Positions 1 to 64,000 of a stretch of DNA of 64,000 nucleotides are shown here, one piece after another (within the stretch, counting starts at the first letter, position 1; every line of letters begins with the position of its first letter). The stretch comes from a virus (taxonomy: Duplodnaviria; Caudoviricetes): the IMG/VR virus record IMGVR_UViG_3300034062_005355, one strand, 5' to 3'. Made by a program: the position numbers and the translations under genes. The notes beneath the pieces were generated by a model. The model was not told where the DNA came from, did not search any database, and saw nothing but the letters and a program-made list of their open reading frames with translations.

Positions 1-155
1 GTGGGTTTTACCAACATTAGTGCAATCGCCCGCATGAATTAAGACATCACCTTCACCCAAGATATTATTAAATCCCTTGCTTGTCAAAACTTCGTGTTTT
101 CCGTGTGTGTCGCTGATAAATACAATTTTCATAATACAAATATACTAATAATTTA

Positions 156-755
156 CTAATCCCACCATCCTCTTAACCCTGATCCGTCAAATTGTTCGTC
201 CCAATCAATCTCTTTGTCAAATTTGGTATAATCTTGTCCTTTTAAAATTACGAATAATTCACTCCACTCTTTTTCCTGAATTTCATTAGATCTATCAAAT
301 ATTTTACGATTGTGAATTCTTTCTTCGTCAGTATCGTTATCCACCAATTGAGAAAATCCTGGTTTATCTGGAACATCTTCAAATTCCCAATCATTAAAAA
401 TTAAATCTCCCAATTCTTTTTCAGCCATAGCAAGATAATTATCTTCTCGACAATTTTTAAGTATTTCAATTGCTCGACGCATTGCCTGAACCTTTTTAAG
501 ACGGGTCTTATCAATCTCATTACCATGTTTTTCAATATTACCCACCATATTAGTGTATGATGTTTCCATAAACTCTAATGACCCATTGTAGTCAAACCAA
601 TAGTGATTCCATAAAGGTTTTCTAAACCTCCAAATGTTTTTAAAAAATCGTGGTAAGTCATAACGAAATAAGTCGTATGTCTTATACCACCAAGTGTTGT
701 GTCTAATCATAGTTTTGAGACTATCTCCAAAACTATCCGCAAATTTTATTTCCAT
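156..755 (-). CDS. hypothetical phage protein
   Basis: 199-aa ORF; TAnnTTTG-type promoter on the minus strand upstream of the 757-1008 gene (CAAATATA near 1028). Confidence 0.7.
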   Translation of the reverse strand: MEIKFADSFGDSLKTMIRHNTWWYKTYDLFRYDLPRFFKNIWRFRKPLWNHYWFDYNGSLEFMETSYTNMVGNIEKHGNEIDKTRLKKVQAMRRAIEILKNCREDNYLAMAEKELGDLIFNDWEFEDVPDKPGFSQLVDNDTDEERIHNRKIFDRSNEIQEKEWSELFVILKGQDYTKFDKEIDWDEQFDGSGLRGWWD

Positions 756-756
756 A

Positions 757-1008
757 TTATTCGGGTTTTTGTGTTAATTCTTCAGAGTTGAATTTTTTGT
801 CTAATCTTGTATAAAATTTTTGATCAAGAGTATCTCTCAACCTTCTGCTGAGTTGAAAATTAAGTTTTATATCAATTTCACGATATTGTAGTTCAAATTG
901 ATAAATCAATTTTCTAGCAGTTCCTTCTTGTAATGGTGTCTCACATGAATTGATAACTTTTTCAATCCAATTTACAACGTCTCCATAATGTTTACTTGTT
1001 GATGCCAT
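757..1008 (-). CDS. hypothetical protein
   Basis: 83-aa ORF abutting the next gene. Confidence 0.6.
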   Translation of the reverse strand: MASTSKHYGDVVNWIEKVINSCETPLQEGTARKLIYQFELQYREIDIKLNFQLSRRLRDTLDQKFYTRLDKKFNSEELTQKPE

Positions 1009-1045
1009 TTTATTTTAATTTAGAATACAAATATAGTAAAAAAAT

Positions 1046-1075
1046 AAGACCCGTCAAAATAAATTTACGGGTCTT
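1046..1075. terminator. intrinsic terminator-like hairpin
   Basis: AAGACCCGT...ACGGGTCTT inverted repeat flanked by A and T runs. Confidence 0.6.
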
Positions 1076-1096
1076 TTAAAATAAAAATTAAATTAT

Positions 1097-1516
1097 TTAA
1101 GAGAAATGATGTTTTACTCTATCTAATAATTTTTCGTTGAACTTTATTCCGTGTCTATTTTTAAATTGTTTTAATAATGTTTTAATTGATTCGATTTTAC
1201 CTGATTTAGATAATAAAATATAAGCACCTAAGTCAGCGTCTATTTCATCATCCTCACTTCTTGGACCATCATGACCCATTATAATATGAGATATTTCATG
1301 TGCCTCAATAAATTTTAACACTTCGGCACCTAATCCATTTACTAACTGTTCTCCATCAATAAGAACCAAATTTTGACCTGGAATCATAAAACCATACCCA
1401 TACTCTTCAAAATAGTCTTTTAACTCCTCATATTGAGGATTTTCCTCAAATATTACAGCAATTTGTACACTTGGTAGGAATTCGCTATTGTATATTATTG
1501 GGTTTGATTCTTCCAT
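1097..1516 (-). CDS. putative zinc metallopeptidase (HExxH)
   Basis: AHEISHIIMGH motif followed by E-x-x-A-D. Confidence 0.5.
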   Translation of the reverse strand: MEESNPIIYNSEFLPSVQIAVIFEENPQYEELKDYFEEYGYGFMIPGQNLVLIDGEQLVNGLGAEVLKFIEAHEISHIIMGHDGPRSEDDEIDADLGAYILLSKSGKIESIKTLLKQFKNRHGIKFNEKLLDRVKHHFS

Positions 1517-2373
1517 TATGATAATAATTTATAATATTCGTTAAAATGTTTAATTCTGTCAGCCAAACCTATTGTGCCGCCATTAACTCTTTTAGTTACA
1601 GCAGTTACTGTTGCGTTATCAGATCCTCTATCACAAATTGCCCACAATTTATTGGAATCAAAGAAAAATGCGGCAGATGCTAAAGGATATTTGGTTGCGA
1701 CTAAATCAGGGTTGGAAACAGTATCTTCACCGATGAACCTCGCAAATCTACTGTAATTATCTTTACCAGTCAACTGTATAAAACCCCTACCTCTAAATTT
1801 AAAACCATCCCCTGTTGATTCGGGACCATTACCCATTCTACCACCATAAACTTTACTTGCGATTTTTTGTGGTTGACGTGCGTATGATTCTGCCAAATTA
1901 CCTGGAAAATATTTTCCAAAAATACTCTTAAGACCTGATGCGGAATAATTAACATTTTCGGTAACAGCTTTAAATCCACCTGATTCGTGACCACACTGTG
2001 CTAAAAAATGAGCCAATCTTAAATTATTTGTTATATTAAATTTTGATGCGGTTTCAGGTATTTGTAAAATAACTGAATCGGGTATATGACCTTTTAATTT
2101 ATCAATTTTTAACCCATTAACAGGTAAAATATTAGAGGTTGTTGGAGTTATGATTTTATCTTCTTTAATAATTTCATTACCAAACATTTTGTTCCAAGTT
2201 TCATCACCAACAATACCATCGGCACCTAATCCATTTTTGGATTGCCATTTTTTAACCGCAGCTGAAGTTCCAGGACCGAAGATACCATCAGGTTCTAAAC
2301 CTGCTTTTGTTAAACCCAACTTTGTTTGGAGTTTTTTTACGTCTTCTCCTTTAGACCCAATTTTTAGTAACAT
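1516..2373 (-). CDS. endolysin: peptidoglycan-binding domain + glycoside hydrolase family 19
   Basis: N-terminal GSKGEDVKKLQ..L...DGIFGPGT..AVKKWQ..NGL.ADGIVG; GH19 motifs HFLAQCGHESGGF and FRGRGFIQLTGKDNY. Confidence 0.9.
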   Translation of the reverse strand: MLLKIGSKGEDVKKLQTKLGLTKAGLEPDGIFGPGTSAAVKKWQSKNGLGADGIVGDETWNKMFGNEIIKEDKIITPTTSNILPVNGLKIDKLKGHIPDSVILQIPETASKFNITNNLRLAHFLAQCGHESGGFKAVTENVNYSASGLKSIFGKYFPGNLAESYARQPQKIASKVYGGRMGNGPESTGDGFKFRGRGFIQLTGKDNYSRFARFIGEDTVSNPDLVATKYPLASAAFFFDSNKLWAICDRGSDNATVTAVTKRVNGGTIGLADRIKHFNEYYKLLS

Positions 2374-2447
2374 ATTTATTATTTTTTAAATAAATATATT
2401 TCAAGTATTGATTTTAAAGTATTTATCTATACCAAGATACTATTAAA

Positions 2448-2945
2448 ATGAAAAATTTATTCGTTTTGATGCTAATTATGCTATTATCATCATTTAATCA
2501 CCAAGACCCACCCAAAAAAGTTTTTATTCAATCAGTTAATAATAAGATTGAAGTTGGAACTTTGGCAAATAACAGAAATTTGTCCTTTGGGTTTAAAAAC
2601 ATTCTTTTAGAAAACTTACAAGAATTAAATTACGATGTTGTTTCGTCTGCAGAAGATGCTGATTACACCATCAAAGTTGAATTATTGTATTTTGACGTGT
2701 TGGAAACAAATTCCGGATTCTCAGTTTTTCACAAAAGTGAAAATGAAACTGTATTAAGAATTAGAGGTTATTTGTATAACAAAGACGGCAAAAAACTAAA
2801 AGAATTTGTTTCCGTTGGAAAATCATCTGAGATTTCCATGTCAACACTTATAATATCTGAAGGCGGAGGTATCAACCAGACCTCAGTTTCTAATGTTATA
2901 AAAAAGTCCTCTGAGACATTAATCCTTAATCTATTTAAAAAATGA
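2448..2945 (+). CDS. secreted/periplasmic protein of envelope cassette
   Basis: N-terminal signal peptide; TATTTAT motif at 2420-2426. Confidence 0.6.
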   Translation: MKNLFVLMLIMLLSSFNHQDPPKKVFIQSVNNKIEVGTLANNRNLSFGFKNILLENLQELNYDVVSSAEDADYTIKVELLYFDVLETNSGFSVFHKSENETVLRIRGYLYNKDGKKLKEFVSVGKSSEISMSTLIISEGGGINQTSVSNVIKKSSETLILNLFKK

Positions 2946-4843
2946 AAAAAATCATTTCGGTTATATCCATCTTACTATTAGGTATGGTTGGATATGCACA
3001 AACACCCGAAATAGGACATTTTGAACAACTAAAAACGGTAAGAAGAGGGGACACAATTGATGTTGCATGGTATTACAAACCAGCTTCAGGGGTTGATGTC
3101 AGAACTTTTCAAGTTGATTTTCAGTTTAAGAAAACCCTATTTACTCACATTTCTTCTAATGTTGATGCTGTTTACTCAAACAACTCACCAACATTAAATT
3201 ATCAGGAATGGAAAAATTACAAGTATGGTTCTTACTCGTCAGCAGCAGGAACATACAATTACACATCGGATACAAACTGGACGGTGGGTCGTAACTACTT
3301 AATCTTTGCGTTAGGTAGTTCATCTACATTCTCATCAAACGGTTATATTATCCATAACAAATTCATCATCAATGATGTTCAACCAAATTACGTATCAGAT
3401 TCAATTATTGTGAATTGGTCAAGAATGTTTAGAGTGAATGGAACCACGATAGGAGATAATGTTGCAACTCTATCACACCAAAAACAAGCAATTAAATTGT
3501 TGGGTAATTTAACAATTTCAGGTAAAGTTTGGTTTCCATCAACAATAACTGCGGGTCTACTTCCCACAATTTATTGTTATGAAAACAACACAGGTGTTTT
3601 AGTTTCACAAACAAAACCAACTATTAATGGTAATTACACTTTAATTAATATTGATGAAAAAACTAAATATAAAATTGAAGTTAGGTTTCCTCAAGATAGT
3701 TTAGAAAAAATGAGGGATTATGCTGTAACCATTTCAGATGCTATCAAGGCATATAATGAATATGTTAATACAGATGTTAATCAAAACTATGGTCGGGCTT
3801 ACTTAAAACATGGTTTAGGTTTATTGATTAGTGATATCAATTTAAACTCTAAATTTGATGGTGGAGATCCTTATGGGATTTACGCATCAGTTTCTGGTTT
3901 AAGACCAATTGACCCTTCAAAATTAATAAATGTATTTAGCAAAGGTGAATATGATTCTCTTGTATTAGGAGGTAACCAATGGGTTGATTGGACTGCTTAC
4001 TCTGACAGAGGAAAATTCATTTATGATAGTGTTGGAACAAATAATCTAACATTAGATGTTAAATATTTTATATTGGGTGACGTTGATAGAACACACTCAT
4101 CACCGGTATTTAACGGAACGAGTGAAGTATTTGCTGCGATTTACAAAGGACAATATAATGTTGAAATTCCAAACGCATATTCTGTTGGACAACCGATGTA
4201 TTTACCATTTAACATAAACACAAATGGTGATTATAACAATGGATTACAATTTGAAGTTAAGTATGATGTGAGTAAAGTTAATTTTGAAGAAATAATATCT
4301 AATTTACAAGGTCCGTGGTTACAATATGTTACACATGATAATGTGAATGGTATTGTTAGATTCGGAGCGATGAACAATCAAAAAAAAGGGTCACTACAAG
4401 GTGTAGTGACCCCTTTCAATCTTAAATTTTCAGCCAAAGTCTCAACAAACGACATAACAACTGATGTTGTCGTGAGAGAATTAATGGATGCTTCAGATAA
4501 AGAAGGAGACCATTTTAATATCGTGTTAAAATCACAAAGAGTTGTGATGATGTATAAAACACGAACAATAAATAACATAACAGAGCCAATCGTAAATCTT
4601 TACCCTAATCCAAATAATGGTGAATTTAAACTTGATTTTGAATTACCACCTAATACAAATGTGAATACATCTATTTATGATTATCAAGGTAAACTAATAA
4701 TAAATTTGGGAAATATTGAATCAGGTTTTAATACAGCAAAAACAACAAAATCAGTTGAAGAACCTCAATTACCTCAAGGAAACTATTTATTAGTGGTATC
4801 AGGAGACGATAAACAAATAAATAAACCTTTTATTAAATTCTAA
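2942..4843 (+). CDS. secreted protein with cohesin-/dockerin-like segments and T9SS type A C-terminal sorting domain
   Basis: signal peptide; DINLNSKFDGGD (dockerin/EF-like); GLQFEVKYD...GIVRFGA (cohesin-like); C-terminal LYPNPNNGEF...IYDYQGKLI...LPQGNYLL...KPFIKF. Confidence 0.7.
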   Translation: MKKIISVISILLLGMVGYAQTPEIGHFEQLKTVRRGDTIDVAWYYKPASGVDVRTFQVDFQFKKTLFTHISSNVDAVYSNNSPTLNYQEWKNYKYGSYSSAAGTYNYTSDTNWTVGRNYLIFALGSSSTFSSNGYIIHNKFIINDVQPNYVSDSIIVNWSRMFRVNGTTIGDNVATLSHQKQAIKLLGNLTISGKVWFPSTITAGLLPTIYCYENNTGVLVSQTKPTINGNYTLINIDEKTKYKIEVRFPQDSLEKMRDYAVTISDAIKAYNEYVNTDVNQNYGRAYLKHGLGLLISDINLNSKFDGGDPYGIYASVSGLRPIDPSKLINVFSKGEYDSLVLGGNQWVDWTAYSDRGKFIYDSVGTNNLTLDVKYFILGDVDRTHSSPVFNGTSEVFAAIYKGQYNVEIPNAYSVGQPMYLPFNINTNGDYNNGLQFEVKYDVSKVNFEEIISNLQGPWLQYVTHDNVNGIVRFGAMNNQKKGSLQGVVTPFNLKFSAKVSTNDITTDVVVRELMDASDKEGDHFNIVLKSQRVVMMYKTRTINNITEPIVNLYPNPNNGEFKLDFELPPNTNVNTSIYDYQGKLIINLGNIESGFNTAKTTKSVEEPQLPQGNYLLVVSGDDKQINKPFIKF

Positions 4844-4849
4844 AAAAAA

Positions 4850-5176
4850 ATGTCAGAAGAACAAAACGTAGAGACAAATGACGGAACATGGTCAGGTCTT
4901 AAAAAAACAATTATTGCAACATTAACAACTGTTATTACCGGAGGTGGAGTATGGTTAAGTACTACTTTATTTAGTGGTCAAGAAGAACCACAAGTACAAC
5001 AACCAGTTCAACAAGTGGCACCCGTGATTAACATTAACAACACCCAGCAGCAACAATCTGGTGGTGAAAAAACAATCATCATAAAAGAAAAAGCGCCAGC
5101 GGCTGCACCTGCTAAAAAATCAGAAGAACCAGTTAAACCTAAAAAAGAATTCACAGAAGAAGAACCAAAATGGTAA
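4850..5176 (+). CDS. single-TM membrane protein
   Basis: hydrophobic segment followed by a Q/P/A-rich tail. Confidence 0.6.
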   Translation: MSEEQNVETNDGTWSGLKKTIIATLTTVITGGGVWLSTTLFSGQEEPQVQQPVQQVAPVININNTQQQQSGGEKTIIIKEKAPAAAPAKKSEEPVKPKKEFTEEEPKW

Positions 5177-5742
5177 CTAATCAACAACCAACAGGATTTA
5201 AAGAACTTTTAAGTGCGATGATGAAACGAAGATGGTTTATCACCGCAATCGTACTTGGTGGTTTTATGATTATCATATTTGGCATTTTTTTGGCAATTAT
5301 GGGTAAAACCCCAATGTCCTCTGAATGGAAAGAGTTACTTCTTTTATTGTTAGGTGCATTTATTGGTTCTTATGGTAAAATCATTGACTATTGGTTCAGT
5401 GATACCGACAAAGATAAAATGCTAGTCCAGAAAATGGATGAGGAGGACGGTGTATCGTTATCAAATACTACAGACATACCAAACAACCCAATCGTTCCTA
5501 TGAGTATGGTACCATTAGTTTTACCAACAAGTGAGAAAGTTGAACAACCTGTCCAAGCTAAAGTAGGTGTTGAAATCGATGAAGATGGTGATGGTGTAAT
5601 GGATGGTTTAGATTTCGATGGTGATGGTAAAATTGATGAATATTTTTCACATAGAAATTGTCAGCATGTTTGGGGTGATTCAGATGGTGACGGTGATGAA
5701 GAATGTCTTATTTGTGGATTAATTAAACCAATTGAAGAATAA
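5170..5742 (+). CDS. two-TM membrane protein with DxDGDG Ca-binding-like repeats
   Basis: two hydrophobic helices; DEDGDG, DFDGDG, DSDGDG; C-terminal CxxC. Confidence 0.65.
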   Translation: MVTNQQPTGFKELLSAMMKRRWFITAIVLGGFMIIIFGIFLAIMGKTPMSSEWKELLLLLLGAFIGSYGKIIDYWFSDTDKDKMLVQKMDEEDGVSLSNTTDIPNNPIVPMSMVPLVLPTSEKVEQPVQAKVGVEIDEDGDGVMDGLDFDGDGKIDEYFSHRNCQHVWGDSDGDGDEECLICGLIKPIEE

Positions 5743-6496
5743 TATGAAAAAGTTTAAATTAAACAAAATGAAACAAAAAATATCGGTGTTTATAATATTT
5801 TTATTATGTATTTTAACACAAAATGCTGTTGCTCAAACCATAGGTAAAACAAAGACAGAATCTTATGTTGCGGAATTTGAAAAGAAAAGGGACATAAGTG
5901 ATTATATGAAATACGATGGTCCTCAAATACCAATCCAAATCCTTAAATGTGGTATATCTGAAGAAATGTATGAGATGTATCCAGAATTAAAAGAAAAAAG
6001 AGTTGGTTTGGGCGTTGCTAATATTTCAATGGAATATTTGGAAAACTTAAACAGATTTAAATTTACTGAAAGTCAAACAGAAATTAAGAATCGTATGGTT
6101 TTACAATATAAGGCATCTGCTGCAGGTATTTCCGAAAATAAATTAGATGGTCGAGGTAAAATCAATTTGGCAAAATATTTTGTAACGATTGAATGTTATG
6201 ATTATTCAATATCTGAAGACGAGACAATTAGTTTAAAAGACGGAATTAAAGATAATATGGTAACTCGTATTGGTTTACAAGTAAGATTTACCGATGCGGA
6301 GACTGGTTTAGTATTTGGCGGATCAGGATTAGGTGAGGCTAAGACAACAAGAGAACTTACTTTAATATCCGATGCAACCATCGATCCAATTAAATTCAAC
6401 CAATCAACAATATCAATCGCAACTAAAAAAGCATTAGATGTCGCAGTTGTTAACATTCTTGATAGAATGATTAAAAAACAAATATTCACCAACTAA
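5732..6496 (+). CDS. CsgG/HfaB-like outer-membrane assembly/transport protein
   Basis: signal peptide; LGVANISMEYLENLNRFKFTE...YDYS...IGLQVRFTDAETG...GSGLGEA resembles the CsgG family; start may be a downstream Met. Confidence 0.6.
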   Translation: MKNNMKKFKLNKMKQKISVFIIFLLCILTQNAVAQTIGKTKTESYVAEFEKKRDISDYMKYDGPQIPIQILKCGISEEMYEMYPELKEKRVGLGVANISMEYLENLNRFKFTESQTEIKNRMVLQYKASAAGISENKLDGRGKINLAKYFVTIECYDYSISEDETISLKDGIKDNMVTRIGLQVRFTDAETGLVFGGSGLGEAKTTRELTLISDATIDPIKFNQSTISIATKKALDVAVVNILDRMIKKQIFTN

Positions 6497-6500
6497 TTAA

Positions 6501-7841
6501 ATGAAAAAGTTAAAACCAGTTTTTCTTTTATTATTTGTGTTATTCACAAGTTTAAAAACTATTGGTCAGTCATTAACTTACACATTTATTGACCCATGTA
6601 CCAAAGAAGTAACATATTTTAGTGTTCCAATTCAAAGTGGTGGAACAACAATATTCTTTTTGGGACAACAAAGATATTTCACCGCTGGAGATGTATCCAG
6701 CGGTGTCTTTGCCTCTTGGATAAGTCAAACATATACCGATTACCGAAAAATTTCACCATGCGGAGTACAACAAGTAAGGGTTACACAAAATCAAATTACA
6801 TCACAAATTATAGGTAATACTATTCAAAGCGTAGTCGGTAGTATTATGAGCCAAACAAAAATCGAATCAAATATATCAAAAGATGATAAAAATAATACTA
6901 ATGATGGTTCTACTACCCCTAACATTACTAGCAATAGTGATAGAACTAGCAATAATAATCAAGGAAATACGACTTCAAATACAGGATCGTCAAGTTCTAA
7001 AAATGAATCCAATGGTGGTAGTAATAATGGAACTAATAATAAAAATAACGGATCGGGTACATCAACAAATCAAGGAGATAAAAATACTGAAACTAAAAAA
7101 GAAGATAATGAAGTAGTTGGTGCGACAACAATGACCGTAGATGCCAATAACGATAAGGGTGGTAATGGAGGATCAAGTAAAAGTAATACAAGAAATAATC
7201 CCGTTATCGTTTCATCAGATCTAACAAGCGCACAAAATTTAGACAGAAGTTATACAGGTATCATAAATGTCGGAATGTCACAATCATCTATGACTGGAAC
7301 CTCAAGTTGGGGTGTTAATTCCATGATTTGGTTTAATCTTAATCAGTTTGCAATAACTGGTAGATACACAAAAATACAATATAATAAAACTCGTAAAATA
7401 AAATTGATTCACAATTTGAACTTAACAGGATTATATTCTTATGGAAATATATTAGGATTTGCGGGTTATAGTACAATATTAAATGCGGGTAAATTTGGTA
7501 TAACGGGAGTTAATGTTAGTGGTGCGATAACAAAAACACCTGAAGATGAAAATTTATTTATTAGTCCTTCGGCAACCGCGTTTTACACTAAACCATTTAG
7601 AGTTGGAAAAAAATTAGTCCTATCACCTGAATTGTATGTTATCTCAACTCCATTGATTTATTCATCTGTGGATAAAGTTACAGTATCAGATAGAACATTT
7701 AGTTCATTTATTGGAACAGGTGTTGATTACCAAATCTCAAGAAAATTTAAAGTAAATATTAATTACAAATTAAACATGAGTACCAATCCTGATTTTCCAG
7801 TTCTTTCGTTTTTCTTAATTGGATCAAAGATTAATTTATGA
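6501..7841 (+). CDS. putative outer-membrane beta-barrel protein with N/S/G-rich linker
   Basis: signal peptide, low-complexity linker, alternating amphipathic strands in the C-terminal half. Confidence 0.55.
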   Translation: MKKLKPVFLLLFVLFTSLKTIGQSLTYTFIDPCTKEVTYFSVPIQSGGTTIFFLGQQRYFTAGDVSSGVFASWISQTYTDYRKISPCGVQQVRVTQNQITSQIIGNTIQSVVGSIMSQTKIESNISKDDKNNTNDGSTTPNITSNSDRTSNNNQGNTTSNTGSSSSKNESNGGSNNGTNNKNNGSGTSTNQGDKNTETKKEDNEVVGATTMTVDANNDKGGNGGSSKSNTRNNPVIVSSDLTSAQNLDRSYTGIINVGMSQSSMTGTSSWGVNSMIWFNLNQFAITGRYTKIQYNKTRKIKLIHNLNLTGLYSYGNILGFAGYSTILNAGKFGITGVNVSGAITKTPEDENLFISPSATAFYTKPFRVGKKLVLSPELYVISTPLIYSSVDKVTVSDRTFSSFIGTGVDYQISRKFKVNINYKLNMSTNPDFPVLSFFLIGSKINL

Positions 7842-8947
7842 TGAGACATATAATTTTTATAATACTATTTTTAATTACGTTTTCATTAAGTGCTCAATCA
7901 CCCTTATGTACCAGTAGACCTACAACATTTTGTTGTGAGTATGTTTCAAGTGTTACTATAAACGGTAGAACATATAGTGGTAGTAATGGATTTGCGGCAT
8001 CCTCAGGTGGAAATCCTGCGGGTTATTATGATTATACAACAGGAACTGGTATTCCAACGATAACCGCAGGTCAAAATATTTCAATTTCATATACAGCGGT
8101 TACGAATGGTAATTATATGGAATATTTTAAATTATGGATAGATTTTAATGGTAATGGTAGTTTAACAGATCCGGGTGAGTTAGTTCATAGTAATAATGTT
8201 TCTTGGGTCGGAACAAGAACAATTAACGCAACATTTGTAGTTCCAACAACAGTATTTAACGGACAAGTGTATATGAGATTTATTATGCAATATTCAGGTT
8301 CACCTATTATATGTGGAACCTACCCTTATGGTAATACTTTTGACTTTAAGACTACAATTGCAGGTGCCCAACCAAATCCTAATCAACCAATACCAACAGA
8401 AACTATAAGTGGTAAAATCAGTATTCCAATAGGATTATCTGTAAGACCAAAAGTTATGTTGTATAAAGTAATTGGAACCTCGTTAAGTTTAATTGATAGT
8501 GTAATTGTTGATGTTAATGGTAATTACATTTTGAAACCTAATGAATATAATGTAACATATAGAGTAGTTCCATCTTATTCTGCTGTGTTGACCTCATCGG
8601 ATTTGGTTAATCTTTTAGATGAAGCAAAAAATGTTAGTGTCCCACCAAAATTATCACCAGGATTAATATTAAATACGGGTCCAAAAATGATGGCAGGAGA
8701 CATAAATAACGACGGCAAAGTGTATATTGATGACGGATATTTGTTGGCGAGAAATCTATCGGGAATGAACCCTATAAACACAGTATATTGGTTTACCGAC
8801 TCACAATACTCAACAATCACATTAAGTAATTTTAACATAATAACACCATCGTCACACTTTATTGTTAATTTTACAACATTTTCAGTTATATTAAACATAA
8901 AATATGTTGTTTTAGGTGATACTAACTTATCATCTTCTTCACAATAA
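7838..8947 (+). CDS. secreted GEVED-domain protein with dockerin-like motif
   Basis: EYVSSVTING...YYDYT...KLWIDFNGNGSLTDPGELV...MRFIMQY...GNTFDF (GEVED-like); GDINNDGKVYIDD. Confidence 0.65.
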   Translation: MMRHIIFIILFLITFSLSAQSPLCTSRPTTFCCEYVSSVTINGRTYSGSNGFAASSGGNPAGYYDYTTGTGIPTITAGQNISISYTAVTNGNYMEYFKLWIDFNGNGSLTDPGELVHSNNVSWVGTRTINATFVVPTTVFNGQVYMRFIMQYSGSPIICGTYPYGNTFDFKTTIAGAQPNPNQPIPTETISGKISIPIGLSVRPKVMLYKVIGTSLSLIDSVIVDVNGNYILKPNEYNVTYRVVPSYSAVLTSSDLVNLLDEAKNVSVPPKLSPGLILNTGPKMMAGDINNDGKVYIDDGYLLARNLSGMNPINTVYWFTDSQYSTITLSNFNIITPSSHFIVNFTTFSVILNIKYVVLGDTNLSSSSQ

Positions 8948-8948
8948 G

Positions 8949-9140
8949 TTAATTCTCAACCTCAATACCAGTATTTGATATTGAAATCCAAATATCAAAT
9001 AGTAAAAATACCAAGTAAAACTCTATATCTGAAATTGAGTGTATTTCAGGGTAATTATATTCCTCGTATAACCAATATATTACCTTAAATGCGACTATTA
9101 TCCGTATTATAAGTAAAAAAAACCCTAGTAGTATTTTCAT
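8949..9140 (-). CDS. small membrane protein
   Basis: 63-aa hydrophobic ORF; minus-strand promoter CAAATATA at ~9145. Confidence 0.5.
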   Translation of the reverse strand: MKILLGFFLLIIRIIVAFKVIYWLYEEYNYPEIHSISDIEFYLVFLLFDIWISISNTGIEVEN

Positions 9141-9182
9141 AATACAAATATAAACTATTTATTAAAATAAAACAAAAATATT

Positions 9183-9806
9183 ATGAATTTACGTGAATTT
9201 ATTAAAGAACAATTAGAGAAACATTTAGATAAAACTTTAATATTAAAGGAGGAAACTAAAGTTTCTGAATCGTTAAAGTATCATATTGATAATAATATAT
9301 CTTTAACTGACAATATTTTTAGAGTTTATTCCGAAAGTTATTTTGATTTAGTAAATGAAGTAAGAGAACTTTACAATAAAGGTAAAATTGAACTTAATGA
9401 AGAAGATAAATTAATGGTTGAATCTGATTTAGGTAAAAAAGTTAAGATAGGTAAAGAATATATTTATTTAGACGCTCCTTACATTTATGAAACTGAAACT
9501 GAGGAGGATATTTTGTCCGAAGCAAAACATCGTGGTAAAAATGTTAAACTTGGTAAGCCATTTAGAACTTCAGGTGGTCCTAAAAAGTTTGCGGTATATG
9601 TAAAAAGTAAAAGTGGTGGAGTTAAAAAGGTAACTTTTGGAGATCCAGGATTAAAAGTAAAAAATTCAAACAAAAAAGCGGCAAAATCTTTCAGAGCAAG
9701 ACACAATTGTAAAGATAAAAAAGATAGAACAACTGCTGGATACTGGAGCTGCAATGTGGGACGTTATGCTAAACAATTAGGTTTATCTTCATCAAATTCT
9801 TGGTAA
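9183..9806 (+). CDS. phage protein with basic C-terminal domain
   Basis: KKFAVYVK...KKVTFGD...KSFRARHNC...TAGYWSC; TATTTAT at 9156-9162. Confidence 0.65.
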   Translation: MNLREFIKEQLEKHLDKTLILKEETKVSESLKYHIDNNISLTDNIFRVYSESYFDLVNEVRELYNKGKIELNEEDKLMVESDLGKKVKIGKEYIYLDAPYIYETETEEDILSEAKHRGKNVKLGKPFRTSGGPKKFAVYVKSKSGGVKKVTFGDPGLKVKNSNKKAAKSFRARHNCKDKKDRTTAGYWSCNVGRYAKQLGLSSSNSW

Positions 9807-10099
9807 TGGAAATAGAAAAAATTAAAAAATATCTACAGGTTTATTTAGATGAGGTAATTATTCCCGAACTTAATAATGAATTAGTTGGTGAAAATGACGA
9901 ACCAATAAATGTCACCATATATAAAATAAATTATGGTGAGGCAAATCCGAACAGAATAAACTTTTTTTTAGATATGGACCCAGATTGGTCTAAAGGAAGT
10001 TTTACTAATAAAATTAATTCTGATATATCAAGTTTTTTTAGAATGTTAGGTGTTGACAAGAATCTACACATTTATTGGAATAAAAGACCCTTATTTTAA
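9800..10099 (+). CDS. hypothetical protein
   Basis: 99-aa ORF overlapping the previous stop. Confidence 0.55.
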   Translation: MVMEIEKIKKYLQVYLDEVIIPELNNELVGENDEPINVTIYKINYGEANPNRINFFLDMDPDWSKGSFTNKINSDISSFFRMLGVDKNLHIYWNKRPLF

Positions 10100-10100
10100 T

Positions 10101-10370
10101 ATGGATTTCCCATTTGAACAGATAGAAAAAGAAGGTAAAATAGTTAGGACATTTAGTCCTGATGTTGAGGAAGATGAATTAAAATGGCATCAAGATTTAA
10201 AAGACCGAAAAGTTACTATTATTGAGTGCGGAGGATGGTCTTTTCAAATGGAAGATGAATTACCAATCAAATTACAAAATGCCAAACAAATATTCATTCC
10301 GAAATTTGCTTGGCATCGAGTTTTAAAGGGTAATGGTGAGTTAATTGTTGAAATAGAAGAACTCACTTAG
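10101..10370 (+). CDS. cupin-like protein
   Basis: WHQDLKDR...IFIPKFAWHRVLKG; start reassigned to the ATG at 10101, right after the upstream stop. Confidence 0.5.
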   Translation: MDFPFEQIEKEGKIVRTFSPDVEEDELKWHQDLKDRKVTIIECGGWSFQMEDELPIKLQNAKQIFIPKFAWHRVLKGNGELIVEIEELT

Positions 10371-10385
10371 TTTTTATCACTAATA

Positions 10386-11297
10386 TTAATTACCAATAAC
10401 CCAATCGGATCTAAATGCTTCATTAGTATATTGTTCCATAACAGGTTGTGGAGAAGGTTCATCATAACCAATTTTTTCCTGATAATATTCGTTATTTAAC
10501 CATAAAGTTTGGTTATTTTTTTCATCATCAGACAATAAATCCCAATTAGTTTGTTTTGTTTTAGTAAAATCTTCTTTTATTATCGACATAACATCAATTG
10601 GTAAACCACTATCTAAAGAATCAATTCTTCGATCAATTAAATCCCAAAAAGAAGTTTCTCTATCGTATGCTCCATCAAGATTTTTAAATGCAGCAACACT
10701 ATTTCCTGTAAGTTTATTAATACAATAAATTAAAATCCCTCTTTGTGAATATCTTAAATAATATTCAGGATTTTTTTCACTTGTAGTACACCACTTAGTT
10801 CCCGCACCATATTTTTTGGATGCTAAAAATGAAAGAGGTTTAATAATTAACCATTCATCAGTTTCATATAATTTTTGAATTTGTTTTTCTAAACTTTTAT
10901 CAATTAGTTTTAAAGACGATAAAGCTATTTGAAGTTCTAACTCGTTAAATGTTTTATATGTGGTCAAATCATTATTAGTTATTAATTTTCTCTCATTCAA
11001 TTCTATAAATTTTTTAACATTTTTAAAATTACTATACCCGATATAGTCAGTTAAAATTCTATGAATGTTTAAAATCTGAAAGTTAGATTGTTGTTTTATG
11101 AATTCAATATCAAAATCAAATTCACTAACTAATTCGGTTGTTAAATCTCCAAAGTATTTTAAATCATTATTTTTATTCTTCATCAAATTAATAACCATCT
11201 CAGTATATTTTGGTTTTTTGAAAACATCGTGAATCACACCTATAACATCAATTGTTAGATTAGGGTTTTGTTTTTTTATCTCATCAATTTTAGACAT
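10386..11297 (-). CDS. protein with YGxxT(K/R)WC domain (paralog 1 of 3)
   Basis: IIKPLSFLASKKYGAGTKWCTT, shared with 53589-55142 and 55720-57534. Confidence 0.7.
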   Translation of the reverse strand: MSKIDEIKKQNPNLTIDVIGVIHDVFKKPKYTEMVINLMKNKNNDLKYFGDLTTELVSEFDFDIEFIKQQSNFQILNIHRILTDYIGYSNFKNVKKFIELNERKLITNNDLTTYKTFNELELQIALSSLKLIDKSLEKQIQKLYETDEWLIIKPLSFLASKKYGAGTKWCTTSEKNPEYYLRYSQRGILIYCINKLTGNSVAAFKNLDGAYDRETSFWDLIDRRIDSLDSGLPIDVMSIIKEDFTKTKQTNWDLLSDDEKNNQTLWLNNEYYQEKIGYDEPSPQPVMEQYTNEAFRSDWVIGN

Positions 11298-11367
11298 AAT
11301 TTTAAATTTTTTGTTAAATGTAGAATATATTTTTTAATAAATCAAATAATTAACCTATCTTTGTTAA

Positions 11368-11790
11368 ATGAAAAAAATAACAACTATACTATTACTATTT
11401 TTAACTTTAACCTCAAGATCCCAACAGAAAGACATACTTTATATTCCACAACAAAATTCCTTGGTTGCGTCTCACAATTATAAACAAATTGGTTTATATT
11501 TTGGAGGATATTTTTTAACAACACTACCTCAACCTTATGTGTATACTACACCATTATCAATAATTAATCGTGTTGGATTGACATATGTTAATAAAGATAA
11601 CACATATAGTATAATGTGTGGCGCATTTTTACAATCATATTTTGATCATGTTGACATGACTCCCGATGTTTGGGTTAAAATTTATCCAATAAGAATGATA
11701 ACTAAAAATAAAAAAAGTTTAGATTTTTCACTTGGTGTGAATTATTCTGACGGTTTTAGGTACGGAGTTGGGTTATCAATTCCATATTGA
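11368..11790 (+). CDS. secreted/outer-membrane-like protein
   Basis: signal peptide; TATCTTTG promoter at ~11356. Confidence 0.55.
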   Translation: MKKITTILLLFLTLTSRSQQKDILYIPQQNSLVASHNYKQIGLYFGGYFLTTLPQPYVYTTPLSIINRVGLTYVNKDNTYSIMCGAFLQSYFDHVDMTPDVWVKIYPIRMITKNKKSLDFSLGVNYSDGFRYGVGLSIPY

Positions 11791-11804
11791 AGTATTTATA
11801 ACTA

Positions 11805-12800
11805 ATGACACTAATAGATTTCCCAATAGAAAGATTAAATGAGTTTTTTAGAGACCATTCGTTTGTAATCCAAAACCCTTTTGGTGATGGATTAAATGAA
11901 AAAATGAATCTTACCGTTAAAGTACAATTAACAGGTGTTAAACCTATGATTTCAGTTGGTGAGTGGAAAGACTTTATTGAATATACTTTGTTTTTAGAAG
12001 AAATTGATAGTAGTTTTGGTAGAAAAATATTCGGTAATCAATTTGCAGTGTTAAAAACACACGACTATAAAATATCAAATACTGATACAACATTTTACTC
12101 AACAACCATTAAAGTTAATGATATATTACGTAACTTCTTGAAATATTGGGGGATGGATAACTATGTAACATGTAGAAGAATAGTTAATAATCTTGCTGAT
12201 GTAGACCCAAAGTATATGACAGAAAGTTTGATTACAGAAGGTAAATACGATGGTGTGGTTAGACAATTGGTTAAAGATGTTTTAAATATTATAAAATATC
12301 AAAAAGAAGGTGAATTTGAATTACCTGAAGACATTAATAATGAAATGGTGTATAGTTTTCCGCAAATAGAATCTGAATTTACTATTGAGTTATCTTTACA
12401 AGTTAGCGATGATGTTGAAACCGTTGATGTTGACGGAGCATATTATCCTGAAGACGATGTTATTGAAATTTTAATTATAACTAATCCAAATCTTAATAGA
12501 GAAATATTAGAAGAGCTTCATTTTGAACTTAATGAATTAATTAGGCATGAAATAGAACATATAATTCAATTTGAAAGAGGTGATAATATACCAAAGAAAG
12601 AGCCAAAAGCACCTTTAAAATATTATACTCAAAAACATGAGTTACAAGCTCAAATTGCTGGTTTTAAACGGAGAGCCCAAAAAGAAAGAAAACCATTAGA
12701 AGTTGTTATTAGAAGTTGGTTTAACAAAAACAAATTAAGACACAGATTGTCTCCTAAAAATGTTGAGATTGTAATAAACCAAATTCTTGAATTATCATAA
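11805..12800 (+). CDS. hypothetical protein with HExxH motif
   Basis: RHEIEH followed by E-x-x-A; TATTTATA at 11793-11800. Confidence 0.6.
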   Translation: MTLIDFPIERLNEFFRDHSFVIQNPFGDGLNEKMNLTVKVQLTGVKPMISVGEWKDFIEYTLFLEEIDSSFGRKIFGNQFAVLKTHDYKISNTDTTFYSTTIKVNDILRNFLKYWGMDNYVTCRRIVNNLADVDPKYMTESLITEGKYDGVVRQLVKDVLNIIKYQKEGEFELPEDINNEMVYSFPQIESEFTIELSLQVSDDVETVDVDGAYYPEDDVIEILIITNPNLNREILEELHFELNELIRHEIEHIIQFERGDNIPKKEPKAPLKYYTQKHELQAQIAGFKRRAQKERKPLEVVIRSWFNKNKLRHRLSPKNVEIVINQILELS

Positions 12801-13555
12801 TGAATAAAATTGCGTCATTTGCTAAAAAATTTTTAATGTCACAACCATTTTTTGAAGATGGTTTTGAATATCAATTTATATCAGTAGAACCTGATAGTGA
12901 TTGGGCAATCAAATTTACCGTAAATGTATTATTACCAAAAAAAGGTCAATCTTTTGTTGTAGAAAAATTCAGTTATGACATTGGTGTTATTATAGAAAAC
13001 GCCTCAAGATATATTGGTGAAGGTATTTCTTATACAGAAAACATTTTAGTTGAAGGCAGACCTATTCCTGAAAATGGTGTGTATATAAATGATGAAGATT
13101 GTGATGAAATCATTCGTTCGTTAAATGAGAATGTAAAACAAATAACATTGTCTAACGATAAAGATGTTTCATATGTTAGTGTAAAAATTTTATTTTTTCG
13201 TAATACTGAAAGAAATAAATTTTATTTAATGGATTCTCATCAGTACATTGATTTTTATCTAAAATATGATATTGGTAGAATTGAATATAATAATGCTCCT
13301 GTACGTATAAATCAAAAGATGTTTGATAGTTTTGGTGAGGTTTTTAATGAAAAACTTCAGGATTCAAGTAGATTTAGAGATGGATTACAAGACATAATTT
13401 ATCGTGTTTTGGAACCAAGTATAAAAATACAAGACATTGAAGTTTATATTAACGCCCAATATTGGATAGATAAAATAGATGGTATGGAAGTTCTTGTAGA
13501 TGGTAATAGTACCATATATGAATTTATACCTGAAATGTTTATTGAAATTTCTTAA
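12800..13555 (+). CDS. hypothetical protein
   Basis: 251-aa ORF coupled to the previous gene. Confidence 0.65.
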   Translation: MNKIASFAKKFLMSQPFFEDGFEYQFISVEPDSDWAIKFTVNVLLPKKGQSFVVEKFSYDIGVIIENASRYIGEGISYTENILVEGRPIPENGVYINDEDCDEIIRSLNENVKQITLSNDKDVSYVSVKILFFRNTERNKFYLMDSHQYIDFYLKYDIGRIEYNNAPVRINQKMFDSFGEVFNEKLQDSSRFRDGLQDIIYRVLEPSIKIQDIEVYINAQYWIDKIDGMEVLVDGNSTIYEFIPEMFIEIS

Positions 13556-14159
13556 TAATTTTTTTGATTGTTTCGGTTAGAGCAATTTGGCCAGTAAGTA
13601 CAACTCCTGAGGCAACTAATCTTTTTGCAATTGTCATTGCGGTTGTTTGTATATCACTACCTTCCGTGATTGCGGATTGAATATCTGTGATAATTGGAAT
13701 TAAAAACGAATACGTCACTAATTCTAATGTTGACCCTAAAGTAACATTGGCAGATTTCATAAAATTAAAAAATGAATCTCTTAAATTTCTTGATTTAATT
13801 AAAACTTCTTTAAATGTATCTTCTAAACCTTCTTCTTTAATTTTGGTTAAAATTGTTTTAAGAGTTTTTACGTTATCGTAGAAATATGTACATGCAACGC
13901 CAATTAAGATTAAAGTCGCTTGGTCATCTGTTAATTCAAATCTTCCTGTTCTTATAAAGTTATTTAGTGGCATAACTAAACCACCAACAGACGATCCCCA
14001 AGTTAAAAGTAACTTTAGGTTCAAACCATAAGTCTTTTTCGCCTTGTTAACAAGATTACTTGTAAATGAATACAATTCTTTCATGTAATCACTCATCTTT
14101 GATTGGTCTTGTTCTTGTAAAATAATTCTCAGTTGAGATTCGTTAATTAAAAAATCCAT
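13539..14159 (-). CDS. hypothetical protein
   Basis: 206-aa ORF; minus-strand TATTTATA at 14165-14172. Confidence 0.65.
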   Translation of the reverse strand: MDFLINESQLRIILQEQDQSKMSDYMKELYSFTSNLVNKAKKTYGLNLKLLLTWGSSVGGLVMPLNNFIRTGRFELTDDQATLILIGVACTYFYDNVKTLKTILTKIKEEGLEDTFKEVLIKSRNLRDSFFNFMKSANVTLGSTLELVTYSFLIPIITDIQSAITEGSDIQTTAMTIAKRLVASGVVLTGQIALTETIKKIIKKFQ

Positions 14160-14192
14160 ATAATTATAAATATACTAAAGATATTTATTGTT

Positions 14193-14804
14193 ATGAGTAA
14201 ATCAAAGAAAGAGTTAAATCCAAAATTAGTTAAAGGTGATAGAATCATGTGTCTTCATATGGATGGTGAGACTTCAGTACCTCCTATGACAACAGGAACC
14301 GTTAGAAGTGTCGTTAGAGACCCTTTTGAAGATAATAGTGAGATTATTAATGTTAATTGGGATAATGATAGTACATTAGGTTTAATATCAATTACGGACA
14401 GTTGGGTTAAAATTGCCCAAGAAACTCTTGAAGAACAAGCAGGTAGCACCTCCGAATACGATTTTTTCAATAAGAATCCTGAAATATTTAATAACTTTGA
14501 TTGGAGATTTTTAAGAAAGTTTTTAAATAAATTAAGAGAGGCCGGACCTGTTAATATGTTTCAATCCCAACCATTTTTATATTCAGGTAGAGAATGGATT
14601 GATAGATATTATGGTGAAAATCAAGAAGATAATGAAGATTTTCAAGAAGTTTTAGAAATGGCGGATGAAGCCAAAAATAAAATGATTCAAGGAGTCTTAA
14701 AATATATGAAATCTGAAGGGTTTGAAATTGAAATAGATAAAGTTAATCATTTGATTAAGAAGTTTTCGAGTAGTATTTTAAAGTTTTATATCTCTTTCTT
14801 TTAA
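14193..14804 (+). CDS. DUF4314-like N-terminal domain protein
   Basis: GDRIMCLHMDGETSVPPMTTGTV...INVNWDNDSTLGL. Confidence 0.5.
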   Translation: MSKSKKELNPKLVKGDRIMCLHMDGETSVPPMTTGTVRSVVRDPFEDNSEIINVNWDNDSTLGLISITDSWVKIAQETLEEQAGSTSEYDFFNKNPEIFNNFDWRFLRKFLNKLREAGPVNMFQSQPFLYSGREWIDRYYGENQEDNEDFQEVLEMADEAKNKMIQGVLKYMKSEGFEIEIDKVNHLIKKFSSSILKFYISFF

Positions 14805-14955
14805 ATAACTTAAATTTTCTTTTTTTTGGAGGGACTTTTCCCTCCTTTTTTATTTCAATAACTTTAGGTGTTGTGATGGTATTACTAGGGATGAACTCGT
14901 CTTTTTTACACGAGCCCATCATAAGTAATATTAATAAAGTTAAAATTCTAATCAT
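14755..14955 (-). CDS. small lipoprotein
   Basis: lipobox-like MMGSC. Confidence 0.5.
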   Translation of the reverse strand: MIRILTLLILLMMGSCKKDEFIPSNTITTPKVIEIKKEGKVPPKKRKFKLFKRKRYKTLKYYSKTS

Positions 14956-15572
14956 TATTTTTCTTTGATATCGTAGTAAAATGAATTACTATCTTCAGTC
15001 ACCCATCTATCAGATTGGTTTTCAACCGATATTGACTCTGTATCAACTTTAAATTGTTTTAAATCTTCAGGAAGTGATTTGGTAACCCAATTACTATCCC
15101 TCCAAAAAAGTCTATTGTTTGGTTGACATAATAAATACCCCTCATCTGACTCAAATATATGTCCACATTTATAATCAGATGGTTCATCGCTATATGGGTT
15201 ATTATACCAATCGACAGTAAACATATATGTCCCCCAAACTTTTGTCCCGTCTCTTAATACTATCTGAGCCCTGTGAAATGCTAAAAAATCATATTCAATT
15301 ACAGAAACGTTCTCACTAAAACAATCCCACAATTGTTTAAAATTGAAGGGGATATCATTGGTTGGAATTTTTGTGTAGATTTCGGATAATGGTACCCTAC
15401 TTCTTAACATACCAGTATCAGTCATAACGTGAAAAGTAAGTATTTGACCACCACAAGATTGAATACCGAAAATGTAAACACCATAATAATCGTTTGCGTC
15501 TTCTTCATTTTTAGTAAAATAAGATTTTTTAACAAATCCTTTAAAGGATGGAATATTTGAATTTAATTTCAT
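14955..15572 (-). CDS. hypothetical phage protein
   Basis: 205-aa ORF. Confidence 0.65.
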   Translation of the reverse strand: MKLNSNIPSFKGFVKKSYFTKNEEDANDYYGVYIFGIQSCGGQILTFHVMTDTGMLRSRVPLSEIYTKIPTNDIPFNFKQLWDCFSENVSVIEYDFLAFHRAQIVLRDGTKVWGTYMFTVDWYNNPYSDEPSDYKCGHIFESDEGYLLCQPNNRLFWRDSNWVTKSLPEDLKQFKVDTESISVENQSDRWVTEDSNSFYYDIKEK

Positions 15573-15750
15573 TTTTTATAGTAGGGTATTTTATATATTT
15601 CATAATATTCGCTTAAACCTCCTTCAAGAGGTGCCAAATCTTTTATTGCCATTTCATATCCATTTTTACCCATTGCAATTTTTAACAACTCTAACCTTTC
15701 TTCTGGTGAGTATTTGATATTATTTTCTTTTATTTTATCCATAATATATT

Positions 15751-16845
15751 TTAATTTGATAATGGTGCTTTAATTGATGGGTGCGATTGATAATCATTTA
15801 AATAAAAATCTTCAAATACTAATTTATCCCAGTTACCACTATTAGGTTGTAATGATGATGGTAATGTTATGGTTGGTAATGAATATGATTCTCTTGTTAT
15901 TTGTTCTTTAGCTTGCTCAACATGATTTGAATATAAATGAGTATCACCTAAGTTACCAATCAATTCATCAGGTACCATATTAACTTCTTTAGCAATGATT
16001 TCAAGTAATAATCCATAAGAAGCAATGTTGAATGGTAAACCTAAAAATGTATCTACTGAACGCTGATTCCACATTAAAGAGATTGCTCTGGTTGGAGTAT
16101 TAGTATAGTCTAGGTATTTCTTTATAATGTCTCTATCATCTCTTTTAATAGCTTCATCAATATCCATATCAATATCTATATTACATAACTTAAGCCTCTC
16201 TTCCATACTCAACTCTCTTGTAAAAAATTGAAAATCAGTATGACAAGGAGGAAGAACCATTTGGTCTAATTCACCAACGTTCCAAGCATTAACTCTATTA
16301 CGTCTTGAATCTGGGTCTGTTTTAAGTAGATTGATTGAGTTTGCGATTTGGTCTATTTCATTCCAATCATTATAAGAATTATAATCAGCCCCGTCTGTAG
16401 TGTAATTACACTCCCACTTTCTCCATTGCTTACCATAAATTGGACCTAAATCACCCCACTTTTTAGCAAACTCATTATCGATTTCGATTCGTTCTATAAA
16501 ACTTTCTTTATTGAGATATTCAAATCCCTCTAATCCGTTTTCCTTATGAGATTGAATTATAGATTTTTCATAATTCTTATAAGCATCACCATTCCAAATA
16601 TTACAACCATTATCAACTAAGTACTTAATATTTGTATCACCTCTCAAAAACCATAACAATTCCGTTACTATTGATTTAAAATGTAATTTTTTAGTTGTAA
16701 GTAAAGGAAATCCTGTTTTCATATCGTGACGGATTTGTCTACCGAATACTGAAATGGTTCCAGTTCCTGTACGATCCATTTTACGGGTACCATTATCTAA
16801 AATGTCCTGTAATAAATCTGTGTATCGTTTATCTAAATTATTCAT
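15751..16845 (-). CDS. thyA: thymidylate synthase with two in-frame insertions
   Basis: DRTGTGT, FPLLTTKK, ELLWFLRG, LPPCH, WNQRSVDTFLGLPFNIASY, GDTHLY, YQSHPSIKAPLS. Confidence 0.97.
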   Translation of the reverse strand: MNNLDKRYTDLLQDILDNGTRKMDRTGTGTISVFGRQIRHDMKTGFPLLTTKKLHFKSIVTELLWFLRGDTNIKYLVDNGCNIWNGDAYKNYEKSIIQSHKENGLEGFEYLNKESFIERIEIDNEFAKKWGDLGPIYGKQWRKWECNYTTDGADYNSYNDWNEIDQIANSINLLKTDPDSRRNRVNAWNVGELDQMVLPPCHTDFQFFTRELSMEERLKLCNIDIDMDIDEAIKRDDRDIIKKYLDYTNTPTRAISLMWNQRSVDTFLGLPFNIASYGLLLEIIAKEVNMVPDELIGNLGDTHLYSNHVEQAKEQITRESYSLPTITLPSSLQPNSGNWDKLVFEDFYLNDYQSHPSIKAPLSN

Positions 16846-17044
16846 ATCTTAATTTTATTTTATCGTAATCGGTATCATACCACTCACCATTCTCTTGTTT
16901 ATGTTCTCTGATAAGTTGTGCTAATAGGATTTCGCACAACCCTACTTCTGAACAGTCTCCTTTATCCCAACCCATCCAATTTTGTTTTGTTATTGGGTCT
17001 TCCATATTTAATAGTGATTCTATTTGGTCTCTTCTTTTATTCAT
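16838..17044 (-). CDS. hypothetical protein
   Basis: 68-aa ORF coupled to thyA. Confidence 0.55.
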   Translation of the reverse strand: MNKRRDQIESLLNMEDPITKQNWMGWDKGDCSEVGLCEILLAQLIREHKQENGEWYDTDYDKIKLRYE

Positions 17045-17381
17045 AACTTTCTAATTTAGTATCGTTGTATGTTATTGTGATTAGTTTTCGTGGATATAGT
17101 GTTGTACTTCCTTTGAGTACTGGGTTGGTTTGATCTACTTGTTCCAATGTTGTTCGTTCTTCAATCTTTAATCCCCACCTTTCAGAAAACTCTGTATCGG
17201 TTTTACATTTGTTGATGAATTCTTCTTGTGTATGATGAATATAATTTGGATAACCTGAGTTAAATTCTAGTCCATTTGATTTGAAATGTTTTTCTCTTTC
17301 CGAGAAAGTAATAGAACCTATTAATGCTTTTGTGTAATTCACATAAACCTCATCCAATAATTCTTGTTGTTCTTTATTCAT
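17037..17381 (-). CDS. ThyA-insert-like protein, paralog A
   Basis: MNKEQQELLDE.Y.NY...EEFINKCKTDTEFSERWGLKIEER...KLITITYND. Confidence 0.7.
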   Translation of the reverse strand: MNKEQQELLDEVYVNYTKALIGSITFSEREKHFKSNGLEFNSGYPNYIHHTQEEFINKCKTDTEFSERWGLKIEERTTLEQVDQTNPVLKGSTTLYPRKLITITYNDTKLESYE

Positions 17382-17584
17382 AACTTTCTATTGTTAGTTG
17401 TTTCTGGTATTTTATTAATAAATGACTTCATTATATTTGGTATAGTATTTGTTTCATCGTATATCACATCATACTCACCATTATTAGACATTATCTTTAC
17501 AAATTCGTCAGATTCTTCTTTTGTTTTTTTTGCGGGAGTTCCATCCATATTAGTAACCCCACAAAATATAATCGGTTTATTCAT
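17378..17584 (-). CDS. hypothetical protein
   Basis: 68-aa ORF between the paralogs. Confidence 0.5.
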   Translation of the reverse strand: MNKPIIFCGVTNMDGTPAKKTKEESDEFVKIMSNNGEYDVIYDETNTIPNIMKSFINKIPETTNNRKL

Positions 17585-17930
17585 AACTTTCTATTGTTTT
17601 ATCGTTGTATGTTATTGTGATTAGTTTGGTTGGGATATTCCATTTATCATAATCTTCGTGTGTACATAGATTATCACCAATCCATTTATAGTTTAATATA
17701 CCATCATTTGTTTCTTTAGGGTGTCTTTTAATATATTCATCACATCTTTCATCTCTGCTCAACTCTCGTTCCTCAATCTTTAATCCCCACCTTTCAGAGA
17801 ACTCTGTATCGGTTTTACACTTGTTGATGAATTCTTCTTTTTTAAGAGATTCTACTTGAGTAGACATTCCGGCAACGATTGAATAATTTTTATATGCCTC
17901 ATCCAATAATTCTTGTTGTTCTTTATTCAT
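17577..17930 (-). CDS. ThyA-insert-like protein, paralog B
   Basis: DEAYKNY...KEEFINKCKTDTEFSERWG...RELSRDER...NIPTKLITITYN. Confidence 0.7.
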   Translation of the reverse strand: MNKEQQELLDEAYKNYSIVAGMSTQVESLKKEEFINKCKTDTEFSERWGLKIEERELSRDERCDEYIKRHPKETNDGILNYKWIGDNLCTHEDYDKWNIPTKLITITYNDKTIESYE

Positions 17931-18285
17931 AACTTTCTATTGTTTTATCGTTGTATGTTATTGTGATTAGTTTGGTTGGTACATTGTGTTTGTCGCACAT
18001 ATAATTAGCAAAATCAAATTCTTCCATATTAGGTGTTAGGTCGGCTATCTTCCATCTTTCCATCATATCTAACTCTCGTTCCTCAATCTTTAACCCCCAC
18101 TTTTCAGAGAATGTTTTATCGTAAGTACATAAATCAACAAACATTTCTTTGTTGGGTTTTCGGTAGGTTGATTTACCATCCAGTCGTTTAACTAAAAGAC
18201 ACATCCCAATAGAATTATCTTTTTCATATTCCTTTGAATAATTCTCATAAGCAACATCCAATAATTCTTCTTGTTCTTTATTCAT
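17923..18285 (-). CDS. ThyA-insert-like protein, paralog C
   Basis: start reassigned to MNKEQ (CAT at 18283-18285) by homology with A and B; NKEMF...DKTFSEKWG...RELDMMER...NVPTKLITITYN. Confidence 0.7.
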   Translation of the reverse strand: MNKEQEELLDVAYENYSKEYEKDNSIGMCLLVKRLDGKSTYRKPNKEMFVDLCTYDKTFSEKWGLKIEERELDMMERWKIADLTPNMEEFDFANYMCDKHNVPTKLITITYNDKTIESYE

Positions 18286-18287
18286 AA

Positions 18288-18662
18288 TTAATCTTTTGTA
18301 TCTGTTATTTCGTAATGTAATAACGCAAACCATAAGTTCTGCAACTGGTGGACGTACTTTATATCAAATGAAATTGGATATTTTATCCCATCATCTTTTG
18401 GGTTAGCACTATCTGTATATTCTTGATAGAAAGACCAGTTTTTAGCCCAATCCCTATATCTGAAACAGAACTTATAATCGTATATTCCTCTACACCAATA
18501 TTCACCATCTATATAAAATCTAAATTTGGTAAACCATTCATCAGTTAGTGGTATACCTTTAATATGGGATAAATCTGATTCCATACTTACACCTTTAATT
18601 TCAAGTATACCACCTAAATTATCAAATACATAATTCCCAATTCTTAATTCTGTTGATTTCAT
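18288..18662 (-). CDS. hypothetical phage protein
   Basis: MKSTELRIGNYV...IKYVHQLQNLWFAL. Confidence 0.65.
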   Translation of the reverse strand: MKSTELRIGNYVFDNLGGILEIKGVSMESDLSHIKGIPLTDEWFTKFRFYIDGEYWCRGIYDYKFCFRYRDWAKNWSFYQEYTDSANPKDDGIKYPISFDIKYVHQLQNLWFALLHYEITDTKD

Positions 18663-18764
18663 GTTATTCTTTATTCATTTTTAATTATGTTTATGCCACA
18701 CCCATTGGTTGCATATACGATATGAATATCGGGTATGCGATAGTTATATTCAATATCAAAAATT

Positions 18765-19121
18765 TTATGGTTTTATAGAAATTGAATTAAACCACTTGAG
18801 TTCAGATGTTAATTCATTCAACTTACCTTCGTATTTAACTATTTTATTTTCGTTCAATGGTTCGGATATTTTATAACCACCATCAATCTTTATATGTTTA
18901 GTTTCTTTTTGATTTAGTTTGGAATGAATATTACCAATCCTCTCATTTATTGATTTAACATTCATATCAATAACCCATCTAACATCATCTATATTATGTT
19001 TAGATAATTCTTCAACAACTCCATTCCATTTAGTAATGAGTTTTGTTTCTAAATCAAAAACTAAACCACGTTGTCCGCCAAGACAACCATCTTCTTCAAA
19101 CCATTCAATTTCTTTTTTCAT
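18765..19121 (-). CDS. hypothetical protein
   Basis: 118-aa ORF. Confidence 0.55.
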   Translation of the reverse strand: MKKEIEWFEEDGCLGGQRGLVFDLETKLITKWNGVVEELSKHNIDDVRWVIDMNVKSINERIGNIHSKLNQKETKHIKIDGGYKISEPLNENKIVKYEGKLNELTSELKWFNSISIKP

Positions 19122-19146
19122 ATGTATAAATTTTTTGATACTAAAT

Positions 19147-19181
19147 ATAACAAATGATAAACAACATTAAAACGATTGTTT
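19147..19181. repeat. 35-bp direct repeat, copy 1 (palindromic, REP-like)
   Basis: ATAACAAATGATAAACAACATTAAAACGATTGTTT, identical at 19555-19589; this copy continues into an ATGATAAACA/TGTTTATCAT inverted repeat. Confidence 0.75.
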
Positions 19182-19218
19182 ATCATCGGACGTTATGTGT
19201 AATAAATTAATTTTTATG

Positions 19219-19512
19219 TTATTTTTGATTTAAAACCATTCTCGAAAGTGATTTACCAATTACACCCCAATTATTCTTAAAAAAATCTTCACCTTCTGGA
19301 GAGTTGTTCCAAAACATAAACCCATCACTCTTTTCAATCTCTTTCATTATATTAAGTGATTTTTCAACAGTTATTTCATCTGTTCGTAGTTCCAAAGGAA
19401 CATTTCTACCAATTTGTACCACACCATTTTTATCTTTATAAGTGTATCCAACCAAACCCATTGGTAAATCACAAAAAACTAAGTTCTTAAAATAAATTTC
19501 TCTTGTTGTCAT
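19219..19512 (-). CDS. hypothetical protein
   Basis: 97-aa ORF between the two repeat copies. Confidence 0.55.
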   Translation of the reverse strand: MTTREIYFKNLVFCDLPMGLVGYTYKDKNGVVQIGRNVPLELRTDEITVEKSLNIMKEIEKSDGFMFWNNSPEGEDFFKNNWGVIGKSLSRMVLNQK

Positions 19513-19554
19513 AATATTTTTTTTTCAAAGGTATAAAAATTAATTTACATACAC

Positions 19555-19589
19555 ATAACAAATGATAAACAACATTAAAACGATTGTTT
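19555..19589. repeat. 35-bp direct repeat, copy 2
   Basis: identical to 19147-19181. Confidence 0.75.
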
Positions 19590-19591
19590 CT

Positions 19592-19897
19592 TTATTCATT
19601 TTCTAATCCATCGTTAAGTGTGGCGTCCCAATCTGAAAATTCTTTCATCTCATCTTCAGTATATTCATAAGCACCATCAGGACCAATTTGAAAGTCATCA
19701 GATACATATGGTGTAAAAACCTCGTCATATTCACCTTTAATATGTTCGTTAACTGTTGCATCTGCATACCCTGCCGCTTTTAATAAGCCTTTTAAAGCAT
19801 CACAAAGTTCTCCTAAACTCACATCGCATGATAATTCTGCTGTGAACTTTCTACCATAATGTGATATTGTTACTATTGTTTGTTCTGGTTTAATCAT
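19592..19897 (-). CDS. hypothetical protein
   Basis: 101-aa ORF. Confidence 0.55.
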   Translation of the reverse strand: MIKPEQTIVTISHYGRKFTAELSCDVSLGELCDALKGLLKAAGYADATVNEHIKGEYDEVFTPYVSDDFQIGPDGAYEYTEDEMKEFSDWDATLNDGLENE

Positions 19898-19919
19898 TTG
19901 TTACCTCCGTATTCTCGTT

Positions 19920-20186
19920 TTATACATAATAAGTGTATGGTGTATATTCATATTCATTCCCTATATGTTCACACATTCCATGTCCCATATACTCTGACAT
20001 CAAATATGATTCAGCATCTGAGTATGTTTTATGTGATATTCTTTTAGATTCTACCTCTTTCTGAACAATCTCAATCCATTCACCCCAAAAATTCTTTTTT
20101 TGGATAATATATTCAACTTCAGATCTCCCGTTATCATTTTTTAATTCATTAACACAATGAATTATTTCCACTATTCTAAATTTCAT
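19920..20186 (-). CDS. hypothetical protein
   Basis: 88-aa ORF. Confidence 0.55.
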   Translation of the reverse strand: MKFRIVEIIHCVNELKNDNGRSEVEYIIQKKNFWGEWIEIVQKEVESKRISHKTYSDAESYLMSEYMGHGMCEHIGNEYEYTPYTYYV

Positions 20187-20551
20187 ATTTTTTTTATTGT
20201 TTTTCCATGAGGAACTGGTTGACCATTTTCATCAATACTAACAAATACCATTTTATCTATTTTTAATATTTCATTTTTGGTATCTTTTATTCTGGCGACA
20301 ACCTCTAAAATAACCGAAGTTCTACCAAATGAAACCACATCAACACCAATTTCAATAATATCGTTAAGATATGCTGGTTTCATAAAGTTAATTTCCGATA
20401 CCAATTTGGTAACAATTTTATTTGTTTCTAACTGACACATGGTATAGATTGATGCTTCTTCGTCAATCCATTTTAATAATTGTCCGCCAAACAAAGACCC
20501 ACCTGAATTGAGGTCTTCATATTTTATTAATTTCCTTGTTTTAAAGTTCAT
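20183..20551 (-). CDS. acyl-CoA thioesterase (hotdog fold)
   Basis: DLNSGGSLFGGQLLKWIDEEA...INFMKPAYLNDIIEI...GRTS...MVFVSIDENGQPVP. Confidence 0.85.
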   Translation of the reverse strand: MNFKTRKLIKYEDLNSGGSLFGGQLLKWIDEEASIYTMCQLETNKIVTKLVSEINFMKPAYLNDIIEIGVDVVSFGRTSVILEVVARIKDTKNEILKIDKMVFVSIDENGQPVPHGKTIKKI

Positions 20552-20561
20552 AATTCCATAA

Positions 20562-20762
20562 TTAATATTCTTTTTGTATCATAAATCCGTAGGTCCATCT
20601 CAACCAAGCAAATTGTAAACCAAATGCTGGTGTTGTTACACCTGTCTCTAAGAAAGTGTGTTTATCATACCAAATACTAATACAAGGTATAAACCAAATT
20701 CTACCTTTAAAAGATATGAAACTATTCTGTGCTATAAACCAATTTTTCATTATTTTTTGCAA
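20562..20762 (-). CDS. hypothetical protein
   Basis: 66-aa ORF in an operon. Confidence 0.5.
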   Translation of the reverse strand: MQKIMKNWFIAQNSFISFKGRIWFIPCISIWYDKHTFLETGVTTPAFGLQFAWLRWTYGFMIQKEY

Positions 20763-20904
20763 TTTTTAATGCTATATCATATATGTCAGCTCGACTACCA
20801 TTATGTTCTTTGGATAAAGAGTTAACTATTTCAAATACTTTAATTGTTAATCCCAATTTATGAGCTTCAATTAATGTTTCTTCTACTAATTCTTCGTTTG
20901 TCAT
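20722..20904 (-). CDS. hypothetical protein
   Basis: 60-aa ORF in an operon. Confidence 0.5.
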   Translation of the reverse strand: MTNEELVEETLIEAHKLGLTIKVFEIVNSLSKEHNGSRADIYDIALKIAKNNEKLVYSTE

Positions 20905-21104
20905 GATTTTTTCTTTATATTATTCCATTCCTCAATAATGTAAGTTATGTTATCGGATAAATAGTCCATCTTTGATAACCAATCTAATACTTCTTTACAC
21001 CCCAATTCATACGACTCTTCCATAGATTTTATCACACCATCTTTATCTAACATAAAGTTGTTACTTATGTTCTTTTCATAGATTTCTTGTAGTTTCTTTT
21101 CCAT
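20901..21104 (-). CDS. hypothetical protein
   Basis: 67-aa ORF in an operon. Confidence 0.5.
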   Translation of the reverse strand: MEKKLQEIYEKNISNNFMLDKDGVIKSMEESYELGCKEVLDWLSKMDYLSDNITYIIEEWNNIKKKS

Positions 21105-21106
21105 GG

Positions 21107-22219
21107 TTAAAGTTTTTTAAATTCAGGTTTAAGTATATTCCATATTATTTTGTCGTATGGTTTTCCATCCCACATTGCAAACATAACACTACGAAGGTTT
21201 GGATGTGAGTGTTTCATTACATGCTCCGCATACTCTTTCTTTGTTGGTTCCACTTCTCTATCAGTATATTTTCCATAACGGAAATAATAGTGAGATTTAC
21301 CACATTGTTCCGAGATTTGATAGTGAGCATACTTTAATTCATTCGCATAATTCTTTATTTTTTGATAAAATTCATCAGGAACATCTTTTAATAATTCATT
21401 TACATTATCACCATTTAACAACATTTCCCATATACCAGTTGTGGATATGTTTGTCATTATTCTATGGAGACGTATGTATTCTTCACCTTTGATTTTCATT
21501 CGGTCTCCATTTGAGAAACGAACAACAAATCCTTCGGCATTATTATCGACTAAAGATTTCAATGATGTATAATCTTTAATTCCATCATATCTTTTAACGA
21601 TATTTATACCAATGTTATTCAATAGATTTTTGAACCTAATATCATCACTATTATCTGAATGTATATTAACCTCATAACCACTTTTGGTGTGTATCATTCC
21701 AAGTAAAATCAAATCCTCAAAATCGTATCTACACACTATTCTGTTCTCAGAATAAATTATCTCAAAGAGATAAGTGTAGCCAGGATGTAATTTATTATAG
21801 TCATATTTTTCAAGTAATTTACGACCTTTTATAGATTGTTCTGATGTAAATGAACCGCGAGTTGAAAGTATCCATTCACCTTCGTAGTTGAATAGTACCC
21901 CCAAAGAACCATCCATTTTCTCATGAACCTCAAACTCTGTAGTTGGAGTGTGTTTATCCTCCTCGATATTAAAGAATTTTTTAAATGGTCTTGCAACCAC
22001 ATTACCATCATTATCTGTTACCAATCCACGACATTGGGTGGTTATATCATCCCAAAGGTTAGAATATTGCGTATTAGGAGTATAATTCCATATGGTTAAT
22101 GGTAATGTCGGATGTGTTTGTTTATATAACAAACCATCCTCATAATACTGATTCAATGTTAGTAAAAATTCATTCATAACACAAAGATAGTAATTTTTTT
22201 GAAATAAAAAAATCCCCAC
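21107..22219 (-). CDS. rnlA: T4 Rnl1-like RNA ligase
   Basis: IWNY...CRGLV...VARPFKKFFN...EKMDGSL...YLFEII...EGFV...MKIK; true start probably MNEFLLT (22179). Confidence 0.85.
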   Translation of the reverse strand: MGIFLFQKNYYLCVMNEFLLTLNQYYEDGLLYKQTHPTLPLTIWNYTPNTQYSNLWDDITTQCRGLVTDNDGNVVARPFKKFFNIEEDKHTPTTEFEVHEKMDGSLGVLFNYEGEWILSTRGSFTSEQSIKGRKLLEKYDYNKLHPGYTYLFEIIYSENRIVCRYDFEDLILLGMIHTKSGYEVNIHSDNSDDIRFKNLLNNIGINIVKRYDGIKDYTSLKSLVDNNAEGFVVRFSNGDRMKIKGEEYIRLHRIMTNISTTGIWEMLLNGDNVNELLKDVPDEFYQKIKNYANELKYAHYQISEQCGKSHYYFRYGKYTDREVEPTKKEYAEHVMKHSHPNLRSVMFAMWDGKPYDKIIWNILKPEFKKL

Positions 22220-22248
22220 CGATTAAGATGAGGATTTTTTTACATTTT

Positions 22249-22467
22249 TTACTTAATGATTAACATGTTTGTGTTTGAAATAGGAACCCTCATGACAGGA
22301 ATTGCTGAAATAGCATTTTCATCCATTTTTTGCATGATTTCATAATGGGCTACATTAACTTTGACTGTTGATACGTTATCAAAAGTTTCTAATACGGTTG
22401 AAGATCCTCTTGGTCCATCTAATAGTTGAACTTGTTTTGTTGTTGTGTTGAATGTAAGTGTTTGCAT
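22249..22467 (-). CDS. hypothetical protein
   Basis: 72-aa ORF. Confidence 0.6.
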   Translation of the reverse strand: MQTLTFNTTTKQVQLLDGPRGSSTVLETFDNVSTVKVNVAHYEIMQKMDENAISAIPVMRVPISNTNMLIIK

Positions 22468-22474
22468 ATGTTTT

Positions 22475-22873
22475 TTATTTTATTTTTATTTCGAATCTAT
22501 CATTCATTTGTTGGAGTTTTTCATCTGGTACTCCGTGTTGATTCACTCCACCATGTCGGTTTTCCACAATAATACTGAAAACCTGATATTCCCACTCTTT
22601 CGCCATATCCATATATGGTTTCATTTCCCATTCTTGGGTGAATGTGTTTGATACAATAATTGTTTCAAAGTCGTTAAAATTCATCCAATGTTCAACAACA
22701 TCCTGACACCAGTTATGGGCATCTTTTATTTTTGAACCATCAAATTTATATTCACCATCTTTTACGAAAAACATATCCGATTCAATATGTCCTGTTGATT
22801 CATTTGATATTGATTTGGCAAATGTTGATTTTCCTGATCCTGGTAATCCTCTCAATAAGATTAATTTTTTCAT
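22475..22873 (-). CDS. polynucleotide kinase-like P-loop kinase (stand-alone kinase domain)
   Basis: LILLRGLPGSGKST...IIVSNTF...HGVP..KLQQM; co-oriented with the RNA ligase. Confidence 0.8.
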   Translation of the reverse strand: MKKLILLRGLPGSGKSTFAKSISNESTGHIESDMFFVKDGEYKFDGSKIKDAHNWCQDVVEHWMNFNDFETIIVSNTFTQEWEMKPYMDMAKEWEYQVFSIIVENRHGGVNQHGVPDEKLQQMNDRFEIKIK

Positions 22874-22916
22874 ATTATTCGTTTAATTCCTGAAAAATAT
22901 AGGTCTTTTATTTTAA

Positions 22917-23111
22917 TTAGACAAATAATTTTTCATATTCTTTTCTACCCTGACACTTTGTTTTTTCTTTAACATCCCAAAGATTTGTCCCACCACCTTC
23001 AGTCATATGACAATTGTGAGATTTGTTTGTTTTTTTTGAGAAATTAATAATCGTATTATTATGGTTATTTTTAATAACCCAAGGACACTCTTTACAAGGT
23101 TTCTTATTCAT
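22917..23111 (-). CDS. small Cys/His-rich protein
   Basis: KPCKECPW...HNCH. Confidence 0.5.
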   Translation of the reverse strand: MNKKPCKECPWVIKNNHNNTIINFSKKTNKSHNCHMTEGGGTNLWDVKEKTKCQGRKEYEKLFV

Positions 23112-23625
23112 AACACAAATCTAACACTTTTTCCTCAAACCACAAAGGTTTTTCTCTACCTTTCCAAACAGCAAATCCTGATTTTGCTCCCATATAATAA
23201 TTCCTATATGATTGAACAATTGATTTTACTTTAAATTCGTCAGGCATTGCCTTTGCCGGTTCAGTAAAACCAATATCAGGTATGTTTGGTTTATTAACCA
23301 AACACCATTCAATAACATCTTGAGATTTATGTCGTTTACCGTATCGGTAGGTATATTCATTACACAACTCCAAACCTAATTCACATAAATAAAGATAGTT
23401 GGATAAACTCTCACGAGCCCAAATAGAACATGGATGGTTTTTGTGTGATAACTTGTACGGTACATGTGCGGTATCATGTGCGGTATCATGTGCGGTATCA
23501 TGTGCGGTTACATGATGAACACCGCATAAAAGTTGTGCAGTTTCCAATATCATTTTAACAACATGTTTATCAACATGATATTGAGCACACTTTTTTACAT
23601 CATAATCGAGGAAAAATATATTCAT
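23104..23625 (-). CDS. pyrimidine-dimer DNA glycosylase (DenV-related)-like protein
   Basis: MNIFFLD...DKHVVKMILETAQLL...HKNHPCSIWAR...YRNYY. Confidence 0.6.
   Translation of the reverse strand: MNIFFLDYDVKKCAQYHVDKHVVKMILETAQLLCGVHHVTAHDTAHDTAHDTAHVPYKLSHKNHPCSIWARESLSNYLYLCELGLELCNEYTYRYGKRHKSQDVIEWCLVNKPNIPDIGFTEPAKAMPDEFKVKSIVQSYRNYYMGAKSGFAVWKGREKPLWFEEKVLDLCYE
23463..23510. repeat. 12-bp tandem repeat x4 (encodes TAHD)
   Basis: CATGTGCGGTAT x3 plus CATGTGCGGTTA. Confidence 0.9.
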
Positions 23626-23641
23626 ACGCCAAAGGTACGAA

Positions 23642-23896
23642 TTATTCTGTAATTAAAAAAATTGGATTTTGTTCACCAGCATAAAGACCCAAAATATTGT
23701 AGTCATAAAACTCTTCGGATTCAGACCATGTCATTCCGTCTCGTTCACATAAAATAGTTAAAATTTTATGTTTTGAATATAAAATTCTTGGTCCATTACC
23801 AAATTCTTCAACAACTCCAAGTATTGCTTCATCTAATCCATCAAGTTTGATGGCTCCTTCAGCTATTTCATCAATGTCGTAATCTTCAATATTCAT
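23642..23896 (-). CDS. hypothetical phage protein
   Basis: 84-aa ORF. Confidence 0.6.
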   Translation of the reverse strand: MNIEDYDIDEIAEGAIKLDGLDEAILGVVEEFGNGPRILYSKHKILTILCERDGMTWSESEEFYDYNILGLYAGEQNPIFLITE

Positions 23897-24072
23897 TTTA
23901 TATTTTTAAAGTGATAAGAAAAAACAGAAGAGTCCAAAGTTCGGCGAAAGTAAAGTACCAAGATACTATCAAAAAAATGAGAACTCTCCATGTTTGATAT
24001 AATTATAAATCTAAGTTTTATGATAGTCAAACAAAAATTGAGTTTTTGTAGGTATTTATAAATAAAAAAATT

Positions 24073-25506
24073 ATGAGAGGATATTTTGGATTAGGTCAAT
24101 TATCTGCAGCTGAAAAGTCAGATATTTTAGACCAACACAAGAGTGTATACAATGGTTACCAAACAATGCAACCACAGGTGTCTAACACACAGCCATTAAC
24201 AGTATATGACTTTGCTGGTGATAAAGAAGGTTTAGTTGTTAATAATAAAGGTGAAGTTAAAAAATACACCAATATGGGAATCAACGAACAAGTTGAGACC
24301 AAAGAAGTTTGTGATGATTGCGGAGCAATGATTATGGATGGTATGTGTACCGAATGTAATTACGGTCATATGGAAGAATCATACCTTGAAGAAGGTAATA
24401 TGTGCGAACAATGTGGTGGTACCATGAAAGAAGATGTTTGCGAGCAATGTGGTTCAGGAAAAATGGAAGAAGAAACTGGTCATTTAGATGACATTTATAA
24501 AGTAAGAGATTTAAACCTTAAAAAAGGTGATTACGATTACGTTGAAGGTGGCGGGAATGATTACGGAACATTTGAGGGAATGCACAAAAATCTTTATAAA
24601 GAACAAGATAGTTACGATTATAAAGACCGAAGTATGTATGACCCATATTATGGTGATGATGATGATGATTTTATGGATTATGAATCTTCTTACACAGAAG
24701 ACGGTATGGATGACCCAGATAATGAAGATGACGGATATGAAGATATGAACGCATCTGAAGTTACTGATGGTGAAATGGATGAGATTGATATCAAAGATTT
24801 AGTAAAAGGAAAAAAATACAGATATAAATCACCTTCACATCAAGATGATGTTGAATTCGGTGATGAGCGTGAATATCACGATGGTAAAAATATGTACGGA
24901 TTTAAAGGTGGTGACACAGGATACTCATTAGGTAAAAGAGGTGTTGAAGATTTCATTAATAATTTAGATGATGAAGATGAGGAACTTTACGAACAAGGAT
25001 TTACTGGTGGTGGAAACGCTCCTGACATGGATTTAAGTAATATTGACCCAGGTTATGATTTTGAATCTGATGGTCCAGACCAATTTCAAAAATCATCTGA
25101 CAACCTTGATGTTGAGGATGAAGATGAAGAATCAGAAACACCGGCATTTGATTTTGAATCAGGAGGTCCAAATAGTGGTTATCCTGTTTTTGAAGATGAT
25201 ATGTATGGATATGACCCAGAAAAAGATTACGAAACAATGGAGTCTGCATGGGATGACGATGAGGGAGAATTAGACGAACAACCAGATATCTCAGGAGCAC
25301 AAGGAATCTATGGTGCCATGAAAAAAGCATATGATTTTGATAGCGATGGGCCTGGTAAAGGTGGACCTTATCAAGAATTTTCATACGAAAGTGAGTTAGA
25401 TGAAGAGGATGAGTTTGAAGAAGTTGATGAAGACCTTAAAGAATCATTAATCAATCAAAAAAACAAGATTATTGAAATGTTTAATAGAATAAAAAAATAT
25501 AATTAA
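24073..25506 (+). CDS. highly acidic protein with three tandem CxxC-x(7-9)-CxxC zinc ribbons
   Basis: CDDCG..MCTEC, CEQCGG..VCEQCG; D/E-rich; TATTTATA at 24053-24060. Confidence 0.75.
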   Translation: MRGYFGLGQLSAAEKSDILDQHKSVYNGYQTMQPQVSNTQPLTVYDFAGDKEGLVVNNKGEVKKYTNMGINEQVETKEVCDDCGAMIMDGMCTECNYGHMEESYLEEGNMCEQCGGTMKEDVCEQCGSGKMEEETGHLDDIYKVRDLNLKKGDYDYVEGGGNDYGTFEGMHKNLYKEQDSYDYKDRSMYDPYYGDDDDDFMDYESSYTEDGMDDPDNEDDGYEDMNASEVTDGEMDEIDIKDLVKGKKYRYKSPSHQDDVEFGDEREYHDGKNMYGFKGGDTGYSLGKRGVEDFINNLDDEDEELYEQGFTGGGNAPDMDLSNIDPGYDFESDGPDQFQKSSDNLDVEDEDEESETPAFDFESGGPNSGYPVFEDDMYGYDPEKDYETMESAWDDDEGELDEQPDISGAQGIYGAMKKAYDFDSDGPGKGGPYQEFSYESELDEEDEFEEVDEDLKESLINQKNKIIEMFNRIKKYN

Positions 25507-25510
25507 AAAT

Positions 25511-25540
25511 AAAACCCTAACAAAATTAGGGTTTTTTTTT
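25511..25540 (+). terminator. intrinsic terminator
   Basis: AAAACCCTAA-CAAAA-TTAGGGTTTT followed by a T run. Confidence 0.7.
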
Positions 25541-25593
25541 GTGTCATTTTTGTTTTTACTCATTTTCCTGATATTTGTTAGTAAATTAAACAT

Positions 25594-25903
25594 TATGGAA
25601 ATTAAAGAAATTGTTTCATATTTTTTAAATGTGGAATCAAACATTTTGGAAGTATCATTTAGAACTATTAATGATGAAGATGATGTTCTTAGAACAGATA
25701 ATATTGATTATTCAATAGCTGAAGAGTACGGATTTATTCTTGAAACCGAAGATTTCGGATTTTATGACGATGAATTTGACGAAGAAGAAGATTTGTTTGA
25801 AGAATCTTCAAAAATTGAATTGGATGAAGATGAACTTATTTCGTTTTTAAATGAATATTACGAGATAAATCCAAAATCATTACCAAAACCTGAATTATAT
25901 TAA
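25594..25903 (+). CDS. acidic hypothetical protein
   Basis: ORF 25541-25903; likely start MEIKEIV at ~25595, after a TAnnTTTG box. Confidence 0.55.
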
Positions 25904-26433
25904 GGACCAACTCTGGTTAAATACAAAGTCATAACTTGTTTTTCACCAAAAACACCTTTAAACCAAGATCCTGCACTTCTTAATTGGAGGGATTCAAAAC
26001 CATCATCCTCAATTAAAAAAGTTAATGTTCTTGCGGAACCATCTAAAGTAACATAATCAAATTGTAAAAATCCGCTATTATAAGAATTGTTAGATAATAT
26101 TCTGTAGAATATTTCATTTGGTGATGAACCGTATTGCCAAAGGTCTCTACCTGTAGGATTAACACCTAACTGATTCATTCTAACAGTTGAATAATCAAAA
26201 TGAAGGTAGAAACGATTAATAAATATTGAATCTATTGGGTCAGGTAATATAGGATTAACATATACATCACCAATTGTGTATAATGAGTCCCTTGTTTGAT
26301 TTTGGTCAACGTTGGTAATGTTCAATTTTGACACGACATATTTACCACTTAAAGTTACATCACTTGTTTCTAATACAAACTTTTCACAAGATGTAAGTAA
26401 AAATAAAACTAATATAAGATATAATTTTCCCAT
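25900..26433 (-). CDS. lipoprotein
   Basis: lipobox LLTSC. Confidence 0.65.
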   Translation of the reverse strand: MGKLYLILVLFLLTSCEKFVLETSDVTLSGKYVVSKLNITNVDQNQTRDSLYTIGDVYVNPILPDPIDSIFINRFYLHFDYSTVRMNQLGVNPTGRDLWQYGSSPNEIFYRILSNNSYNSGFLQFDYVTLDGSARTLTFLIEDDGFESLQLRSAGSWFKGVFGEKQVMTLYLTRVGP

Positions 26434-26480
26434 GGAACAAATATACTAAATCTTTTCTAATAATAAAAATATTTATTACT

Positions 26481-26729
26481 ATGAATTTAGACGTAGATTT
26501 TTTAATAGATTTTTTCAACAAGTATTCAAGTAAGGATTCTAAAAAAGAAATGGGAGAACAAGAAGCGGCCGCAGCAGCACCATCATCACCATCATCAGGA
26601 GGTGGAGGAAGTGTACCTAAATGGTCAGATTCGTATCAAACAAAAAGAGGTAAAGCTAATATGTTAGGTAAAGGTGGAGAAAAATGGAATACAGGATTAA
26701 CCAGAGGTTCCGCAAACCAAATTTGGTAA
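26481..26729 (+). CDS. hypothetical late protein
   Basis: TATTTAT at 26470-26476. Confidence 0.6.
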   Translation: MNLDVDFLIDFFNKYSSKDSKKEMGEQEAAAAAPSSPSSGGGGSVPKWSDSYQTKRGKANMLGKGGEKWNTGLTRGSANQIW

Positions 26730-26758
26730 TAACGATATATTTATAATAAAAAAAGATT

Positions 26759-27550
26759 ATGGTACAACCCAATTATAGCCCGCAAGAATCATTAGAGAGG
26801 GTAAAATTAATGATGAAGTATGATACTTCAAAAACATTAAATGAAAATAAAGGAATAATTAAAGAACAAGATAATACTGATGCCGATGTTGGAGAAATTC
26901 AGAGAGAATTAGACGAATTTAATTCAAATGAGCAAAAAATTGTAGATATTATCAAAAAATATAATAATAAGTCGTCATTCCAAAACTTTTTAAACAAATA
27001 TAAAACAATTACAGGAAAAGATTTTGGTGAAGATGTATATAGGGCAATAAGACCTAATACGGATCCGACTGAGTGGAACGATTTAAAAACTCACTTATCA
27101 TCTTTTGGAATTACTTTAGGAAAATCAGTGAATTCACAAAGTCGTGGAATAGCAACCTTCCAAGGGTTAAGTGATCAAAAAGACACAGACAACTCAAAAA
27201 TAAGTGGAGGAACAGATAATTCAGGTGGTAGTAAATACACTTCATGCCCTGATACATTACCAATTAAACAATTTTGTAAAAATGAAACCATTAAAAAAGT
27301 TCAAGCTTGTTTAAGAATGCCAATAAAATATCAAACAGGTAATTTTGGTCCTATAACACAAAAGGCTTTAGAAGGTAAAGGTCAAGATGGGACAACAATT
27401 ACAACTGAAACAATTGTTGCAGTATGTGGTAATTCAGCAGCAGGAACACCAGCAGCAGGAACACCAGCAGCAGGAACACCAGCAACAGGAACAACTCCTG
27501 AAGTTGATGGTGAAATAATCACTATAGATGGGACTAAACAGGATTTTTAA
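26759..27550 (+). CDS. late protein with degenerate PG-binding-like segment and AAGTP repeats
   Basis: IKKVQACL...GNFGPITQKAL; TATTTATA at 26738-26745. Confidence 0.6.
   Translation: MVQPNYSPQESLERVKLMMKYDTSKTLNENKGIIKEQDNTDADVGEIQRELDEFNSNEQKIVDIIKKYNNKSSFQNFLNKYKTITGKDFGEDVYRAIRPNTDPTEWNDLKTHLSSFGITLGKSVNSQSRGIATFQGLSDQKDTDNSKISGGTDNSGGSKYTSCPDTLPIKQFCKNETIKKVQACLRMPIKYQTGNFGPITQKALEGKGQDGTTITTETIVAVCGNSAAGTPAAGTPAAGTPATGTTPEVDGEIITIDGTKQDF
27437..27496 (+). repeat. 15-bp tandem repeat x4 (AAGTP)
   Basis: GCAGCAGGAACACCA x3 plus one degenerate copy. Confidence 0.85.
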
Positions 27551-27561
27551 AAATTAAAAAA

Positions 27562-28653
27562 ATGAATAAATTTAACTTACAAGAAGGTGAAAAAAGTCGA
27601 ATACTTTCAATGCATAAAGCATTGATTAAAGAACAATTAGCAGGTAGTGGTGACCCCAAACCACCTGCAACACCTGAAACCCCTGCAGCACCTAAAGCAC
27701 CAACTCCAGACGTACCAAAATCAATAGAAGACCAATTACAGGGATTTATTGATAATGGTTGTGTTAAGAATGGTAATGTTGTTAAGATGAGATCAGGTAA
27801 ATCTGCAATTAAACAAGAAAGTACAAAAACACCTGGTAAATTTAGATACTTTTTTATTGACAATACTGTTGGTATGGCTGATGAAACAGGTAAATTTCAA
27901 ATATTACCAAATAAATGGGCATGTAATACAGCTGCGATTGCGGCAACTAATACAACTCAAAAATTAAGTGATGATGTTTTACAAGAGAAGAAAAATAAAG
28001 AAGGTTGGATGGAATATAGTGAATTACCTGGTAAAGGTTATAGTCAATTAGAAGCAGACCAAGGAAAATATACAACAGAAAAATTTAAAACTAAGACAGG
28101 TCAAGTAATTACACTTTACAAACCAAAAACTGGTGCGGTGATGGGTGGACAACAACAAGGAATGTCCGCAGAACAAAAGGCATTTATTACTAAATGGGAA
28201 GGAAAGAAAGGTAAACTTAAATTAACACCTGAAGAACAAGCGTCACGACTTTATAGACAAATTGAAATACCTGGAAGTAGAGAAGTTACAGGATGGGAAA
28301 CAACAGGTTTAAAAATGTTTTTTTCAGTTGATGATATAAAAGACATTTCAGGTGAGAGTAAAGACTTAAAGACAACAATTGAAAATCAAAGAATATCATT
28401 AGATGAGTGTAAGGCATTTGTTGACCAATTCTTTGCAGGATACCAAGATGATACAGATATTCCTGATTTTGATATTGTAAAACGTAAAGTTCAAAGATGT
28501 AAGTCATTATATTCACCAAATCCTACCAAAAATAGAAAAAATAAATGGGGAATATTCTCAGGTCAAAAAAATAAAATTGATATTTTAAGTGGCTTAGTTG
28601 TAGGTCAAGGACCGTCAAGAAGAGGTGAAGACGCTAAATGGAGATTAAACTAA
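27562..28653 (+). CDS. hypothetical protein
   Basis: 363-aa ORF. Confidence 0.7.
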   Translation: MNKFNLQEGEKSRILSMHKALIKEQLAGSGDPKPPATPETPAAPKAPTPDVPKSIEDQLQGFIDNGCVKNGNVVKMRSGKSAIKQESTKTPGKFRYFFIDNTVGMADETGKFQILPNKWACNTAAIAATNTTQKLSDDVLQEKKNKEGWMEYSELPGKGYSQLEADQGKYTTEKFKTKTGQVITLYKPKTGAVMGGQQQGMSAEQKAFITKWEGKKGKLKLTPEEQASRLYRQIEIPGSREVTGWETTGLKMFFSVDDIKDISGESKDLKTTIENQRISLDECKAFVDQFFAGYQDDTDIPDFDIVKRKVQRCKSLYSPNPTKNRKNKWGIFSGQKNKIDILSGLVVGQGPSRRGEDAKWRLN

Positions 28654-28660
28654 TATACTT

Positions 28661-29338
28661 ATGTTAGAAAAAAAGGTAAGAAAGTCTTTAATTGAGACTA
28701 AAGAAAGAAAGGAAAAACTTTTAATTGAGGAAACTTTAATTAAAAATAGACTTTCGATAATACTTGAAGGTGTTAATAGTGATAAAGAGTTTAAATCTTT
28801 ATCAGAAAAAAAACAACTTAGAATAAGTTCAAAATTTATTCAAGAACTTTCTTATTTACAAGAAACAAAATTAATTAATGAACAAAATTTAGGTTCATTA
28901 ATGCAATCATTATTTGGTGGATGGTTTGGTAATTTAACTCAAACAATTTTTGAACCAATGTTTAGTAAAATACTAACACCATTATTTGGTGAAGGATTTT
29001 TTACTGATTTTTTAACATCGTATTTAACATCAAGACCATCAGATGTTATAAAATCTTTTAATGATTGTAAATTAATGACAAAATTAATTGCACAAGGAGT
29101 TGCTGAAGCAATTGCAATGCAAGTAATGAGAAGTAAAGGTTTGACTGGTTCAGGTTATGTATTTATTAGAAATACCATGGGCGACGTTTTAACAGGGACT
29201 GAATTTATTTCAGGTATTGAAAAAGGTCTTGAGAATACTGTTTGTAGTATACTTGGTAAATTTAGTGATAATGCCGAAAAAGTTGTTGAAAAAGTAAAAG
29301 GGAATTCTGTAGATAATACAAAACCCGCAGTTAGTTAA
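28661..29338 (+). CDS. hypothetical protein
   Basis: 225-aa ORF. Confidence 0.7.
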   Translation: MLEKKVRKSLIETKERKEKLLIEETLIKNRLSIILEGVNSDKEFKSLSEKKQLRISSKFIQELSYLQETKLINEQNLGSLMQSLFGGWFGNLTQTIFEPMFSKILTPLFGEGFFTDFLTSYLTSRPSDVIKSFNDCKLMTKLIAQGVAEAIAMQVMRSKGLTGSGYVFIRNTMGDVLTGTEFISGIEKGLENTVCSILGKFSDNAEKVVEKVKGNSVDNTKPAVS

Positions 29339-29433
29339 CCACGGGTAAAAGGAAATTCAAAGAGTGAAGACTCTTGAATATAAATGAGAACTAAAACAAA
29401 GGGGGGTGTTCTAAAATCTCAAAATAAGAGGGG

Positions 29434-30111
29434 CTAATTACCCTTCTTTTTTGTTACAATCTCATCAATTAATCCGTAATCAAGAGTTTCTTGTGACGAG
29501 AACCATAAATCTCTGTCAGCGTCAATTTTTATTTGATCTGATGACTTTCCACAATATTCTCCAAGTAAATTAAAGATGGTATCGTTAATTTTAGTCCATT
29601 CTTCAAAATTTACTTTTGCATCTGCGTAAGTACCTTGAAACCCTGACGATGATTGGTGTATCATAGTTCTTGAAAAGTTAAGTGAGCTTCTCTTACCTTT
29701 TGTTCCTGCGCCTAACAATACAGCTCCCATAGATGCACACATACCAACATTAACTGTTCTAACATCGCATGTAATGTAATTCATTACATCAATCATACTT
29801 AATCCCGATTTTATACTCCCACCACCACTATCCAAATGAAGTGTAATGTCTAACTTATCTGTATTATCCAAAAACATAAGCTGTGCTTGAACAACAGTGG
29901 ACATTTTATCATTTACAGGTCCTGCGGCCCACAATATACGGTCACGAAGCAACCTCGAAAAAATATCCATTTGAGTTACTCTCATCTCTCTTTCTTCCAA
30001 AATATATGGAGTCATTGAAGATTCGATTTGTTGTGTAAAGTAATCCAAGTGTGATGATGGTTTACCTAAATGTTTTGTGTAATACGATTGAAATTCTTGT
30101 CCGTAATTCAT
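29434..30111 (-). CDS. clpP: ATP-dependent Clp protease proteolytic subunit
   Basis: MDIFSRLLRDRI...QAQLMFLD...SGGGS...GMCASMGAVLL...MIHQ...DRDLW. Confidence 0.95.
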   Translation of the reverse strand: MNYGQEFQSYYTKHLGKPSSHLDYFTQQIESSMTPYILEEREMRVTQMDIFSRLLRDRILWAAGPVNDKMSTVVQAQLMFLDNTDKLDITLHLDSGGGSIKSGLSMIDVMNYITCDVRTVNVGMCASMGAVLLGAGTKGKRSSLNFSRTMIHQSSSGFQGTYADAKVNFEEWTKINDTIFNLLGEYCGKSSDQIKIDADRDLWFSSQETLDYGLIDEIVTKKKGN

Positions 30112-30166
30112 GTTATTTTTATTTTTTTATACAAATATAAGGGAAATATTGAGTAATACAAATATT

Positions 30167-30457
30167 TTATTCGATTTCAGGTTCTTGAGTTTCTTCAGGG
30201 TTTGGGCCTAAATTAACCGCCATACCTTCTTCAACATCTTCATCACATTTAAAAATGTGGATTTGGTTATTTTGTCTGAATACGATTACTTTTTTAACAT
30301 CGTCTCCCAACTTAACATCTCCATTAACATCAACAACAATACCTTCGTCTTCTTTGAAGATAAGACCTAATGCTCTTGCGAACAACATTGATGCGTTTAG
30401 TAAATCTTGAGGGTTTTGTTCTTGCCCTGCTTGTTCTGGGTTTGTGTAATTTTCCAT
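30167..30457 (-). CDS. hypothetical protein
   Basis: 96-aa ORF. Confidence 0.6.
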   Translation of the reverse strand: MENYTNPEQAGQEQNPQDLLNASMLFARALGLIFKEDEGIVVDVNGDVKLGDDVKKVIVFRQNNQIHIFKCDEDVEEGMAVNLGPNPEETQEPEIE

Positions 30458-30495
30458 TTTTTAATTTTTCTTTTTTATAATTTTAGTAATTTTTT

Positions 30496-30984
30496 TTAAT
30501 AAACAAAGGATTGTTGGTAATCATTCCACACTTTATTTAATAATCCATTTTCATTTAATAATGATGGGACGTATGGTTTTACCTTCATTATCATTTTTGC
30601 TTCTTCAGGAGTTTTATCCCCCTTTTTAAGATTACATTTAAAACAACATGTAACTAAATTGGTCCATTCATTGCGTCCGCCTCTTGATTTAGGTATAACA
30701 TGGTCCAAAGTTAATTGTTTTTTTGAACCGCAATATACGCATTCGTGATTGTCTCTTTTATAAATTCTTGTTCTATTAACTCTAATATTCCTTGTGTTAT
30801 ACTTAATGTAACTTAATAGTCTTATAATTAAAGGTCTAACATAGGTGTTATAACCTGCTGTAATAGGGCATTCATCAGATTTTATAATCTCAGCCTTACC
30901 TTTATCTACAAGTACAAACCCCCTCCTTGTTGAAGTTATATTCAATGGGGTAAAATCATAATTCAGTACTAATACTCCGTTCAT
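30496..30984 (-). CDS. HNH endonuclease
   Basis: RDNHECVYCG...LTLDHVIPKSRGG...WTNLVTCCFKCNLKKG. Confidence 0.9.
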   Translation of the reverse strand: MNGVLVLNYDFTPLNITSTRRGFVLVDKGKAEIIKSDECPITAGYNTYVRPLIIRLLSYIKYNTRNIRVNRTRIYKRDNHECVYCGSKKQLTLDHVIPKSRGGRNEWTNLVTCCFKCNLKKGDKTPEEAKMIMKVKPYVPSLLNENGLLNKVWNDYQQSFVY

Positions 30985-31028
30985 TTTTATTATTTTTTTT
31001 TTAATGATAGGTTATTTTTTTTGCAAAA

Positions 31029-31868
31029 TCAAAAATTTGAAATAATTACTTCATTTGTATTCTTTTCAACTTTTACTGTTGATACTGATGCCGCCCATGA
31101 ATTATACGACATACTTATATTTTTCACATTGTATTTTACGGACCAATCAATTAGGTTTTGATTTATTTGATTTCTGTGCGAAAAAGTGTTTGATAGAATA
31201 AATTGGTATCCATCATTATTTAGTTCGTCAATATATTCTAAAAGTAATTCCTCGTCTTTTTTTTCCCAACCACCATATTTAAATTTAGATGCGATATATG
31301 GTGGATCTAAATAAATAACATCTTTCTTTTTATCTATTTTAGATAAATCCAAATCACTATACTTGCCACATATAATTTGAATGTCTTTCGTTTTAACGAT
31401 TTTTTGGTGATCCTCAATTCGTTTAAAATCAACTTCTTTCATTCCAAATGGGACATTATAACCATTTTTACTGAATCTCAATAAAGAATTAAAGGATAGT
31501 TGTAATAATAGATGTAACATATGAACATTTTCATTGGAGGTTCCAACCTTTACGTATGATTTATTAAAATCATTCCTTAGAGACATGTAAGATTCCTTAT
31601 TTCTACCATTTTGGAAGTATTTCTTATATGTTTCCTCCATTTTTTCCAAAAGATTATCATCTAAAAGTGAGTTATGTAAAGAAACTACATTTGTATCAAT
31701 ATCAATACCTTGACCTCCCTTGTTTGAATTGTAAAGACAAACTCCCGACCCTATAAATGGTTCATGAACCATCTCAAACTTTGATAATACGTCTGATAGG
31801 TAATTGTTATATATTCTAAATTTATTACCACTATATGAAAATGGTCCTTTAATTAATTCTTTATTCAT
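31029..31868 (-). CDS. Dam-like (D12 class) N6-adenine DNA methyltransferase
   Basis: PFSYSGNK...HEPFIGSG...SFNSLLRF...YNVPFG...IYLDPPY. Confidence 0.85.
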   Translation of the reverse strand: MNKELIKGPFSYSGNKFRIYNNYLSDVLSKFEMVHEPFIGSGVCLYNSNKGGQGIDIDTNVVSLHNSLLDDNLLEKMEETYKKYFQNGRNKESYMSLRNDFNKSYVKVGTSNENVHMLHLLLQLSFNSLLRFSKNGYNVPFGMKEVDFKRIEDHQKIVKTKDIQIICGKYSDLDLSKIDKKKDVIYLDPPYIASKFKYGGWEKKDEELLLEYIDELNNDGYQFILSNTFSHRNQINQNLIDWSVKYNVKNISMSYNSWAASVSTVKVEKNTNEVIISNF

Positions 31869-31994
31869 GTGTGTTATATTTTTATAATATAATATATAAT
31901 AGGTTATTTTTTTTAAAAAATCAAAGAGGTGAGTGATCTTTATTTGGAATTATAATTTTTATTTGTATCTTTGTGGTGTTAAAAAGATATAATA

Positions 31995-32702
31995 ATGAAA
32001 ATAACATTAGAAACAGGACAAAAATTATGGTTTACATCCGATACTCATTATGGACATACTAATATATGTCGCGGTGTAAGTAAATGGAAGGATTTTAACG
32101 GTAATGTACCTATAAAACAAACTCGTGATTTTAAAACATTGTACCACATGAATGATGCTATTGTTGAATCAATCAACAATGTTGTTGGTGAGAATGATAT
32201 TTTATTTCACTTGGGTGATTGGTCATTTGGTGGGTTTGAAAATATTGCCGAATTTAGAAACAGAATTGTTTGTAAAAACATCCACTTGATATTAGGTAAT
32301 CACGATCATCATATTGAAAATAATAGAGATGATATACAGGACTTATTCAGTTCAGTGAACCAATATCTACGGTTACAAGTATCTGTTTACCCAGGTACTG
32401 TATTACATACTGGTAAAGTAGATTTAGTATTAATGCATTATCCAATCGCAAGTTGGCACAACATGAATGATAATGTTATACATTTACACGGACACGTTCA
32501 TTTACCTCCAAATAAAAAATTGGCACAAGGTAAAGCTATGGATGTTGGAGTTGATGGAAATGGTTTGATACCTTATTCATTAAATGAAATAACCAGAATA
32601 ATGGATAAGCAACCTATCACTAAATTATCTTTACCTCAAGACCACCACGAGGAAAGAATAGAAGGTAATGGTGGAAATAAAAAGGGAGGATCAAAATTTT
32701 AA
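31995..32702 (+). CDS. calcineurin-like metallophosphoesterase
   Basis: FTSDTHYGH...HLGD...GNHD...HLHGHVH; TATCTTTG promoter upstream. Confidence 0.85.
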   Translation: MKITLETGQKLWFTSDTHYGHTNICRGVSKWKDFNGNVPIKQTRDFKTLYHMNDAIVESINNVVGENDILFHLGDWSFGGFENIAEFRNRIVCKNIHLILGNHDHHIENNRDDIQDLFSSVNQYLRLQVSVYPGTVLHTGKVDLVLMHYPIASWHNMNDNVIHLHGHVHLPPNKKLAQGKAMDVGVDGNGLIPYSLNEITRIMDKQPITKLSLPQDHHEERIEGNGGNKKGGSKF

Positions 32703-32704
32703 CT

Positions 32705-32896
32705 ATGAAAAAAGACAATATTATTATCGACTATTATGTTGATTTGAAATCATTAGATTGGATGAAAGACTTATTTAGACAAAATAACTATAGTGCTATT
32801 GATGAACTTGAGTTATGGAATTCATTATTAAATGTTCCAAAGGAAAACTTACCTGGACGTGCACCATCTTTAAACTATAATCAAAACGGAATATGA
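32705..32896 (+). CDS. hypothetical protein
   Basis: 63-aa ORF in an operon. Confidence 0.5.
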   Translation: MKKDNIIIDYYVDLKSLDWMKDLFRQNNYSAIDELELWNSLLNVPKENLPGRAPSLNYNQNGI

Positions 32897-33075
32897 ATAA
32901 CTATAAAGTAATTGAAGCACAATATATTCTTAGATTGGAAAAGGAAGTTAATGATCATCTTAAAGATGGATGGTTATTATCAGGAGGTGTTAATACCACG
33001 ACAGTCGTTAAACCAACTTTTAATGGTATAGAGTCTTGGATTACGTACTCACAAGCCATTTATAAAATTAACTAA
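32893..33075 (+). CDS. small hypothetical protein
   Basis: 60-aa ORF in an operon. Confidence 0.5.
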   Translation: MNNYKVIEAQYILRLEKEVNDHLKDGWLLSGGVNTTTVVKPTFNGIESWITYSQAIYKIN

Positions 33076-33076
33076 T

Positions 33077-33439
33077 ATGAATAGAGAATTCGCACCTTAC
33101 GAACCATCATTAAATTTAAAAGAATTGGGATTTGATGAACCTTGTTTTGGGTATTATTTATGTAAAAATTCTGCATTTGGTGTTGAATTAGAATTAACAA
33201 CAAATTGGATTGATTTACTACCTTATGATTCATCAAGTTGTAAAGCACCACTTTACCAACAAGCATTTAGATGGTTTAGAGAGAAGTATGGTTACTTACC
33301 TAATATCCATGATTTTAATGGAAATTTTAAAGCTACTTTAAGTGGTAATTGTAATTGGTTAGGAAGTTGGACAAAAACTTACGAAGAAGCAGAACTTGCT
33401 TGTCTTAAAAAATTAATTGAAATAGTAAAAAATAAATAA
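33077..33439 (+). CDS. tandem paralog family 2, copy 1
   Basis: EF.PYE.SL.LKELGFDEPC...AP.Y.QAF..FREKY...YEEAELACL.KLIEIVKN. Confidence 0.7.
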   Translation: MNREFAPYEPSLNLKELGFDEPCFGYYLCKNSAFGVELELTTNWIDLLPYDSSSCKAPLYQQAFRWFREKYGYLPNIHDFNGNFKATLSGNCNWLGSWTKTYEEAELACLKKLIEIVKNK

Positions 33440-33440
33440 T

Positions 33441-33857
33441 ATGAATAAAGAATTTGTACCTTACGAACCATCATTAGCTTTAAAAGAATTAGGATTTGAT
33501 GAACCTTGTTTTGCCAATTATACTGTTATTCCTGAAGACAAAATAAATTGGTTTACTATCCCTGAACAAGGTATTACCGATAAAACTAGTTTTGGTTCAA
33601 GTAAGAATTACAACAGTAAATCTTTTGAAGAAGAAGGTACTATTTCAGCACCACTTTACTCACAAGCATTTAGATGGTTTAGAGAGAAGTATGATTTATT
33701 TGGAGTTGTAGAAGGAAAAGGATATGACTACAAAAGATATTACGTTTATAGTATTAATGGTAAATGGCATCCATCTCGACCTGGGTTAGATACATACGAA
33801 GAAGCAGAACTCGCTTGTTTAATTAAATTAATAGAAATAGTAAAAAATAATGAATAA
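33441..33857 (+). CDS. tandem paralog family 2, copy 2
   Basis: same anchor motifs, different interiors. Confidence 0.7.
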   Translation: MNKEFVPYEPSLALKELGFDEPCFANYTVIPEDKINWFTIPEQGITDKTSFGSSKNYNSKSFEEEGTISAPLYSQAFRWFREKYDLFGVVEGKGYDYKRYYVYSINGKWHPSRPGLDTYEEAELACLIKLIEIVKNNE

Positions 33858-34224
33858 AGAATTTGTACCTTACGAAGAGTCGTTAGCTTTAAAAGAATTA
33901 GGATTTGATGAACCTTGTTTAGCACATTGGTATAATGAAACACCAACAAACTCAGAAGGTCAGTGTCTTGTTTATTATAAAAAACCTTGGGATAATCAAA
34001 AGATTATAAACGGAGTTATTAGAGACTATTATTTTGCACCAACCTACTCCCAAGCATTTAGATTTTTTAGAGAGAAGTATAACGCTCATATATACCCACA
34101 AAAGTTTACAGATAATACTTGGTATGTTAGTTGGGCAGATTGGGAAAGTCCTGTATTTGAAACCTACGAAGAAGCAGAACTTGCTTGTTTAATTAAATTA
34201 ATAGAAATTGTAAAAAATAAATAA
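33850..34224 (+). CDS. tandem paralog family 2, copy 3
   Basis: same anchor motifs, different interiors. Confidence 0.7.
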   Translation: MNKEFVPYEESLALKELGFDEPCLAHWYNETPTNSEGQCLVYYKKPWDNQKIINGVIRDYYFAPTYSQAFRFFREKYNAHIYPQKFTDNTWYVSWADWESPVFETYEEAELACLIKLIEIVKNK

Positions 34225-34225
34225 T

Positions 34226-34633
34226 ATGAAAAAAATATATCTAGATGATGTTAGAACACCTGTGGACCCAAGTTGGGTGGTTGTTAGAAATTACGAGCAA
34301 TTTGTAGATAAAATTAATGAAATTGGTTTAGAGAATATTGAATTGATTTCATTAGATCATGACTTGGGTGATAGTGCCATGGTAGAATGGTATAATAATG
34401 TTTATCACAATTATGAATTGAATTATGATAACATCACCGAAAAAACTGGAATGGATTGTACCAAATGGTTAGTGGAACAATGGATGGATGGTAAACCAGT
34501 TGTAGATGTTGTTATTCATTCCGCAAATGCTATTGGTAGTGGTAATATGATGGGTTATATTAACAATTACAGACACATTAATAGATTACCACAAAATTGT
34601 GTTAGAGTTCAAATTGATCACACAGTTTACTAA
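34226..34633 (+). CDS. cyclic-phosphate-processing receiver-like domain protein
   Basis: KIYLDDVRTP...ISLDHDLG...TGMDCTKWL...IHSAN. Confidence 0.65.
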   Translation: MKKIYLDDVRTPVDPSWVVVRNYEQFVDKINEIGLENIELISLDHDLGDSAMVEWYNNVYHNYELNYDNITEKTGMDCTKWLVEQWMDGKPVVDVVIHSANAIGSGNMMGYINNYRHINRLPQNCVRVQIDHTVY

Positions 34634-34696
34634 ATAATCTTTTTTTTGGAATTGTAATTTTTATGTATATCTTTGTAGTGTTAAAAAAATACGATT

Positions 34697-34894
34697 ATGA
34701 AAAACAACCCAACAATCAAAATACCTCAAAATGCGTCTGAAATGATGTTAACCACGAATGATGACATTATTCAATCAATACCACCTGATGATGAGTTCTC
34801 AGAGTGGGATGTAACCTTAATGGATGGTTTAGAAAACGAACCACCGTACAACCTTACAGATGATTGGGATAACATCAACGGAGATTTGGTGTAA
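34697..34894 (+). CDS. acidic hypothetical protein
   Basis: 65-aa ORF after a TATCTTTG promoter. Confidence 0.5.
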   Translation: MKNNPTIKIPQNASEMMLTTNDDIIQSIPPDDEFSEWDVTLMDGLENEPPYNLTDDWDNINGDLV

Positions 34895-34910
34895 TTCTAA
34901 ACATCCTAAT

Positions 34911-34984
34911 GGACCCTTAGCTCAGATGGTCAGAGCGGCGCGCTCATAACGCGAAGGCCGCAGGTTCAAGTCCTGCAGGGTCCA
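34911..34984 (+). tRNA. tRNA with CAT anticodon, probably Ile2 (lysidine type)
   Basis: cloverleaf GGACCCT/AGGGTCC-A; loop CT-CAT-AA; overall resemblance to the bacterial ileX type. Confidence 0.85.
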
Positions 34985-35178
34985 CAAACAAATAAAAATA
35001 AACTATTATGCAACTAATATTTAACATTATCGTAACAATTTTATTTTTCTTACTTAGTATTATGTGGGGGAAAAAAAGTCTTTTAGACGTTTCAGTTAAA
35101 ACCTTACTATTTGGGTTATCTATTTACGGATTAATTTTAGTTATGTCGCATTTTGGTTATATCATAAAACAATAATTT

Positions 35179-35454
35179 ATGTACAGCGGAAAAATAATAA
35201 AACAATTTTCGGTAGGGTTATTAACAATAATAATATCAGGTTGCAACTTTGATATGAACAAAAAACCTGAACCAAATACGGTATCACAACCTGTTGAAAT
35301 TAAACAACTTGGTACATCTACAGAACCATATGATAGATATTATCAAATTTACACTTTAGAAGGATGTGAATATATTGTGGTAGATTTTGGAAACAATAAA
35401 TGGGGAACCCACAAGGGAAATTGTAAGAATCCAATTCACAATAAGACAAAATAA
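35179..35454 (+). CDS. putative lipoprotein
   Basis: hydrophobic stretch then ISGC. Confidence 0.5.
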   Translation: MYSGKIIKQFSVGLLTIIISGCNFDMNKKPEPNTVSQPVEIKQLGTSTEPYDRYYQIYTLEGCEYIVVDFGNNKWGTHKGNCKNPIHNKTK

Positions 35455-35457
35455 TTT

Positions 35458-35844
35458 ATGAAAATAGCGGTTATTGCACACGATGGAAAAAAGGCTGACA
35501 TGGTTGCCTTTGTAATGAAAAGATTGGAATTCTTCAAAAGGGTTGATGTTATTGCAACGGGAACAACAGGAAAACATATTGAACACGCAGGATTAGATGT
35601 TCAATGTATGAAGTCAGGACCACTTGGTGGTGATGCCCAAATTGCGTCAATGATTGCCGATGGTGAAATCTCAGGGGTTGTATTCTTTATTGACCCGTTG
35701 GAAGTTCATCCTCACCAAGTTGATGTAAACATGTTGTTAAGGATTTGTAATGTGTATAACACACCTTTGGCAACAAACTACATGACCGCATCATATATTA
35801 TTTCAGGTTTGGAAAAAAAGTTGAACCAGGAGTTGGCAAGTTAG
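35458..35844 (+). CDS. mgsA: methylglyoxal synthase
   Basis: IAVIAHDGKK...ATGTTG...SGPLGGDAQI...FFIDPL..HPHQVDVNMLLRICNVYNTPLATN. Confidence 0.92.
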   Translation: MKIAVIAHDGKKADMVAFVMKRLEFFKRVDVIATGTTGKHIEHAGLDVQCMKSGPLGGDAQIASMIADGEISGVVFFIDPLEVHPHQVDVNMLLRICNVYNTPLATNYMTASYIISGLEKKLNQELAS

Positions 35845-35882
35845 AAAAAAGTATTATCTTTGTATTACCAATTTTAATAACT

Positions 35883-36182
35883 ATGATAAACAATACAACA
35901 AAATTAGCAAAACTAACAAGTTTTTATGATACCACACTCAAAGCAACACCAAATCAACTAGTTGAAATATTAGGTGAAATGACCCATAAAGGATCTGGCG
36001 ACGGAAAGGTGTCAATGGAATGGGTTAGAGAAATGGGTGAAGAAGAAATAATTACAATATATGATTGGAAATATTATCGCAATATTGAGATGGATGAAGA
36101 AATTGAATGGCACATTGGAGGATATAATAAAGCCACTACCGAATTAGCAAAAGAAAAAATTTTAACACTTTTAAATAAATAA
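35883..36182 (+). CDS. hypothetical protein
   Basis: 99-aa ORF after a TATCTTTG promoter. Confidence 0.6.
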   Translation: MINNTTKLAKLTSFYDTTLKATPNQLVEILGEMTHKGSGDGKVSMEWVREMGEEEIITIYDWKYYRNIEMDEEIEWHIGGYNKATTELAKEKILTLLNK

Positions 36183-36186
36183 ACAT

Positions 36187-36444
36187 ATGCCAGAATTTGA
36201 CACATACGTAGATGTTGATGTAGATGACTATATATCAGCATGTAGTAAACGAGAAATTGATGAACTTATTGACGCATTAATTGAGGATGGACATATTAGT
36301 CCAAGCGCAGCAAAACTACCCAATCATCTTGGGTTTTTAGAAAGTCTTTTCTTTGAAAAAATGGAAAAGTTAAAAGAAAAATATTATCGTCTTTCAAAAG
36401 AAGATGAAAGTATTTTGGAAGATTTATTTAAAAAATACTTATAA
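36187..36444 (+). CDS. hypothetical protein
   Basis: 85-aa ORF. Confidence 0.6.
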   Translation: MPEFDTYVDVDVDDYISACSKREIDELIDALIEDGHISPSAAKLPNHLGFLESLFFEKMEKLKEKYYRLSKEDESILEDLFKKYL

Positions 36445-36486
36445 GAATTGACTTTTAGGGTTTTTGACTATATTTATAAAAACATT

Positions 36487-36576
36487 ATGAAAAATTTGAA
36501 CACATTTAATAGAACAGAACCAACACCGGCAAACGACGGATTAGGTAATCTATGCTTATGTTCAGATCTTAAATAA
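36487..36576 (+). CDS. putative leader peptide (29 aa)
   Basis: MKNLNTFNRTEPTPANDGLGNLCLCSDLK*, between TATTTATA (36471) and a terminator. Confidence 0.45.
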   Translation: MKNLNTFNRTEPTPANDGLGNLCLCSDLK

Positions 36577-36600
36577 TGGAATAATAAAAAGCCAAATTTA

Positions 36601-36633
36601 AAAACCCTGAACATAAAAAGTTCGGGGTTTTTT
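36601..36633 (+). terminator. intrinsic terminator / attenuator
   Basis: AAAACCCTGAAC...GTTCGGGGTTTTTT. Confidence 0.7.
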
Positions 36634-36665
36634 GTTTTATAAGGTTTTTTGATTATCTTTGTAGT

Positions 36666-36674
36666 GTTCTTTGA
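36666..36674 (+). promoter_or_regulatory. rrn-type boxA-like element
   Basis: GTTCTTTGA between a TATCTTTG promoter and the first tRNA; also at 40219-40227. Confidence 0.5.
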
Positions 36675-36688
36675 AATATGGAAAATAT

Positions 36689-36761
36689 AGAGTAGTTGAC
36701 TAATTGGTAGGTCCCTTATTTTGGGGGTAAGTGCGTGCAAGTTCGAGTCTTGCCTACTCTA
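36689..36761 (+). tRNA. tRNA-Pro(TGG)
   Basis: AGAGTAG/CTACTCT-A; loop TT-TGG-GG. Confidence 0.85.
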
Positions 36762-36767
36762 CATAAT

Positions 36768-36842
36768 GTCTCTTTAGCTCAGTTGGTTTAGAGCAATTGT
36801 TTGTTAAACAATAGGTCACAGGTTCAAGTCCTGTAGGGGACG
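36768..36842 (+). tRNA. tRNA-Asn(GTT)
   Basis: GTCTCTT/AGGGGAC-G; ATTGT-TTGTTAA-ACAAT. Confidence 0.92.
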
Positions 36843-36921
36843 CAAATGTGTCTCGGTCCGCTCTGACGAAAGTCAACGACGAGGTCTCGGTGGACATAAC
36901 GCGTCTGATTCCACCCAAAAT

Positions 36922-36993
36922 GCGAGTATAGTATAGTGGTTATTATGCCTTCCTTCCAAGTAGGATACGCCGTTTCGATTACGGCTACTCGCT
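36922..36993 (+). tRNA. tRNA-Gly(TCC)
   Basis: GCGAGTA/TACTCGC-T; loop CT-TCC-AA. Confidence 0.92.
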
Positions 36994-37043
36994 CTGAGTC
37001 GGTTTTTGTTCCTTTTCTTGGTATTTATTGAGAAAAGGAATTT

Positions 37044-37724
37044 ATGCCAAGAAAACAACACAAATATCATTACATTTATAAGACAACAAATATTATAAAT
37101 GGAAAATTTTACATTGGGATGCACTCAACCAGTAATTTAGAAGACGGTTATATGGGTAGTGGTGAAAGAATAACAAGAAGTTTAAAAAAATATGGTAAAG
37201 AAAATTTTAAAATTGAGATTTTAGAAATGTTACCAAATAGAGATTTATTAAAAAAAAGAGAGAAAGAAATTGTAAACCAAACATTATTAGAAGATAAATT
37301 ATGTATAAATTTAGTTTATGGTGGGGGTGGAGGTTTTATAAGTCCTGAAGGTGTTAAAAAAGGTAGAAAAACAACTGATAAAATATTACAAGAAAGATAT
37401 GGTGATAATTTTTTAAGTGTGATTTTCAAAAATTATTATAAAACGGTGACACCTGAAAAAAGAAAAATACAACTTGAAAAAATAAAACAAAGTAAGATTG
37501 ATTCTGGTTTTGATTTTGGTGGTACTTTTAGAGGAAAAACCCACAAAGATGAAACAAAAAAAATAATTGGTGAAAAAAATGCAATACATCAAAAAGGTGA
37601 AAAAAATTCACAATTTGGTACTTGTTGGATAACAAATGGAAAAGAAACTAAAAAAATTAAAAAAATTGACTTATATTTGTATCCTGAATGGGAATTAGGT
37701 AGAACTATAAAAAAGACGATATAA
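37044..37724 (+). CDS. GIY-YIG homing endonuclease (Seg-like, NUMOD3-type C-terminus)
   Basis: YIYKTTNIINGKFYIGMH...YMGSG; FRGKTHKDETKKII; sits inside the tRNA cluster. Confidence 0.85.
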   Translation: MPRKQHKYHYIYKTTNIINGKFYIGMHSTSNLEDGYMGSGERITRSLKKYGKENFKIEILEMLPNRDLLKKREKEIVNQTLLEDKLCINLVYGGGGGFISPEGVKKGRKTTDKILQERYGDNFLSVIFKNYYKTVTPEKRKIQLEKIKQSKIDSGFDFGGTFRGKTHKDETKKIIGEKNAIHQKGEKNSQFGTCWITNGKETKKIKKIDLYLYPEWELGRTIKKTI

Positions 37725-37740
37725 AATAAATTGGAATAAA

Positions 37741-38057
37741 GTTGGTTCGAAACCGACTATCGTCTCACTGAGTAAGAGATACTCATAAGATTTGACACCT
37801 TTGCTTTAAAATGGTGTAGTTGTCGCCCACCACGACTTTAGAGGAGGGGGTCATGGGAATAAAGGATACTGGCATGTTTCCTCCCAGTAATGCTGATTTA
37901 TATTTTCATGTGGTAAGACACTAATGCGTTTGTTTTTAAGAAAACTAAACCGTTAAAATCTACTTATCCGCAATCTCAGGATGGGGAGCCAACCAAGCTA
38001 AACTACGATACGGGTTAATACCTGTGGGTTAGGGGTGACGGTCAGGAAAGACTGACA
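37741..38057 (+). ncRNA. candidate structured ncRNA (~320 nt)
   Basis: no ORF; hairpins GTTGG/CCGAC and TACTGG/CCAGTA; ends in GTCAG-GAAAGA-CTGAC-A just before tRNA-Asp. Confidence 0.45.
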
Positions 38058-38062
38058 ATTTT

Positions 38063-38135
38063 GGTCTCATGGTTGAATGGTTACAATTCCACCCTGTCAC
38101 GGTGCGAGATACGGGTTCGAATCCCGTTGAGACCG
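38063..38135 (+). tRNA. tRNA-Asp(GTC)
   Basis: GGTCTCA/TGAGACC-G; loop CT-GTC-AC. Confidence 0.92.
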
Positions 38136-38141
38136 CAAAAA

Positions 38142-38215
38142 GCCTCCTTAGCTCAGCTGGCTAGAGCAACTGATTTGTAATCAGTAGGTCGTTGGTTCGA
38201 ATCCGACAGGAGGCT
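38142..38215 (+). tRNA. tRNA-Thr(TGT)
   Basis: GCCTCCT/AGGAGGC-T; ACTGA-TTTGTAA-TCAGT. Confidence 0.95.
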
Positions 38216-38362
38216 CATTTTTAATTTTAAAATAAACAAAAATTGTATGAAAAAACTAAAAGAAATTTCGGGAAAAGATGTGATAGTTATTCTTGTATTT
38301 ATTGCGTGGGTTGTTGGAATGGTTTATATATTATCTAATACAAAAATCGTATAGTAAACAAT

Positions 38363-38436
38363 GGGGATGTAGCTCAGTTGGCTAGAGCGCTTGATTTGCA
38401 TTCAAGAAGTCGTGGGTTCGAGTCCCTCCTTCTCCA
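38363..38436 (+). tRNA. tRNA-Ala(TGC)
   Basis: G3:U70 pair; CTTGA-TTTGCAT-TCAAG. Confidence 0.93.
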
Positions 38437-38454
38437 CAAATAAATAAATAAAAT

Positions 38455-38802
38455 ATGGCACATCCTAATATACACGCAAAAAGTTCCGCAAAAAAGTTTG
38501 GTGGGAAACCTGAAGACTACATTCATTTACACGAGTGGTTAGATGAAACCAAAAGTTGGATGGGAGATTCTTTGCATAGAATGTTCAGACATCATAGTGA
38601 GGGTATTTTTGAAATGGAAAAAAAGTTTGGGACAGAATTCATTAATAGTGATGAAAAAATTGTTTACACTCGTTATGTTGGAGAACAACACGTAAAAGAA
38701 GATTGTAACAATTATTTACCATCGGCAAAAGAATGGATGAACAATATTTTAGAAAATAAACGACCTCAATGGATGTTGAGGACACTTAAAATAGAAGATT
38801 GA
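38455..38802 (+). CDS. DUF6915-like protein
   Basis: HPNIHAKSSAKKFGG...HRMFRHHSEG...EQHVKEDC. Confidence 0.65.
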   Translation: MAHPNIHAKSSAKKFGGKPEDYIHLHEWLDETKSWMGDSLHRMFRHHSEGIFEMEKKFGTEFINSDEKIVYTRYVGEQHVKEDCNNYLPSAKEWMNNILENKRPQWMLRTLKIED

Positions 38803-38813
38803 TATTTATTGTT

Positions 38814-39533
38814 ATGATAGAAATTTTAACTTCAGAAGAAAAAAAATACTTAAACAGAACTTGTAACTATCTTGCGTCATTAGGTATGACAGAAGGTCTA
38901 ATTGGTGTTGAAATGGATTCAGACCAATATGACTTATCACATGAAAATATTGATTGGAAATACATTCAACATTTTGATAATAACTATAGAGCAGAACTAC
39001 CTGAAGGATTACTACCAATTCTTAAAAAAGTAATGAATCATGTTATTGATGAGGATTTATATGATTATCCTGATATTGACTCAATGAGTTATCAAAGAAT
39101 TGAGATTGAAATTGATTGTACCCGAAAAGAACTTACAGTAAGTCACAATTATTCATATTATGGTAGAGGAGATGGTAGCTCAGTTGAATATGATTCTGAT
39201 GAAGATAAAGAAAGATTTGATAAGTGGATGGAAGAAGACATGCAAGATGTTGAGGTCCCAAGTGATGGTATTTTAACTTTAAGTTACAATGGCGGTGGAG
39301 ATTCTGGTTATATTGAAAGTTCATTTGACGAAGTCTTGGATGCGGTTCCTGCATCAATTGAAAATTGGTGTTATAGTCAACTTGAAAGTCATTTCGGTGG
39401 TTGGGAAATCAACGAAGGTTCTGACGGACGATTCATCTTTAATTTCAACAATTCAACCGTTGATTTAGACCATACTTACAACACAGAAGAAAGTGAATCA
39501 AATACTTTGTTTGAGGTTAACTTTTCAATATAA
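38814..39533 (+). CDS. DUF6878-like protein
   Basis: LSYNGGGDSG...GWEINEGSDG; start placed after TATTTAT at 38803-38809. Confidence 0.6.
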   Translation: MIEILTSEEKKYLNRTCNYLASLGMTEGLIGVEMDSDQYDLSHENIDWKYIQHFDNNYRAELPEGLLPILKKVMNHVIDEDLYDYPDIDSMSYQRIEIEIDCTRKELTVSHNYSYYGRGDGSSVEYDSDEDKERFDKWMEEDMQDVEVPSDGILTLSYNGGGDSGYIESSFDEVLDAVPASIENWCYSQLESHFGGWEINEGSDGRFIFNFNNSTVDLDHTYNTEESESNTLFEVNFSI

Positions 39534-39587
39534 GTTGTAATCTTTAATTTTATTTCCTAAATTTGTATTAAGAAAGAAACCAAAGTC

Positions 39588-39672
39588 GCCTGGGTGGTGT
39601 AACGGTAGCCACGCTAGACTTAAAATCTAGTGGACATAAACGTCCGTGCGGGTTCAAGTCCCGCCTCAGGTA
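39588..39672 (+). tRNA. tRNA-Leu(TAA)
   Basis: GCCTGGG/CTCAGGT-A; CTAGA-CTTAAAA-TCTAG; long variable arm. Confidence 0.93.
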
Positions 39673-39679
39673 CAAATAT

Positions 39680-39753
39680 GGTCTCATAGCTCAGATGGAT
39701 AGAGCAACGGTTTTCTAAACCGTAGGTCGTAGGTTCGAATCCTACTGGGACTA
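39680..39753 (+). tRNA. tRNA-Arg(TCT)
   Basis: GGTCTCA/TGGGACT-A; ACGGT-TTTCTAA-ACCGT. Confidence 0.93.
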
Positions 39754-39855
39754 CAAAATCATTATCGTACCTTAGTGAGATACGACGCAATTTATACACT
39801 TAAACAACACGGGAGGGGCGTCTTTCCCGATGTGGCTGAAGCGATAATGATATTT

Positions 39856-39939
39856 GCCCCGATGGTGGAATGGTAGACACTCAAGTTTTAGGAACTTGTG
39901 TCGTAAGACGTGTCGGTTCGAGTCCGACTTGGGGTACCA
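39856..39939 (+). tRNA. tRNA-Leu(TAG)
   Basis: GCCCCGA/TTGGGGT-ACCA; CAAGT-TTTAGGA-ACTTG. Confidence 0.93.
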
Positions 39940-39996
39940 AAAAAAAATATTTGACAAATACGAAACTTTTCGTATTATTGTAATAATTATAAAACA

Positions 39997-40080
39997 ATGA
40001 GAACATCAATTAAACATATGTCGTCGATTATTAAGCAACAAGAGGTATTCTGTAGCTGGTATCGTCATATGCAAAATTGA
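39997..40080 (+). CDS. putative leader peptide (27 aa)
   Basis: MRTSIKHMSSIIKQQEVFCSWYRHMQN*, followed by a terminator. Confidence 0.45.
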   Translation: MRTSIKHMSSIIKQQEVFCSWYRHMQN

Positions 40081-40131
40081 GTTCGGATATTAGGTAGTAC
40101 GTTAATAACAAGTTAGAAATAACAAGATATT

Positions 40132-40169
40132 AAAACCCCGAACTTTGAAAAAAAAGTTTGGGGTTTTTT
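40132..40169 (+). terminator. intrinsic terminator / attenuator
   Basis: AAAACCCCGAACTTT...AAAGTTTGGGGTTTTTT. Confidence 0.75.
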
Positions 40170-40218
40170 GTTTTTATCAAACTTTCGTATTACCTTTGTA
40201 TTCACAAACAAGAAGAAA

Positions 40219-40227
40219 GTTCTTTGA
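40219..40227 (+). promoter_or_regulatory. rrn-type boxA-like element
   Basis: GTTCTTTGA(CAT) between a TACCTTTG promoter and tRNA-Val. Confidence 0.5.
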
Positions 40228-40243
40228 CATCTTGGAAAAAAAT

Positions 40244-40317
40244 AGTCCTTTAGCTCAGTTGGTTAGAGCATCTGGTTTACATCCAGAGGGTCGTAGGTTC
40301 GAGTCCTACAGGGACTA
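40244..40317 (+). tRNA. tRNA-Val(TAC)
   Basis: AGTCCTT/AGGGACT-A; TCTGG-TTTACAT-CCAGA. Confidence 0.93.
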
Positions 40318-40324
40318 CACAATT

Positions 40325-40396
40325 GGCCCTTTCATCTATCGGTTAGGATATTAGGTTTTCATCCTAAAAAGACGGGTTCGACTCCCGTAGGGGCTA
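40325..40396 (+). tRNA. tRNA-Glu(TTC)
   Basis: GGCCCTT/AGGGGCT-A; TTAGG-TTTTCAT-CCTAA. Confidence 0.92.
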
Positions 40397-40694
40397 CCGT
40401 AAAGTCGGGGAGTAGGTTTTTATGTTGGTTGGTACCTACTCCCCCAGACAAAAAGAAATTGATAATGGTTTTCTCCATTCAACGGATGTCGACAATCCAG
40501 AATGGAATCAGAATTCATCACCCTTTGCTGAGGCCTCATTAAAACTCAGGAAGCAATTAAGATTGGGACGAGACGGGTATCCCAACATTATCAACAATAT
40601 TGTGTTGTTCCTGTGAGATAGGAATGAAATAGTCGGACGTATTTTAAATGTAATACTGTTTGCACAACACAGAGGACTTCTCAACCTCAAATTT

Positions 40695-40767
40695 GGTGTG
40701 ATAGCTCAGTAGGTAGAGCAGTAGACTGAAAATCTACGTGCCGGTGGTTCGATCCCACCTCTCACCA
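40695..40767 (+). tRNA. tRNA-Phe(GAA)
   Basis: GTAGA-CTGAAAA-TCTAC; T arm GGTGG/CCACC. Confidence 0.92.
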
Positions 40768-40843
40768 CGGAGTCCCGAAATAACGGGAAACCCCCACTCC
40801 CACATGGCAGCCAGTCCGTTAACCTGGTGAAGTGGGGTAAAAT

Positions 40844-40974
40844 GGTCAGGTGGCGGAATTGGTAGACGCTATGTGGTAAAGCTAACCACAAACAAAGCTG
40901 TGACGGACTCAAAAGTACAATGAGTTGAAATAGAAGATTACGCACGGTTATAGGTTCGAATCCTGTCCTGATTA
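40844..40974 (+). ncRNA. tRNA-like element 1 (131 nt)
   Basis: GGTCAGG-TGGCGGAATTGGTAGACGC...ATAGG-TTCGAAT-CCTGT-CCTGATT-A; no canonical anticodon arm. Confidence 0.8.
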
Positions 40975-40983
40975 CAAAAAAGA

Positions 40984-41015
40984 TTTGGTGAATTAAAATA
41001 TTAAACATATCTTTG
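40984..41015 (+). promoter_or_regulatory. Bacteroidota sigma70-type promoter (cassette repeated at 41606-41637 and 44394-44425)
   Basis: TTTG-N20-TATCTTTG. Confidence 0.75.
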
Positions 41016-41034
41016 TATTGTTAAAAAAATAGTC

Positions 41035-41343
41035 ATGGAAGATAAAAAATCATTAAATAAAATCAAAAGAGAAACGCAATTGTTTTGGCTTGGTGAAAAT
41101 CGCCTTATCAAATGGTCGGATATTAAGCATTTACAATTAGAAGATGATGATGTAATCAGGTCATCATGGGAAGAGGACGATGATGACGGACGCGGGCTCT
41201 ATGTCGGAGAAATCACTAGAATGGTTGAAGAAACTGATGAACAATATCAAAAACGTCTATCTAATAATGAACTACATAATAAATGGGAAAAAGAAAGACG
41301 TTACGAAAGTTATTTAAAACTTAAAAAAGAGTTTGAAGAATAA
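41035..41343 (+). CDS. hypothetical protein within the tRNA-like array
   Basis: 102-aa ORF after a promoter. Confidence 0.6.
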   Translation: MEDKKSLNKIKRETQLFWLGENRLIKWSDIKHLQLEDDDVIRSSWEEDDDDGRGLYVGEITRMVEETDEQYQKRLSNNELHNKWEKERRYESYLKLKKEFEE

Positions 41344-41348
41344 AATAT

Positions 41349-41439
41349 AGTCAGGTGGCGAAATTGGTAGACGCAGTCCTCGGGATAATGTCAAGAGGGT
41401 CGCGCCCTCAATTTACAGGTTCGAATCCTGTCCTGGCTA
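41349..41439 (+). ncRNA. tRNA-like element 2 (91 nt)
   Basis: AGTCAGG...ACAGGTTCGAATCCTGT-CCTGGCT-A; interior hairpin GAGGG/CCCTC. Confidence 0.8.
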
Positions 41440-41504
41440 CAAAGGCAGATTGTTACTAATTCATAGCACCTGAAGAAAGTGGGAATGTCATAGAATTAGA
41501 ATTT

Positions 41505-41594
41505 AGTCAGGTTGCGGAATGTTAATAATTAACTTAGTGCAAGAATTAAGCTAACTAATAGTGGCGAGGAACCACAACTAAGTTAATTATTAAC
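41505..41594 (+). ncRNA. tRNA-like element 3 (5' part only) fused to an 18-bp perfect hairpin
   Basis: AGTCAGGTTGCGGAAT, then GTTAATAATTAACTTAGT (41521-41538) / ACTAAGTTAATTATTAAC (41577-41594); no T arm. Confidence 0.6.
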
Positions 41595-41651
41595 CATAAA
41601 AAAAATTTGGCGGATTAAAATATTATACATATCTTTGTATTGTTATAAAAT

Positions 41652-41737
41652 AGTCAGGTGGCGCAAATGGATGACGGTCAAATAGGAGATAATATCAATA
41701 GGATGAAAGTATACAGGTTCGAATCCTGTCCTGACTA
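41652..41737 (+). ncRNA. tRNA-like element 4 (86 nt)
   Basis: conserved ends; interior identical to element 6. Confidence 0.8.
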
Positions 41738-41749
41738 CTAAAATTAAAT

Positions 41750-41917
41750 GTTATGGAAACGATTAATATTACAACAGAAGAACTAAAAAAATTAGTTGAA
41801 ACAGCAATTCAATTTGGGATCGATAGTCCTGAATTAGTCCCAAACCAAAAAGGAAGAGAAAAAATTGCAAATTGGATGGTAGATAACACCATTAAAGATA
41901 TAAAAGGACAAAGGTAA
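41750..41917 (+). CDS. small hypothetical protein (~55 aa, not in the ORF track)
   Basis: METINITTEELKKLVETAIQFGIDSPELVPNQKGREKIANWMVDNTIKDIKGQR*, between elements 4 and 5; end coordinate approximate. Confidence 0.45.
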   Translation, partial: VMETINITTEELKKLVETAIQFGIDSPELVPNQKGREKIANWMVDNTIKDIKGQR

Positions 41918-41923
41918 TAAAAT

Positions 41924-42032
41924 AGTCAGGTGGCGGAATTGGTCACCAAAGTAAGCCGTCTCCAAGCTTTGTGTAAAAGAGATGAATGCCTAATTTGAAA
42001 ACTACTTACAGGTTCGAATCCTGTCCTGACTA
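41924..42032 (+). ncRNA. tRNA-like element 5 (109 nt)
   Basis: AGTCAGGTGGCGGAATTGG...ACAGGTTCGAATCCTGTCCTGACT-A. Confidence 0.8.
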
Positions 42033-42184
42033 CAAAAATATGAAATTGAAAGGATAAATTACGTAATAGTCCAATCAATCAAGGGTTAACATCTCAAATG
42101 GTATGGATTTAGCGGTCCAAAGAGTATGGCAGGGGTTAACCATCAAAAACTTGGGAACGACCGATATGCCTTCATATTTCTTAT

Positions 42185-42270
42185 GGTCAGGTGGCGCAAA
42201 TGGATGACGGTCAAATAGGAGATAATATCAATAGGATGAAAGTATACAGGTTCGAATCCTGTCCTGACTA
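42185..42270 (+). ncRNA. tRNA-like element 6 (86 nt)
   Basis: copy of element 4, differing at the first base. Confidence 0.8.
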
Positions 42271-42297
42271 CAAAATTAATAATTTAAATAAACAAAT

Positions 42298-42636
42298 ATG
42301 TTACCAAATTATCATACAAAATTAAATTTTGACGATGTCATAATCGTATCAACTAAAGAATTTCCGGGGATATTTTTTCCGGCTAAGATTGAACAAATCG
42401 TTGAATGTAATTTTATGGATAAAAATTCCATTAAAGTGGGTCGACCTGTTGGTGTTTACTATCAATATAATCTTAGAACCGTTGATTACGAAGATAACCC
42501 ATTTATTAATTTTCCTAATGTAGACACTAATTTCCTTACTTGGGACGAACTAAATAGTTTTGACACTTTGGATAGGTGGGTTGAAAATATGGGTTATTTT
42601 ATGAAAGGTGTGATTAAAATAGAAAAGATTGGATAG
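42298..42636 (+). CDS. hypothetical protein within the array
   Basis: 112-aa ORF. Confidence 0.55.
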   Translation: MLPNYHTKLNFDDVIIVSTKEFPGIFFPAKIEQIVECNFMDKNSIKVGRPVGVYYQYNLRTVDYEDNPFINFPNVDTNFLTWDELNSFDTLDRWVENMGYFMKGVIKIEKIG

Positions 42637-42685
42637 AATGAAGTTGGATATTTAGAAAATATATTCTCAAAAATCAAATAAAAAT

Positions 42686-42798
42686 AGTCGGGTGGCGGAA
42701 TTGGTTAGACGCTAAGTGTGGGTTCGTAACCCTTGACCGTCTGGTAACAGATACACAGAGTAACACTCGTACAGGTTCGAATCCTGTCCTGACTACCA
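42686..42798 (+). ncRNA. tRNA-like element 7 (encodes ACCA)
   Basis: AGTCGGG/CCTGACT-ACCA; interior hairpins GGGTT/AACCC, TCTG/CAGA, GAGT/ACTC. Confidence 0.8.
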
Positions 42799-42987
42799 AG
42801 TTAACCACACTAAGACTAGAAACGTGGTGACGGATCGGAAAGACGACAAAACTACCACGATGCTTCCCGTAAGATCAGCACTATTTTCAGTGGTGATTTC
42901 TCCACGTAAACGAATAGCCCAAGGCATAAGTTATGGTGGATTACCAAACCTATCCTTAATGGACGCATTAAGTGAAGTTTGGGACAT

Positions 42988-43092
42988 AGTCAGGTGGCGG
43001 AATTGGTTAGACGCTAAACCATTAGAGATAAAATGTAGATTCTCAGTAAGGTAATATACTACATTATACAGGTTCGATTCCTGTCCTGACTA
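42988..43092 (+). ncRNA. tRNA-like element 8 (105 nt)
   Basis: conserved ends; interior stem AATGTAG/CTACATT. Confidence 0.8.
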
Positions 43093-43109
43093 CAAAATAA
43101 ATAAAAATT

Positions 43110-43367
43110 ATGGAAAGATTAGTGCTTGATTATACTCATTGTTCTGAACCAGAATGTTGGGAACATAATATTCCTTTTGAATATGAATCAAAAGAGAAAT
43201 TTATATTTGATGTGATTGAATATCCAATGTTACTTAATTCTCTAATTGAATGTGTATATGAATGGATGTTGGATCCGGCTTATGAACATAAGATAGAGTT
43301 ATTAGAAAATATTGATCAATATATTTTTACATTAGATGAATGGTTTGAAAAAAATAAAAAAATATGA
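43110..43367 (+). CDS. hypothetical protein within the array
   Basis: 85-aa ORF. Confidence 0.55.
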   Translation: MERLVLDYTHCSEPECWEHNIPFEYESKEKFIFDVIEYPMLLNSLIECVYEWMLDPAYEHKIELLENIDQYIFTLDEWFEKNKKI

Positions 43368-43594
43368 AAGAAATACTTGAAAATAAAGATGTTGGTGATT
43401 ACGTACATGTTGATGGTTATACATCAATGGCACAACAAAACTTCCGTAAAACATCTATAATTGGAGTTGATTATAAATTTGATCCTGATACAGGTGATAA
43501 ATTTAAAATTCTTCAGATTGATAATGGTGAATGGTTTGATAGCCGGAATGGTGGTTGTTACTCAAATGAAAACTCAATGTATTATATTGAATAG
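43364..43594 (+). CDS. hypothetical protein within the array
   Basis: 76-aa ORF. Confidence 0.55.
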   Translation: MKEILENKDVGDYVHVDGYTSMAQQNFRKTSIIGVDYKFDPDTGDKFKILQIDNGEWFDSRNGGCYSNENSMYYIE

Positions 43595-43600
43595 TTATTT

Positions 43601-43742
43601 AGTCAGGTGGCGGAATATAGACGCAGAAGTTAGAAGAGAGGGATTATCAATGTTGGTTAGTGGATTAATTACCTTGTCTAATGGATTAAATAACACACAC
43701 CAACTATTATGTGTTATACAGGGTTGTATCCTGTCCTGACTA
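43601..43742 (+). ncRNA. tRNA-like element 9 (142 nt; altered T loop)
   Basis: AGTCAGG...ACAGG-GTTGTAT-CCTGT-CCTGACT-A; ATAACAC/GTGTTAT hairpin. Confidence 0.75.
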
Positions 43743-43800
43743 CACTAATTAAGCTAGTTTATGAACAGCCTTTGAGGTGAGATGCTCTCATTAGAATGGA

Positions 43801-43870
43801 AGTCAGGTAACTTAACTGGTAAAGGGGGTTGCGATAGTTTCCGTTACAGGTTCGAATCCTGTCCTGACTA
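43801..43870 (+). ncRNA. tRNA-like element 10 (70 nt, shortest)
   Basis: AGTCAGG...ACAGGTTCGAATCCTGTCCTGACT-A; D arm degenerate. Confidence 0.75.
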
Positions 43871-44000
43871 CAAAATTAACTGAGGAACCGAATAAGAAAG
43901 TAGGTAATAAGGTGTGGGATAGTTACGAATAACCACGATGGAAATTGGGATTATAACTCAAGCGTAAATAGGTTATAATTAGTAAGTTAATTTTTTAAAT

Positions 44001-44104
44001 AGTCAGGTGAGCGGAATGGCTATCGCACTGCAAAAACAGTTCTTATTTCGACATAAGATAACCAAGTGAAAGGCACTATACAGGTTCGAATCCTGTCCTG
44101 ACTG
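44001..44104 (+). ncRNA. tRNA-like element 11 (104 nt; G discriminator)
   Basis: conserved ends; interior ACTG/CAGT, TCTTAT/ATAAGA, GTG/CAC. Confidence 0.8.
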
Positions 44105-44165
44105 CAAAATTTTTTTTGTTATTTAATATATTTTTTGTATTTTTGTATCCTAATCAAAAGACAAT

Positions 44166-44387
44166 ATGAAAAGAAAGACTATAAATGTGGATTTAGTGAA
44201 AGAAAAGGTTAATAAGTTATTATCTAATCCAAACATTATAATGGAGGAGAAATTGGGTGTAATAACAATGATTGAGTATGTATTACATGAAACCAACAAT
44301 TATAATGGTTTTATGTATTTAACACTTAATAATGGTGAGGCTCCAAAACTTGGTACTGATGAATGGGTAAGTAGGAAATATTTTTAA
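44166..44387 (+). CDS. hypothetical protein within the array
   Basis: 73-aa ORF. Confidence 0.55.
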   Translation: MKRKTINVDLVKEKVNKLLSNPNIIMEEKLGVITMIEYVLHETNNYNGFMYLTLNNGEAPKLGTDEWVSRKYF

Positions 44388-44445
44388 AAAAGATTTGGTG
44401 GATTAAAATATTATACATATCTTTGTATTCCAATAATAAAAAAAG

Positions 44446-44793
44446 ATGGAAAAATTAAGTAAAAAATATAAGACCTATTCTATAACAATGTACCGTAGAG
44501 GTATGGAGTTGGAAGTGATATGTGTAACCACAAGTAAGAAAAAATTTGCCGCGTTATGTGATATGCCCATCTCGAATGTTAATAACCATGGTTACTCATA
44601 TGATTTACGTTATCCAATCTGTAATGAAAATCCAGATAAGTTATACGCAAAACCAGGAATGGGTGGTGAAATAATGTATATCACAGAAAGAGGTGTGATA
44701 AAACCGTTGGAGGACTACATTAAGTTAATTGTCGAACATAGGGAAAAATATAAATCGTATAAAGATTATTTAGAAAAAACAAATCAAAGATAA
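44446..44793 (+). CDS. hypothetical protein within the array
   Basis: 115-aa ORF after the repeated promoter cassette. Confidence 0.6.
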   Translation: MEKLSKKYKTYSITMYRRGMELEVICVTTSKKKFAALCDMPISNVNNHGYSYDLRYPICNENPDKLYAKPGMGGEIMYITERGVIKPLEDYIKLIVEHREKYKSYKDYLEKTNQR

Positions 44794-44800
44794 AACAAAT

Positions 44801-44890
44801 AGTCAGGTGGTTTAAAGTTGGTTCGACTCCAAGATAGGATATGGTATCGTTGCGATTGGAAATTTACAGGTTCGAATCCTGTCCTGACTA
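44801..44890 (+). ncRNA. tRNA-like element 12 (90 nt; extra internal T-loop hairpin)
   Basis: conserved ends; internal TTGG-TTCGACT-CCAA. Confidence 0.78.
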
Positions 44891-45020
44891 CTGACACGCA
44901 CGGCAGCCGAAATGTAAAAGCGCTCAATGATTAGGCAATGCGAACGAACACACGGTCTACCTCACAGTGCGTAGGTAAGCTTCAAGGATCGTTGACAGCT
45001 CGGAATAGACGAGCAAATTT

Positions 45021-45162
45021 AGTCAGGTGGCGGAATTGGTTAGACTCGCTAATATAGGTATCGAAAGATAGACGATTCTACTCCGCAGGGTCATATTAGT
45101 CTATCCTAAAGTGATATGAGTAGACGCAATAGGAGTTACAGGTTCGAATCCTGTCCTGACTA
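45021..45162 (+). ncRNA. tRNA-like element 13 (142 nt; potential pseudoknot interior)
   Basis: conserved ends; CTAATAT/ATATTAG crossed by CTACTC/GAGTAG. Confidence 0.8.
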
Positions 45163-45251
45163 CAAAAGTGTTGAGTTCAAATCCCAGTAGGGAAGTTTAT
45201 AAAGTATCTAAATAATAATTTAATTTAAAAACAAAAAAATAACTTACGAAG

Positions 45252-45500
45252 ATGAAAAGTTCAAGTAGTATCATTAATAGACAAAAAGAAATAGATAAGT
45301 TAAGAACAGAGTTGGAAACAATTTTAGCTAAAACTAAACACTTATCTAAAGGTGAAATAGGAACAAAAGGATATAATAAGGTTATAGACGAATTGAAAAA
45401 TAAAATATTAGAACTTGAACAGAGAACTAAATTAGATAGGATTAAAATTGGTGAAGGTGTGGATGATTTAAGTGATAATAGATTTAAAAGATATAAATGA
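45252..45500 (+). CDS. hypothetical coiled-coil protein
   Basis: 82-aa ORF. Confidence 0.55.
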   Translation: MKSSSSIINRQKEIDKLRTELETILAKTKHLSKGEIGTKGYNKVIDELKNKILELEQRTKLDRIKIGEGVDDLSDNRFKRYK

Positions 45501-45573
45501 TATTACTTCTACCGTTTTGCAGCTACCAGAAGGGCGGGATTTAGAACGATAAACTTTAAATAAAAATAAAATT

Positions 45574-45756
45574 ATGGAAAATAAATGTTATCAAGCAACT
45601 AATGAAGATTTACGTGAATCAGATTTAGAACATTACGAAAAATTATCAACAGAATGTCATCATTGGTCGAGTGGTATTCCAAGAGCAATAAACTTTTACT
45701 ATGATTATAAGAGTATGAGTATATGGGAAAAGATAAAATTAGCATTTAAGAAATAG
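45574..45756 (+). CDS. hypothetical protein
   Basis: 60-aa ORF; its TAG stop overlaps the first bases of element 14. Confidence 0.5.
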   Translation: MENKCYQATNEDLRESDLEHYEKLSTECHHWSSGIPRAINFYYDYKSMSIWEKIKLAFKK

Positions 45757-45868
45757 TCAGGTGGCAGAATGGTAGATGCATGATGATAAAGTAGGGTTCG
45801 GATGTACTCGGAGGAAATTGATTCAGTTAGGTGTACAACTAATACAGGTTCGAATCCTGTCCTGATTA
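45755..45868 (+). ncRNA. tRNA-like element 14 (114 nt)
   Basis: AGTCAGGTGGCAGAATGGTAGATGC...ACAGGTTCGAATCCTGT-CCTGATT-A. Confidence 0.8.
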
Positions 45869-45914
45869 CAAATCTCAGGAGTAATTAATCTGAGACTGAG
45901 TGATTCGAAACACT

Positions 45915-46026
45915 CGATTGATTATGGTGTAATGGCGCACAACACCCCCCGCTGAAGTTCGAGTCTTCAGATTAGGTACGGTAACCAGGGGAGTAAGATT
46001 AAGGTTCGAATCCTTTTTAATCGGCA
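45915..46026 (+). ncRNA. unrelated tRNA-like RNA with two T-loop hairpins
   Basis: CGATTGA/TTAATCG acceptor-like stem; GGTGTAATGG D-like segment; CTGAAG-TTCGAGT-CTTCAG and AAGG-TTCGAAT-CCTT. Confidence 0.5.
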
Positions 46027-46191
46027 ATTGGTAGTAAAATGCGTAGGTTGATAAGCGTGGAGAGACGTGACGCAAGGGTACACACTAAGGATAGGTAGTA
46101 ATACCCAACTCTCTAATGGTGTGTGAAGCTGGGCCCAAACTTATGGTCGCTAGGCGGGATTCTTGATAAAGTCAACCACTACCTTTTACAT

Positions 46192-46267
46192 GTTGGCTAT
46201 AGCTCAGTTGGTTTAGAGTGCTTGATTGTGGTTCAAGAGGTCACGGGTTCGACTCCCGTTAGTCACC
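46192..46267 (+). tRNA. tRNA-His(GTG)
   Basis: G-1:C73; CTTGA-TTGTGGT-TCAAG. Confidence 0.9.
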
Positions 46268-46422
46268 CAAATAGGTTGGGATCCCTAGTGGTAGCGGCGT
46301 TAATCATGATAATCAAGCCACAAGTATCTAGTAAGAAGTGACAGATGGGTTCGTCACGACCTAAAAATATTTTTTTGTTAATATGGTATTTTTATGTATA
46401 TTTGTATTCCAAACAATAAACA

Positions 46423-46819
46423 TATGATCAGACTAAATACAAATTTAAATAATTTAAATCACAGAGAAATTAGAAGAATTGTTGATAAAACAATAAGATA
46501 TAGTGTATTTAAATTTGGAATTAACAAAAGAAAAGGATGTTGTACTGTTGTAGTTAAGAATCAAAGTAAAAACGCCGAAATTCAAAATTTTGGTGAGTAT
46601 AATCCTGATACTAATACTATTTATATCTTTAAAAACAATTGTAAGAATGTTAAAGATGTAATTGAAACAACATTACATGAATATGCCCACACATTACAAC
46701 CAATTGTAAGTAGGTATTATAAAATGTTAAAAACACATGGATATGAAAAGCATCCAATGGAAATCGAAGCAAGAAAACATGAAAAATATTGTAAAGAAGC
46801 TTGGATTTTAATAAAATAA
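46423..46819 (+). CDS. zinc metallopeptidase-like protein (HExxH)
   Basis: TTLHEYAHTLQ...HPMEIEAR; start reassigned to ~46423 (MIRLN), after a TATATTTG promoter. Confidence 0.6.
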
Positions 46820-46843
46820 TTATTAGGTTTGTACCTATTAAAT

Positions 46844-46933
46844 GGAGAGGTGGCAGAGCGGTCGAACGCGGCGGTCTTGAAAACCGTTTTAGGGGAGACT
46901 CTAACGGGGGTTCGAATCCCTCCCTCTCCGCCA
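46844..46933 (+). tRNA. tRNA-Ser(TGA)
   Basis: GGAGAGG/CCTCTCC-GCCA; loop CT-TGA-AA; long variable arm. Confidence 0.95.
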
Positions 46934-55719: not shown

Positions 55720-57534
55720 GTGATAATAATAGAAGGTAAAAAAGAAGATGTTTCAAAACGTCTAAAACAGAGGTTTGAATACGATAGTTCATTCATTGAC
55801 CGTATGCTATCTGTAGACCCAACAGGGTACAAATACGTTGATTATATTGCTAAACAACTTGAAAAATTAATCCCACAACTTGCAGGACGAAAGGGTGGTC
55901 TTAATATAACACAACAAGATGCAATCAAAGACATCTTATCAATGGTTATTCCATGGTTTCATAATAATGTTAATAGAATAACTGAAGACGATATTTGGAA
56001 AGCGGAAACAATTTTTAGAGAACAAAATGGTATGGTACCAAATATTGAAGGGATTGCCAAATCATTTAAAGACATTGCCCAGTATGAAGATCCTGAGTTT
56101 ATTAAAACTTTGATGGATATTATTGATTCTAAAAAAACCGAAAGAGAAAAAGAAAGGGAGTTAAAGAGTCAGGCTGAGAGATTATATGAAGATGATGATG
56201 TATTGGTGATTAGACCAAAATCATATGCAGCATCATGTTATTATGGTGCAAACACAAAATGGTGTACTGCCGGTAAGGGAAGTTCGGGTTATTATGATAG
56301 GTATGCCAATAGAGGTTTGTTATATTACTTTATTAAGAAAAAAGAAAATAAGAAAATGGCCTTATACAGAAATACAGAAGATAGAACAAATGAAGTCTAT
56401 AATGCCCAAGATACTGAAGTAACTGTGAATGATTTAAGAGAGACCTTCCCAAATCAAAATGATTTAATTGACGATTTAATAGGTGTTGGAGAATTTATTA
56501 AAACACTTAGAGAGTTTTCCAAAGGTAAAATTGATTCTCGTGAATTGGAAGATTCTGACGAAGCAATTCTTAAAGTTAAACCTTCAGACCCATTAGGACA
56601 AAGTACAATTATAATTGATTTTGGAGACGATACAAAATTCTTTAAATCACTAGACATATCTGAAGACGACCAATGGTTTTTAAATGGAATAAATTCACAT
56701 TATGGTAGTTATGAATTTATGGATTCATATCAAGTAGAACAAGATTTTAAAGAAGGTTATGTAGTCTATGGTGACCTCAATAAAGAAAATAAGGAAAAGT
56801 TAAAAGAAATTGCCGAATTAATATTACCAGGGGAAGAATTTGATTTGGATAACGACGAATATAGAGTTAGATTATCGGAAACATTATTAAATTTATTTGA
56901 TGATGAAATGGATTGGATTCTTGGTGATTATGTTTCCGAAAAGAATAGTGAGATGCAAACAACCGCTCAAACATCAATTGAAAAAGAAATTAATAGTTTT
57001 TTGGAATCTATTGGGTTTGTACTTTTTAGAGATTACGACCAAATTGCAACTACCGCAGCCAATTTATTAATGTGGTCCGCAAGATTACAACTACCAAAAA
57101 TAGATATAATATCTTTATTTAATCAAATAATTGAATATTCAGGCACTAGACGACTAGGTGGTTGGTCTGAAGATTCATATGAATATCAAGATTATGATAA
57201 TTTTGATTTAGTATCTTTTAATAACTCTGTTGAACGTCAATTTGAAAAAATTTTAGAAAAACTTGATGAGGATGAAGATGCTGGTGGAGAGAAAATTAAA
57301 GAGTTTTTAGGGTTTAGAGGTAGAATTGTTAAAAAATTTGGATTAAATAAATGGAACAAATTGCCTAGTGATAAAACTGTTTCATTTAAAGTTGAAGGGT
57401 TTGACCGAGAAGAAATGAAAGTTATTATTCGTGTTGAAAAACAATATAAAGGTATGAGACAATTAAAATTGTCTGAAGAAAATTTCAATAATTTATTATA
57501 TTCCCCACAATTATTTGATTTATTTGAAGTTTAA
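55720..57534 (+). CDS. protein with YGxxT(K/R)WC domain (paralog 3)
   Basis: VIRPKSYAASCYYGANTKWCTA; TATTTATA at 55699-55706. Confidence 0.75.
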   Translation: MIIIEGKKEDVSKRLKQRFEYDSSFIDRMLSVDPTGYKYVDYIAKQLEKLIPQLAGRKGGLNITQQDAIKDILSMVIPWFHNNVNRITEDDIWKAETIFREQNGMVPNIEGIAKSFKDIAQYEDPEFIKTLMDIIDSKKTEREKERELKSQAERLYEDDDVLVIRPKSYAASCYYGANTKWCTAGKGSSGYYDRYANRGLLYYFIKKKENKKMALYRNTEDRTNEVYNAQDTEVTVNDLRETFPNQNDLIDDLIGVGEFIKTLREFSKGKIDSRELEDSDEAILKVKPSDPLGQSTIIIDFGDDTKFFKSLDISEDDQWFLNGINSHYGSYEFMDSYQVEQDFKEGYVVYGDLNKENKEKLKEIAELILPGEEFDLDNDEYRVRLSETLLNLFDDEMDWILGDYVSEKNSEMQTTAQTSIEKEINSFLESIGFVLFRDYDQIATTAANLLMWSARLQLPKIDIISLFNQIIEYSGTRRLGGWSEDSYEYQDYDNFDLVSFNNSVERQFEKILEKLDEDEDAGGEKIKEFLGFRGRIVKKFGLNKWNKLPSDKTVSFKVEGFDREEMKVIIRVEKQYKGMRQLKLSEENFNNLLYSPQLFDLFEV

Positions 57535-57558
57535 GAATAAATTTCTTATATTTGCTTC

Positions 57559-58398
57559 ATGAATAATTTAGAACTACTAAAAAACGTATTAAGCGTTCCA
57601 ACTAAGACATATCAAGAAGAAAGAATGGTTGCGTTTTTGGTTAATTGGTTAACCGAAAATAATATTACACATTTTGTTGATGAATATCATAACGTATATG
57701 CAACAAAACAAGAATCGTCAGAATTACCTGAAGATTTTTATTTCCCATGTGTTATTTCCCATACTGACACCGTTCACAACATTGACACAATTAATATTAA
57801 GGAAGAAATGTTATTCAATGCTCAAGGAGAGGAAAAACTATCTTACAAAGCGTATAACGACCAAGGAAACCCAACTGGTATTGGTGGTGATGACAAATGT
57901 GGTGTTTTTGCTTGTTTAACTTTACTACAAGAATTACCAAATGTTAAAGCCGCGTTCTTTGTATCCGAAGAAACTGGTTGTCATGGTTCACTTAAAGCGA
58001 GTAAAGAATTTTTTAAAAATGTTGGGTATGGAATTCAATTTGACGCACCTGAAAATTGGATGATTACAGAAAAATGTTTTGGCCAAGTATTGTTTGACAG
58101 GGATACAGAATTTTTTGAGGCTTGTGATAAAGTTTTGACTGAAGGAATGAATCAAAATGATATGGAGTACATGGTTCACCCTTACACTGACGTATATGCC
58201 CTAAGAAGTAAGTTTAACTTCTCTTGTATTAACATTTCGATTGGATATTACAATTATCACACAAAACATGAATATGTGGTAGTTGAAGATGTTTTTAACG
58301 GAATTGATCTGGGTAAGAAAATGATTGAAAACCTTGGGAATAAATTACACTACAAGAAATCAGTTAATTACGACTGGAAAACTCGGTTAGTATTTTAA
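57559..58398 (+). CDS. M20/M28-family metallopeptidase
   Basis: SHTDTV...IGGDDKCG...SEETGC...FD...YH. Confidence 0.8.
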   Translation: MNNLELLKNVLSVPTKTYQEERMVAFLVNWLTENNITHFVDEYHNVYATKQESSELPEDFYFPCVISHTDTVHNIDTINIKEEMLFNAQGEEKLSYKAYNDQGNPTGIGGDDKCGVFACLTLLQELPNVKAAFFVSEETGCHGSLKASKEFFKNVGYGIQFDAPENWMITEKCFGQVLFDRDTEFFEACDKVLTEGMNQNDMEYMVHPYTDVYALRSKFNFSCINISIGYYNYHTKHEYVVVEDVFNGIDLGKKMIENLGNKLHYKKSVNYDWKTRLVF

Positions 58399-58586
58399 TT
58401 ATAAGTCGGATGAGAAATTATCCGATTTTTTTTGTCTTTAGGTTCATTGTCATGACCACATTTATGACAAATATATAGGTCATCACCACCATCAGAAATA
58501 TCCCAACTATGTGGACACTCATCACATAAAACTTTACCGTCTTTAACGGTTTCTCTGATAATTCTTCTGATTAACTCTTTCATCAA
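58395..58586 (-). CDS. small zinc-ribbon protein
   Basis: CDECPHSW...YICHKCGH. Confidence 0.55.
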   Translation of the reverse strand: MMKELIRRIIRETVKDGKVLCDECPHSWDISDGGDDLYICHKCGHDNEPKDKKNRIISHPTYN

Positions 58587-58630
58587 ATATAAATATATAA
58601 AAAAAGGGGGATTTTCATCCCCCTTCTTAA

Positions 58631-60679
58631 TTATCGTCCTTTCTTTTGGACCACCACATTTTCATCCACTACTTTGATGAGATAAGTTTTACCCTCAATC
58701 ATCTTACCTGTTAGAACTTCTTCAGACAATAGGTCTTCAACCTTATCTTGAATTGCTCTTTTCAATGGACGAGCTCCGTATAATTCATCATAACCAATCT
58801 TAGCAAGATACTCAACCAATGAATCATCGTATGTGATGTTGTATTTCATGTCTACAAGACGAACTACCAACTTCTTTAATTCAATGTCTGTAATCTTTTT
58901 AATATCCTCTTGAGATAAAGAATTAAATACGATTGTATCATCAATACGATTTAAGAACTCAGGAGAAAAGAAATTCTTCATTTCTTTCATTAACATTTGT
59001 TTCTTAGCTTCTTCATTACTATATGCGTTTGAAGAGAAACCAATACCTGTTCCAAATTCTTGTAGTTTCTTAACCCCTAAATTTGATGTCAAGATAATCA
59101 AGGTATTCTTGAAGTTAATCTTACGACCTAAACTATCTGTCACATGACCATCATCCAAGATTTGAAGTAAAACAGTGAATACATCTTTGTGTGCTTTTTC
59201 CACCTCGTCAAACAAGATAACTGAATATGGTTTGTTTTTAACTTTTTCAGTTAACAATCCACCTTCTTCATAACCAACATAACCCGGAGGAGCTCCCACT
59301 AATTTAGAAATACTATGTTTCTCTTGGTATTCTGACATATCCACACGGATAAGTGAATCTTCAGAACCAAACATTTCCTTAGCCAATTGTTTTGCCAAGT
59401 ATGTTTTACCAACACCAGTAGAACCCAAGAACACGAATGAGCCAATTGGACGGTTAGGGTCTTTAATGCCCAAACGGTTTCTTTTAATAGATTTTGCAAT
59501 CTTAACAACAGCGTTGTCCTGACCAATAACTTTACCAATTAAGTTTTTGTCTAAATCTAACAATGATTTTGTGTCATCAACGCTCATTTTGTTTACAGGA
59601 ATTTTGGTCATGTTTGAAACAACATCGTATACGTGTTCCAACAAGATGGTTTGTTTTTCCTTCGCCAATTGTTCTTCAAACTTAATTTTTTCTTGCTCAA
59701 GTTTTATTAACAATTTCTTCTCCTTGTCACGAAGTTCTGCTGCTTGTTCGTAGTTTTGTTTTTTAACCACATCAATTTTTTGTTGTTTGATATCTGCAGC
59801 CTTCTTTTTAAGGTCTTCAATAACATCAGGAACTTTTAAGTCAGTTTGCATTCTTGCCCCAACCTCATCCAAGATGTCAAACGCTTTGTCAGGAAATTCA
59901 CGGTCAGTGATATAACGGTCTGCCAACTTAACACAAGTTTCAATAACCTCATCACTGTAATTTACCTTGTGGAAGTTTTCGTATTTGTCACGAACATTCT
60001 TAAGGATTTGAATTGTTTCATCAACTGATGATGGATCAACAATTACTTTTTGGAATCTACGTTCTAACGCTCCGTCTTTTTCAATGTTCTTACGGAATTC
60101 ATCCAATGTGGTTGCTCCAATACATTGAAGTTCACCACGAGAAAGTGCTGGTTTAAAGATGTTTGAACCATCCATTGAACCTGAAGAATTACCTGAACCA
60201 ACCAAAGTGTGAATCTCGTCAATAAACACAATGATGTTTGGATTCGCCTGAAGTTCTTCAATAATCACTTTCATTCTTTCTTCGAATTGTCCACGGTATT
60301 TGGTACCAGCAACAACTGAAGTTAGGTCAAGGTTAACAATACGTTTGTCAATTAAGTTACGAGGACATTCCCCATTAACAATTTTAATTGCCAAACCTTC
60401 AACAAGAGCAGTTTTACCACAACCAGGTTCACCAATAATAATTGGGTTATTTTTCTTTCTACGAGATAAAATCTGAGCAATTCTCAAAATCTCTCGGTCA
60501 CGACCAATAACAGGGTCAAGTTTACCCGCCTCAGCTAATTTATTTAGGTCTCTACTGAAGTTGTCTAATACAGGTGTGTTTGAATCTGCAGATGATTTTG
60601 ATTTTTTACTCATCATTTTGTCGTCATCGTCCATTAAGTCGTTCATATATTTTATAGATTTTTTACAAAGTAACAACAA
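58631..60679 (-). CDS. clpC: Clp ATPase, ClpC/ClpB type, lacking the N-terminal Clp-repeat domain
   Basis: two AAA+ modules (GEPGCGKT, GSTGVGKT); UVR-like middle domain NYEQAAELRDKE; starts almost directly at LDNFSRDL. Confidence 0.92.
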   Translation of the reverse strand: MLLLCKKSIKYMNDLMDDDDKMMSKKSKSSADSNTPVLDNFSRDLNKLAEAGKLDPVIGRDREILRIAQILSRRKKNNPIIIGEPGCGKTALVEGLAIKIVNGECPRNLIDKRIVNLDLTSVVAGTKYRGQFEERMKVIIEELQANPNIIVFIDEIHTLVGSGNSSGSMDGSNIFKPALSRGELQCIGATTLDEFRKNIEKDGALERRFQKVIVDPSSVDETIQILKNVRDKYENFHKVNYSDEVIETCVKLADRYITDREFPDKAFDILDEVGARMQTDLKVPDVIEDLKKKAADIKQQKIDVVKKQNYEQAAELRDKEKKLLIKLEQEKIKFEEQLAKEKQTILLEHVYDVVSNMTKIPVNKMSVDDTKSLLDLDKNLIGKVIGQDNAVVKIAKSIKRNRLGIKDPNRPIGSFVFLGSTGVGKTYLAKQLAKEMFGSEDSLIRVDMSEYQEKHSISKLVGAPPGYVGYEEGGLLTEKVKNKPYSVILFDEVEKAHKDVFTVLLQILDDGHVTDSLGRKINFKNTLIILTSNLGVKKLQEFGTGIGFSSNAYSNEEAKKQMLMKEMKNFFSPEFLNRIDDTIVFNSLSQEDIKKITDIELKKLVVRLVDMKYNITYDDSLVEYLAKIGYDELYGARPLKRAIQDKVEDLLSEEVLTGKMIEGKTYLIKVVDENVVVQKKGR

Positions 60680-60845
60680 ATTTTATACATCTCCAAATAA
60701 TTTGTCAAATTGTCAGTAATATTTTTTTATAATGACATAATGTCATATAATATTTGTTTTATCTGAAAAAATGACTTATATTTATCAAAGGAATAAATTT
60801 TGATACCACAAAGATATAAAATAAATTTACAAAAACAAAAAAAAT

Positions 60846-61244
60846 ATGTTTAACAAAAGAAACTTTAATTTTAACTTTGACGAGTTAATAGCTCGTTATG
60901 AAAAAATGATGGAAGATTTCCATAAAACGGATTGGTCGGAAAAAAGTTATGAATCACCTGATGGTTCATATAAAGTGACTAGTTACTATAAGGTATTTGA
61001 TTTATCAGATTTAGACAAGTCAAAACAAATGAGTAAAGAAGAATACCTTAAGATTAAACTTCAAAGGGCAATTGAAACTGAAGATTTTGAATCAGCAATT
61101 AAATTGAGAGACCAAATTAAAAACTTAGAATCAAATCAAGAAGAAATTGAAAAAGTTGAACTTGAATTGAAAAAAGCAATTAAGGAACAAAACTTTGAAA
61201 TGGCGATTGAACTCAGGGATGAATTAAAAAAACTGAAGTCTTAA
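60846..61244 (+). CDS. double UVR (UvrB/C-motif) domain protein
   Basis: LQRAIETEDFESAIKLRDQIK and LKKAIKEQNFEMAIELRDELK. Confidence 0.8.
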   Translation: MFNKRNFNFNFDELIARYEKMMEDFHKTDWSEKSYESPDGSYKVTSYYKVFDLSDLDKSKQMSKEEYLKIKLQRAIETEDFESAIKLRDQIKNLESNQEEIEKVELELKKAIKEQNFEMAIELRDELKKLKS

Positions 61245-61246
61245 AT

Positions 61247-61274
61247 GAAACCCTCACCAAATGGTGGGGGTTTT
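61247..61274 (+). terminator. intrinsic terminator
   Basis: AAACCCTCACC-AAAT-GGTGGGGGTTTT. Confidence 0.65.
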
Positions 61275-61428
61275 GTATTTATATACATGAAACCTTTTGA
61301 ATTATATTTAAATGGATCTTTAACTTTAAGAGAACTACTTAATACATATATTGAGTTAAGACAGCATTTCCAAGAATATTTAAAACCATTAATGGAAAAA
61401 ATAAACGAATTAACCCCACTAAGTAAAG

Positions 61429-61671
61429 ATGGCTATAGTCAAAGAAGAAATCAACGGGACGAAGATTAAAAACGAAATAAAATCGTCAAATATTAAATCA
61501 ACTGAATACGATACTGAAACAAAAGATTTAGTTGTTGAATTTAATAACGGAGCAAAATACAAATACGATGGGGTTCCCCATCAGGTTTATACAAAACTTA
61601 GGTTAGCAGAATCTCAAGGTAAATTTTTTACCACAGATATCGCAAAAAAATACCCATATAAAAAACTTTAA
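61429..61671 (+). CDS. KTSC-domain protein
   Basis: SSNIKSTEYD....LVVEFNNGAKYKYDGVP......L..AESQGKFF. Confidence 0.85.
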   Translation: MAIVKEEINGTKIKNEIKSSNIKSTEYDTETKDLVVEFNNGAKYKYDGVPHQVYTKLRLAESQGKFFTTDIAKKYPYKKL

Positions 61672-61692
61672 TAATCCTACTATTTATATAGG

Positions 61693-62418
61693 ATGAATAG
61701 TTTTCAAAAAATCCTTGATAGTTTTTCTATTAAGGACACATTAAACCCAAAAATTTGGGAATCCCCAAAAGAACCTAACAAAGCGGTTATGATACCAAAA
61801 GTTAGAAAAGCTCTTACGCGTATTGCGGAAGAGTTTATTGATTATTTGGGTGATGATGTTTTTGTGGACGATATTCATCTCACAGGTTCATTGGCAAATT
61901 TTAATTGGTCAGAATTTTCAGATTTTGATTTACATGTAATTGTTGATTTACAACAATACGAAAACCAAAGTGAATTGTATAAAGAATTGTTTAATTTAAA
62001 AAAACAAGTTTTCAACGACAAACATAATATTAAGATTTTTGGTTATGATGTTGAGTTATATGCTCAAGATGCAGAAGAACCACATTATAGTTCGGGAGTT
62101 TATTCTGTTATGAATGATGAATGGATTAGTAAACCAAAAAAATTCAAGAATGAAATTGATAAAGGTGTGCTTGAAAAAAAGATAAAAACTTGGACAGAAA
62201 AGATTGATACTGCAATTGACGAGGGCAAAGATTTAGAAACAATTAAGACTAAACTCAAAGATTATAGAAAGGCTGGGTTAGAAAAAGATGGTGAATTATC
62301 TTATGAAAATTTAGTCTTTAAGTTTTTAAGAAGGTCAGGTCACATAGAAAAATTATTTGATACCGTGAATAAAGAGACAGATAAAGAGTTGTCTGTTGAA
62401 AGAACAATTCAAGAATAA
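61693..62418 (+). CDS. Pol-beta superfamily nucleotidyltransferase
   Basis: LTGSLANFNWSEFSDFDLH (GS...DxD) and third acidic residue in YDVELY. Confidence 0.75.
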   Translation: MNSFQKILDSFSIKDTLNPKIWESPKEPNKAVMIPKVRKALTRIAEEFIDYLGDDVFVDDIHLTGSLANFNWSEFSDFDLHVIVDLQQYENQSELYKELFNLKKQVFNDKHNIKIFGYDVELYAQDAEEPHYSSGVYSVMNDEWISKPKKFKNEIDKGVLEKKIKTWTEKIDTAIDEGKDLETIKTKLKDYRKAGLEKDGELSYENLVFKFLRRSGHIEKLFDTVNKETDKELSVERTIQE

Positions 62419-62466
62419 TTAAATTATTCGTATGAATCATATATTTATTAAGAAAAATTAATACAC

Positions 62467-62661
62467 ATGGCAACATATTCCGCAAATACACAATACGAGT
62501 ATACCGTTGAGATTTTAGGTAATTTTAGTGGTGGTTCAATTACAGAGGGAGGTCCAGCTAATGGGTTTGCCCCTCATCCCGTATTTTCTAATGCTGATAA
62601 TGAACCAATCGTGCAACTAAACGCAATAACCTTAGGTGGTTTTAACGGATTAAATAATTAA
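62467..62661 (+). CDS. small late protein
   Basis: TATTTAT at 62442-62448. Confidence 0.55.
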   Translation: MATYSANTQYEYTVEILGNFSGGSITEGGPANGFAPHPVFSNADNEPIVQLNAITLGGFNGLNN

Positions 62662-62679
62662 AATATAAAATAAAAAGAT

Positions 62680-63912
62680 ATGGCAGATTTAAAACCAATT
62701 GGTAGTGAAAAACTAAAAGGCCAAGACAAACTAAATAGAATTATGGAAATTGCTCGTTTTAACGAAGTAATGCCAAAAGCAATTAACGAAACTGCAAAAT
62801 CTGAATATTCAGTAGCTCTTGCCGACGGAAACAAATATGAAATTGTTAGAGAAAGACAAGGGTATATTATTAAGAAAACTATTTCAGAATCTGAAACTGA
62901 ATATATTGAACCTATGAAAAATAGGAAATATTATTCATCGTATTCACAAGCGTTTAAAAGGTTAAATCTTGTTGCTGGTGAATTAAATAGACTTAATGAA
63001 AATGATGAAGGTATTTCTTTATATGGTGAACAAAAAAAATTCACATTAAAAACACCAAAACCAGCACCATCACCTGAAATGGAGGCTCCTATGGCTCCTC
63101 CAGCAGCACCACCATCAGTACCTTCACCTGAATTACCACCATCACCGATGGGAGGAGAAGAAGACATGGGAATGGAAGACATGGGAATGGAAGACATGGG
63201 AATGGAAGACATGGCACCTGAGACTGATGTTGAAGATATTGATGTTGATACTGAAGAAGGTGGAGAAGACCAAGTTACTTTTAAATCAATCCAAAAACTT
63301 ACAGGTAAATTAACTCAAAAAATTAGAACACTTGATAGTCAAGAAGGAATGACTTCTGAAGACATCAAATATGTAATTAATATGGTATTATCTTCATTAG
63401 ATTTAAAATCATTATCTGAGGAAGATATGGAAGACATTATGTCCAAATTTGAAGAAGATGAAACTGAAGATTTTGGAGCTGAAGATGATATGGACGGTGA
63501 AGATATGACTGACGATACTGAAGTTGAAGATATTCAAACTGATATGGATGTTCCTGTTGAGGGTTATGAAATGGAAGAAGAAGATTATGGTAATGGAGCA
63601 ATCTTTGATAGTATCTTTGGTGAATCAAAAGTAGATAAAGTAATTTCAAAATATTTTGAGGTTTCTAAAAAAGAAATCAGAGAAGGTAAAGAAAAACAAA
63701 TTCAAGAAACTGCTAAGAAAAAAGCTGTAGTTAATCAGATTATGGAATCAGTTGTTAAAATGACTGAAACTATTGAACAAGAATTAGCTGCGAAAAAATT
63801 TATAAAAGAAAATTTAAATTCTAAGTTTGTTGGAATTACAAACAAAAAGAATTTAGTTTTTGAAACTAAAGCAGGTCAAGTAAGAATTACACCAAACGGA
63901 GATTTAATATGA
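62680..63912 (+). CDS. acidic late protein with Pro-rich and DMGME repeats (possibly virion/scaffold)
   Basis: 410-aa ORF; low-complexity middle. Confidence 0.7.
   Translation: MADLKPIGSEKLKGQDKLNRIMEIARFNEVMPKAINETAKSEYSVALADGNKYEIVRERQGYIIKKTISESETEYIEPMKNRKYYSSYSQAFKRLNLVAGELNRLNENDEGISLYGEQKKFTLKTPKPAPSPEMEAPMAPPAAPPSVPSPELPPSPMGGEEDMGMEDMGMEDMGMEDMAPETDVEDIDVDTEEGGEDQVTFKSIQKLTGKLTQKIRTLDSQEGMTSEDIKYVINMVLSSLDLKSLSEEDMEDIMSKFEEDETEDFGAEDDMDGEDMTDDTEVEDIQTDMDVPVEGYEMEEEDYGNGAIFDSIFGESKVDKVISKYFEVSKKEIREGKEKQIQETAKKKAVVNQIMESVVKMTETIEQELAAKKFIKENLNSKFVGITNKKNLVFETKAGQVRITPNGDLI
63160..63214 (+). repeat. 15-bp tandem repeat x3.7 (EDMGM)
   Basis: GAAGACATGGGAATG. Confidence 0.9.
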
Positions 63913-64000
63913 GCTATTTAACTTATGTTAACGGACTAGGTCCTAACTATAAGGGAGATAATTTATACGAATTTATATTTTCAGATAGTTTGGATGTTTG
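63909..64000 (+). CDS. partial CDS running off the window
   Basis: ATG overlaps the previous TGA; MSYLTYVNGLGPNYKGDNLYEFIFSDSLDV... Confidence 0.6.
   Translation, partial: MSYLTYVNGLGPNYKGDNLYEFIFSDSLDV

Follow-up and report, generated by a model that had tools for sequence, protein, structure and literature searches.

Why should a phage carry, beside its thymidylate synthase gene, three short open reading frames that look like pieces of the enzyme with its catalytic core left out? The window studied here, a 64,000-nucleotide stretch of a lake virus of the Caudoviricetes (IMG/VR record IMGVR_UViG_3300034062_005355), has three such ORFs upstream of thyA, and an earlier note on its sequence proposed that in each of them the two inserts of ThyA are fused into one protein, as a surface domain that also exists as a diversified stand-alone family and could be a decoy, a regulator of ThyA assembly or a recombination donor. 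All three ORFs (17037-17381, 17577-17930 and 17923-18285) are present on the minus strand, and the strings quoted from them are as written. The features of the array are the following.

18288..18662, minus strand: 124-aa ORF at the head of the array, matching phrog_10066 (unknown function; E 1.6e-18)
17923..18285, minus strand: core-less ThyA mini-protein 3, 120 aa from a conserved MNKEQ start at 18285; V1 slot ~18142-18237, V2 slot ~17980-18054 (BLASTP)
17577..17930, minus strand: core-less ThyA mini-protein 2, 117 aa; V1 slot ~17841-17882, V2 slot ~17640-17744 (BLASTP, profile alignment and model)
17378..17584, minus strand: 68-aa ORF separating mini-genes (read from the sequence; no Pfam or PHROG match)
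17037..17381, minus strand: core-less ThyA mini-protein 1, 114 aa; V1 slot ~17220-17333, V2 slot ~17094-17156 (family HMM match)
16838..17044, minus strand: 68-aa ORF in the gap between mini-gene 1 and thyA (no Pfam or PHROG match)
15751..16845, minus strand: thyA, long-form thymidylate synthase of 364 aa with both variable slots (PF00303, E 2e-94; solved thymidylate synthases, E 6e-77)
16453..16587, minus strand: ThyA insert 1, aa 87-131, anchors AYKNY and FI..I..D.EFAKKWG; V1 slot core ~16501-16569 (alignment to solved long-form thymidylate synthases)
16066..16218, minus strand: ThyA insert 2, aa 210-260, anchors RELSxEER and (N)xPTR; V2 slot core ~16096-16194 (set against solved thymidylate synthases without it)
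15569..15742, minus strand: 57-aa ORF directly downstream of thyA, a stand-alone insert-2-type module (S.EER ... KIP; sequence matches)

ThyA scored 316 bits against the PF00303 HMM, and its residues 1-211 aligned without a break to the solved enzymes of S. aureus (4DQ1), E. faecalis (3UWL) and L. casei (1LCA). Insert 1 lies in the same place as the small-domain insert of these long-form enzymes, between the end of the IW(D/N) helix and GDLGP(V/I)YG; the conserved helices on either side of it (W..AF..Y... and F..RI..D..FA..(F/Y/W)GDLG) align as well, and its anchors are, as judged from this alignment, those of the classical long-form small-domain insert. As this small domain is present in solved enzymes, insert 1 is not special to the phage enzyme. 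What does set the phage clade apart from the solved long-form enzymes is that the middle of its insert is a variable slot, filled in about 140 unrelated ways, and that its mini-proteins carry the same helices outside any thymidylate synthase. Insert 2 is positioned at the turn of a core β-hairpin, and a counterpart of it (residues 211-255) was found in no solved thymidylate synthase.

BLASTP of ThyA against the 117-aa ORF gave two colinear HSPs, one in insert 1 (E 3e-6) and one in insert 2 (E 5e-5), and the other two mini-ORFs matched insert 1 at E 5e-6 and 3e-4. When 65 family members were aligned to 66 ThyAs with hhalign, a single alignment was obtained (probability 99.2%, E 1e-19), which starts at AYKNY, ends with the last strand and leaves out about 75 columns at the ThyA core; the profile alignment is thus significant and bears out the homology of the stand-alone family to the joined inserts that the earlier note had suggested. 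Cross-BLAST of the excised segments matched ThyA insert 1 to family segment 1 in 118/118 cases and ThyA insert 2 to family segment 2 in 98/98, with no crosswise matches (1 versus 2). The similarity is not limited to the inserts, however, as it also covers the two core β-strands that flank insert 2 (FQFFT aligned to LKIEE, and AISLMWNQRSVDTF to LITITYNDKTIESY), and while BLASTP and profile alignments show the anchors in the same order with the core missing, the RELS anchor is absent from mini-protein 1 (17037-17381), in which the second slot is short and degenerate. The mini-protein consists of the AYKNY helix and the small-domain helix pair, fused directly to the core β-hairpin with the hairpin insertion of this clade. 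PF00303 matched none of the three mini-ORFs at E<=1, and the catalytic cysteine (PPCH), the dUMP-binding QRSxD and the GD.H.Y core are missing from their translations, so that by HMM and catalytic motifs the mini-ORFs are not thymidylate synthases themselves; by profile alignment and shape matches they are homologous to part of one.

The family N-terminus, MNKEQQELL, resembles the N-terminal helix of ThyA; the stretch is very short and no homology is claimed for it.

The stand-alone mini-protein gave a compact model (pLDDT 85, pTM 0.70), and the two ESM Atlas entries closest to it in shape were long thymidylate synthases of viruses (TM 0.48-0.50, 88-89 residues). The model and its shape matches suggest, indirectly, that inserts 1 and 2 may come together in ThyA as a single surface domain; the AlphaFold2 model of ThyA itself, made from a shallow alignment, had a mean pLDDT of 64 and a poor core. 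Foldseek with the stand-alone model against solved structures returned nothing at E<=0.001, a wide VIA-align search reached a best Z of 3.6, the family profile had 0 matches among PDB sequences and a protein-atlas feature search gave no usable match.

In ThyA and the mini-proteins alike, conserved anchors frame the two slots V1 and V2, which are filled from one common pool. A census of 409 proteins out of thousands (the family has about 5,000 members and the clade more than 8,000 ThyAs), made with regex-defined anchors that fail for roughly 10-25% of sequences, yielded 139 V1 types, 21 of them common to ThyA and mini-genes, and 136 V2 types, of which 20 were common to both. The slots span 5-77 and 9-63 residues and their contents cannot be aligned between types. 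Pairing is loose, with 243 V1xV2 combinations among 292 proteins, up to 24 V2 partners for a single V1 type and 12 four-gamete violations between V1 and V2. The V1 type of the window's ThyA also occurs in 17 other ThyAs and its V2 type in 6 others, with different V1 types; the V2 type of mini-protein 2 is found within ThyA of other phages (86% nucleotide identity over 156 nt, in a tract bounded by the anchors), and that of mini-protein 3 in one ThyA elsewhere and, identically, in a mini-gene of another locus (L004). A homologue search with ThyA residues 196-286, seeking mini-genes that bear the V2 of the window's ThyA, found ThyA fragments only. The RELSxEER...IPT module of insert 2 recurs at a third ThyA site, for which solved thymidylate synthases offered no counterpart, and in the 57-aa ORF, which matched this third site in the ThyA of a different phage (52% identity, 48 aa, E 3e-16) and the insert-2 cassette of the Flavobacterium phage immuto ThyA (40% over 40 aa, E 1e-8).

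Within a type, dN/dS was 0.18 for V1 and 0.11 for V2, and the segments between anchors, which had been thought to differ in every copy, are instead discrete conserved types. The parts found only in the family and never entering ThyA (LKIEE, the N-terminus and the C-terminus) had dN/dS of 0.08-0.57; the mini-genes are intact ORFs under purifying selection and more than silent donors. No co-resident copies had the same cassette type (0/56 and 0/37 pairs, compared to 2-3% of random pairs), but with only 1-2 matches expected this deficit is not significant, and avoidance of identical types among co-resident copies was not accepted.

A ThyA and a neighbouring mini-gene located on one contig shared sharp DNA tracts, of 125 nt (97.6% identity) and 137 nt (94%); pairs sharing tracts in this way had DNA similarity nowhere outside them, and the tract ends coincide with the anchors. 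In the window, anchor identity between thyA and the mini-genes is 50-89%, no exact run being longer than 10 nt, and among the mini-gene paralogs it is 87-97% over 36-82 nt, sufficient for ordinary homologous recombination. Recombination at the anchors carries cassettes from paralog to paralog and between paralogs and ThyA, the exchange with ThyA being rarer and mainly visible on an evolutionary timescale. Metagenome contigs at the locus showed alternative joints from relatives only; the phage itself recurs in lakes over the years 2016-2024.

TATGAATAA was found at every gene junction of the array, and the ORF at 16838..17044 has this stop/start overlap with both mini-gene 1 and thyA. In the ORF at 17378..17584 the 5' start of the family, ATGAATAAA, is retained, as is the family 3' end, ACAATAGAAAGTTATGAATAA, the latter in a different reading frame, while the ORF at the array head (18288..18662) has a syntenic homologue in another locus (L003), adjoining a mini-gene and thyA. 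Promoter and terminator sites were scarcer in the array than in shuffled sequence, and one RNA run contained a small share of the sequence, in few short contigs that were mostly those of relatives, which is no sign of transcription.

A search of metagenomic proteins gave 5,205 family matches at E<=0.01, forming 623 clusters at 50% identity whose members are all named hypothetical protein. The family is abundant in lake and other metagenomes; no Pfam or PHROG entry matches it and no description of it was found in the literature. Two family members used in tblastn against cultured phages gave nothing significant, and at the Immutovirus locus ThyA itself was the sole match to the family HMM. The earlier note had pointed to thyA neighbourhoods in related phages, and mini-genes do lie there: in 37/72 loci, thyA is directly preceded on its own strand by one to seven copies. 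Mini-genes are followed by an insert-less PF00303 enzyme in a further setting (14/72 loci), a TS-family gene is downstream in 51 of the 61 judgeable loci, and two large phage records (217 and 254 kb) have family copies with no PF00303 match. At least six loci have a split thyA, and in one of them an HNH homing endonuclease ORF separates the two parts (phrog_655, E 6e-47); the observed splits are located past insert 1 and not at the slots.

The explanation that we consider likely overall is that the ORFs encode selected, core-less ThyA mini-proteins which draw on a common recombining pool of cassettes and serve as display scaffolds. The mini-proteins would be co-produced with ThyA from a single translationally coupled early operon and would act as non-catalytic scaffolds showing swappable recognition modules, with ThyA as an additional carrier of the same modules. 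That the mini-proteins recognise anything is speculation on our part; the partner might come from the host or from a competitor. A wider proposal, which we offer only tentatively and think rather doubtful, is that essential enzyme and core-less paralogs are interchangeable scaffolds of a modular display system, with more than 100 conserved modules reassorted by recombination as a repertoire for recognition of, or decoy against, variable host or competitor factors, such as immune sensors of phage nucleotide-metabolism enzymes.

Other readings have to be set against this. In the pilE/pilS system of Neisseria and the vlsE/vls system of Borrelia, gene conversion from silent cassettes varies surface proteins, and the phage array is similar in having conserved flanks, variable segments, tandem copies beside the main gene and segments that pass between copies and main gene. 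If the mini-genes were a silent library of this kind, solely supplying segments to be copied into thyA so as to vary the enzyme surface, then the anchors and cassette types common to both, the sharp conversion-like tracts within single contigs and the position of the copies directly upstream of thyA on the same strand would be accounted for, and to this extent the idea of a recombination donor stands. A pure donor role does not, and we consider it unlikely: silent copies are truncated or unexpressed and unselected, but the mini-genes are complete ORFs with a conserved start and with family-only segments under purifying selection, some of them lie beside insert-less TS genes or in the large ThyA-less records, homology with the main gene is very short in this phage genome, and co-resident ThyA and mini-gene pairs share types no more often than random pairs. 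The phage array also differs from pilS and vls in that the variation falls on a metabolic enzyme of the cytoplasm, and in that its cassettes belong to separate, unrelated types and are not alleles that have diverged. Diversity-generating retroelements, which act by adenine-directed mutagenesis of one template, likewise place local hypervariability upon a conserved phage protein scaffold, but here segments are replaced by unrelated ones of other lengths and the types are under purifying selection, which does not fit the adenine differences from a template repeat that mark retroelement targets. The mini-proteins could alternatively be partners of the phage's or the host's ThyA, using the interface hairpin that they have kept to bind the enzyme and to control how it assembles or how active it is, and both the retention of two strands of the TS central sheet and the tight linkage and translational coupling to TS-family genes, insert-less ones included, are consistent with this. 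In our reading of the alignment, however, the family has polar residues at the outward positions of the strands (K/E/E; T/T/N), unlike a buried interface, the two large records have family copies without ThyA, and the hypervariable slots would be left unexplained; binding to ThyA thus seems improbable as the main role.

Modular shuffling, endonuclease-driven co-conversion and the splitting of genes by endonuclease insertion are established in T4-type phages (PMC2988022). The array shares with such mosaicism a T4-like context and a basis in recombination, and the thyA split by an HNH endonuclease gene among the relatives is of this kind too. The cassettes might then be selfish in-frame modules, spread by repair of homing-endonuclease double-strand breaks around thyA, with mini-genes and inserts as tolerated passengers, and it would agree with this that modules of one type occupy two sites of ThyA and are also found in the family and as a free-standing ORF. 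We find this account very improbable, given the strong purifying selection on each cassette type and on the scaffold, the lack of an endonuclease gene in the window's array (ORFs, Pfam and PHROG checked) and the position of the splits away from the slots; the exchanged units are, moreover, in-frame peptide modules of 5-77 codons and not genes, introns or endonuclease genes as in T4-type phages. Decayed thyA fragments, or chance and compositional similarity in an AT-rich genome, might be suspected from the short motifs and the low GC of the window (about 30%), but such explanations are contradicted by the profile alignment, by intact homologues in their thousands and by dN/dS well under 1, and we give them practically no credence.

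Hypervariable, recombining surface modules are known in proteins of the virion or the cell surface that are exposed to an opponent, and are not known in any cytoplasmic housekeeping enzyme. A pool of swappable modules shared between ThyA and selected core-less mini-proteins is an unusual route by which to vary a housekeeping protein, and annotation pipelines label the mini-genes hypothetical and overlook their relationship to ThyA. Should the modules prove to be passengers of endonuclease repair, they would be a clear example of selfish in-frame peptide modules. If they do recognise partners, the mini-protein would offer a small natural scaffold whose two or three slots tolerate insertions, and the family would point to a new level of conflict over thymidylate synthesis, between phage and host or between phages.

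The window is AT-rich (GC about 30%) and its DNA recurs in lake-water metagenomes from 2016 to 2024, the closest match of its thyA region being Flavobacterium phage vB_FspM_immuto, genus Immutovirus (71% nucleotide identity over thyA). The genes concerned form a minus-strand series in which a single identical stop/start overlap, TATGAATAA, joins neighbours, in the following order:

minus strand, 124-aa ORF
17923-18285, minus strand, 120-aa paralog
17577-17930, minus strand, 117-aa paralog
17378-17584, minus strand, first 68-aa ORF
17037-17381, minus strand, 114-aa paralog
minus strand, second 68-aa ORF
minus strand, thyA (364 aa)
minus strand, 57-aa ORF

Across 16838-18290 all junctions of the array are TATGAATAA(A/T), read as YE-stop / MN(K/N). 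The two 68-aa ORFs are unrelated, and the one at 17378-17584 has an unrelated body between 9 nt at its start and 21 nt at its end that it retains from the family, the end stretch being read in a different frame. Judged from its sequence, the array looks as if whole gene bodies have been swapped too between the conserved junctions.

The window's ThyA is a genuine thymidylate synthase by its PF00303 match (E 2e-94). The earlier note had taken the three paralogs to be the two ThyA inserts (insert 1, residues 87-131, which holds slot V1; insert 2, residues 210-260, which holds slot V2) fused with the catalytic core missing, and the resemblance was borne out: BLASTP of ThyA against the 117-aa paralog gave two colinear matches, at ThyA residues 87-131 (E 3e-6) and 198-267 (E 5e-5), the other two paralogs behaved similarly, and hhalign of profiles built from 65 family members and 66 ThyAs gave a single significant alignment (99.2% probability, E 1e-19) which leaves out about 75 columns of the core. 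Both inserts are matched, but the shared part is wider than had been proposed, as it also takes in the two core strands of the insert-2-bearing hairpin. Alignment with solved enzymes (S. aureus 4DQ1, E. faecalis 3UWL and L. casei 1LCA) showed the insert 1 anchors to be the already well-known small-domain insert of long-form thymidylate synthases, and insert 2 was not present in any solved enzyme.

A search of a metagenome protein collection with the 117-aa protein found 5,205 relatives (E<=0.01), which form 623 clusters at 50% identity. No Pfam or PHROG family was found for any member, the sole name being hypothetical protein; cultured phages gave no significant match to the family and a literature search found no description of it. 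Its alignment shows a nearly invariant scaffold (the N-terminus, AYKNY, FINKxKTDxEFSxxWG-LKIEE-RELSxEER and NIPTKLITITYNDKTIESYE) and, in V1 and V2, unrelated content of varying length. A confident stand-alone AlphaFold2 model (pLDDT 85, pTM 0.70) predicts three helices, one strand and, at V2, a helical excursion, with two strands closing the fold; it matched no solved fold, and in the ESM Atlas clusters the two proteins closest to it in shape are long viral thymidylate synthases (TM 0.48-0.50, 88-89 of 117 residues). Some members carry N-terminal extensions, which had no Pfam match, with 40-105 residues fused to the core-less ThyA domain (loci L071:2665-3285 and L009:3817-4407, and representatives of 160-221 aa).

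ThyA and the mini-genes are homologous and draw on a common pool of cassettes (the slot content between conserved anchors); the anchors are where they recombine, and both scaffold and cassettes are under selection. ThyAs of this clade are 60-94% identical overall yet 319 to 513 aa long because the same two slots vary, and insert 2 of several ThyAs elsewhere is the cassette of a free-standing ORF, for example that of the window's 117-aa ORF. V1 and V2 were cut out of 409 non-identical proteins and clustered (at least 50% identity over at least 70% of length), yielding 139 V1 and 136 V2 types, with 21 and 20 respectively common to ThyA and mini-genes. There were 243 V1xV2 combinations among 292 proteins, up to 24 V2 partners for a single V1 type, and 12 four-gamete violations. 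Purifying selection within types is strong (dN/dS 0.18 for V1, 0.11 for V2), so what varies is a library of distinct modules, each constrained, as opposed to loose loops or hypermutation. Within 15500-18900, depth at the ThyA V2 cassette was about 10x that of the phage's unique flanks in three lake metagenome runs, so many co-occurring phages carry that cassette type. One 443-aa ThyA (P0132) apparently starts with a partial N-terminal duplicate that stops at AYKNY, ahead of a complete ThyA, and looks like a product of recombination at that anchor.

At the DNA level, 156 nt of the window's 117-aa ORF are 86% identical to a ThyA fragment from a different sample, and the similarity breaks off at the anchors. 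ThyA and a mini-gene have 125 nt at 97.6% in common on a single contig (V2) and 137 nt at 94% on a second (V1); the two genes lie 0.3-2.4 kb apart on these contigs with no DNA similarity detectable between them beyond the tracts, which are recent transfers. In the window, the three paralogs agree in anchor blocks of 36-82 nt (identity 87-97%), which is ample for homologous recombination, and have nothing in common in their slots. The window's thyA is only 50-89% identical to the paralog anchors, with exact runs of at most 10 nt; hence this genome has no ready, programmed route for swapping segments with ThyA. Numerous alternative anchor joints were seen in metagenome contigs of three years; given how short their flanks are, they stem from relatives and do not demonstrate switching in the window phage's lineage.

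Directly downstream of thyA, the 57-aa ORF shows 52% identity (E 3e-16) to a third insert that the ThyA of a different phage carries close to its C-terminus, and 40% identity (E 1e-8) to the insert-2 cassette of immuto ThyA. This third insert is present in about 40 of 132 ThyAs, has the anchors of insert 2 (GRELTxEER ... IPKRTREP) and, in 7 of the 40, a cassette of the same type as insert-2 cassettes of ThyA or mini-genes. Insertion and loss of the RELSxEER...IPT unit take place between adjacent strands, which makes the unit a transplantable module; it serves in four contexts.

The donor role suggested for the mini-genes in the earlier note agrees with the common cassettes and recent tracts, but a pure donor library sits poorly with selection on segments never found in ThyA (dN/dS 0.08 for LKIEE, 0.43 for the C-terminus, 0.57 for the N-terminus) and with copies lying beside an insert-less enzyme or without any; the mini-genes are more than donors.

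Setting of family copies at 72 distinct IMG/VR loci
Same-strand long ThyA downstream: 37 of 72
Divergent PF00303 enzyme without inserts downstream: 14 of 72
Thymidylate synthase absent within 4.5 kb: 9 of 72
Locus ends early at contig end: 11 of 72
ThyA upstream: 1 of 72

The insert-less enzyme of the 14 loci is 276-280 aa long (for example L022:8676-9506, E 7e-61; L023:5436-6272; L027:9165-9995; L044:8630-9463; L071:3476-4309). Two phage records (217 and 254 kb; 78-83% complete) also contain family copies, and a PF00303 search gave no match in either. Upstream of immuto thyA, two ORFs of about 112-114 aa (L001, 6402-7090) did not match the family HMM, and their deposited names, NrdF-like and PotE-like, look spurious.

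Less probably, the cassettes could be selfish in-frame modules, spread through endonuclease-induced repair (PMC2988022), a reading that draws on split thyA genes at six related loci, one of them interrupted by an HNH homing endonuclease gene. The split falls after insert 1 (L003:6727-8800, also L019, L038, L056, L074 and L080), the halves are separated in L003 by the 225-aa HNH gene (phrog_655, E 6e-47), and the C-terminal half opens with an insert-1 helix pair of its own (TKEEF..KTD.EF). Less probably too, the mini-proteins might be ThyA-binding regulators. In the favoured reading, we infer that they would be co-expressed with ThyA and would act as non-catalytic scaffolds presenting swappable, putative recognition modules.

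Follow-up and report, generated by a model that had tools for sequence, protein, structure and literature searches.

In bacteriophage T4, RNAC and RNAD (the species 1 and 2 RNAs) are co-transcribed with tRNAs and are cut from the tRNA precursor. Both RNAs were detected in Northern blots and their function is yet to be found (PMC9697503). The large ornate RNAs GOLLD, ROOL and OLE assemble into RNA-only homo-oligomers and show covariation in their kissing loops (PMC12286853). Intermolecular kissing of OLE L9.3 and GOLLD L21a is backed by the switching of GGCC to GAUC or AGCU (PMC12286853). RNAs of less than 200 nt, some from cyanophages and including the manA motif, also multimerize via kissing loops (bioRxiv 10.64898/2026.07.01.735769). 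Theta ribozymes, which are minimal HDV-like ribozymes, adjoin tRNAs of gut phages and are linked to tRNA maturation (PMC10879173). Here we analysed a stretch of 64,000 nt from a virus of the Caudoviricetes (IMG/VR record IMGVR_UViG_3300034062_005355, hereafter the window), which carries an island of tRNA genes and tRNA-like elements separated by spacers.

Layout of the tRNA island and closure of its spacers

The genes bounding the spacers were located with ARAGORN and the Rfam tRNA model, all on the + strand. Spacer a (39755..39855) lies between tRNA-Arg(UCU) (39680..39754, ARAGORN; 71 bits with Rfam tRNA) and tRNA-Leu(UAG) (39856..39939, ARAGORN). Spacer b is bounded by tRNA-Glu(UUC) (40325..40398) and tRNA-Phe(GAA) (40695..40768), both found by ARAGORN, and tRNA-Phe is also the upstream boundary of spacer S8. 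Spacers c and d are each flanked by two tRNA-like elements. Upstream of c, the element at 41924..42033 (29.1 bits with Rfam tRNA, 5' and 3' ends shared) has the acceptor, D and T arms of tRNA-Ser type and a foreign interior; the downstream element at 42185..42271 was found in the Rfam tRNA scan, again with shared 5' and 3' ends. Spacer d follows an element at 43801..43871 (Rfam tRNA 41.9 bits) and precedes one at 44001..44105 (Rfam tRNA scan, 5' and 3' ends shared). Every match to the tRNA family RF00005 fell on tRNAs or tRNA-like elements, and no spacer itself reached the gathering threshold. Two matches to YrlA (RF02553) with 26.9 and 26.3 bits, against a gathering score of 69, overlapped true tRNAs and were rejected.

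A Bacteroidota-type promoter motif (TTTG...TAnnTTTG) at 40167..40198 on the + strand directly follows the terminator at 40132-40167 and is probably the start of a Val-Glu-b-Phe-S8 transcription unit. The motif is enriched, with 25 matches compared to 8.1 +/- 3.2 in shuffles, and strong + strand terminators within the island were found only at 36600, 40132 and 48942. The structured spacers lie on the tRNA strand, in units that run from a promoter to a terminator without another strong terminator in between. According to ARAGORN, many tRNA pairs of the same island are only 3-11 nt apart and have no module in the gap. The island also contains a GIY-YIG endonuclease gene at 37044-37724, comparable to segB in the tRNA cluster of T4 (PMC2330249).

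The original prediction had named closing stems in several spacers and inner stems in spacer b, all of which were present and were retained in the minimum-energy folds. In spacer a, TCATTATCG at 39759-39767 pairs with CGATAATGA at 39841-39849, in spacer c AAATATGAA at 42036-42044 with TTCATATTT at 42171-42179, and in spacer d AAAATTAACT at 43872-43881 with AGTTAATTTT at 43985-43994. Spacer b contains three stems, formed by GGGGAGTAGGT (40407-40417) and ACCTACTCCCC (40434-40444), by TTGATAATG (40459-40467) and CATTATCAA (40586-40594), and by TGTGTTG (40601-40607) and CAACACA (40665-40671). As a whole, b is not a closed unit, but consists of three tandem domains. To assess closure, the 18 nt at either end of each of 16 non-coding spacers were searched for their longest perfect complement. 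Three spacers passed, with 10 nt in a, 9 nt in c and 10 nt in d. Among 2307 random windows matched in length, 2 (0.09%) had a terminal complement of at least 9 nt, and of 240 mismatched end pairs none did. The prediction that many spacers are closed therefore holds for a, c and d, but with 3 of 16 the word many was generous. A terminal helix also closes the consensus folds of the spacer families S25, S21b and b-core, the last of which is the core of spacer b.

Folding energies were compared with those of shuffled sequences, and the prediction had taken values no better than the shuffles as grounds for rejection. The z-scores were modest overall, reaching -3.3 for a, -2.9 for S14, -2.0 to -2.7 for b, -1.93 for S8, -1.64 for b-core, -1.29 for c, -1.21 for d and +0.20 for S25. 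Such a threshold is misleading, since b-core (-1.6) and S25 (+0.2) are among the modules best supported by covariation. The z-scores are uninformative here and covariation decides. The proposed check by homologue covariation showed compensatory changes in the helices of most spacers.

Conserved RNAs between the tRNA genes

Spacer a is a closed RNA of about 100 nt whose terminal helix (39758-39768 with 39840-39850) encloses another helix and a hairpin rich in G+C. Blast matches were found in 15 other loci. In an alignment of 10 sequences, consisting of nine distinct members and the locus L120, compensatory changes occurred in 11 of 22 pairs, including the terminal helix. The L120 version has its interior replaced and an 8-bp terminal helix kept. 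In five of the nine family members, tRNA-Leu(UAG) is the next gene after the spacer.

Spacer d (43872..44000, +) is a closed RNA of about 125 nt with three inner hairpins. Five family members have a terminal helix of 9 bp, with AU replaced by GC and UA by CG in places, and 6 of 30 pairs are compensatory. In the three members that were aligned with their flanks (the window, L209 and L090), the spacer is followed by TAGTCAGGTG. Spacer c (42034..42184, +) is predicted to form a closed multibranch fold; no homologue of it was found by blastn, nhmmer or pattern scan.

Spacer S8 (40768..40843, +), for which 20 distinct homologues were obtained, is a pseudoknotted RNA of about 75 nt whose 5' end lies one base past the discriminator of tRNA-Phe. 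A GGAGU/ACUCC pairing crosses a CCCC/GGGG helix, and two hairpins are added. Among the 20 homologues, 98.9% of the cells were paired, compared to 30-54% in slid controls, with 6 compensatory pairs compared to 0-1. The supported order of helices is P1, hairpin, P2, P1', P4, P2'. The non-coding spacer S14 (42797..42987, +) is flanked by two tRNA-like elements, and the search for homologues yielded only partial ones. In the strain L134, which is 97.7% identical, the S14 slot holds an ORF of 61 codons.

Outside positions 39,754 to 44,000, the spacers S1, S18, S21a, S22 and S25 recur in other phage tRNA islands with their helices preserved through base changes. The modules have no sequence likeness to each other. 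Several keep company with one tRNA: S8 follows tRNA-Phe in 17 of 20 cases, S25 precedes tRNA-Tyr in 10 of 12 and S1 precedes tRNA-Gly in 12 of 15, while S21b and S22 flank tRNA-His in 5 of 5. For the modules tied to a single tRNA (S8, S25, S1), a cis role for that tRNA is possible.

Outside its core, spacer b has a further module on either side. The 5' hairpin formed by GGGGAGTAGGT and ACCTACTCCCC (40407..40444, +) is retained in L120 and L124, where the loop varies and one pair has changed in a compensatory way (GGT/ACC to AGT/ACT); the homologue search showed no wider family beyond these two loci. The 3' module (40601..40688, +) has blast matches in 45 loci with 18 distinct sequences. A conserved frame, TGTGTTGTTCC...ACAACACA together with a GAGG/CCTC hairpin, encloses a hypervariable inner hairpin, and the top of the UUCC(N)/(N)GGAA hairpin varies between C.A, U-A and C-G. 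The frame is beyond the reach of covariation because it is almost invariant.

The b-core family and its palindromic tips

The b-core (40459..40594, +) is a three-way junction of about 137 nt; the window copy has 136 nt. It comprises P1 (40459-40467 with 40586-40594), P2 (40471-40474 with 40510-40513), P3 (40475-40480 with 40500-40505), P3a (40484-40487 with 40495-40498; loop GUCGACA, 40488-40494), P4 (40525-40528 with 40553-40556; palindromic apex UGAGGCCUCA, 40529-40538) and P5 (40564-40568 with 40580-40584; loop CGAGACGGGUA). The single-stranded segments GUCGAC, CACCC, UAAAAC, UUAAGAU and CGAGACGGGUA are near-invariant. The covariance model R1 detected a single copy in the window, with 145 bits on the + strand compared to 8 bits on the - strand. 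In 80 distinct members, 95.7% of the cells were paired (33-44% in slid controls), double-sided changes occurred at 33 of 44 pairs (11-15 in the controls) and the covariation score was 0.447 (0.05-0.08 in the controls). RNAalifold independently recovered P1, P4 and P5 from a plain MAFFT alignment, with 12 of 18 pairs compensatory.

The pattern TGGNNCGAGACGGGTANNCCA matched in more than 117 IMG/VR contigs, and R1 matched 12 of 100 phage tRNA loci that had been fetched for an unrelated reason. No match to b-core was found in Rfam 15 at E<=1 (cmscan of 34500-50000 and seven other member loci) or by blastn among 50,697 GenBank phage records, and no description was found in the searchable literature. 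Within the scope of these searches, b-core is a large phage RNA family that is undescribed so far. It was recovered from virus contigs and from four MAG contigs, all short, and from no bacterial chromosome. The RNA is non-coding, with lengths distributed as 23/27/30 modulo 3 and all three frames stopped in 35 of 80 members.

In the member loci, all 1174 tRNAs share the strand of b-core and none is on the opposite one. In 34 of the 80 members the 5' end lies 0-3 nt past a tRNA, the other 46 having no tRNA directly upstream, and the 3' end stops 2-10 nt short of the next tRNA in 50 of 80; both ends are close in 32. Upstream, the tRNA is Arg, Tyr, Glu, Val or Met, and downstream it is Phe, Pro, Glu, Asp, Ala, Val or Met. 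The window copy does not abut its tRNAs but lies 60 nt past tRNA-Glu and 100 nt before tRNA-Phe, with the other modules in the gaps.

All 73 P4 apexes with an even-length centre are palindromic (GGCC 52, UGCA 15, GCGC 3, and GAUC, CGCG and AGCU one each), with at least 21 switches on a tree made from the remainder of the molecule. Complementarity is 100% at the alignment column pairs 127-131 and 128-130, where double changes number 17 and 4, respectively. Seven of the 80 apexes carry an odd inserted base (GGNCC), for which a plain hairpin fits as well as a centrally mismatched duplex. Of the 80 members, 76 have GUCGAC in the P3a loop; one member has GUGCAC at the aligned position, which is a palindrome too, and three divergent members lack the loop. 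Covariation of adjacent or near-adjacent apex positions that keeps a tetranucleotide palindromic, the hallmark used for symmetric kissing loops in PMC12286853, is seen in b-core with six tetranucleotides. Since neighbouring bases of one chain are unable to pair, this supports intermolecular kissing, and the palindromy kept through many switches leads us to infer that released b-core RNAs form dimers or larger homomers via tip-to-tip pairing. The RNA looks built to pair with its own copies. RNAcofold gave a domain-swapped dimer for b-core, as it does for any hairpin RNA. In principle, a dimeric protein could recognize such palindromes in the DNA itself.

Interpretation and comparison with known systems

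The original prediction was that the island may be a factory of non-coding RNAs. This is supported in part, by distinct structured RNAs, most of them conserved with compensatory changes, which lie on the tRNA strand with their ends a few nt from those of tRNAs or tRNA-like elements; spacer c, for which no homologue was found and which has a weak z-score, is a candidate only. Spacers a, d, S8 and b-core each recur in other phage tRNA islands, where base changes keep the helices, and many modules have a closing helix that begins 0-3 nt past one tRNA end and finishes 2-10 nt short of the following tRNA. We think it rather probable that the inter-tRNA stretches are separate conserved structured RNA genes, co-transcribed with the tRNAs and tRNA-like elements and excised by tRNA processing, and that b-core self-associates. 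Each module would be freed by the ordinary maturation of the flanking tRNAs, with RNase P acting on their 5' ends and RNase Z or trimming on their 3' ends, which lack CCA, and the paired ends would protect the released RNA from exonucleases. After release, b-core copies would pair through their tips to give dimers or larger homomers, in the manner of GOLLD, ROOL and OLE. Our best guess is that this assembly is an RNA-only scaffold or decoy during infection.

The modules might instead act only in cis, as structured leaders, trailers or insulators that block mispairing of the spacer with neighbouring tRNAs, give RNase P and RNase Z clean substrates and are then degraded. The terminal helices do draw two tRNA ends together, the L120 version of spacer a swapped its interior yet kept the closing helix, and S8, S25, S1 and S21b/S22 each adhere to their tRNA in the proportions given above. 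However, a closing helix alone would suffice for an insulator, whereas in b-core long unpaired stretches are nearly invariant and the apex has stayed palindromic through its repeated switches. With b-core next to many different tRNAs, and many tRNA pairs of the island managing without any module, we regard a cis-only role as rather unlikely. Mobility at the DNA level, with terminal inverted repeats that serve in recombination or transposition and do not form RNA helices, could draw on the mosaic spread of the modules among phages, the ORF in the S14 slot of the near-identical L134 and the endonuclease gene with its segB counterpart (PMC2330249). Against it, the terminal repeats differ among modules and show compensatory substitution rather than conservation within a family, the internal helices covary too, the R1 score depends on the strand and every member has the orientation of the tRNAs. 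We consider this reading very improbable; moreover, it is no true alternative, since mobile cassettes fit RNA genes as well.

Self-cleavage at the tRNA boundary by some of the modules, with S8 as the best candidate and perhaps b-core, appears improbable. The position of S8 one base past the discriminator, its compact and highly conserved pseudoknot and, in 34 of the 80 b-core members, the start of P1 0-3 nt past a tRNA would suit a ribozyme, for which the theta ribozymes adjoining viral tRNAs are a precedent (PMC10879173). But the Rfam ribozyme families, HDV-type models included, gave no match at E<=1 in the cmscan, and 46 of the 80 b-core members lack a tRNA directly upstream. Since b-core stops 2-10 nt before the next tRNA, RNase P would still be required there. 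The HDV topology is a nested double pseudoknot with the order P1-P2-P3-P1'-P4-P2'. On a reading of its sequence, S8 runs P1, hairpin, P2, P1' where HDV runs P1, P2, P3, P1', and by topology and Rfam models it was not assigned to the HDV-like or theta ribozymes. S8 does resemble the theta ribozymes as a compact knotted RNA directly beside a phage tRNA gene.

Taken together, our results indicate that most spacers in the tRNA island of this phage are distinct, conserved folded RNAs and not filler. More tentatively, phage tRNA islands may be RNA operons, in which tRNAs are joined by shuffled small RNA-only machines cut out by tRNA-processing enzymes; b-core may then be the smallest RNA of the GOLLD/ROOL type in nature, its two palindromic tips joining copies into a homomeric ring, cage or filament of defined form with a role in infection. 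Like T4 RNAC and RNAD, the modules would be small RNAs with genes interspersed among those of phage tRNAs, but there are at least 10 distinct ones per island instead of two and they form a mosaic across many uncultured phages. Homology to RNAC or RNAD was not found; blastn of the island and of b-core against the 50,697 GenBank phage records returned tRNA genes or nothing. GOLLD and ROOL, which have no assigned function, occur in phages and prophages, where they are often neighbours of tRNA islands. They measure 500-800 nt compared to about 137 nt for b-core, the assembly of which is deduced from sequence only. On this length and with no Rfam model match at E<=1, b-core was not assigned to GOLLD, ROOL or OLE. 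The manA motif, which had no Rfam match over 34500-50000 (cmscan, E<=1), is a 5'-UTR element, unlike the inter-tRNA b-core (bioRxiv 10.64898/2026.07.01.735769). The short multimers of the same study indicate that an RNA of about 137 nt is able to specify a quaternary assembly, and with GOLLD, ROOL and OLE the b-core shares the signature of a loop tetranucleotide that keeps its palindrome.

Terminal closure and covariation of the inter-tRNA spacers

The window has a G+C content of about 30% and carries, besides a tmRNA gene, 25 tRNA genes within 34.9-49.5 kb. The original prediction was that the gaps between tRNAs and tRNA-like elements form closed, multibranch RNAs that tRNA processing would release as a library of small RNAs. 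All the stems named for it are present at the positions given and survive in the minimum-energy folds. The first 18 nt were then compared with the last 18 nt in 16 non-coding spacers. Perfect terminal complements of 10, 9 and 10 nt were found in spacer a (39755-39855), spacer c (42034-42184) and spacer d (43872-44000), respectively. Complements of at least 9 nt occurred in 0.09% of 2307 length-matched random windows and in 0 of 240 mismatched end pairs; the terminal closure of these three spacers is far beyond chance. As a general rule closure did not hold and was confined to some of the 16 spacers. The three stems predicted in spacer b (40407-40688) exist as tandem domains, not as one closed unit.

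Folding energies were compared with those of dinucleotide shuffles. The z-score was -3.3 for spacer a and -2.0 to -2.7 for spacer b, and it was weak for the core of spacer b (b-core, -1.64), for S8, a spacer at 40768-40843 (-1.93), and for spacers c (-1.29) and d (-1.21). The spacer S25 (47956-48095) reached +0.20, yet its family showed 15 compensatory pairs. Since the values were weak and out of step with the covariation evidence, the z-score was dropped as a criterion. In this island, minimum-energy z-scores miss real structured RNAs that covariation detects.

Most spacers recur in other phage loci. By blast, the loci matched were 25 for S1, 15 for spacer a, 45 for the 3' module of spacer b, 32 for S8, 7 for S18, 29 for S21a, 12 for S21b, 34 for S25, 23 for the approximately 600-nt S23 and 2 for spacer d. 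When the spacers were blasted against each other, no common motif or sequence was found, and they are therefore distinct families. Among 10 sequences of spacer a, 11 of 22 pairs were compensatory, some of them in the terminal helix; in L120, a syntenic locus of another phage, the closing helix is kept and the interior replaced. One further scan gave five members for spacer d, in which AU-to-GC and UA-to-CG substitutions leave the 9-bp terminal helix intact. A pseudoknot in S8 showed 98.9% pairing, compared to 30-54% in slid controls, and 6 compensatory pairs against 0-1. With our own pipeline, compensatory pairs were also counted for S1 (7), S18 (7), S21a (8), S22 (5) and S25 (15), where slid controls gave 0-5.

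Homologue covariation bore out spacers a and d, b-core, S8 and others; spacer c was left without a homologue. Neither blastn nor nhmmer nor a gapped pattern scan detected one, the 17 pattern matches being chance, and the fold of spacer c is a prediction only. The adjoining ORF (42298-42636), used to look for relatives of spacers c and d, led only to short contigs, and exact-protein look-ups found only the same phage at 99.9% identity or more, which offers no usable variation. In 18 distinct sequences of the b 3' module (40601-40688), a hypervariable hairpin is enclosed by the invariant ends TGTGTTGTTCC...ACAACACAGAGG..CCTC. The module appears duplicated in the lineage of the syntenic locus L124 (about 4380-4500 of L124), because the frame motif recurs after the module and the spacer measures 419 nt versus 296 nt.

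The b-core family

Syntenic islands in uncultured phages were reached through a flanking protein, namely L120 (84% amino-acid identity) and the L124 group. Spacer b shares 80-85% nucleotide identity with them, a conservation at least as high as that of the adjoining coding sequence, and has compensatory changes at nine pairs among the three lineages. Over 117 IMG/VR contigs, a lower bound, contain the hairpin pattern TGGNNCGAGACGGGTANNCCA, and many of them exceed 100 kb. For b-core (40459-40594, + strand), 72 distinct sequences aligned well, and RNAalifold recovered the helices P1, P4 and P5 from the plain alignment with 12 of 18 pairs compensatory. The covariance model R1 detected a single copy in the window, with 145 bits on the + strand versus 8 bits on the - strand. 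Of 100 phage loci fetched for an unrelated tRNA-Ser motif, the model detected the family in 12. In 80 distinct members, 95.7% of the cells were paired, compared to 33-44% with slid partners. Both-side changes were found in 33 of 44 pairs (11-15 in slid controls), and the covariation score was 0.447 (0.05-0.08 in slid controls).

The fold is a three-way junction closed by P1. The first arm, P2-P3-P3a, ends in a GUCGACA loop, the second, P4, has a 10-nt palindrome at its tip, and the third, hairpin P5, is capped by CGAGACGGGUA, an invariant loop. Near-invariant sequences also make up the joining strands (CACCC, UAAAAC and UUAAGAU). An ACCC/GGGU pseudoknot is possible, with both sides invariant across the members.

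At the member loci, all 1174 of 1174 tRNA genes lie on the b-core strand and 0 on the opposite strand. The start of b-core is 0-3 nt past the end of a tRNA in 34 of 80 members, its end 2-10 nt ahead of the next tRNA in 50, and both features are found together in 32. In general form, this is the predicted arrangement of a helix opening directly behind one 3' end and closing just ahead of the following 5' end. The flanking tRNA types are widely varied.

Other readings of b-core were considered. A coding function was rejected, as the lengths modulo 3 are distributed 23/27/30 and stops interrupt all frames in 35 of 80 members. One public assembly (locus L135, 8670-8864, corresponding to 40422-40616 of the window) has a 64-codon ORF called over b-core, and two other assemblies of the same phage do not have it. 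Probably an RNA gene was miscalled here, an error that annotation pipelines at times make over inter-tRNA RNAs. By inspection, the next tRNA follows 2-10 nt past P1, and a riboswitch was rejected because no room is left for a terminator or another expression platform. RNase III sites are unlikely, since the terminal helices of 9-11 bp are short for this enzyme.

In Rfam, searched at the gathering thresholds and at E<=1, only tRNA, tmRNA and sub-threshold noise were found, and b-core is absent from Rfam 15. Another phage tRNA island with a b-core, L148, has a sub-threshold match to YrlA (Y RNA-like) at 852-966 on the - strand, with 39.4 bits, a gathering score of 69 and E 8e-6. Blastn of the island and of b-core against 50,697 GenBank phage records gave tRNA genes only or no match, and among 185,579 prokaryote genomes b-core was found only in four short MAG contigs. 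We did not find the b-core motif or inter-tRNA phage RNAs described in the literature searched; Fremin's 10,006 viral RNA candidates (PMC10690425) lie outside this comparison.

Transcription signals and cassette structure of the island

About 14 tRNA-Ser-like elements of the window share the 5' end GTCAGGTGGCGG and the 3' end GGTTCGAATCCTGTCCTGACTACA around foreign interiors. They form an array at 40844-45869 with invariant ends, alternating with short ORFs or non-coding spacers. The start of an element is often overlapped by the stop codon of an ORF (TAGTCAGG). The Bacteroidota promoter motif TTTG-N16-23-TAnnTTTG was matched 25 times, compared to 8.1 +/- 3.2 in shuffles, and in the island it occurs on the + strand at 34645, 36631, 40167, 40984, 41606, 44115, 44394, 46374 and 48953. 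Strong terminators of the + strand are located only at 36600, 40132 and 48942. With the signals so placed, the tRNAs and tRNA-like elements lie together with the spacers and short ORFs in long units of one direction.

The island also contains a GIY-YIG endonuclease gene at 37044-37724 (Pfam PF01541, E 5e-5) that resembles segB of the T4 tRNA cluster (PMC2330249). The 146-nt gap between tRNA-Thr and tRNA-Ala is not a structured RNA (z +0.1) and holds a 35-codon ORF for a hydrophobic product (38249-38356). Gene callers annotated this ORF in contigs of the same phage; it had no homologue among the phage loci compared.

Several modules are linked to a particular tRNA while their other flank varies. 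S8 follows tRNA-Phe in 17 of 20 members, S25 precedes tRNA-Tyr in 10 of 12, S1 (36844-36921) precedes tRNA-Gly in 12 of 15, and S21b (46030-46192) and S22 (46269-46393) are found around tRNA-His in 5 of 5. S25, S1, S21b and S22 are conserved and structured, and we regard each as a putative leader or trailer of a single tRNA. The 97.7% identical strain L134 has a 61-codon ORF in the slot of the spacer S14 (42797-42987), and L120 has about 1 kb in place of the 5.4-kb array of tRNA-like elements. Together with the linkage of the modules, these exchanges show the island to be built from exchangeable cassettes. S23, a GC-rich non-coding stretch of about 600 nt (46934-47532), has homologues in 23 other phage loci; most of it is missing in L124, and it is therefore an insertion of about 527 nt relative to that locus.

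Proposed release and self-pairing, and related RNAs

Taken together, our comparisons show that most spacers hold conserved RNA folds that covary, are specific to one strand and lie between tRNA ends, in what would be long transcription units. The tRNA genes of the window do not encode CCA, so that maturation of the 3' end requires either trimming or an endonucleolytic cut just beyond the discriminator. RNase P cleaves at tRNA 5' ends. Both steps would free each module, with its closing helix bearing short overhangs, and tRNA-like elements that retain the acceptor and T arms would play the same part for spacers c and d. A purely cis role of the modules in tRNA processing is rather unlikely in our view, and it is less probable still that some modules are self-cleaving ribozymes. 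That the closed spacers are DNA-level mobile cassettes, with terminal repeats that act in recombination or transposition and not as RNA helices, we consider highly improbable.

In b-core, the central tetranucleotide of the P4 apex is GGCC in 52 members, UGCA in 15, GCGC in 3 and GAUC, CGCG and AGCU in 1 each; the apex of seven further members contains an additional base in the middle. All apexes of even length are perfect palindromes. Their two central "pairs" are 100% complementary and carry 17 and 4 double changes, and a tree computed from the remainder of the molecule requires at least 21 switches. Adjacent bases of a hairpin are unable to pair, so this palindromy would not be explained by a plain loop. 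The second tip, GUCGAC, is also palindromic, and the single member with another hexamer at this position has GUGCAC, again a palindrome. Kretsch et al. relied on this very pattern, a change from GGCC to GAUC or AGCU, to support symmetric intermolecular kissing for OLE and GOLLD (PMC12286853). From this precedent and the palindromes kept at both tips, we infer that one b-core RNA pairs with another, and the released RNA would form homomers. RNAcofold adds nothing to this, as the gain was the same -13.1 kcal/mol in all members and came from a trivial domain swap.

The tRNA clusters of phages are commonly interpreted as cargo that serves codon usage or anti-defence, and the gaps in them are ignored. 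Here, the gaps hold at least 10 conserved RNA families, and b-core, though uncatalogued, is widespread, occurring in over 117 virus contigs and in about one eighth of the sampled tRNA islands. To our knowledge, what GOLLD and ROOL do has been an open question ever since their discovery. Among the closest precedents, both are found near tRNA islands (PMC12286853), theta ribozymes are reported beside phage tRNAs (PMC10879173), and manA is a short self-assembling RNA (bioRxiv 10.64898/2026.07.01.735769); none of them is homologous to the modules of the window. We class the spacers as new RNA families, of a kind already known. In conclusion, b-core is a 137-nt relative in kind of GOLLD and ROOL, of a size that suits mutational, biophysical and structural work, and its palindromic tips carry a built-in prediction of a homomer that makes the question posed by GOLLD and ROOL testable.

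Follow-up and report, generated by a model that had tools for sequence, protein, structure and literature searches.

The lake phage IMGVR_UViG_3300034062_005355 carries, between positions 40844 and 45868 of the window (the whole 64,000-nt stretch of DNA analysed), an array of 13 tRNA-shaped elements, all on the + strand and all devoid of a credible anticodon arm. We propose, with a probability of roughly 0.6, that they are genes of non-decoding shell RNAs that would descend from a leucine tRNA, be excised by tRNA-processing enzymes and probably act in trans as tRNA look-alikes. An initial annotation of the sequence had already interpreted them as tRNA-mimic chassis RNAs of one family, with constant ends and interiors that can be swapped, a view supported here by selection on the fold, by processing signals and by replacement of interiors. 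The position and number of the elements, and their length range of 70-142 nt, were reproduced (Table 1). Common to all 13 are a 7-bp acceptor stem, a T arm with a loop of the UUCRANY type and a discriminator base. The 24-mer ACAGGTTCGAATCCTGTCCTGACT has 13 matches in the window at ≤3 mismatches, against 0 expected, and is exact in 8 elements, as had been reported; the 5′ half of the element gives 11 window matches against 0.1 expected.

Table 1. Features of the element array and its surroundings in the window.
Feature	Coordinates	Strand	Remarks
tRNA-Phe	40695..40768	+	Left edge of the hyperplastic interval
Element 1	40844..40974	+	131 nt; G1.U72 and G2.U71 wobbles; 69.9 bits with family covariance model
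Element 2	41349..41439	+	91 nt; U3.G70; 5 nt past stop of ORF 41035-41343
Orphan 5′ half (16 nt), then 18-bp perfect hairpin	41505..41596	+	Without 3′ half of its own
Bacteroidota-type promoter motif (TTTG..TAnnTTTG)	41606..41637	+	Ends 14 nt before element 3
Element 3	41652..41737	+	86 nt; directly behind own promoter; interior as in element 5
Element 4	41924..42032	+	109 nt; remodelled D arm; 6 nt past stop of ORF 41753-41917
Element 5	42185..42270	+	86 nt; G1.U72; duplicate of element 3
Element 6	42686..42795	+	110 nt; G5.U68; 3 interior hairpins, one GNRA (GUAA)-capped
Element 7	42988..43092	+	105 nt; 85.5 bits with family covariance model
Element 8	43601..43742	+	142 nt; altered T loop; 6 nt past stop of ORF 43364-43594
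Element 9	43801..43870	+	70 nt, smallest of the 13; D arm resembling class I; lacks a usable anticodon loop
Element 10	44001..44104	+	104 nt; discriminator G
Element 11	44801..44890	+	90 nt; 7 nt past stop of ORF 44446-44793
Non-coding spacer module	44891..45020	+	Directly 3′ of element 11; conserved beside elements in phage contigs L040, L001, L079 and L054
Element 12	45021..45162	+	142 nt; D-arm insert
Element 13	45755..45868	+	114 nt; compensatory D-stem pair A12-U23; G2.U71
Nine small ORFs between elements (54-115 aa)	41035..45756	+	41035-41343, 41753-41917, 42298-42636, 43110-43367, 43364-43594, 44166-44387, 44446-44793, 45252-45500, 45574-45756
Non-coding spacer modules	45869..46192	+	Element 13 to tRNA-His; also conserved in L010, L016, L032, L040 and L121, directly 3′ of tRNAs or elements
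tRNA-His	46193..46268	+	Right edge of the hyperplastic interval

The element family is phage-borne. At least 119 IMG/VR contigs and 14 MAG contigs contain its 24-mer, which was found in none of the isolate genomes, GenBank phages, Rfam families or literature searched. Copies within any one genome all share one strand, and the array of 13 is the largest among the records examined; relatives have as few as 1-2 copies, and in one of them (L121) the distance from tRNA-Phe to tRNA-His is 1.0 kb rather than the 5.4 kb of the window. The elements have no co-occurring protein partner; the commonest neighbouring family is present at 16 of 119 loci.

The absence of a canonical anticodon arm, claimed in the initial annotation, was confirmed by several programs. 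ARAGORN calls a single element of the 13 (41349-41440), as Ser(gga) and on a non-pairing stem, while Infernal aligns the elements to the Rfam tRNA model (RF00005) solely with the anticodon arm skipped, at 27-42 bits compared with 48-72 bits for the real tRNAs of the phage; local alignment lifts 11 elements to 29-42 bits, that is to the gathering threshold of 29 bits or above, and 2 stay below it. A 5-bp stem with a 7-nt loop bearing U33 and a purine at 37 is absent from the elements, as are a leucine anticodon and the oriented long variable arm of a class II tRNA-Leu, and MFE folds of the interiors place 0-3 unrelated hairpins where the arm should be. A covariance model built from the 13 elements separates them (52-86 bits) from real tRNAs (≤35 bits) and detects no additional copy in the window. 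The elements are not the decoding set, as had been argued; the two canonical tRNA-Leu genes cited in that argument lie at 39588 and 39856. Parts of the earlier description need amendment. A Leu/Ser-like D arm was attributed to most elements, and about 8 of the 13 do retain one of Leu type, whereas the arm of the remainder departs from it, being for example remodelled or class I-like. The inserts were called unrelated and were said to replace the anticodon and variable region, but elements 3 and 5 have identical interiors, and element 12 has its insert inside the D arm, with some 10 nt separating D arm and T arm.

Other known classes were considered and rejected. Examined as ordinary or intron-bearing tRNAs, the elements fit neither class: removal of the insert leaves no anticodon arm (e.g., element 12), and no Rfam match to a group I or other intron family was found in them. 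They are not tmRNAs, since 196 of 197 family members have U-A rather than G3.U70 at positions 3 and 70, and the Rfam tmRNA model matches the window at 55164-55554 only. A Y RNA of the YrlA type was discarded because no TROVE domain occurs among the 50 window ORFs scanned and the interiors have no common motif, and a MITE or transposon-type repeat because the 7-nt inverted ends are the acceptor stem and no target-site duplication rises above the shuffled control.

The tRNA frame itself is strongly constrained. The statistics on the fold refer to 197 distinct family members, and the near-invariance of their end sequences is partly due to their recruitment by the exact 24-mer. Deviations in the stems comprise 43 G.U, 4 A.C and 9 compensatory pairs, which is not the random decay of acceptor and T-arm pairing expected of pseudogene debris. 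C11-G24 has changed to U11-A24 17 times, and the D and T stems covary. The tertiary pair 15-48 (Levitt pair) covaries as well, being A15-U48 in 165 members, with eight of the nine G15 facing C48; U8 is conserved in 99% and A14 in 94%, and G18G19 and the T loop are also kept. The excess of G.U over A.C, together with covariation of the Levitt pair and of the D and T stems, means that the fold is under strand-specific selection at the RNA level, and the maintained pairing, the tertiary pair and a tRNA-like leader and trailer show that the elements are not debris. When D arms were compared with those of 264 real tRNAs of the same loci, their type matched tRNA-Leu alone (16/28), and the tRNA-Leu features A73, U8-A14, G18G19 and A15-U48 are present family-wide.

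Around the elements, the signals used in tRNA maturation are in place. Position -1 is U in 82% of members, followed at the other end by A73 (93%), C74 (97%) and an A-rich trailer, a processing context equal to that of the 24 real tRNAs of the phage; the N73-C pattern pointed out earlier holds for 13 of 13 elements and 24 of 24 tRNAs. Bacteroidota-type promoter motifs number 23 in the window against 5.9 expected, those of the array lie on the + strand, and the motif before element 3 has near-copies at 40984-41015 and 44394-44425. From these features we infer the transcription of the elements and the mature ends, CCA addition and abundance of their RNAs. Transcription of the + strand from host-type promoters would yield long transcripts that also hold spacer RNAs and small ORFs, the nine in the array being without an informative family match. 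The enzymes that mature the real tRNAs would then act on the elements, RNase P cutting between U-1 and A+1, after which the 3′ end would be trimmed at A73-C74 and the CCA completed, and the same cuts would release separate mRNAs and RNAs from the transcript. The products would be stable L-shaped RNAs, with the acceptor stem, elbow and core tertiary pairs of tRNA-Leu and a copy-specific structured module instead of the anticodon arm. Such mature RNAs would most likely work in trans: resembling tRNAs but offering no anticodon loop for cleavage, they would engage proteins that read the body or 3′ end of a tRNA, as part of a host-phage conflict over tRNA. A decoy role of this kind is consistent with the tRNA-conflict setting of the phage, which encodes an RNA-repair suite (Rnl1-type ligase, kinase, and cREC and HAD_SAK_2 domains); cargo carrier and processing punctuation were the other two candidate roles put forward in the initial annotation. 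Small stable non-tRNA RNAs are also found in the tRNA cluster of phage T4, where the species 1 and species 2 RNAs (rnaC, rnaD) are matured together with the tRNAs; to our knowledge their function is still not established. The elements, whose processing is predicted, resemble them by description as stable non-tRNA RNAs among phage tRNA genes, but the T4 RNAs are single fixed genes, whereas the elements form a multi-copy family in which the tRNA ends stay constant and the interiors can be exchanged.

New in this work is the demonstration that the middles of such elements are really exchanged between phages. Seven loci with flanks 84-96% identical (mostly about 90% or more; L046, L064, L070, L089, L096, L099 and L106) hold five unrelated interiors at one site, and L010 and L029 differ in their interiors with flanks 99-100% identical. 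Conversely, interiors 84-97% identical are found in contigs without blastn or tblastx similarity in their 3-kb flanks. Comparison of these genomes demonstrates recombination between phages at orthologous sites, the constant ends bracketing the exchanged unit, and with such ends and such replacement the array consists of cassettes that can be exchanged. Interiors are somewhat more stably folded than shuffled sequences (mean z -0.62) and contain 49 GNRA-capped hairpins against 23.7 ± 4.7; this structure signal is modest and could arise merely from selection against disturbing the frame. In two interior-family alignments each change at a paired position preserved pairing. No common motif was found among 150 non-redundant interiors, nor a conserved reading frame, and the window interiors show no complementarity to the window or the fetched loci beyond short matches at chance level.

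A tentative and distinctly less probable reading is that the elements constitute a natural tRNA-scaffold display, in which the constant frame would act at once as a signal for expression and processing, as a chassis for stability and as an arm for recombination, and the interiors would form a pool, shared across the community, of functional RNA modules (protein-binding decoys or aptamers) exchanged by phages under diversifying selection in host conflicts. In the engineered tRNA scaffold of Ponchon and Dardel, arbitrary structured RNA replaces the anticodon arm, and the frame allows RNase P and 3′ enzymes to process the product and shields it from nucleases (PMC3753655). The elements likewise have the anticodon arm swapped for structured RNA; the engineered scaffold is, however, man-made with one insert per construct, whereas the elements are natural, Leu-type and arrayed, with inserts in the D loop too and exchanged between phages. 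In the PeSL promoter/stem-loop cassettes found in hyperplastic regions of T4-type phages and in integron cassettes, short repeats act as recombination points and bracket small novel ORFs, in regions that differ sharply among close relatives. The array shares this layout and this variability, but its repeat is a constrained RNA gene, exchange can affect just the repeat's own interior, and the integrase and attC-type site of integrons are lacking. If the display reading is true, the array would be the RNA-gene counterpart of integron cassettes.

The available data fit a trans-acting role and a pure processing role in cis alike. In the latter case, which we regard as unlikely, the sole job of the elements would be to recruit RNase P and 3′ processing enzymes to early polycistronic transcripts, releasing monocistronic mRNAs with short A-rich leaders and free spacer RNAs; shells would be by-products and interiors filler. 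Such a role gains indirect support from the ORF stops that abut element 5′ ends and from the lack of any terminator within the array. In the window, ORFs end 5-7 nt upstream of five elements and ORF 45574-45756 runs into element 13, its TAG stop taking in the element's first two bases, while the next ORF starts 15-27 nt after three promoterless elements. Stops and starts are enriched beside elements family-wide, with a stop ≤10 nt from the 5′ end in 26% of elements, compared with 2% of random positions and 7% of real tRNAs, and interiors without common motif or detectable targets also suit a filler. Plant mitochondrial t-elements, MALAT1 mascRNA and the TMERs (tRNA-miRNA units) of murine gammaherpesvirus 68 are tRNA-like structures in longer transcripts, as we infer for the elements, and by recruiting RNase P or RNase Z they define the ends of neighbouring RNAs. 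They usually retain the acceptor and T arm alone or a loose cloverleaf, however, and we know of none with a hypervariable interior or from a phage, both of which characterise the elements. RNase P processing requires little beyond the acceptor/T-arm helix, whereas the elements retain a whole D arm of Leu type along with U8-A14 and a 15-48 pair that covaries. Moreover, 7 of the 13 have no ORF ahead, element 3 lies behind a promoter of its own that leaves a leader of a few bases, and filler would not need interiors that reach 130 nt and have GNRA caps as well as conserved stems.

Rather improbable is the view that the elements are selfish gene-converting repeats, which would spread and have their ends homogenised by recombination between phages and would persist through being harmless, without benefit to the phage. 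It would account for whole elements in unrelated contexts (homology begins at +1 and stops at position 74), for turnover of interiors in nearly identical genomes, for the sharp differences in copy number and for read depth at the constant ends of 10-20x that of the flanks in lake metagenomes. No target-site duplication or associated recombinase or nuclease family was detected at element loci, however; strong strand-specific constraint on stems and a tertiary pair is unexpected for a DNA parasite, and the 13-copy array is 100% identical across runs dated 2016 to 2024.

Bacterial LeuRS requires A73 and the core U8-A14, G18-U55 and G19-C56, the anticodon arm being dispensable for leucine charging (PMC2377443), and the elements keep the full published identity set (A73, U8-A14, G18G19 with U55C56, A15-U48). 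It is nevertheless very improbable that LeuRS leucylates the shells as anticodon-less carriers, for use as donors to a tRNA-dependent transferase, for tmRNA-like entry into the ribosome or for titration of LeuRS and EF-Tu. The phage does encode a tmRNA as well as ClpP and a Clp ATPase, but the scanned ORFs of the window include no gene for a transferase, an SmpB-like protein or LeuRS, neither a conserved frame nor a motif was found in the interiors, and the identity set may be mere inheritance from an ancestral tRNA-Leu. The bacterial Y RNA YrlA joins a tRNA-like module to a large non-tRNA body (PMC4201824). Both YrlA and the tRNA-like domain of tmRNA resemble the elements in having an acceptor/T-arm module on a non-tRNA body, and both RNAs are phage-encoded too, but tmRNA is marked by a tag reading frame and by alanine identity (G3.U70), and in YrlA the ends lie within the Ro60-binding stem and a Ro60 motif is conserved; the elements lack these features.

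That the elements are decaying tRNA-Leu pseudogenes or intron-bearing tRNAs, as their Leu-type D arm and anticodon-like loops in a few members outside the window (e.g., L053, L007) might suggest, is already contradicted by the pairing and compensatory changes described above, by the missing anticodon arm once the insert of element 12 is removed, by ARAGORN anticodon calls that are scattered and on bad stems, and by a frame intact in hundreds of copies despite differing middles. Note also that L012 holds a relative of element 9, and that L072 has an upstream spacer matching that of the orphan 5′ half, followed by an element variant without a T arm.

The 24-mer of the constant 3′ half, ACAGGTTCGAATCCTGTCCTGACT, has 13 matches in the window at three or fewer mismatches (8 exact; none expected), all on the + strand from 40950 to 45867, and the 5′ half, AGTCAGGTGGCGGAAT, has 11 matches plus an orphan copy at 41505. 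These counts bear out the initial annotation, which had described 13 elements with constant ends, eight of them carrying the exact 24-mer. The absence of a canonical anticodon arm, claimed there as well, also held: ARAGORN, which recognizes 24 ordinary tRNAs in the window, called only 1/13 elements (41349-41440, as Ser(gga), with a non-pairing stem), and the Rfam tRNA model reached 27-42 bits on the elements only by skipping the anticodon arm, as against 48-72 bits on real tRNAs. A covariance model derived from these 13 elements returned 52-86 bits for its own members and at most 35 bits for real tRNAs. This model found no further copies in the window, where Rfam searches at gathering and permissive thresholds identified tRNA and tmRNA as the only RNA families. 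Unconstrained MFE folds recovered the acceptor stem in all 13 elements, and for 11 of them the T-arm pairing was reproduced exactly, with 0-3 unrelated hairpins between the arms; in element 12 (45021-45162) the insert lies within the D arm, and the link from D to T arm is only ~10 nt long. The 13-copy array is the largest among the records examined. At 41505-41596 the orphan 5′ half is fused to an 18-bp perfect hairpin, and a spacer matching that upstream of 41505 precedes an element variant without T arm in L072 (L plus a number denotes other phage contigs or loci carrying family members).

The family is restricted to uncultured phages. Exact copies of the 24-mer were found in at least 119 contigs of IMG/VR; among 185,579 species genomes, 14 contigs contain it, all from MAGs. 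A host tRNA origin was rejected, since no isolate genome was found to contain the 24-mer and the MAG copies have no convincing anticodon arm (the sole ARAGORN call is a 73-nt copy read as tRNA-Ala(cgc)). ARAGORN called 31/144 IMG/VR copies, with scattered and implausible anticodons; tRNA finders mislabel or miss these elements, which distorts phage tRNA counts. Copy number in large phage genomes ranges from 1 to 7, with all copies of a genome on a single strand; L010 holds ~10 within 3.5 kb. In lake metagenomes, the constant ends reach 10-20x the depth of the unique parts and are joined to many other interiors. The literature searched yielded no description of an element family with the AGTCAGG/CCTGACT stem; lake viromes are rich in the family, which Rfam and cultured phages lack. 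Two RNAs combine the family acceptor stem with an anticodon-like loop, in L053 (12357-12443, Ile(gat), U33 and A37) and in L007 (14065-14138, -, Lys(ctt), G33), and may connect the family with a decoding ancestor.

We favor, with a probability of about 0.6, the reading of the elements as exchangeable cassettes in a processed shell. They would be co-transcribed, cut out by RNase P together with 3′ enzymes, and provided with CCA; the products would accumulate as L-shaped RNAs whose variable arm acts in trans, as decoy or cargo, this last function being the least secure part of the account. Processing signals are common to elements and real tRNAs, as had been noted for the N73-C trailer: position 74 is C in 97% of members, followed by an A-rich run, and the trailer is present in 24/24 real tRNAs of the phage, mostly as CAAA; U occupies position -1 in 82% of members and in most of these tRNAs. 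The elements are placed inside operons. Five begin 5-7 nt past an ORF stop, the TAG of ORF 45574-45756 extends two bases into element 13, and ORFs 41753, 42298 and 43110 begin 15-27 nt past an element without a promoter of their own. A promoter motif ends 14 nt upstream of element 3 (41652), others precede each of ORFs 41035, 44166 and 44446, and no intrinsic terminators were predicted on the + strand within the array. Family-wide, a same-strand ORF stop lies within 10 nt of 26% of elements (2% of random positions, 7% of real tRNAs), and the next ORF start within 30 nt of 28%. Because the shells adjoin ORF stops, ORF starts and spacers, cutting at them would free mRNAs and spacer RNAs too. That the elements are pure punctuation is nonetheless unlikely: the whole core is kept beyond the needs of RNase P, which favors a mature RNA recognized by tRNA-binding proteins.

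No informative match to Pfam or PHROG was obtained for the nine array ORFs, and ORF clustering around 119 loci revealed no protein partner, no family being present in more than 16 loci; the commonest neighbors are DUF932, terminase and T5orf172. The conserved spacers recur at 72-87% identity in unrelated contigs of phages (L010, L016, L032, L040, L079 and L054), where their relative position is also the same; they look like further RNA modules. Two T-arm-like hairpins lie within 45869-46192. The promoter cassettes may be mobile regulatory cassettes; copies were also seen in L011 and L040.

Features of the window, with strand where available
Feature	Coordinates	Strand	Remarks
Conserved non-coding spacer	40399-40694		GC-richer; directly 3′ of a tRNA or element
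Conserved non-coding spacer	44891-45020		GC-richer; directly 3′ of a tRNA or element
Conserved non-coding spacer	45869-46192		GC-richer; directly 3′ of a tRNA or element
Promoter cassette	40976-41028		~50 nt, Bacteroidota -33/-7 motif; 3 copies 91-96% identical
Promoter cassette	41598-41650		as above
Promoter cassette	44385-44429		as above
tmRNA	55164-55554	-	Rfam RF00023, 54.8 bits
ClpP	29434-30111		
Clp ATPase	58631-60646		two AAA
RNA-repair gene	21107-22177	-	
RNA-repair gene	22475-22873	-	
RNA-repair gene	34226-34633	+	
RNA-repair gene	52719-53294	-	
RNA-repair gene	61693-62418	+	
GIY-YIG endonuclease	37044-37724	+	inside tRNA region
HNH endonuclease	30496-30984	-	near tRNA region

At fixed loci, interiors are replaced between the constant ends, a mode of RNA-gene evolution for which we know of no precedent. 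In 17 element pairs the interiors are 79-97% identical, while the flanks have no blastn or tblastx similarity (up to 3 kb on each side, with a positive control); homology starts at +1 and stops at the discriminator plus C. Conversely, seven loci (L046, L064, L070, L089, L096, L099 and L106) with flanks 84-96% identical, mostly ~90% or more (for L064 the upstream flank only), hold interiors of five unrelated kinds, which measure 41-84 nt and each have a D arm of their own, and the L106 interior recurs at 91% identity in an unrelated context in L035. Likewise, L010 and L029 have flanks 99-100% identical and different interiors, that of L029 being 91% identical to the L022 interior; the unusual G72 remains tied to the L010/L029 locus, putting a crossover within the constant 3′ end. 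On the 5′ side of orthologous pairs, identity extends over only ~10-26 nt. The Phe-His interval is hyperplastic: in the closest relative, L121 (neighboring protein 84% identical, same tRNA order), it spans 1.0 kb with one element and one variant element, as compared with 5.4 kb, 13 elements and nine ORFs in the window, and an ORF upstream of the element in L121 is found downstream of tRNA-His in the window. Spread as selfish, gene-converting repeats is a rather improbable explanation of the elements. The GIY-YIG or HNH nuclease could promote gene conversion within the tRNA region; the elements bear no transposon signature, no target-site duplication was found at them, and the ORF clusters of the 119 loci contained no co-occurring recombinase or nuclease family.

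The elements are a strand-specific, constrained tRNA-Leu frame without an anticodon arm. Among 197 distinct members, gathered by a nearest-5′-half finder that made no use of base pairing, departures from consensus in the 12 acceptor and T-stem pairs comprise 43 G.U, 4 A.C, 9 compensatory Watson-Crick pairs and 10 other mismatches; since an A.C here would be a G.U on the opposite strand, the constraint acts on an RNA read from the element's strand. The six acceptor-stem substitutions seen in the window are G.U-compatible without exception. The D stem covaries (C11-G24 to U11-A24, 17 times), as does the Levitt tertiary pair (A15-U48 165 times, C48 as partner for 8/9 G15), U8 and A14 are present in 99% and 94% of members, and G13.A22 is conserved as in tRNA-Leu, the only match to the D arm among 264 real tRNAs of the same loci. 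Together with A73 (93%), the features kept coincide exactly with the recognition set published for bacterial LeuRS, an enzyme for which the anticodon arm is dispensable (PMC2377443); a role as leucine-charged carriers is still very improbable in our estimation. The elements are under selection as RNA rather than debris, and pseudogenes or intron-bearing tRNAs can practically be set aside.

The interiors have little in common. No shared motif was found among ~150 non-redundant interiors, nor any tetraloop receptor or Ro60-type motif; similarity is confined to 17 small clusters, and two interior 24-mers had no exact match in IMG/VR. Folding is somewhat better than that of shuffles (mean z = -0.62 over 184 interiors), and GNRA-capped hairpins are about twice as frequent as expected (49 vs 23.7 +/- 4.7). 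Two interior families show no pair-breaking change at paired positions; their changes include one compensatory pair in the interior and double changes in the D and T stems. The complementarity check suggested by the initial annotation turned up nothing beyond chance, whether in the window or across 1.2 Mb of related loci, and an antisense or guide reading was rejected. The ~150 natural inserts are now at hand for a target search. If the shells are expressed as we infer, phages were long ahead of the engineers' 2007 design of a tRNA frame bearing arbitrary RNA.

The window derives from a large uncultured lake phage. Of the metagenome runs from lakes or fresh water, at least 20, with dates from 2016 to 2024, contain the array region, without differences in long contig pieces from four of them, and neither the region nor a single element has a megablast or blastn match among GenBank phages. 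The window contains a fourfold excess of the Bacteroidota promoter motif TTTG-N17-22-TAnnTTTG (23 vs 5.9 +/- 2.6 expected), and the few element-bearing MAG contigs belong mostly to bins of Chitinophagaceae, Sediminibacterium and other Bacteroidota. The RNA-repair genes comprise an Rnl1-type RNA ligase, an AAA_33 kinase, a cREC cyclic-phosphate domain and a HAD_SAK_2 phosphatase; with tmRNA, nucleases, ClpP and Clp ATPase, the phage is therefore heavily equipped for tRNA/translation conflict. A weak NTP_transf_2 match in the repair set may represent an end-repair nucleotidyltransferase. In the element-bearing phages, complete sets of tRNAs are accompanied by tmRNA, by RNA ligase together with kinase and phosphoesterase, and by Thg1, a setting that ties the family to the question of phage responses to tRNA-targeting defences. 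In L072, a Thg1-type 3′-5′ polymerase (tRNA 5′-end repair; 3300-4139, +) and a NAMPT-type NAD salvage enzyme (4220-5710, +) lie directly downstream of two elements. L033 also encodes a tmRNA, and GOLLD RNA (RF02032, ~307 bits) is present in two contigs of lake phages, L033 (4476-4887, -) and L112 (1001-1406, -), in both at ~1 kb from a family member.
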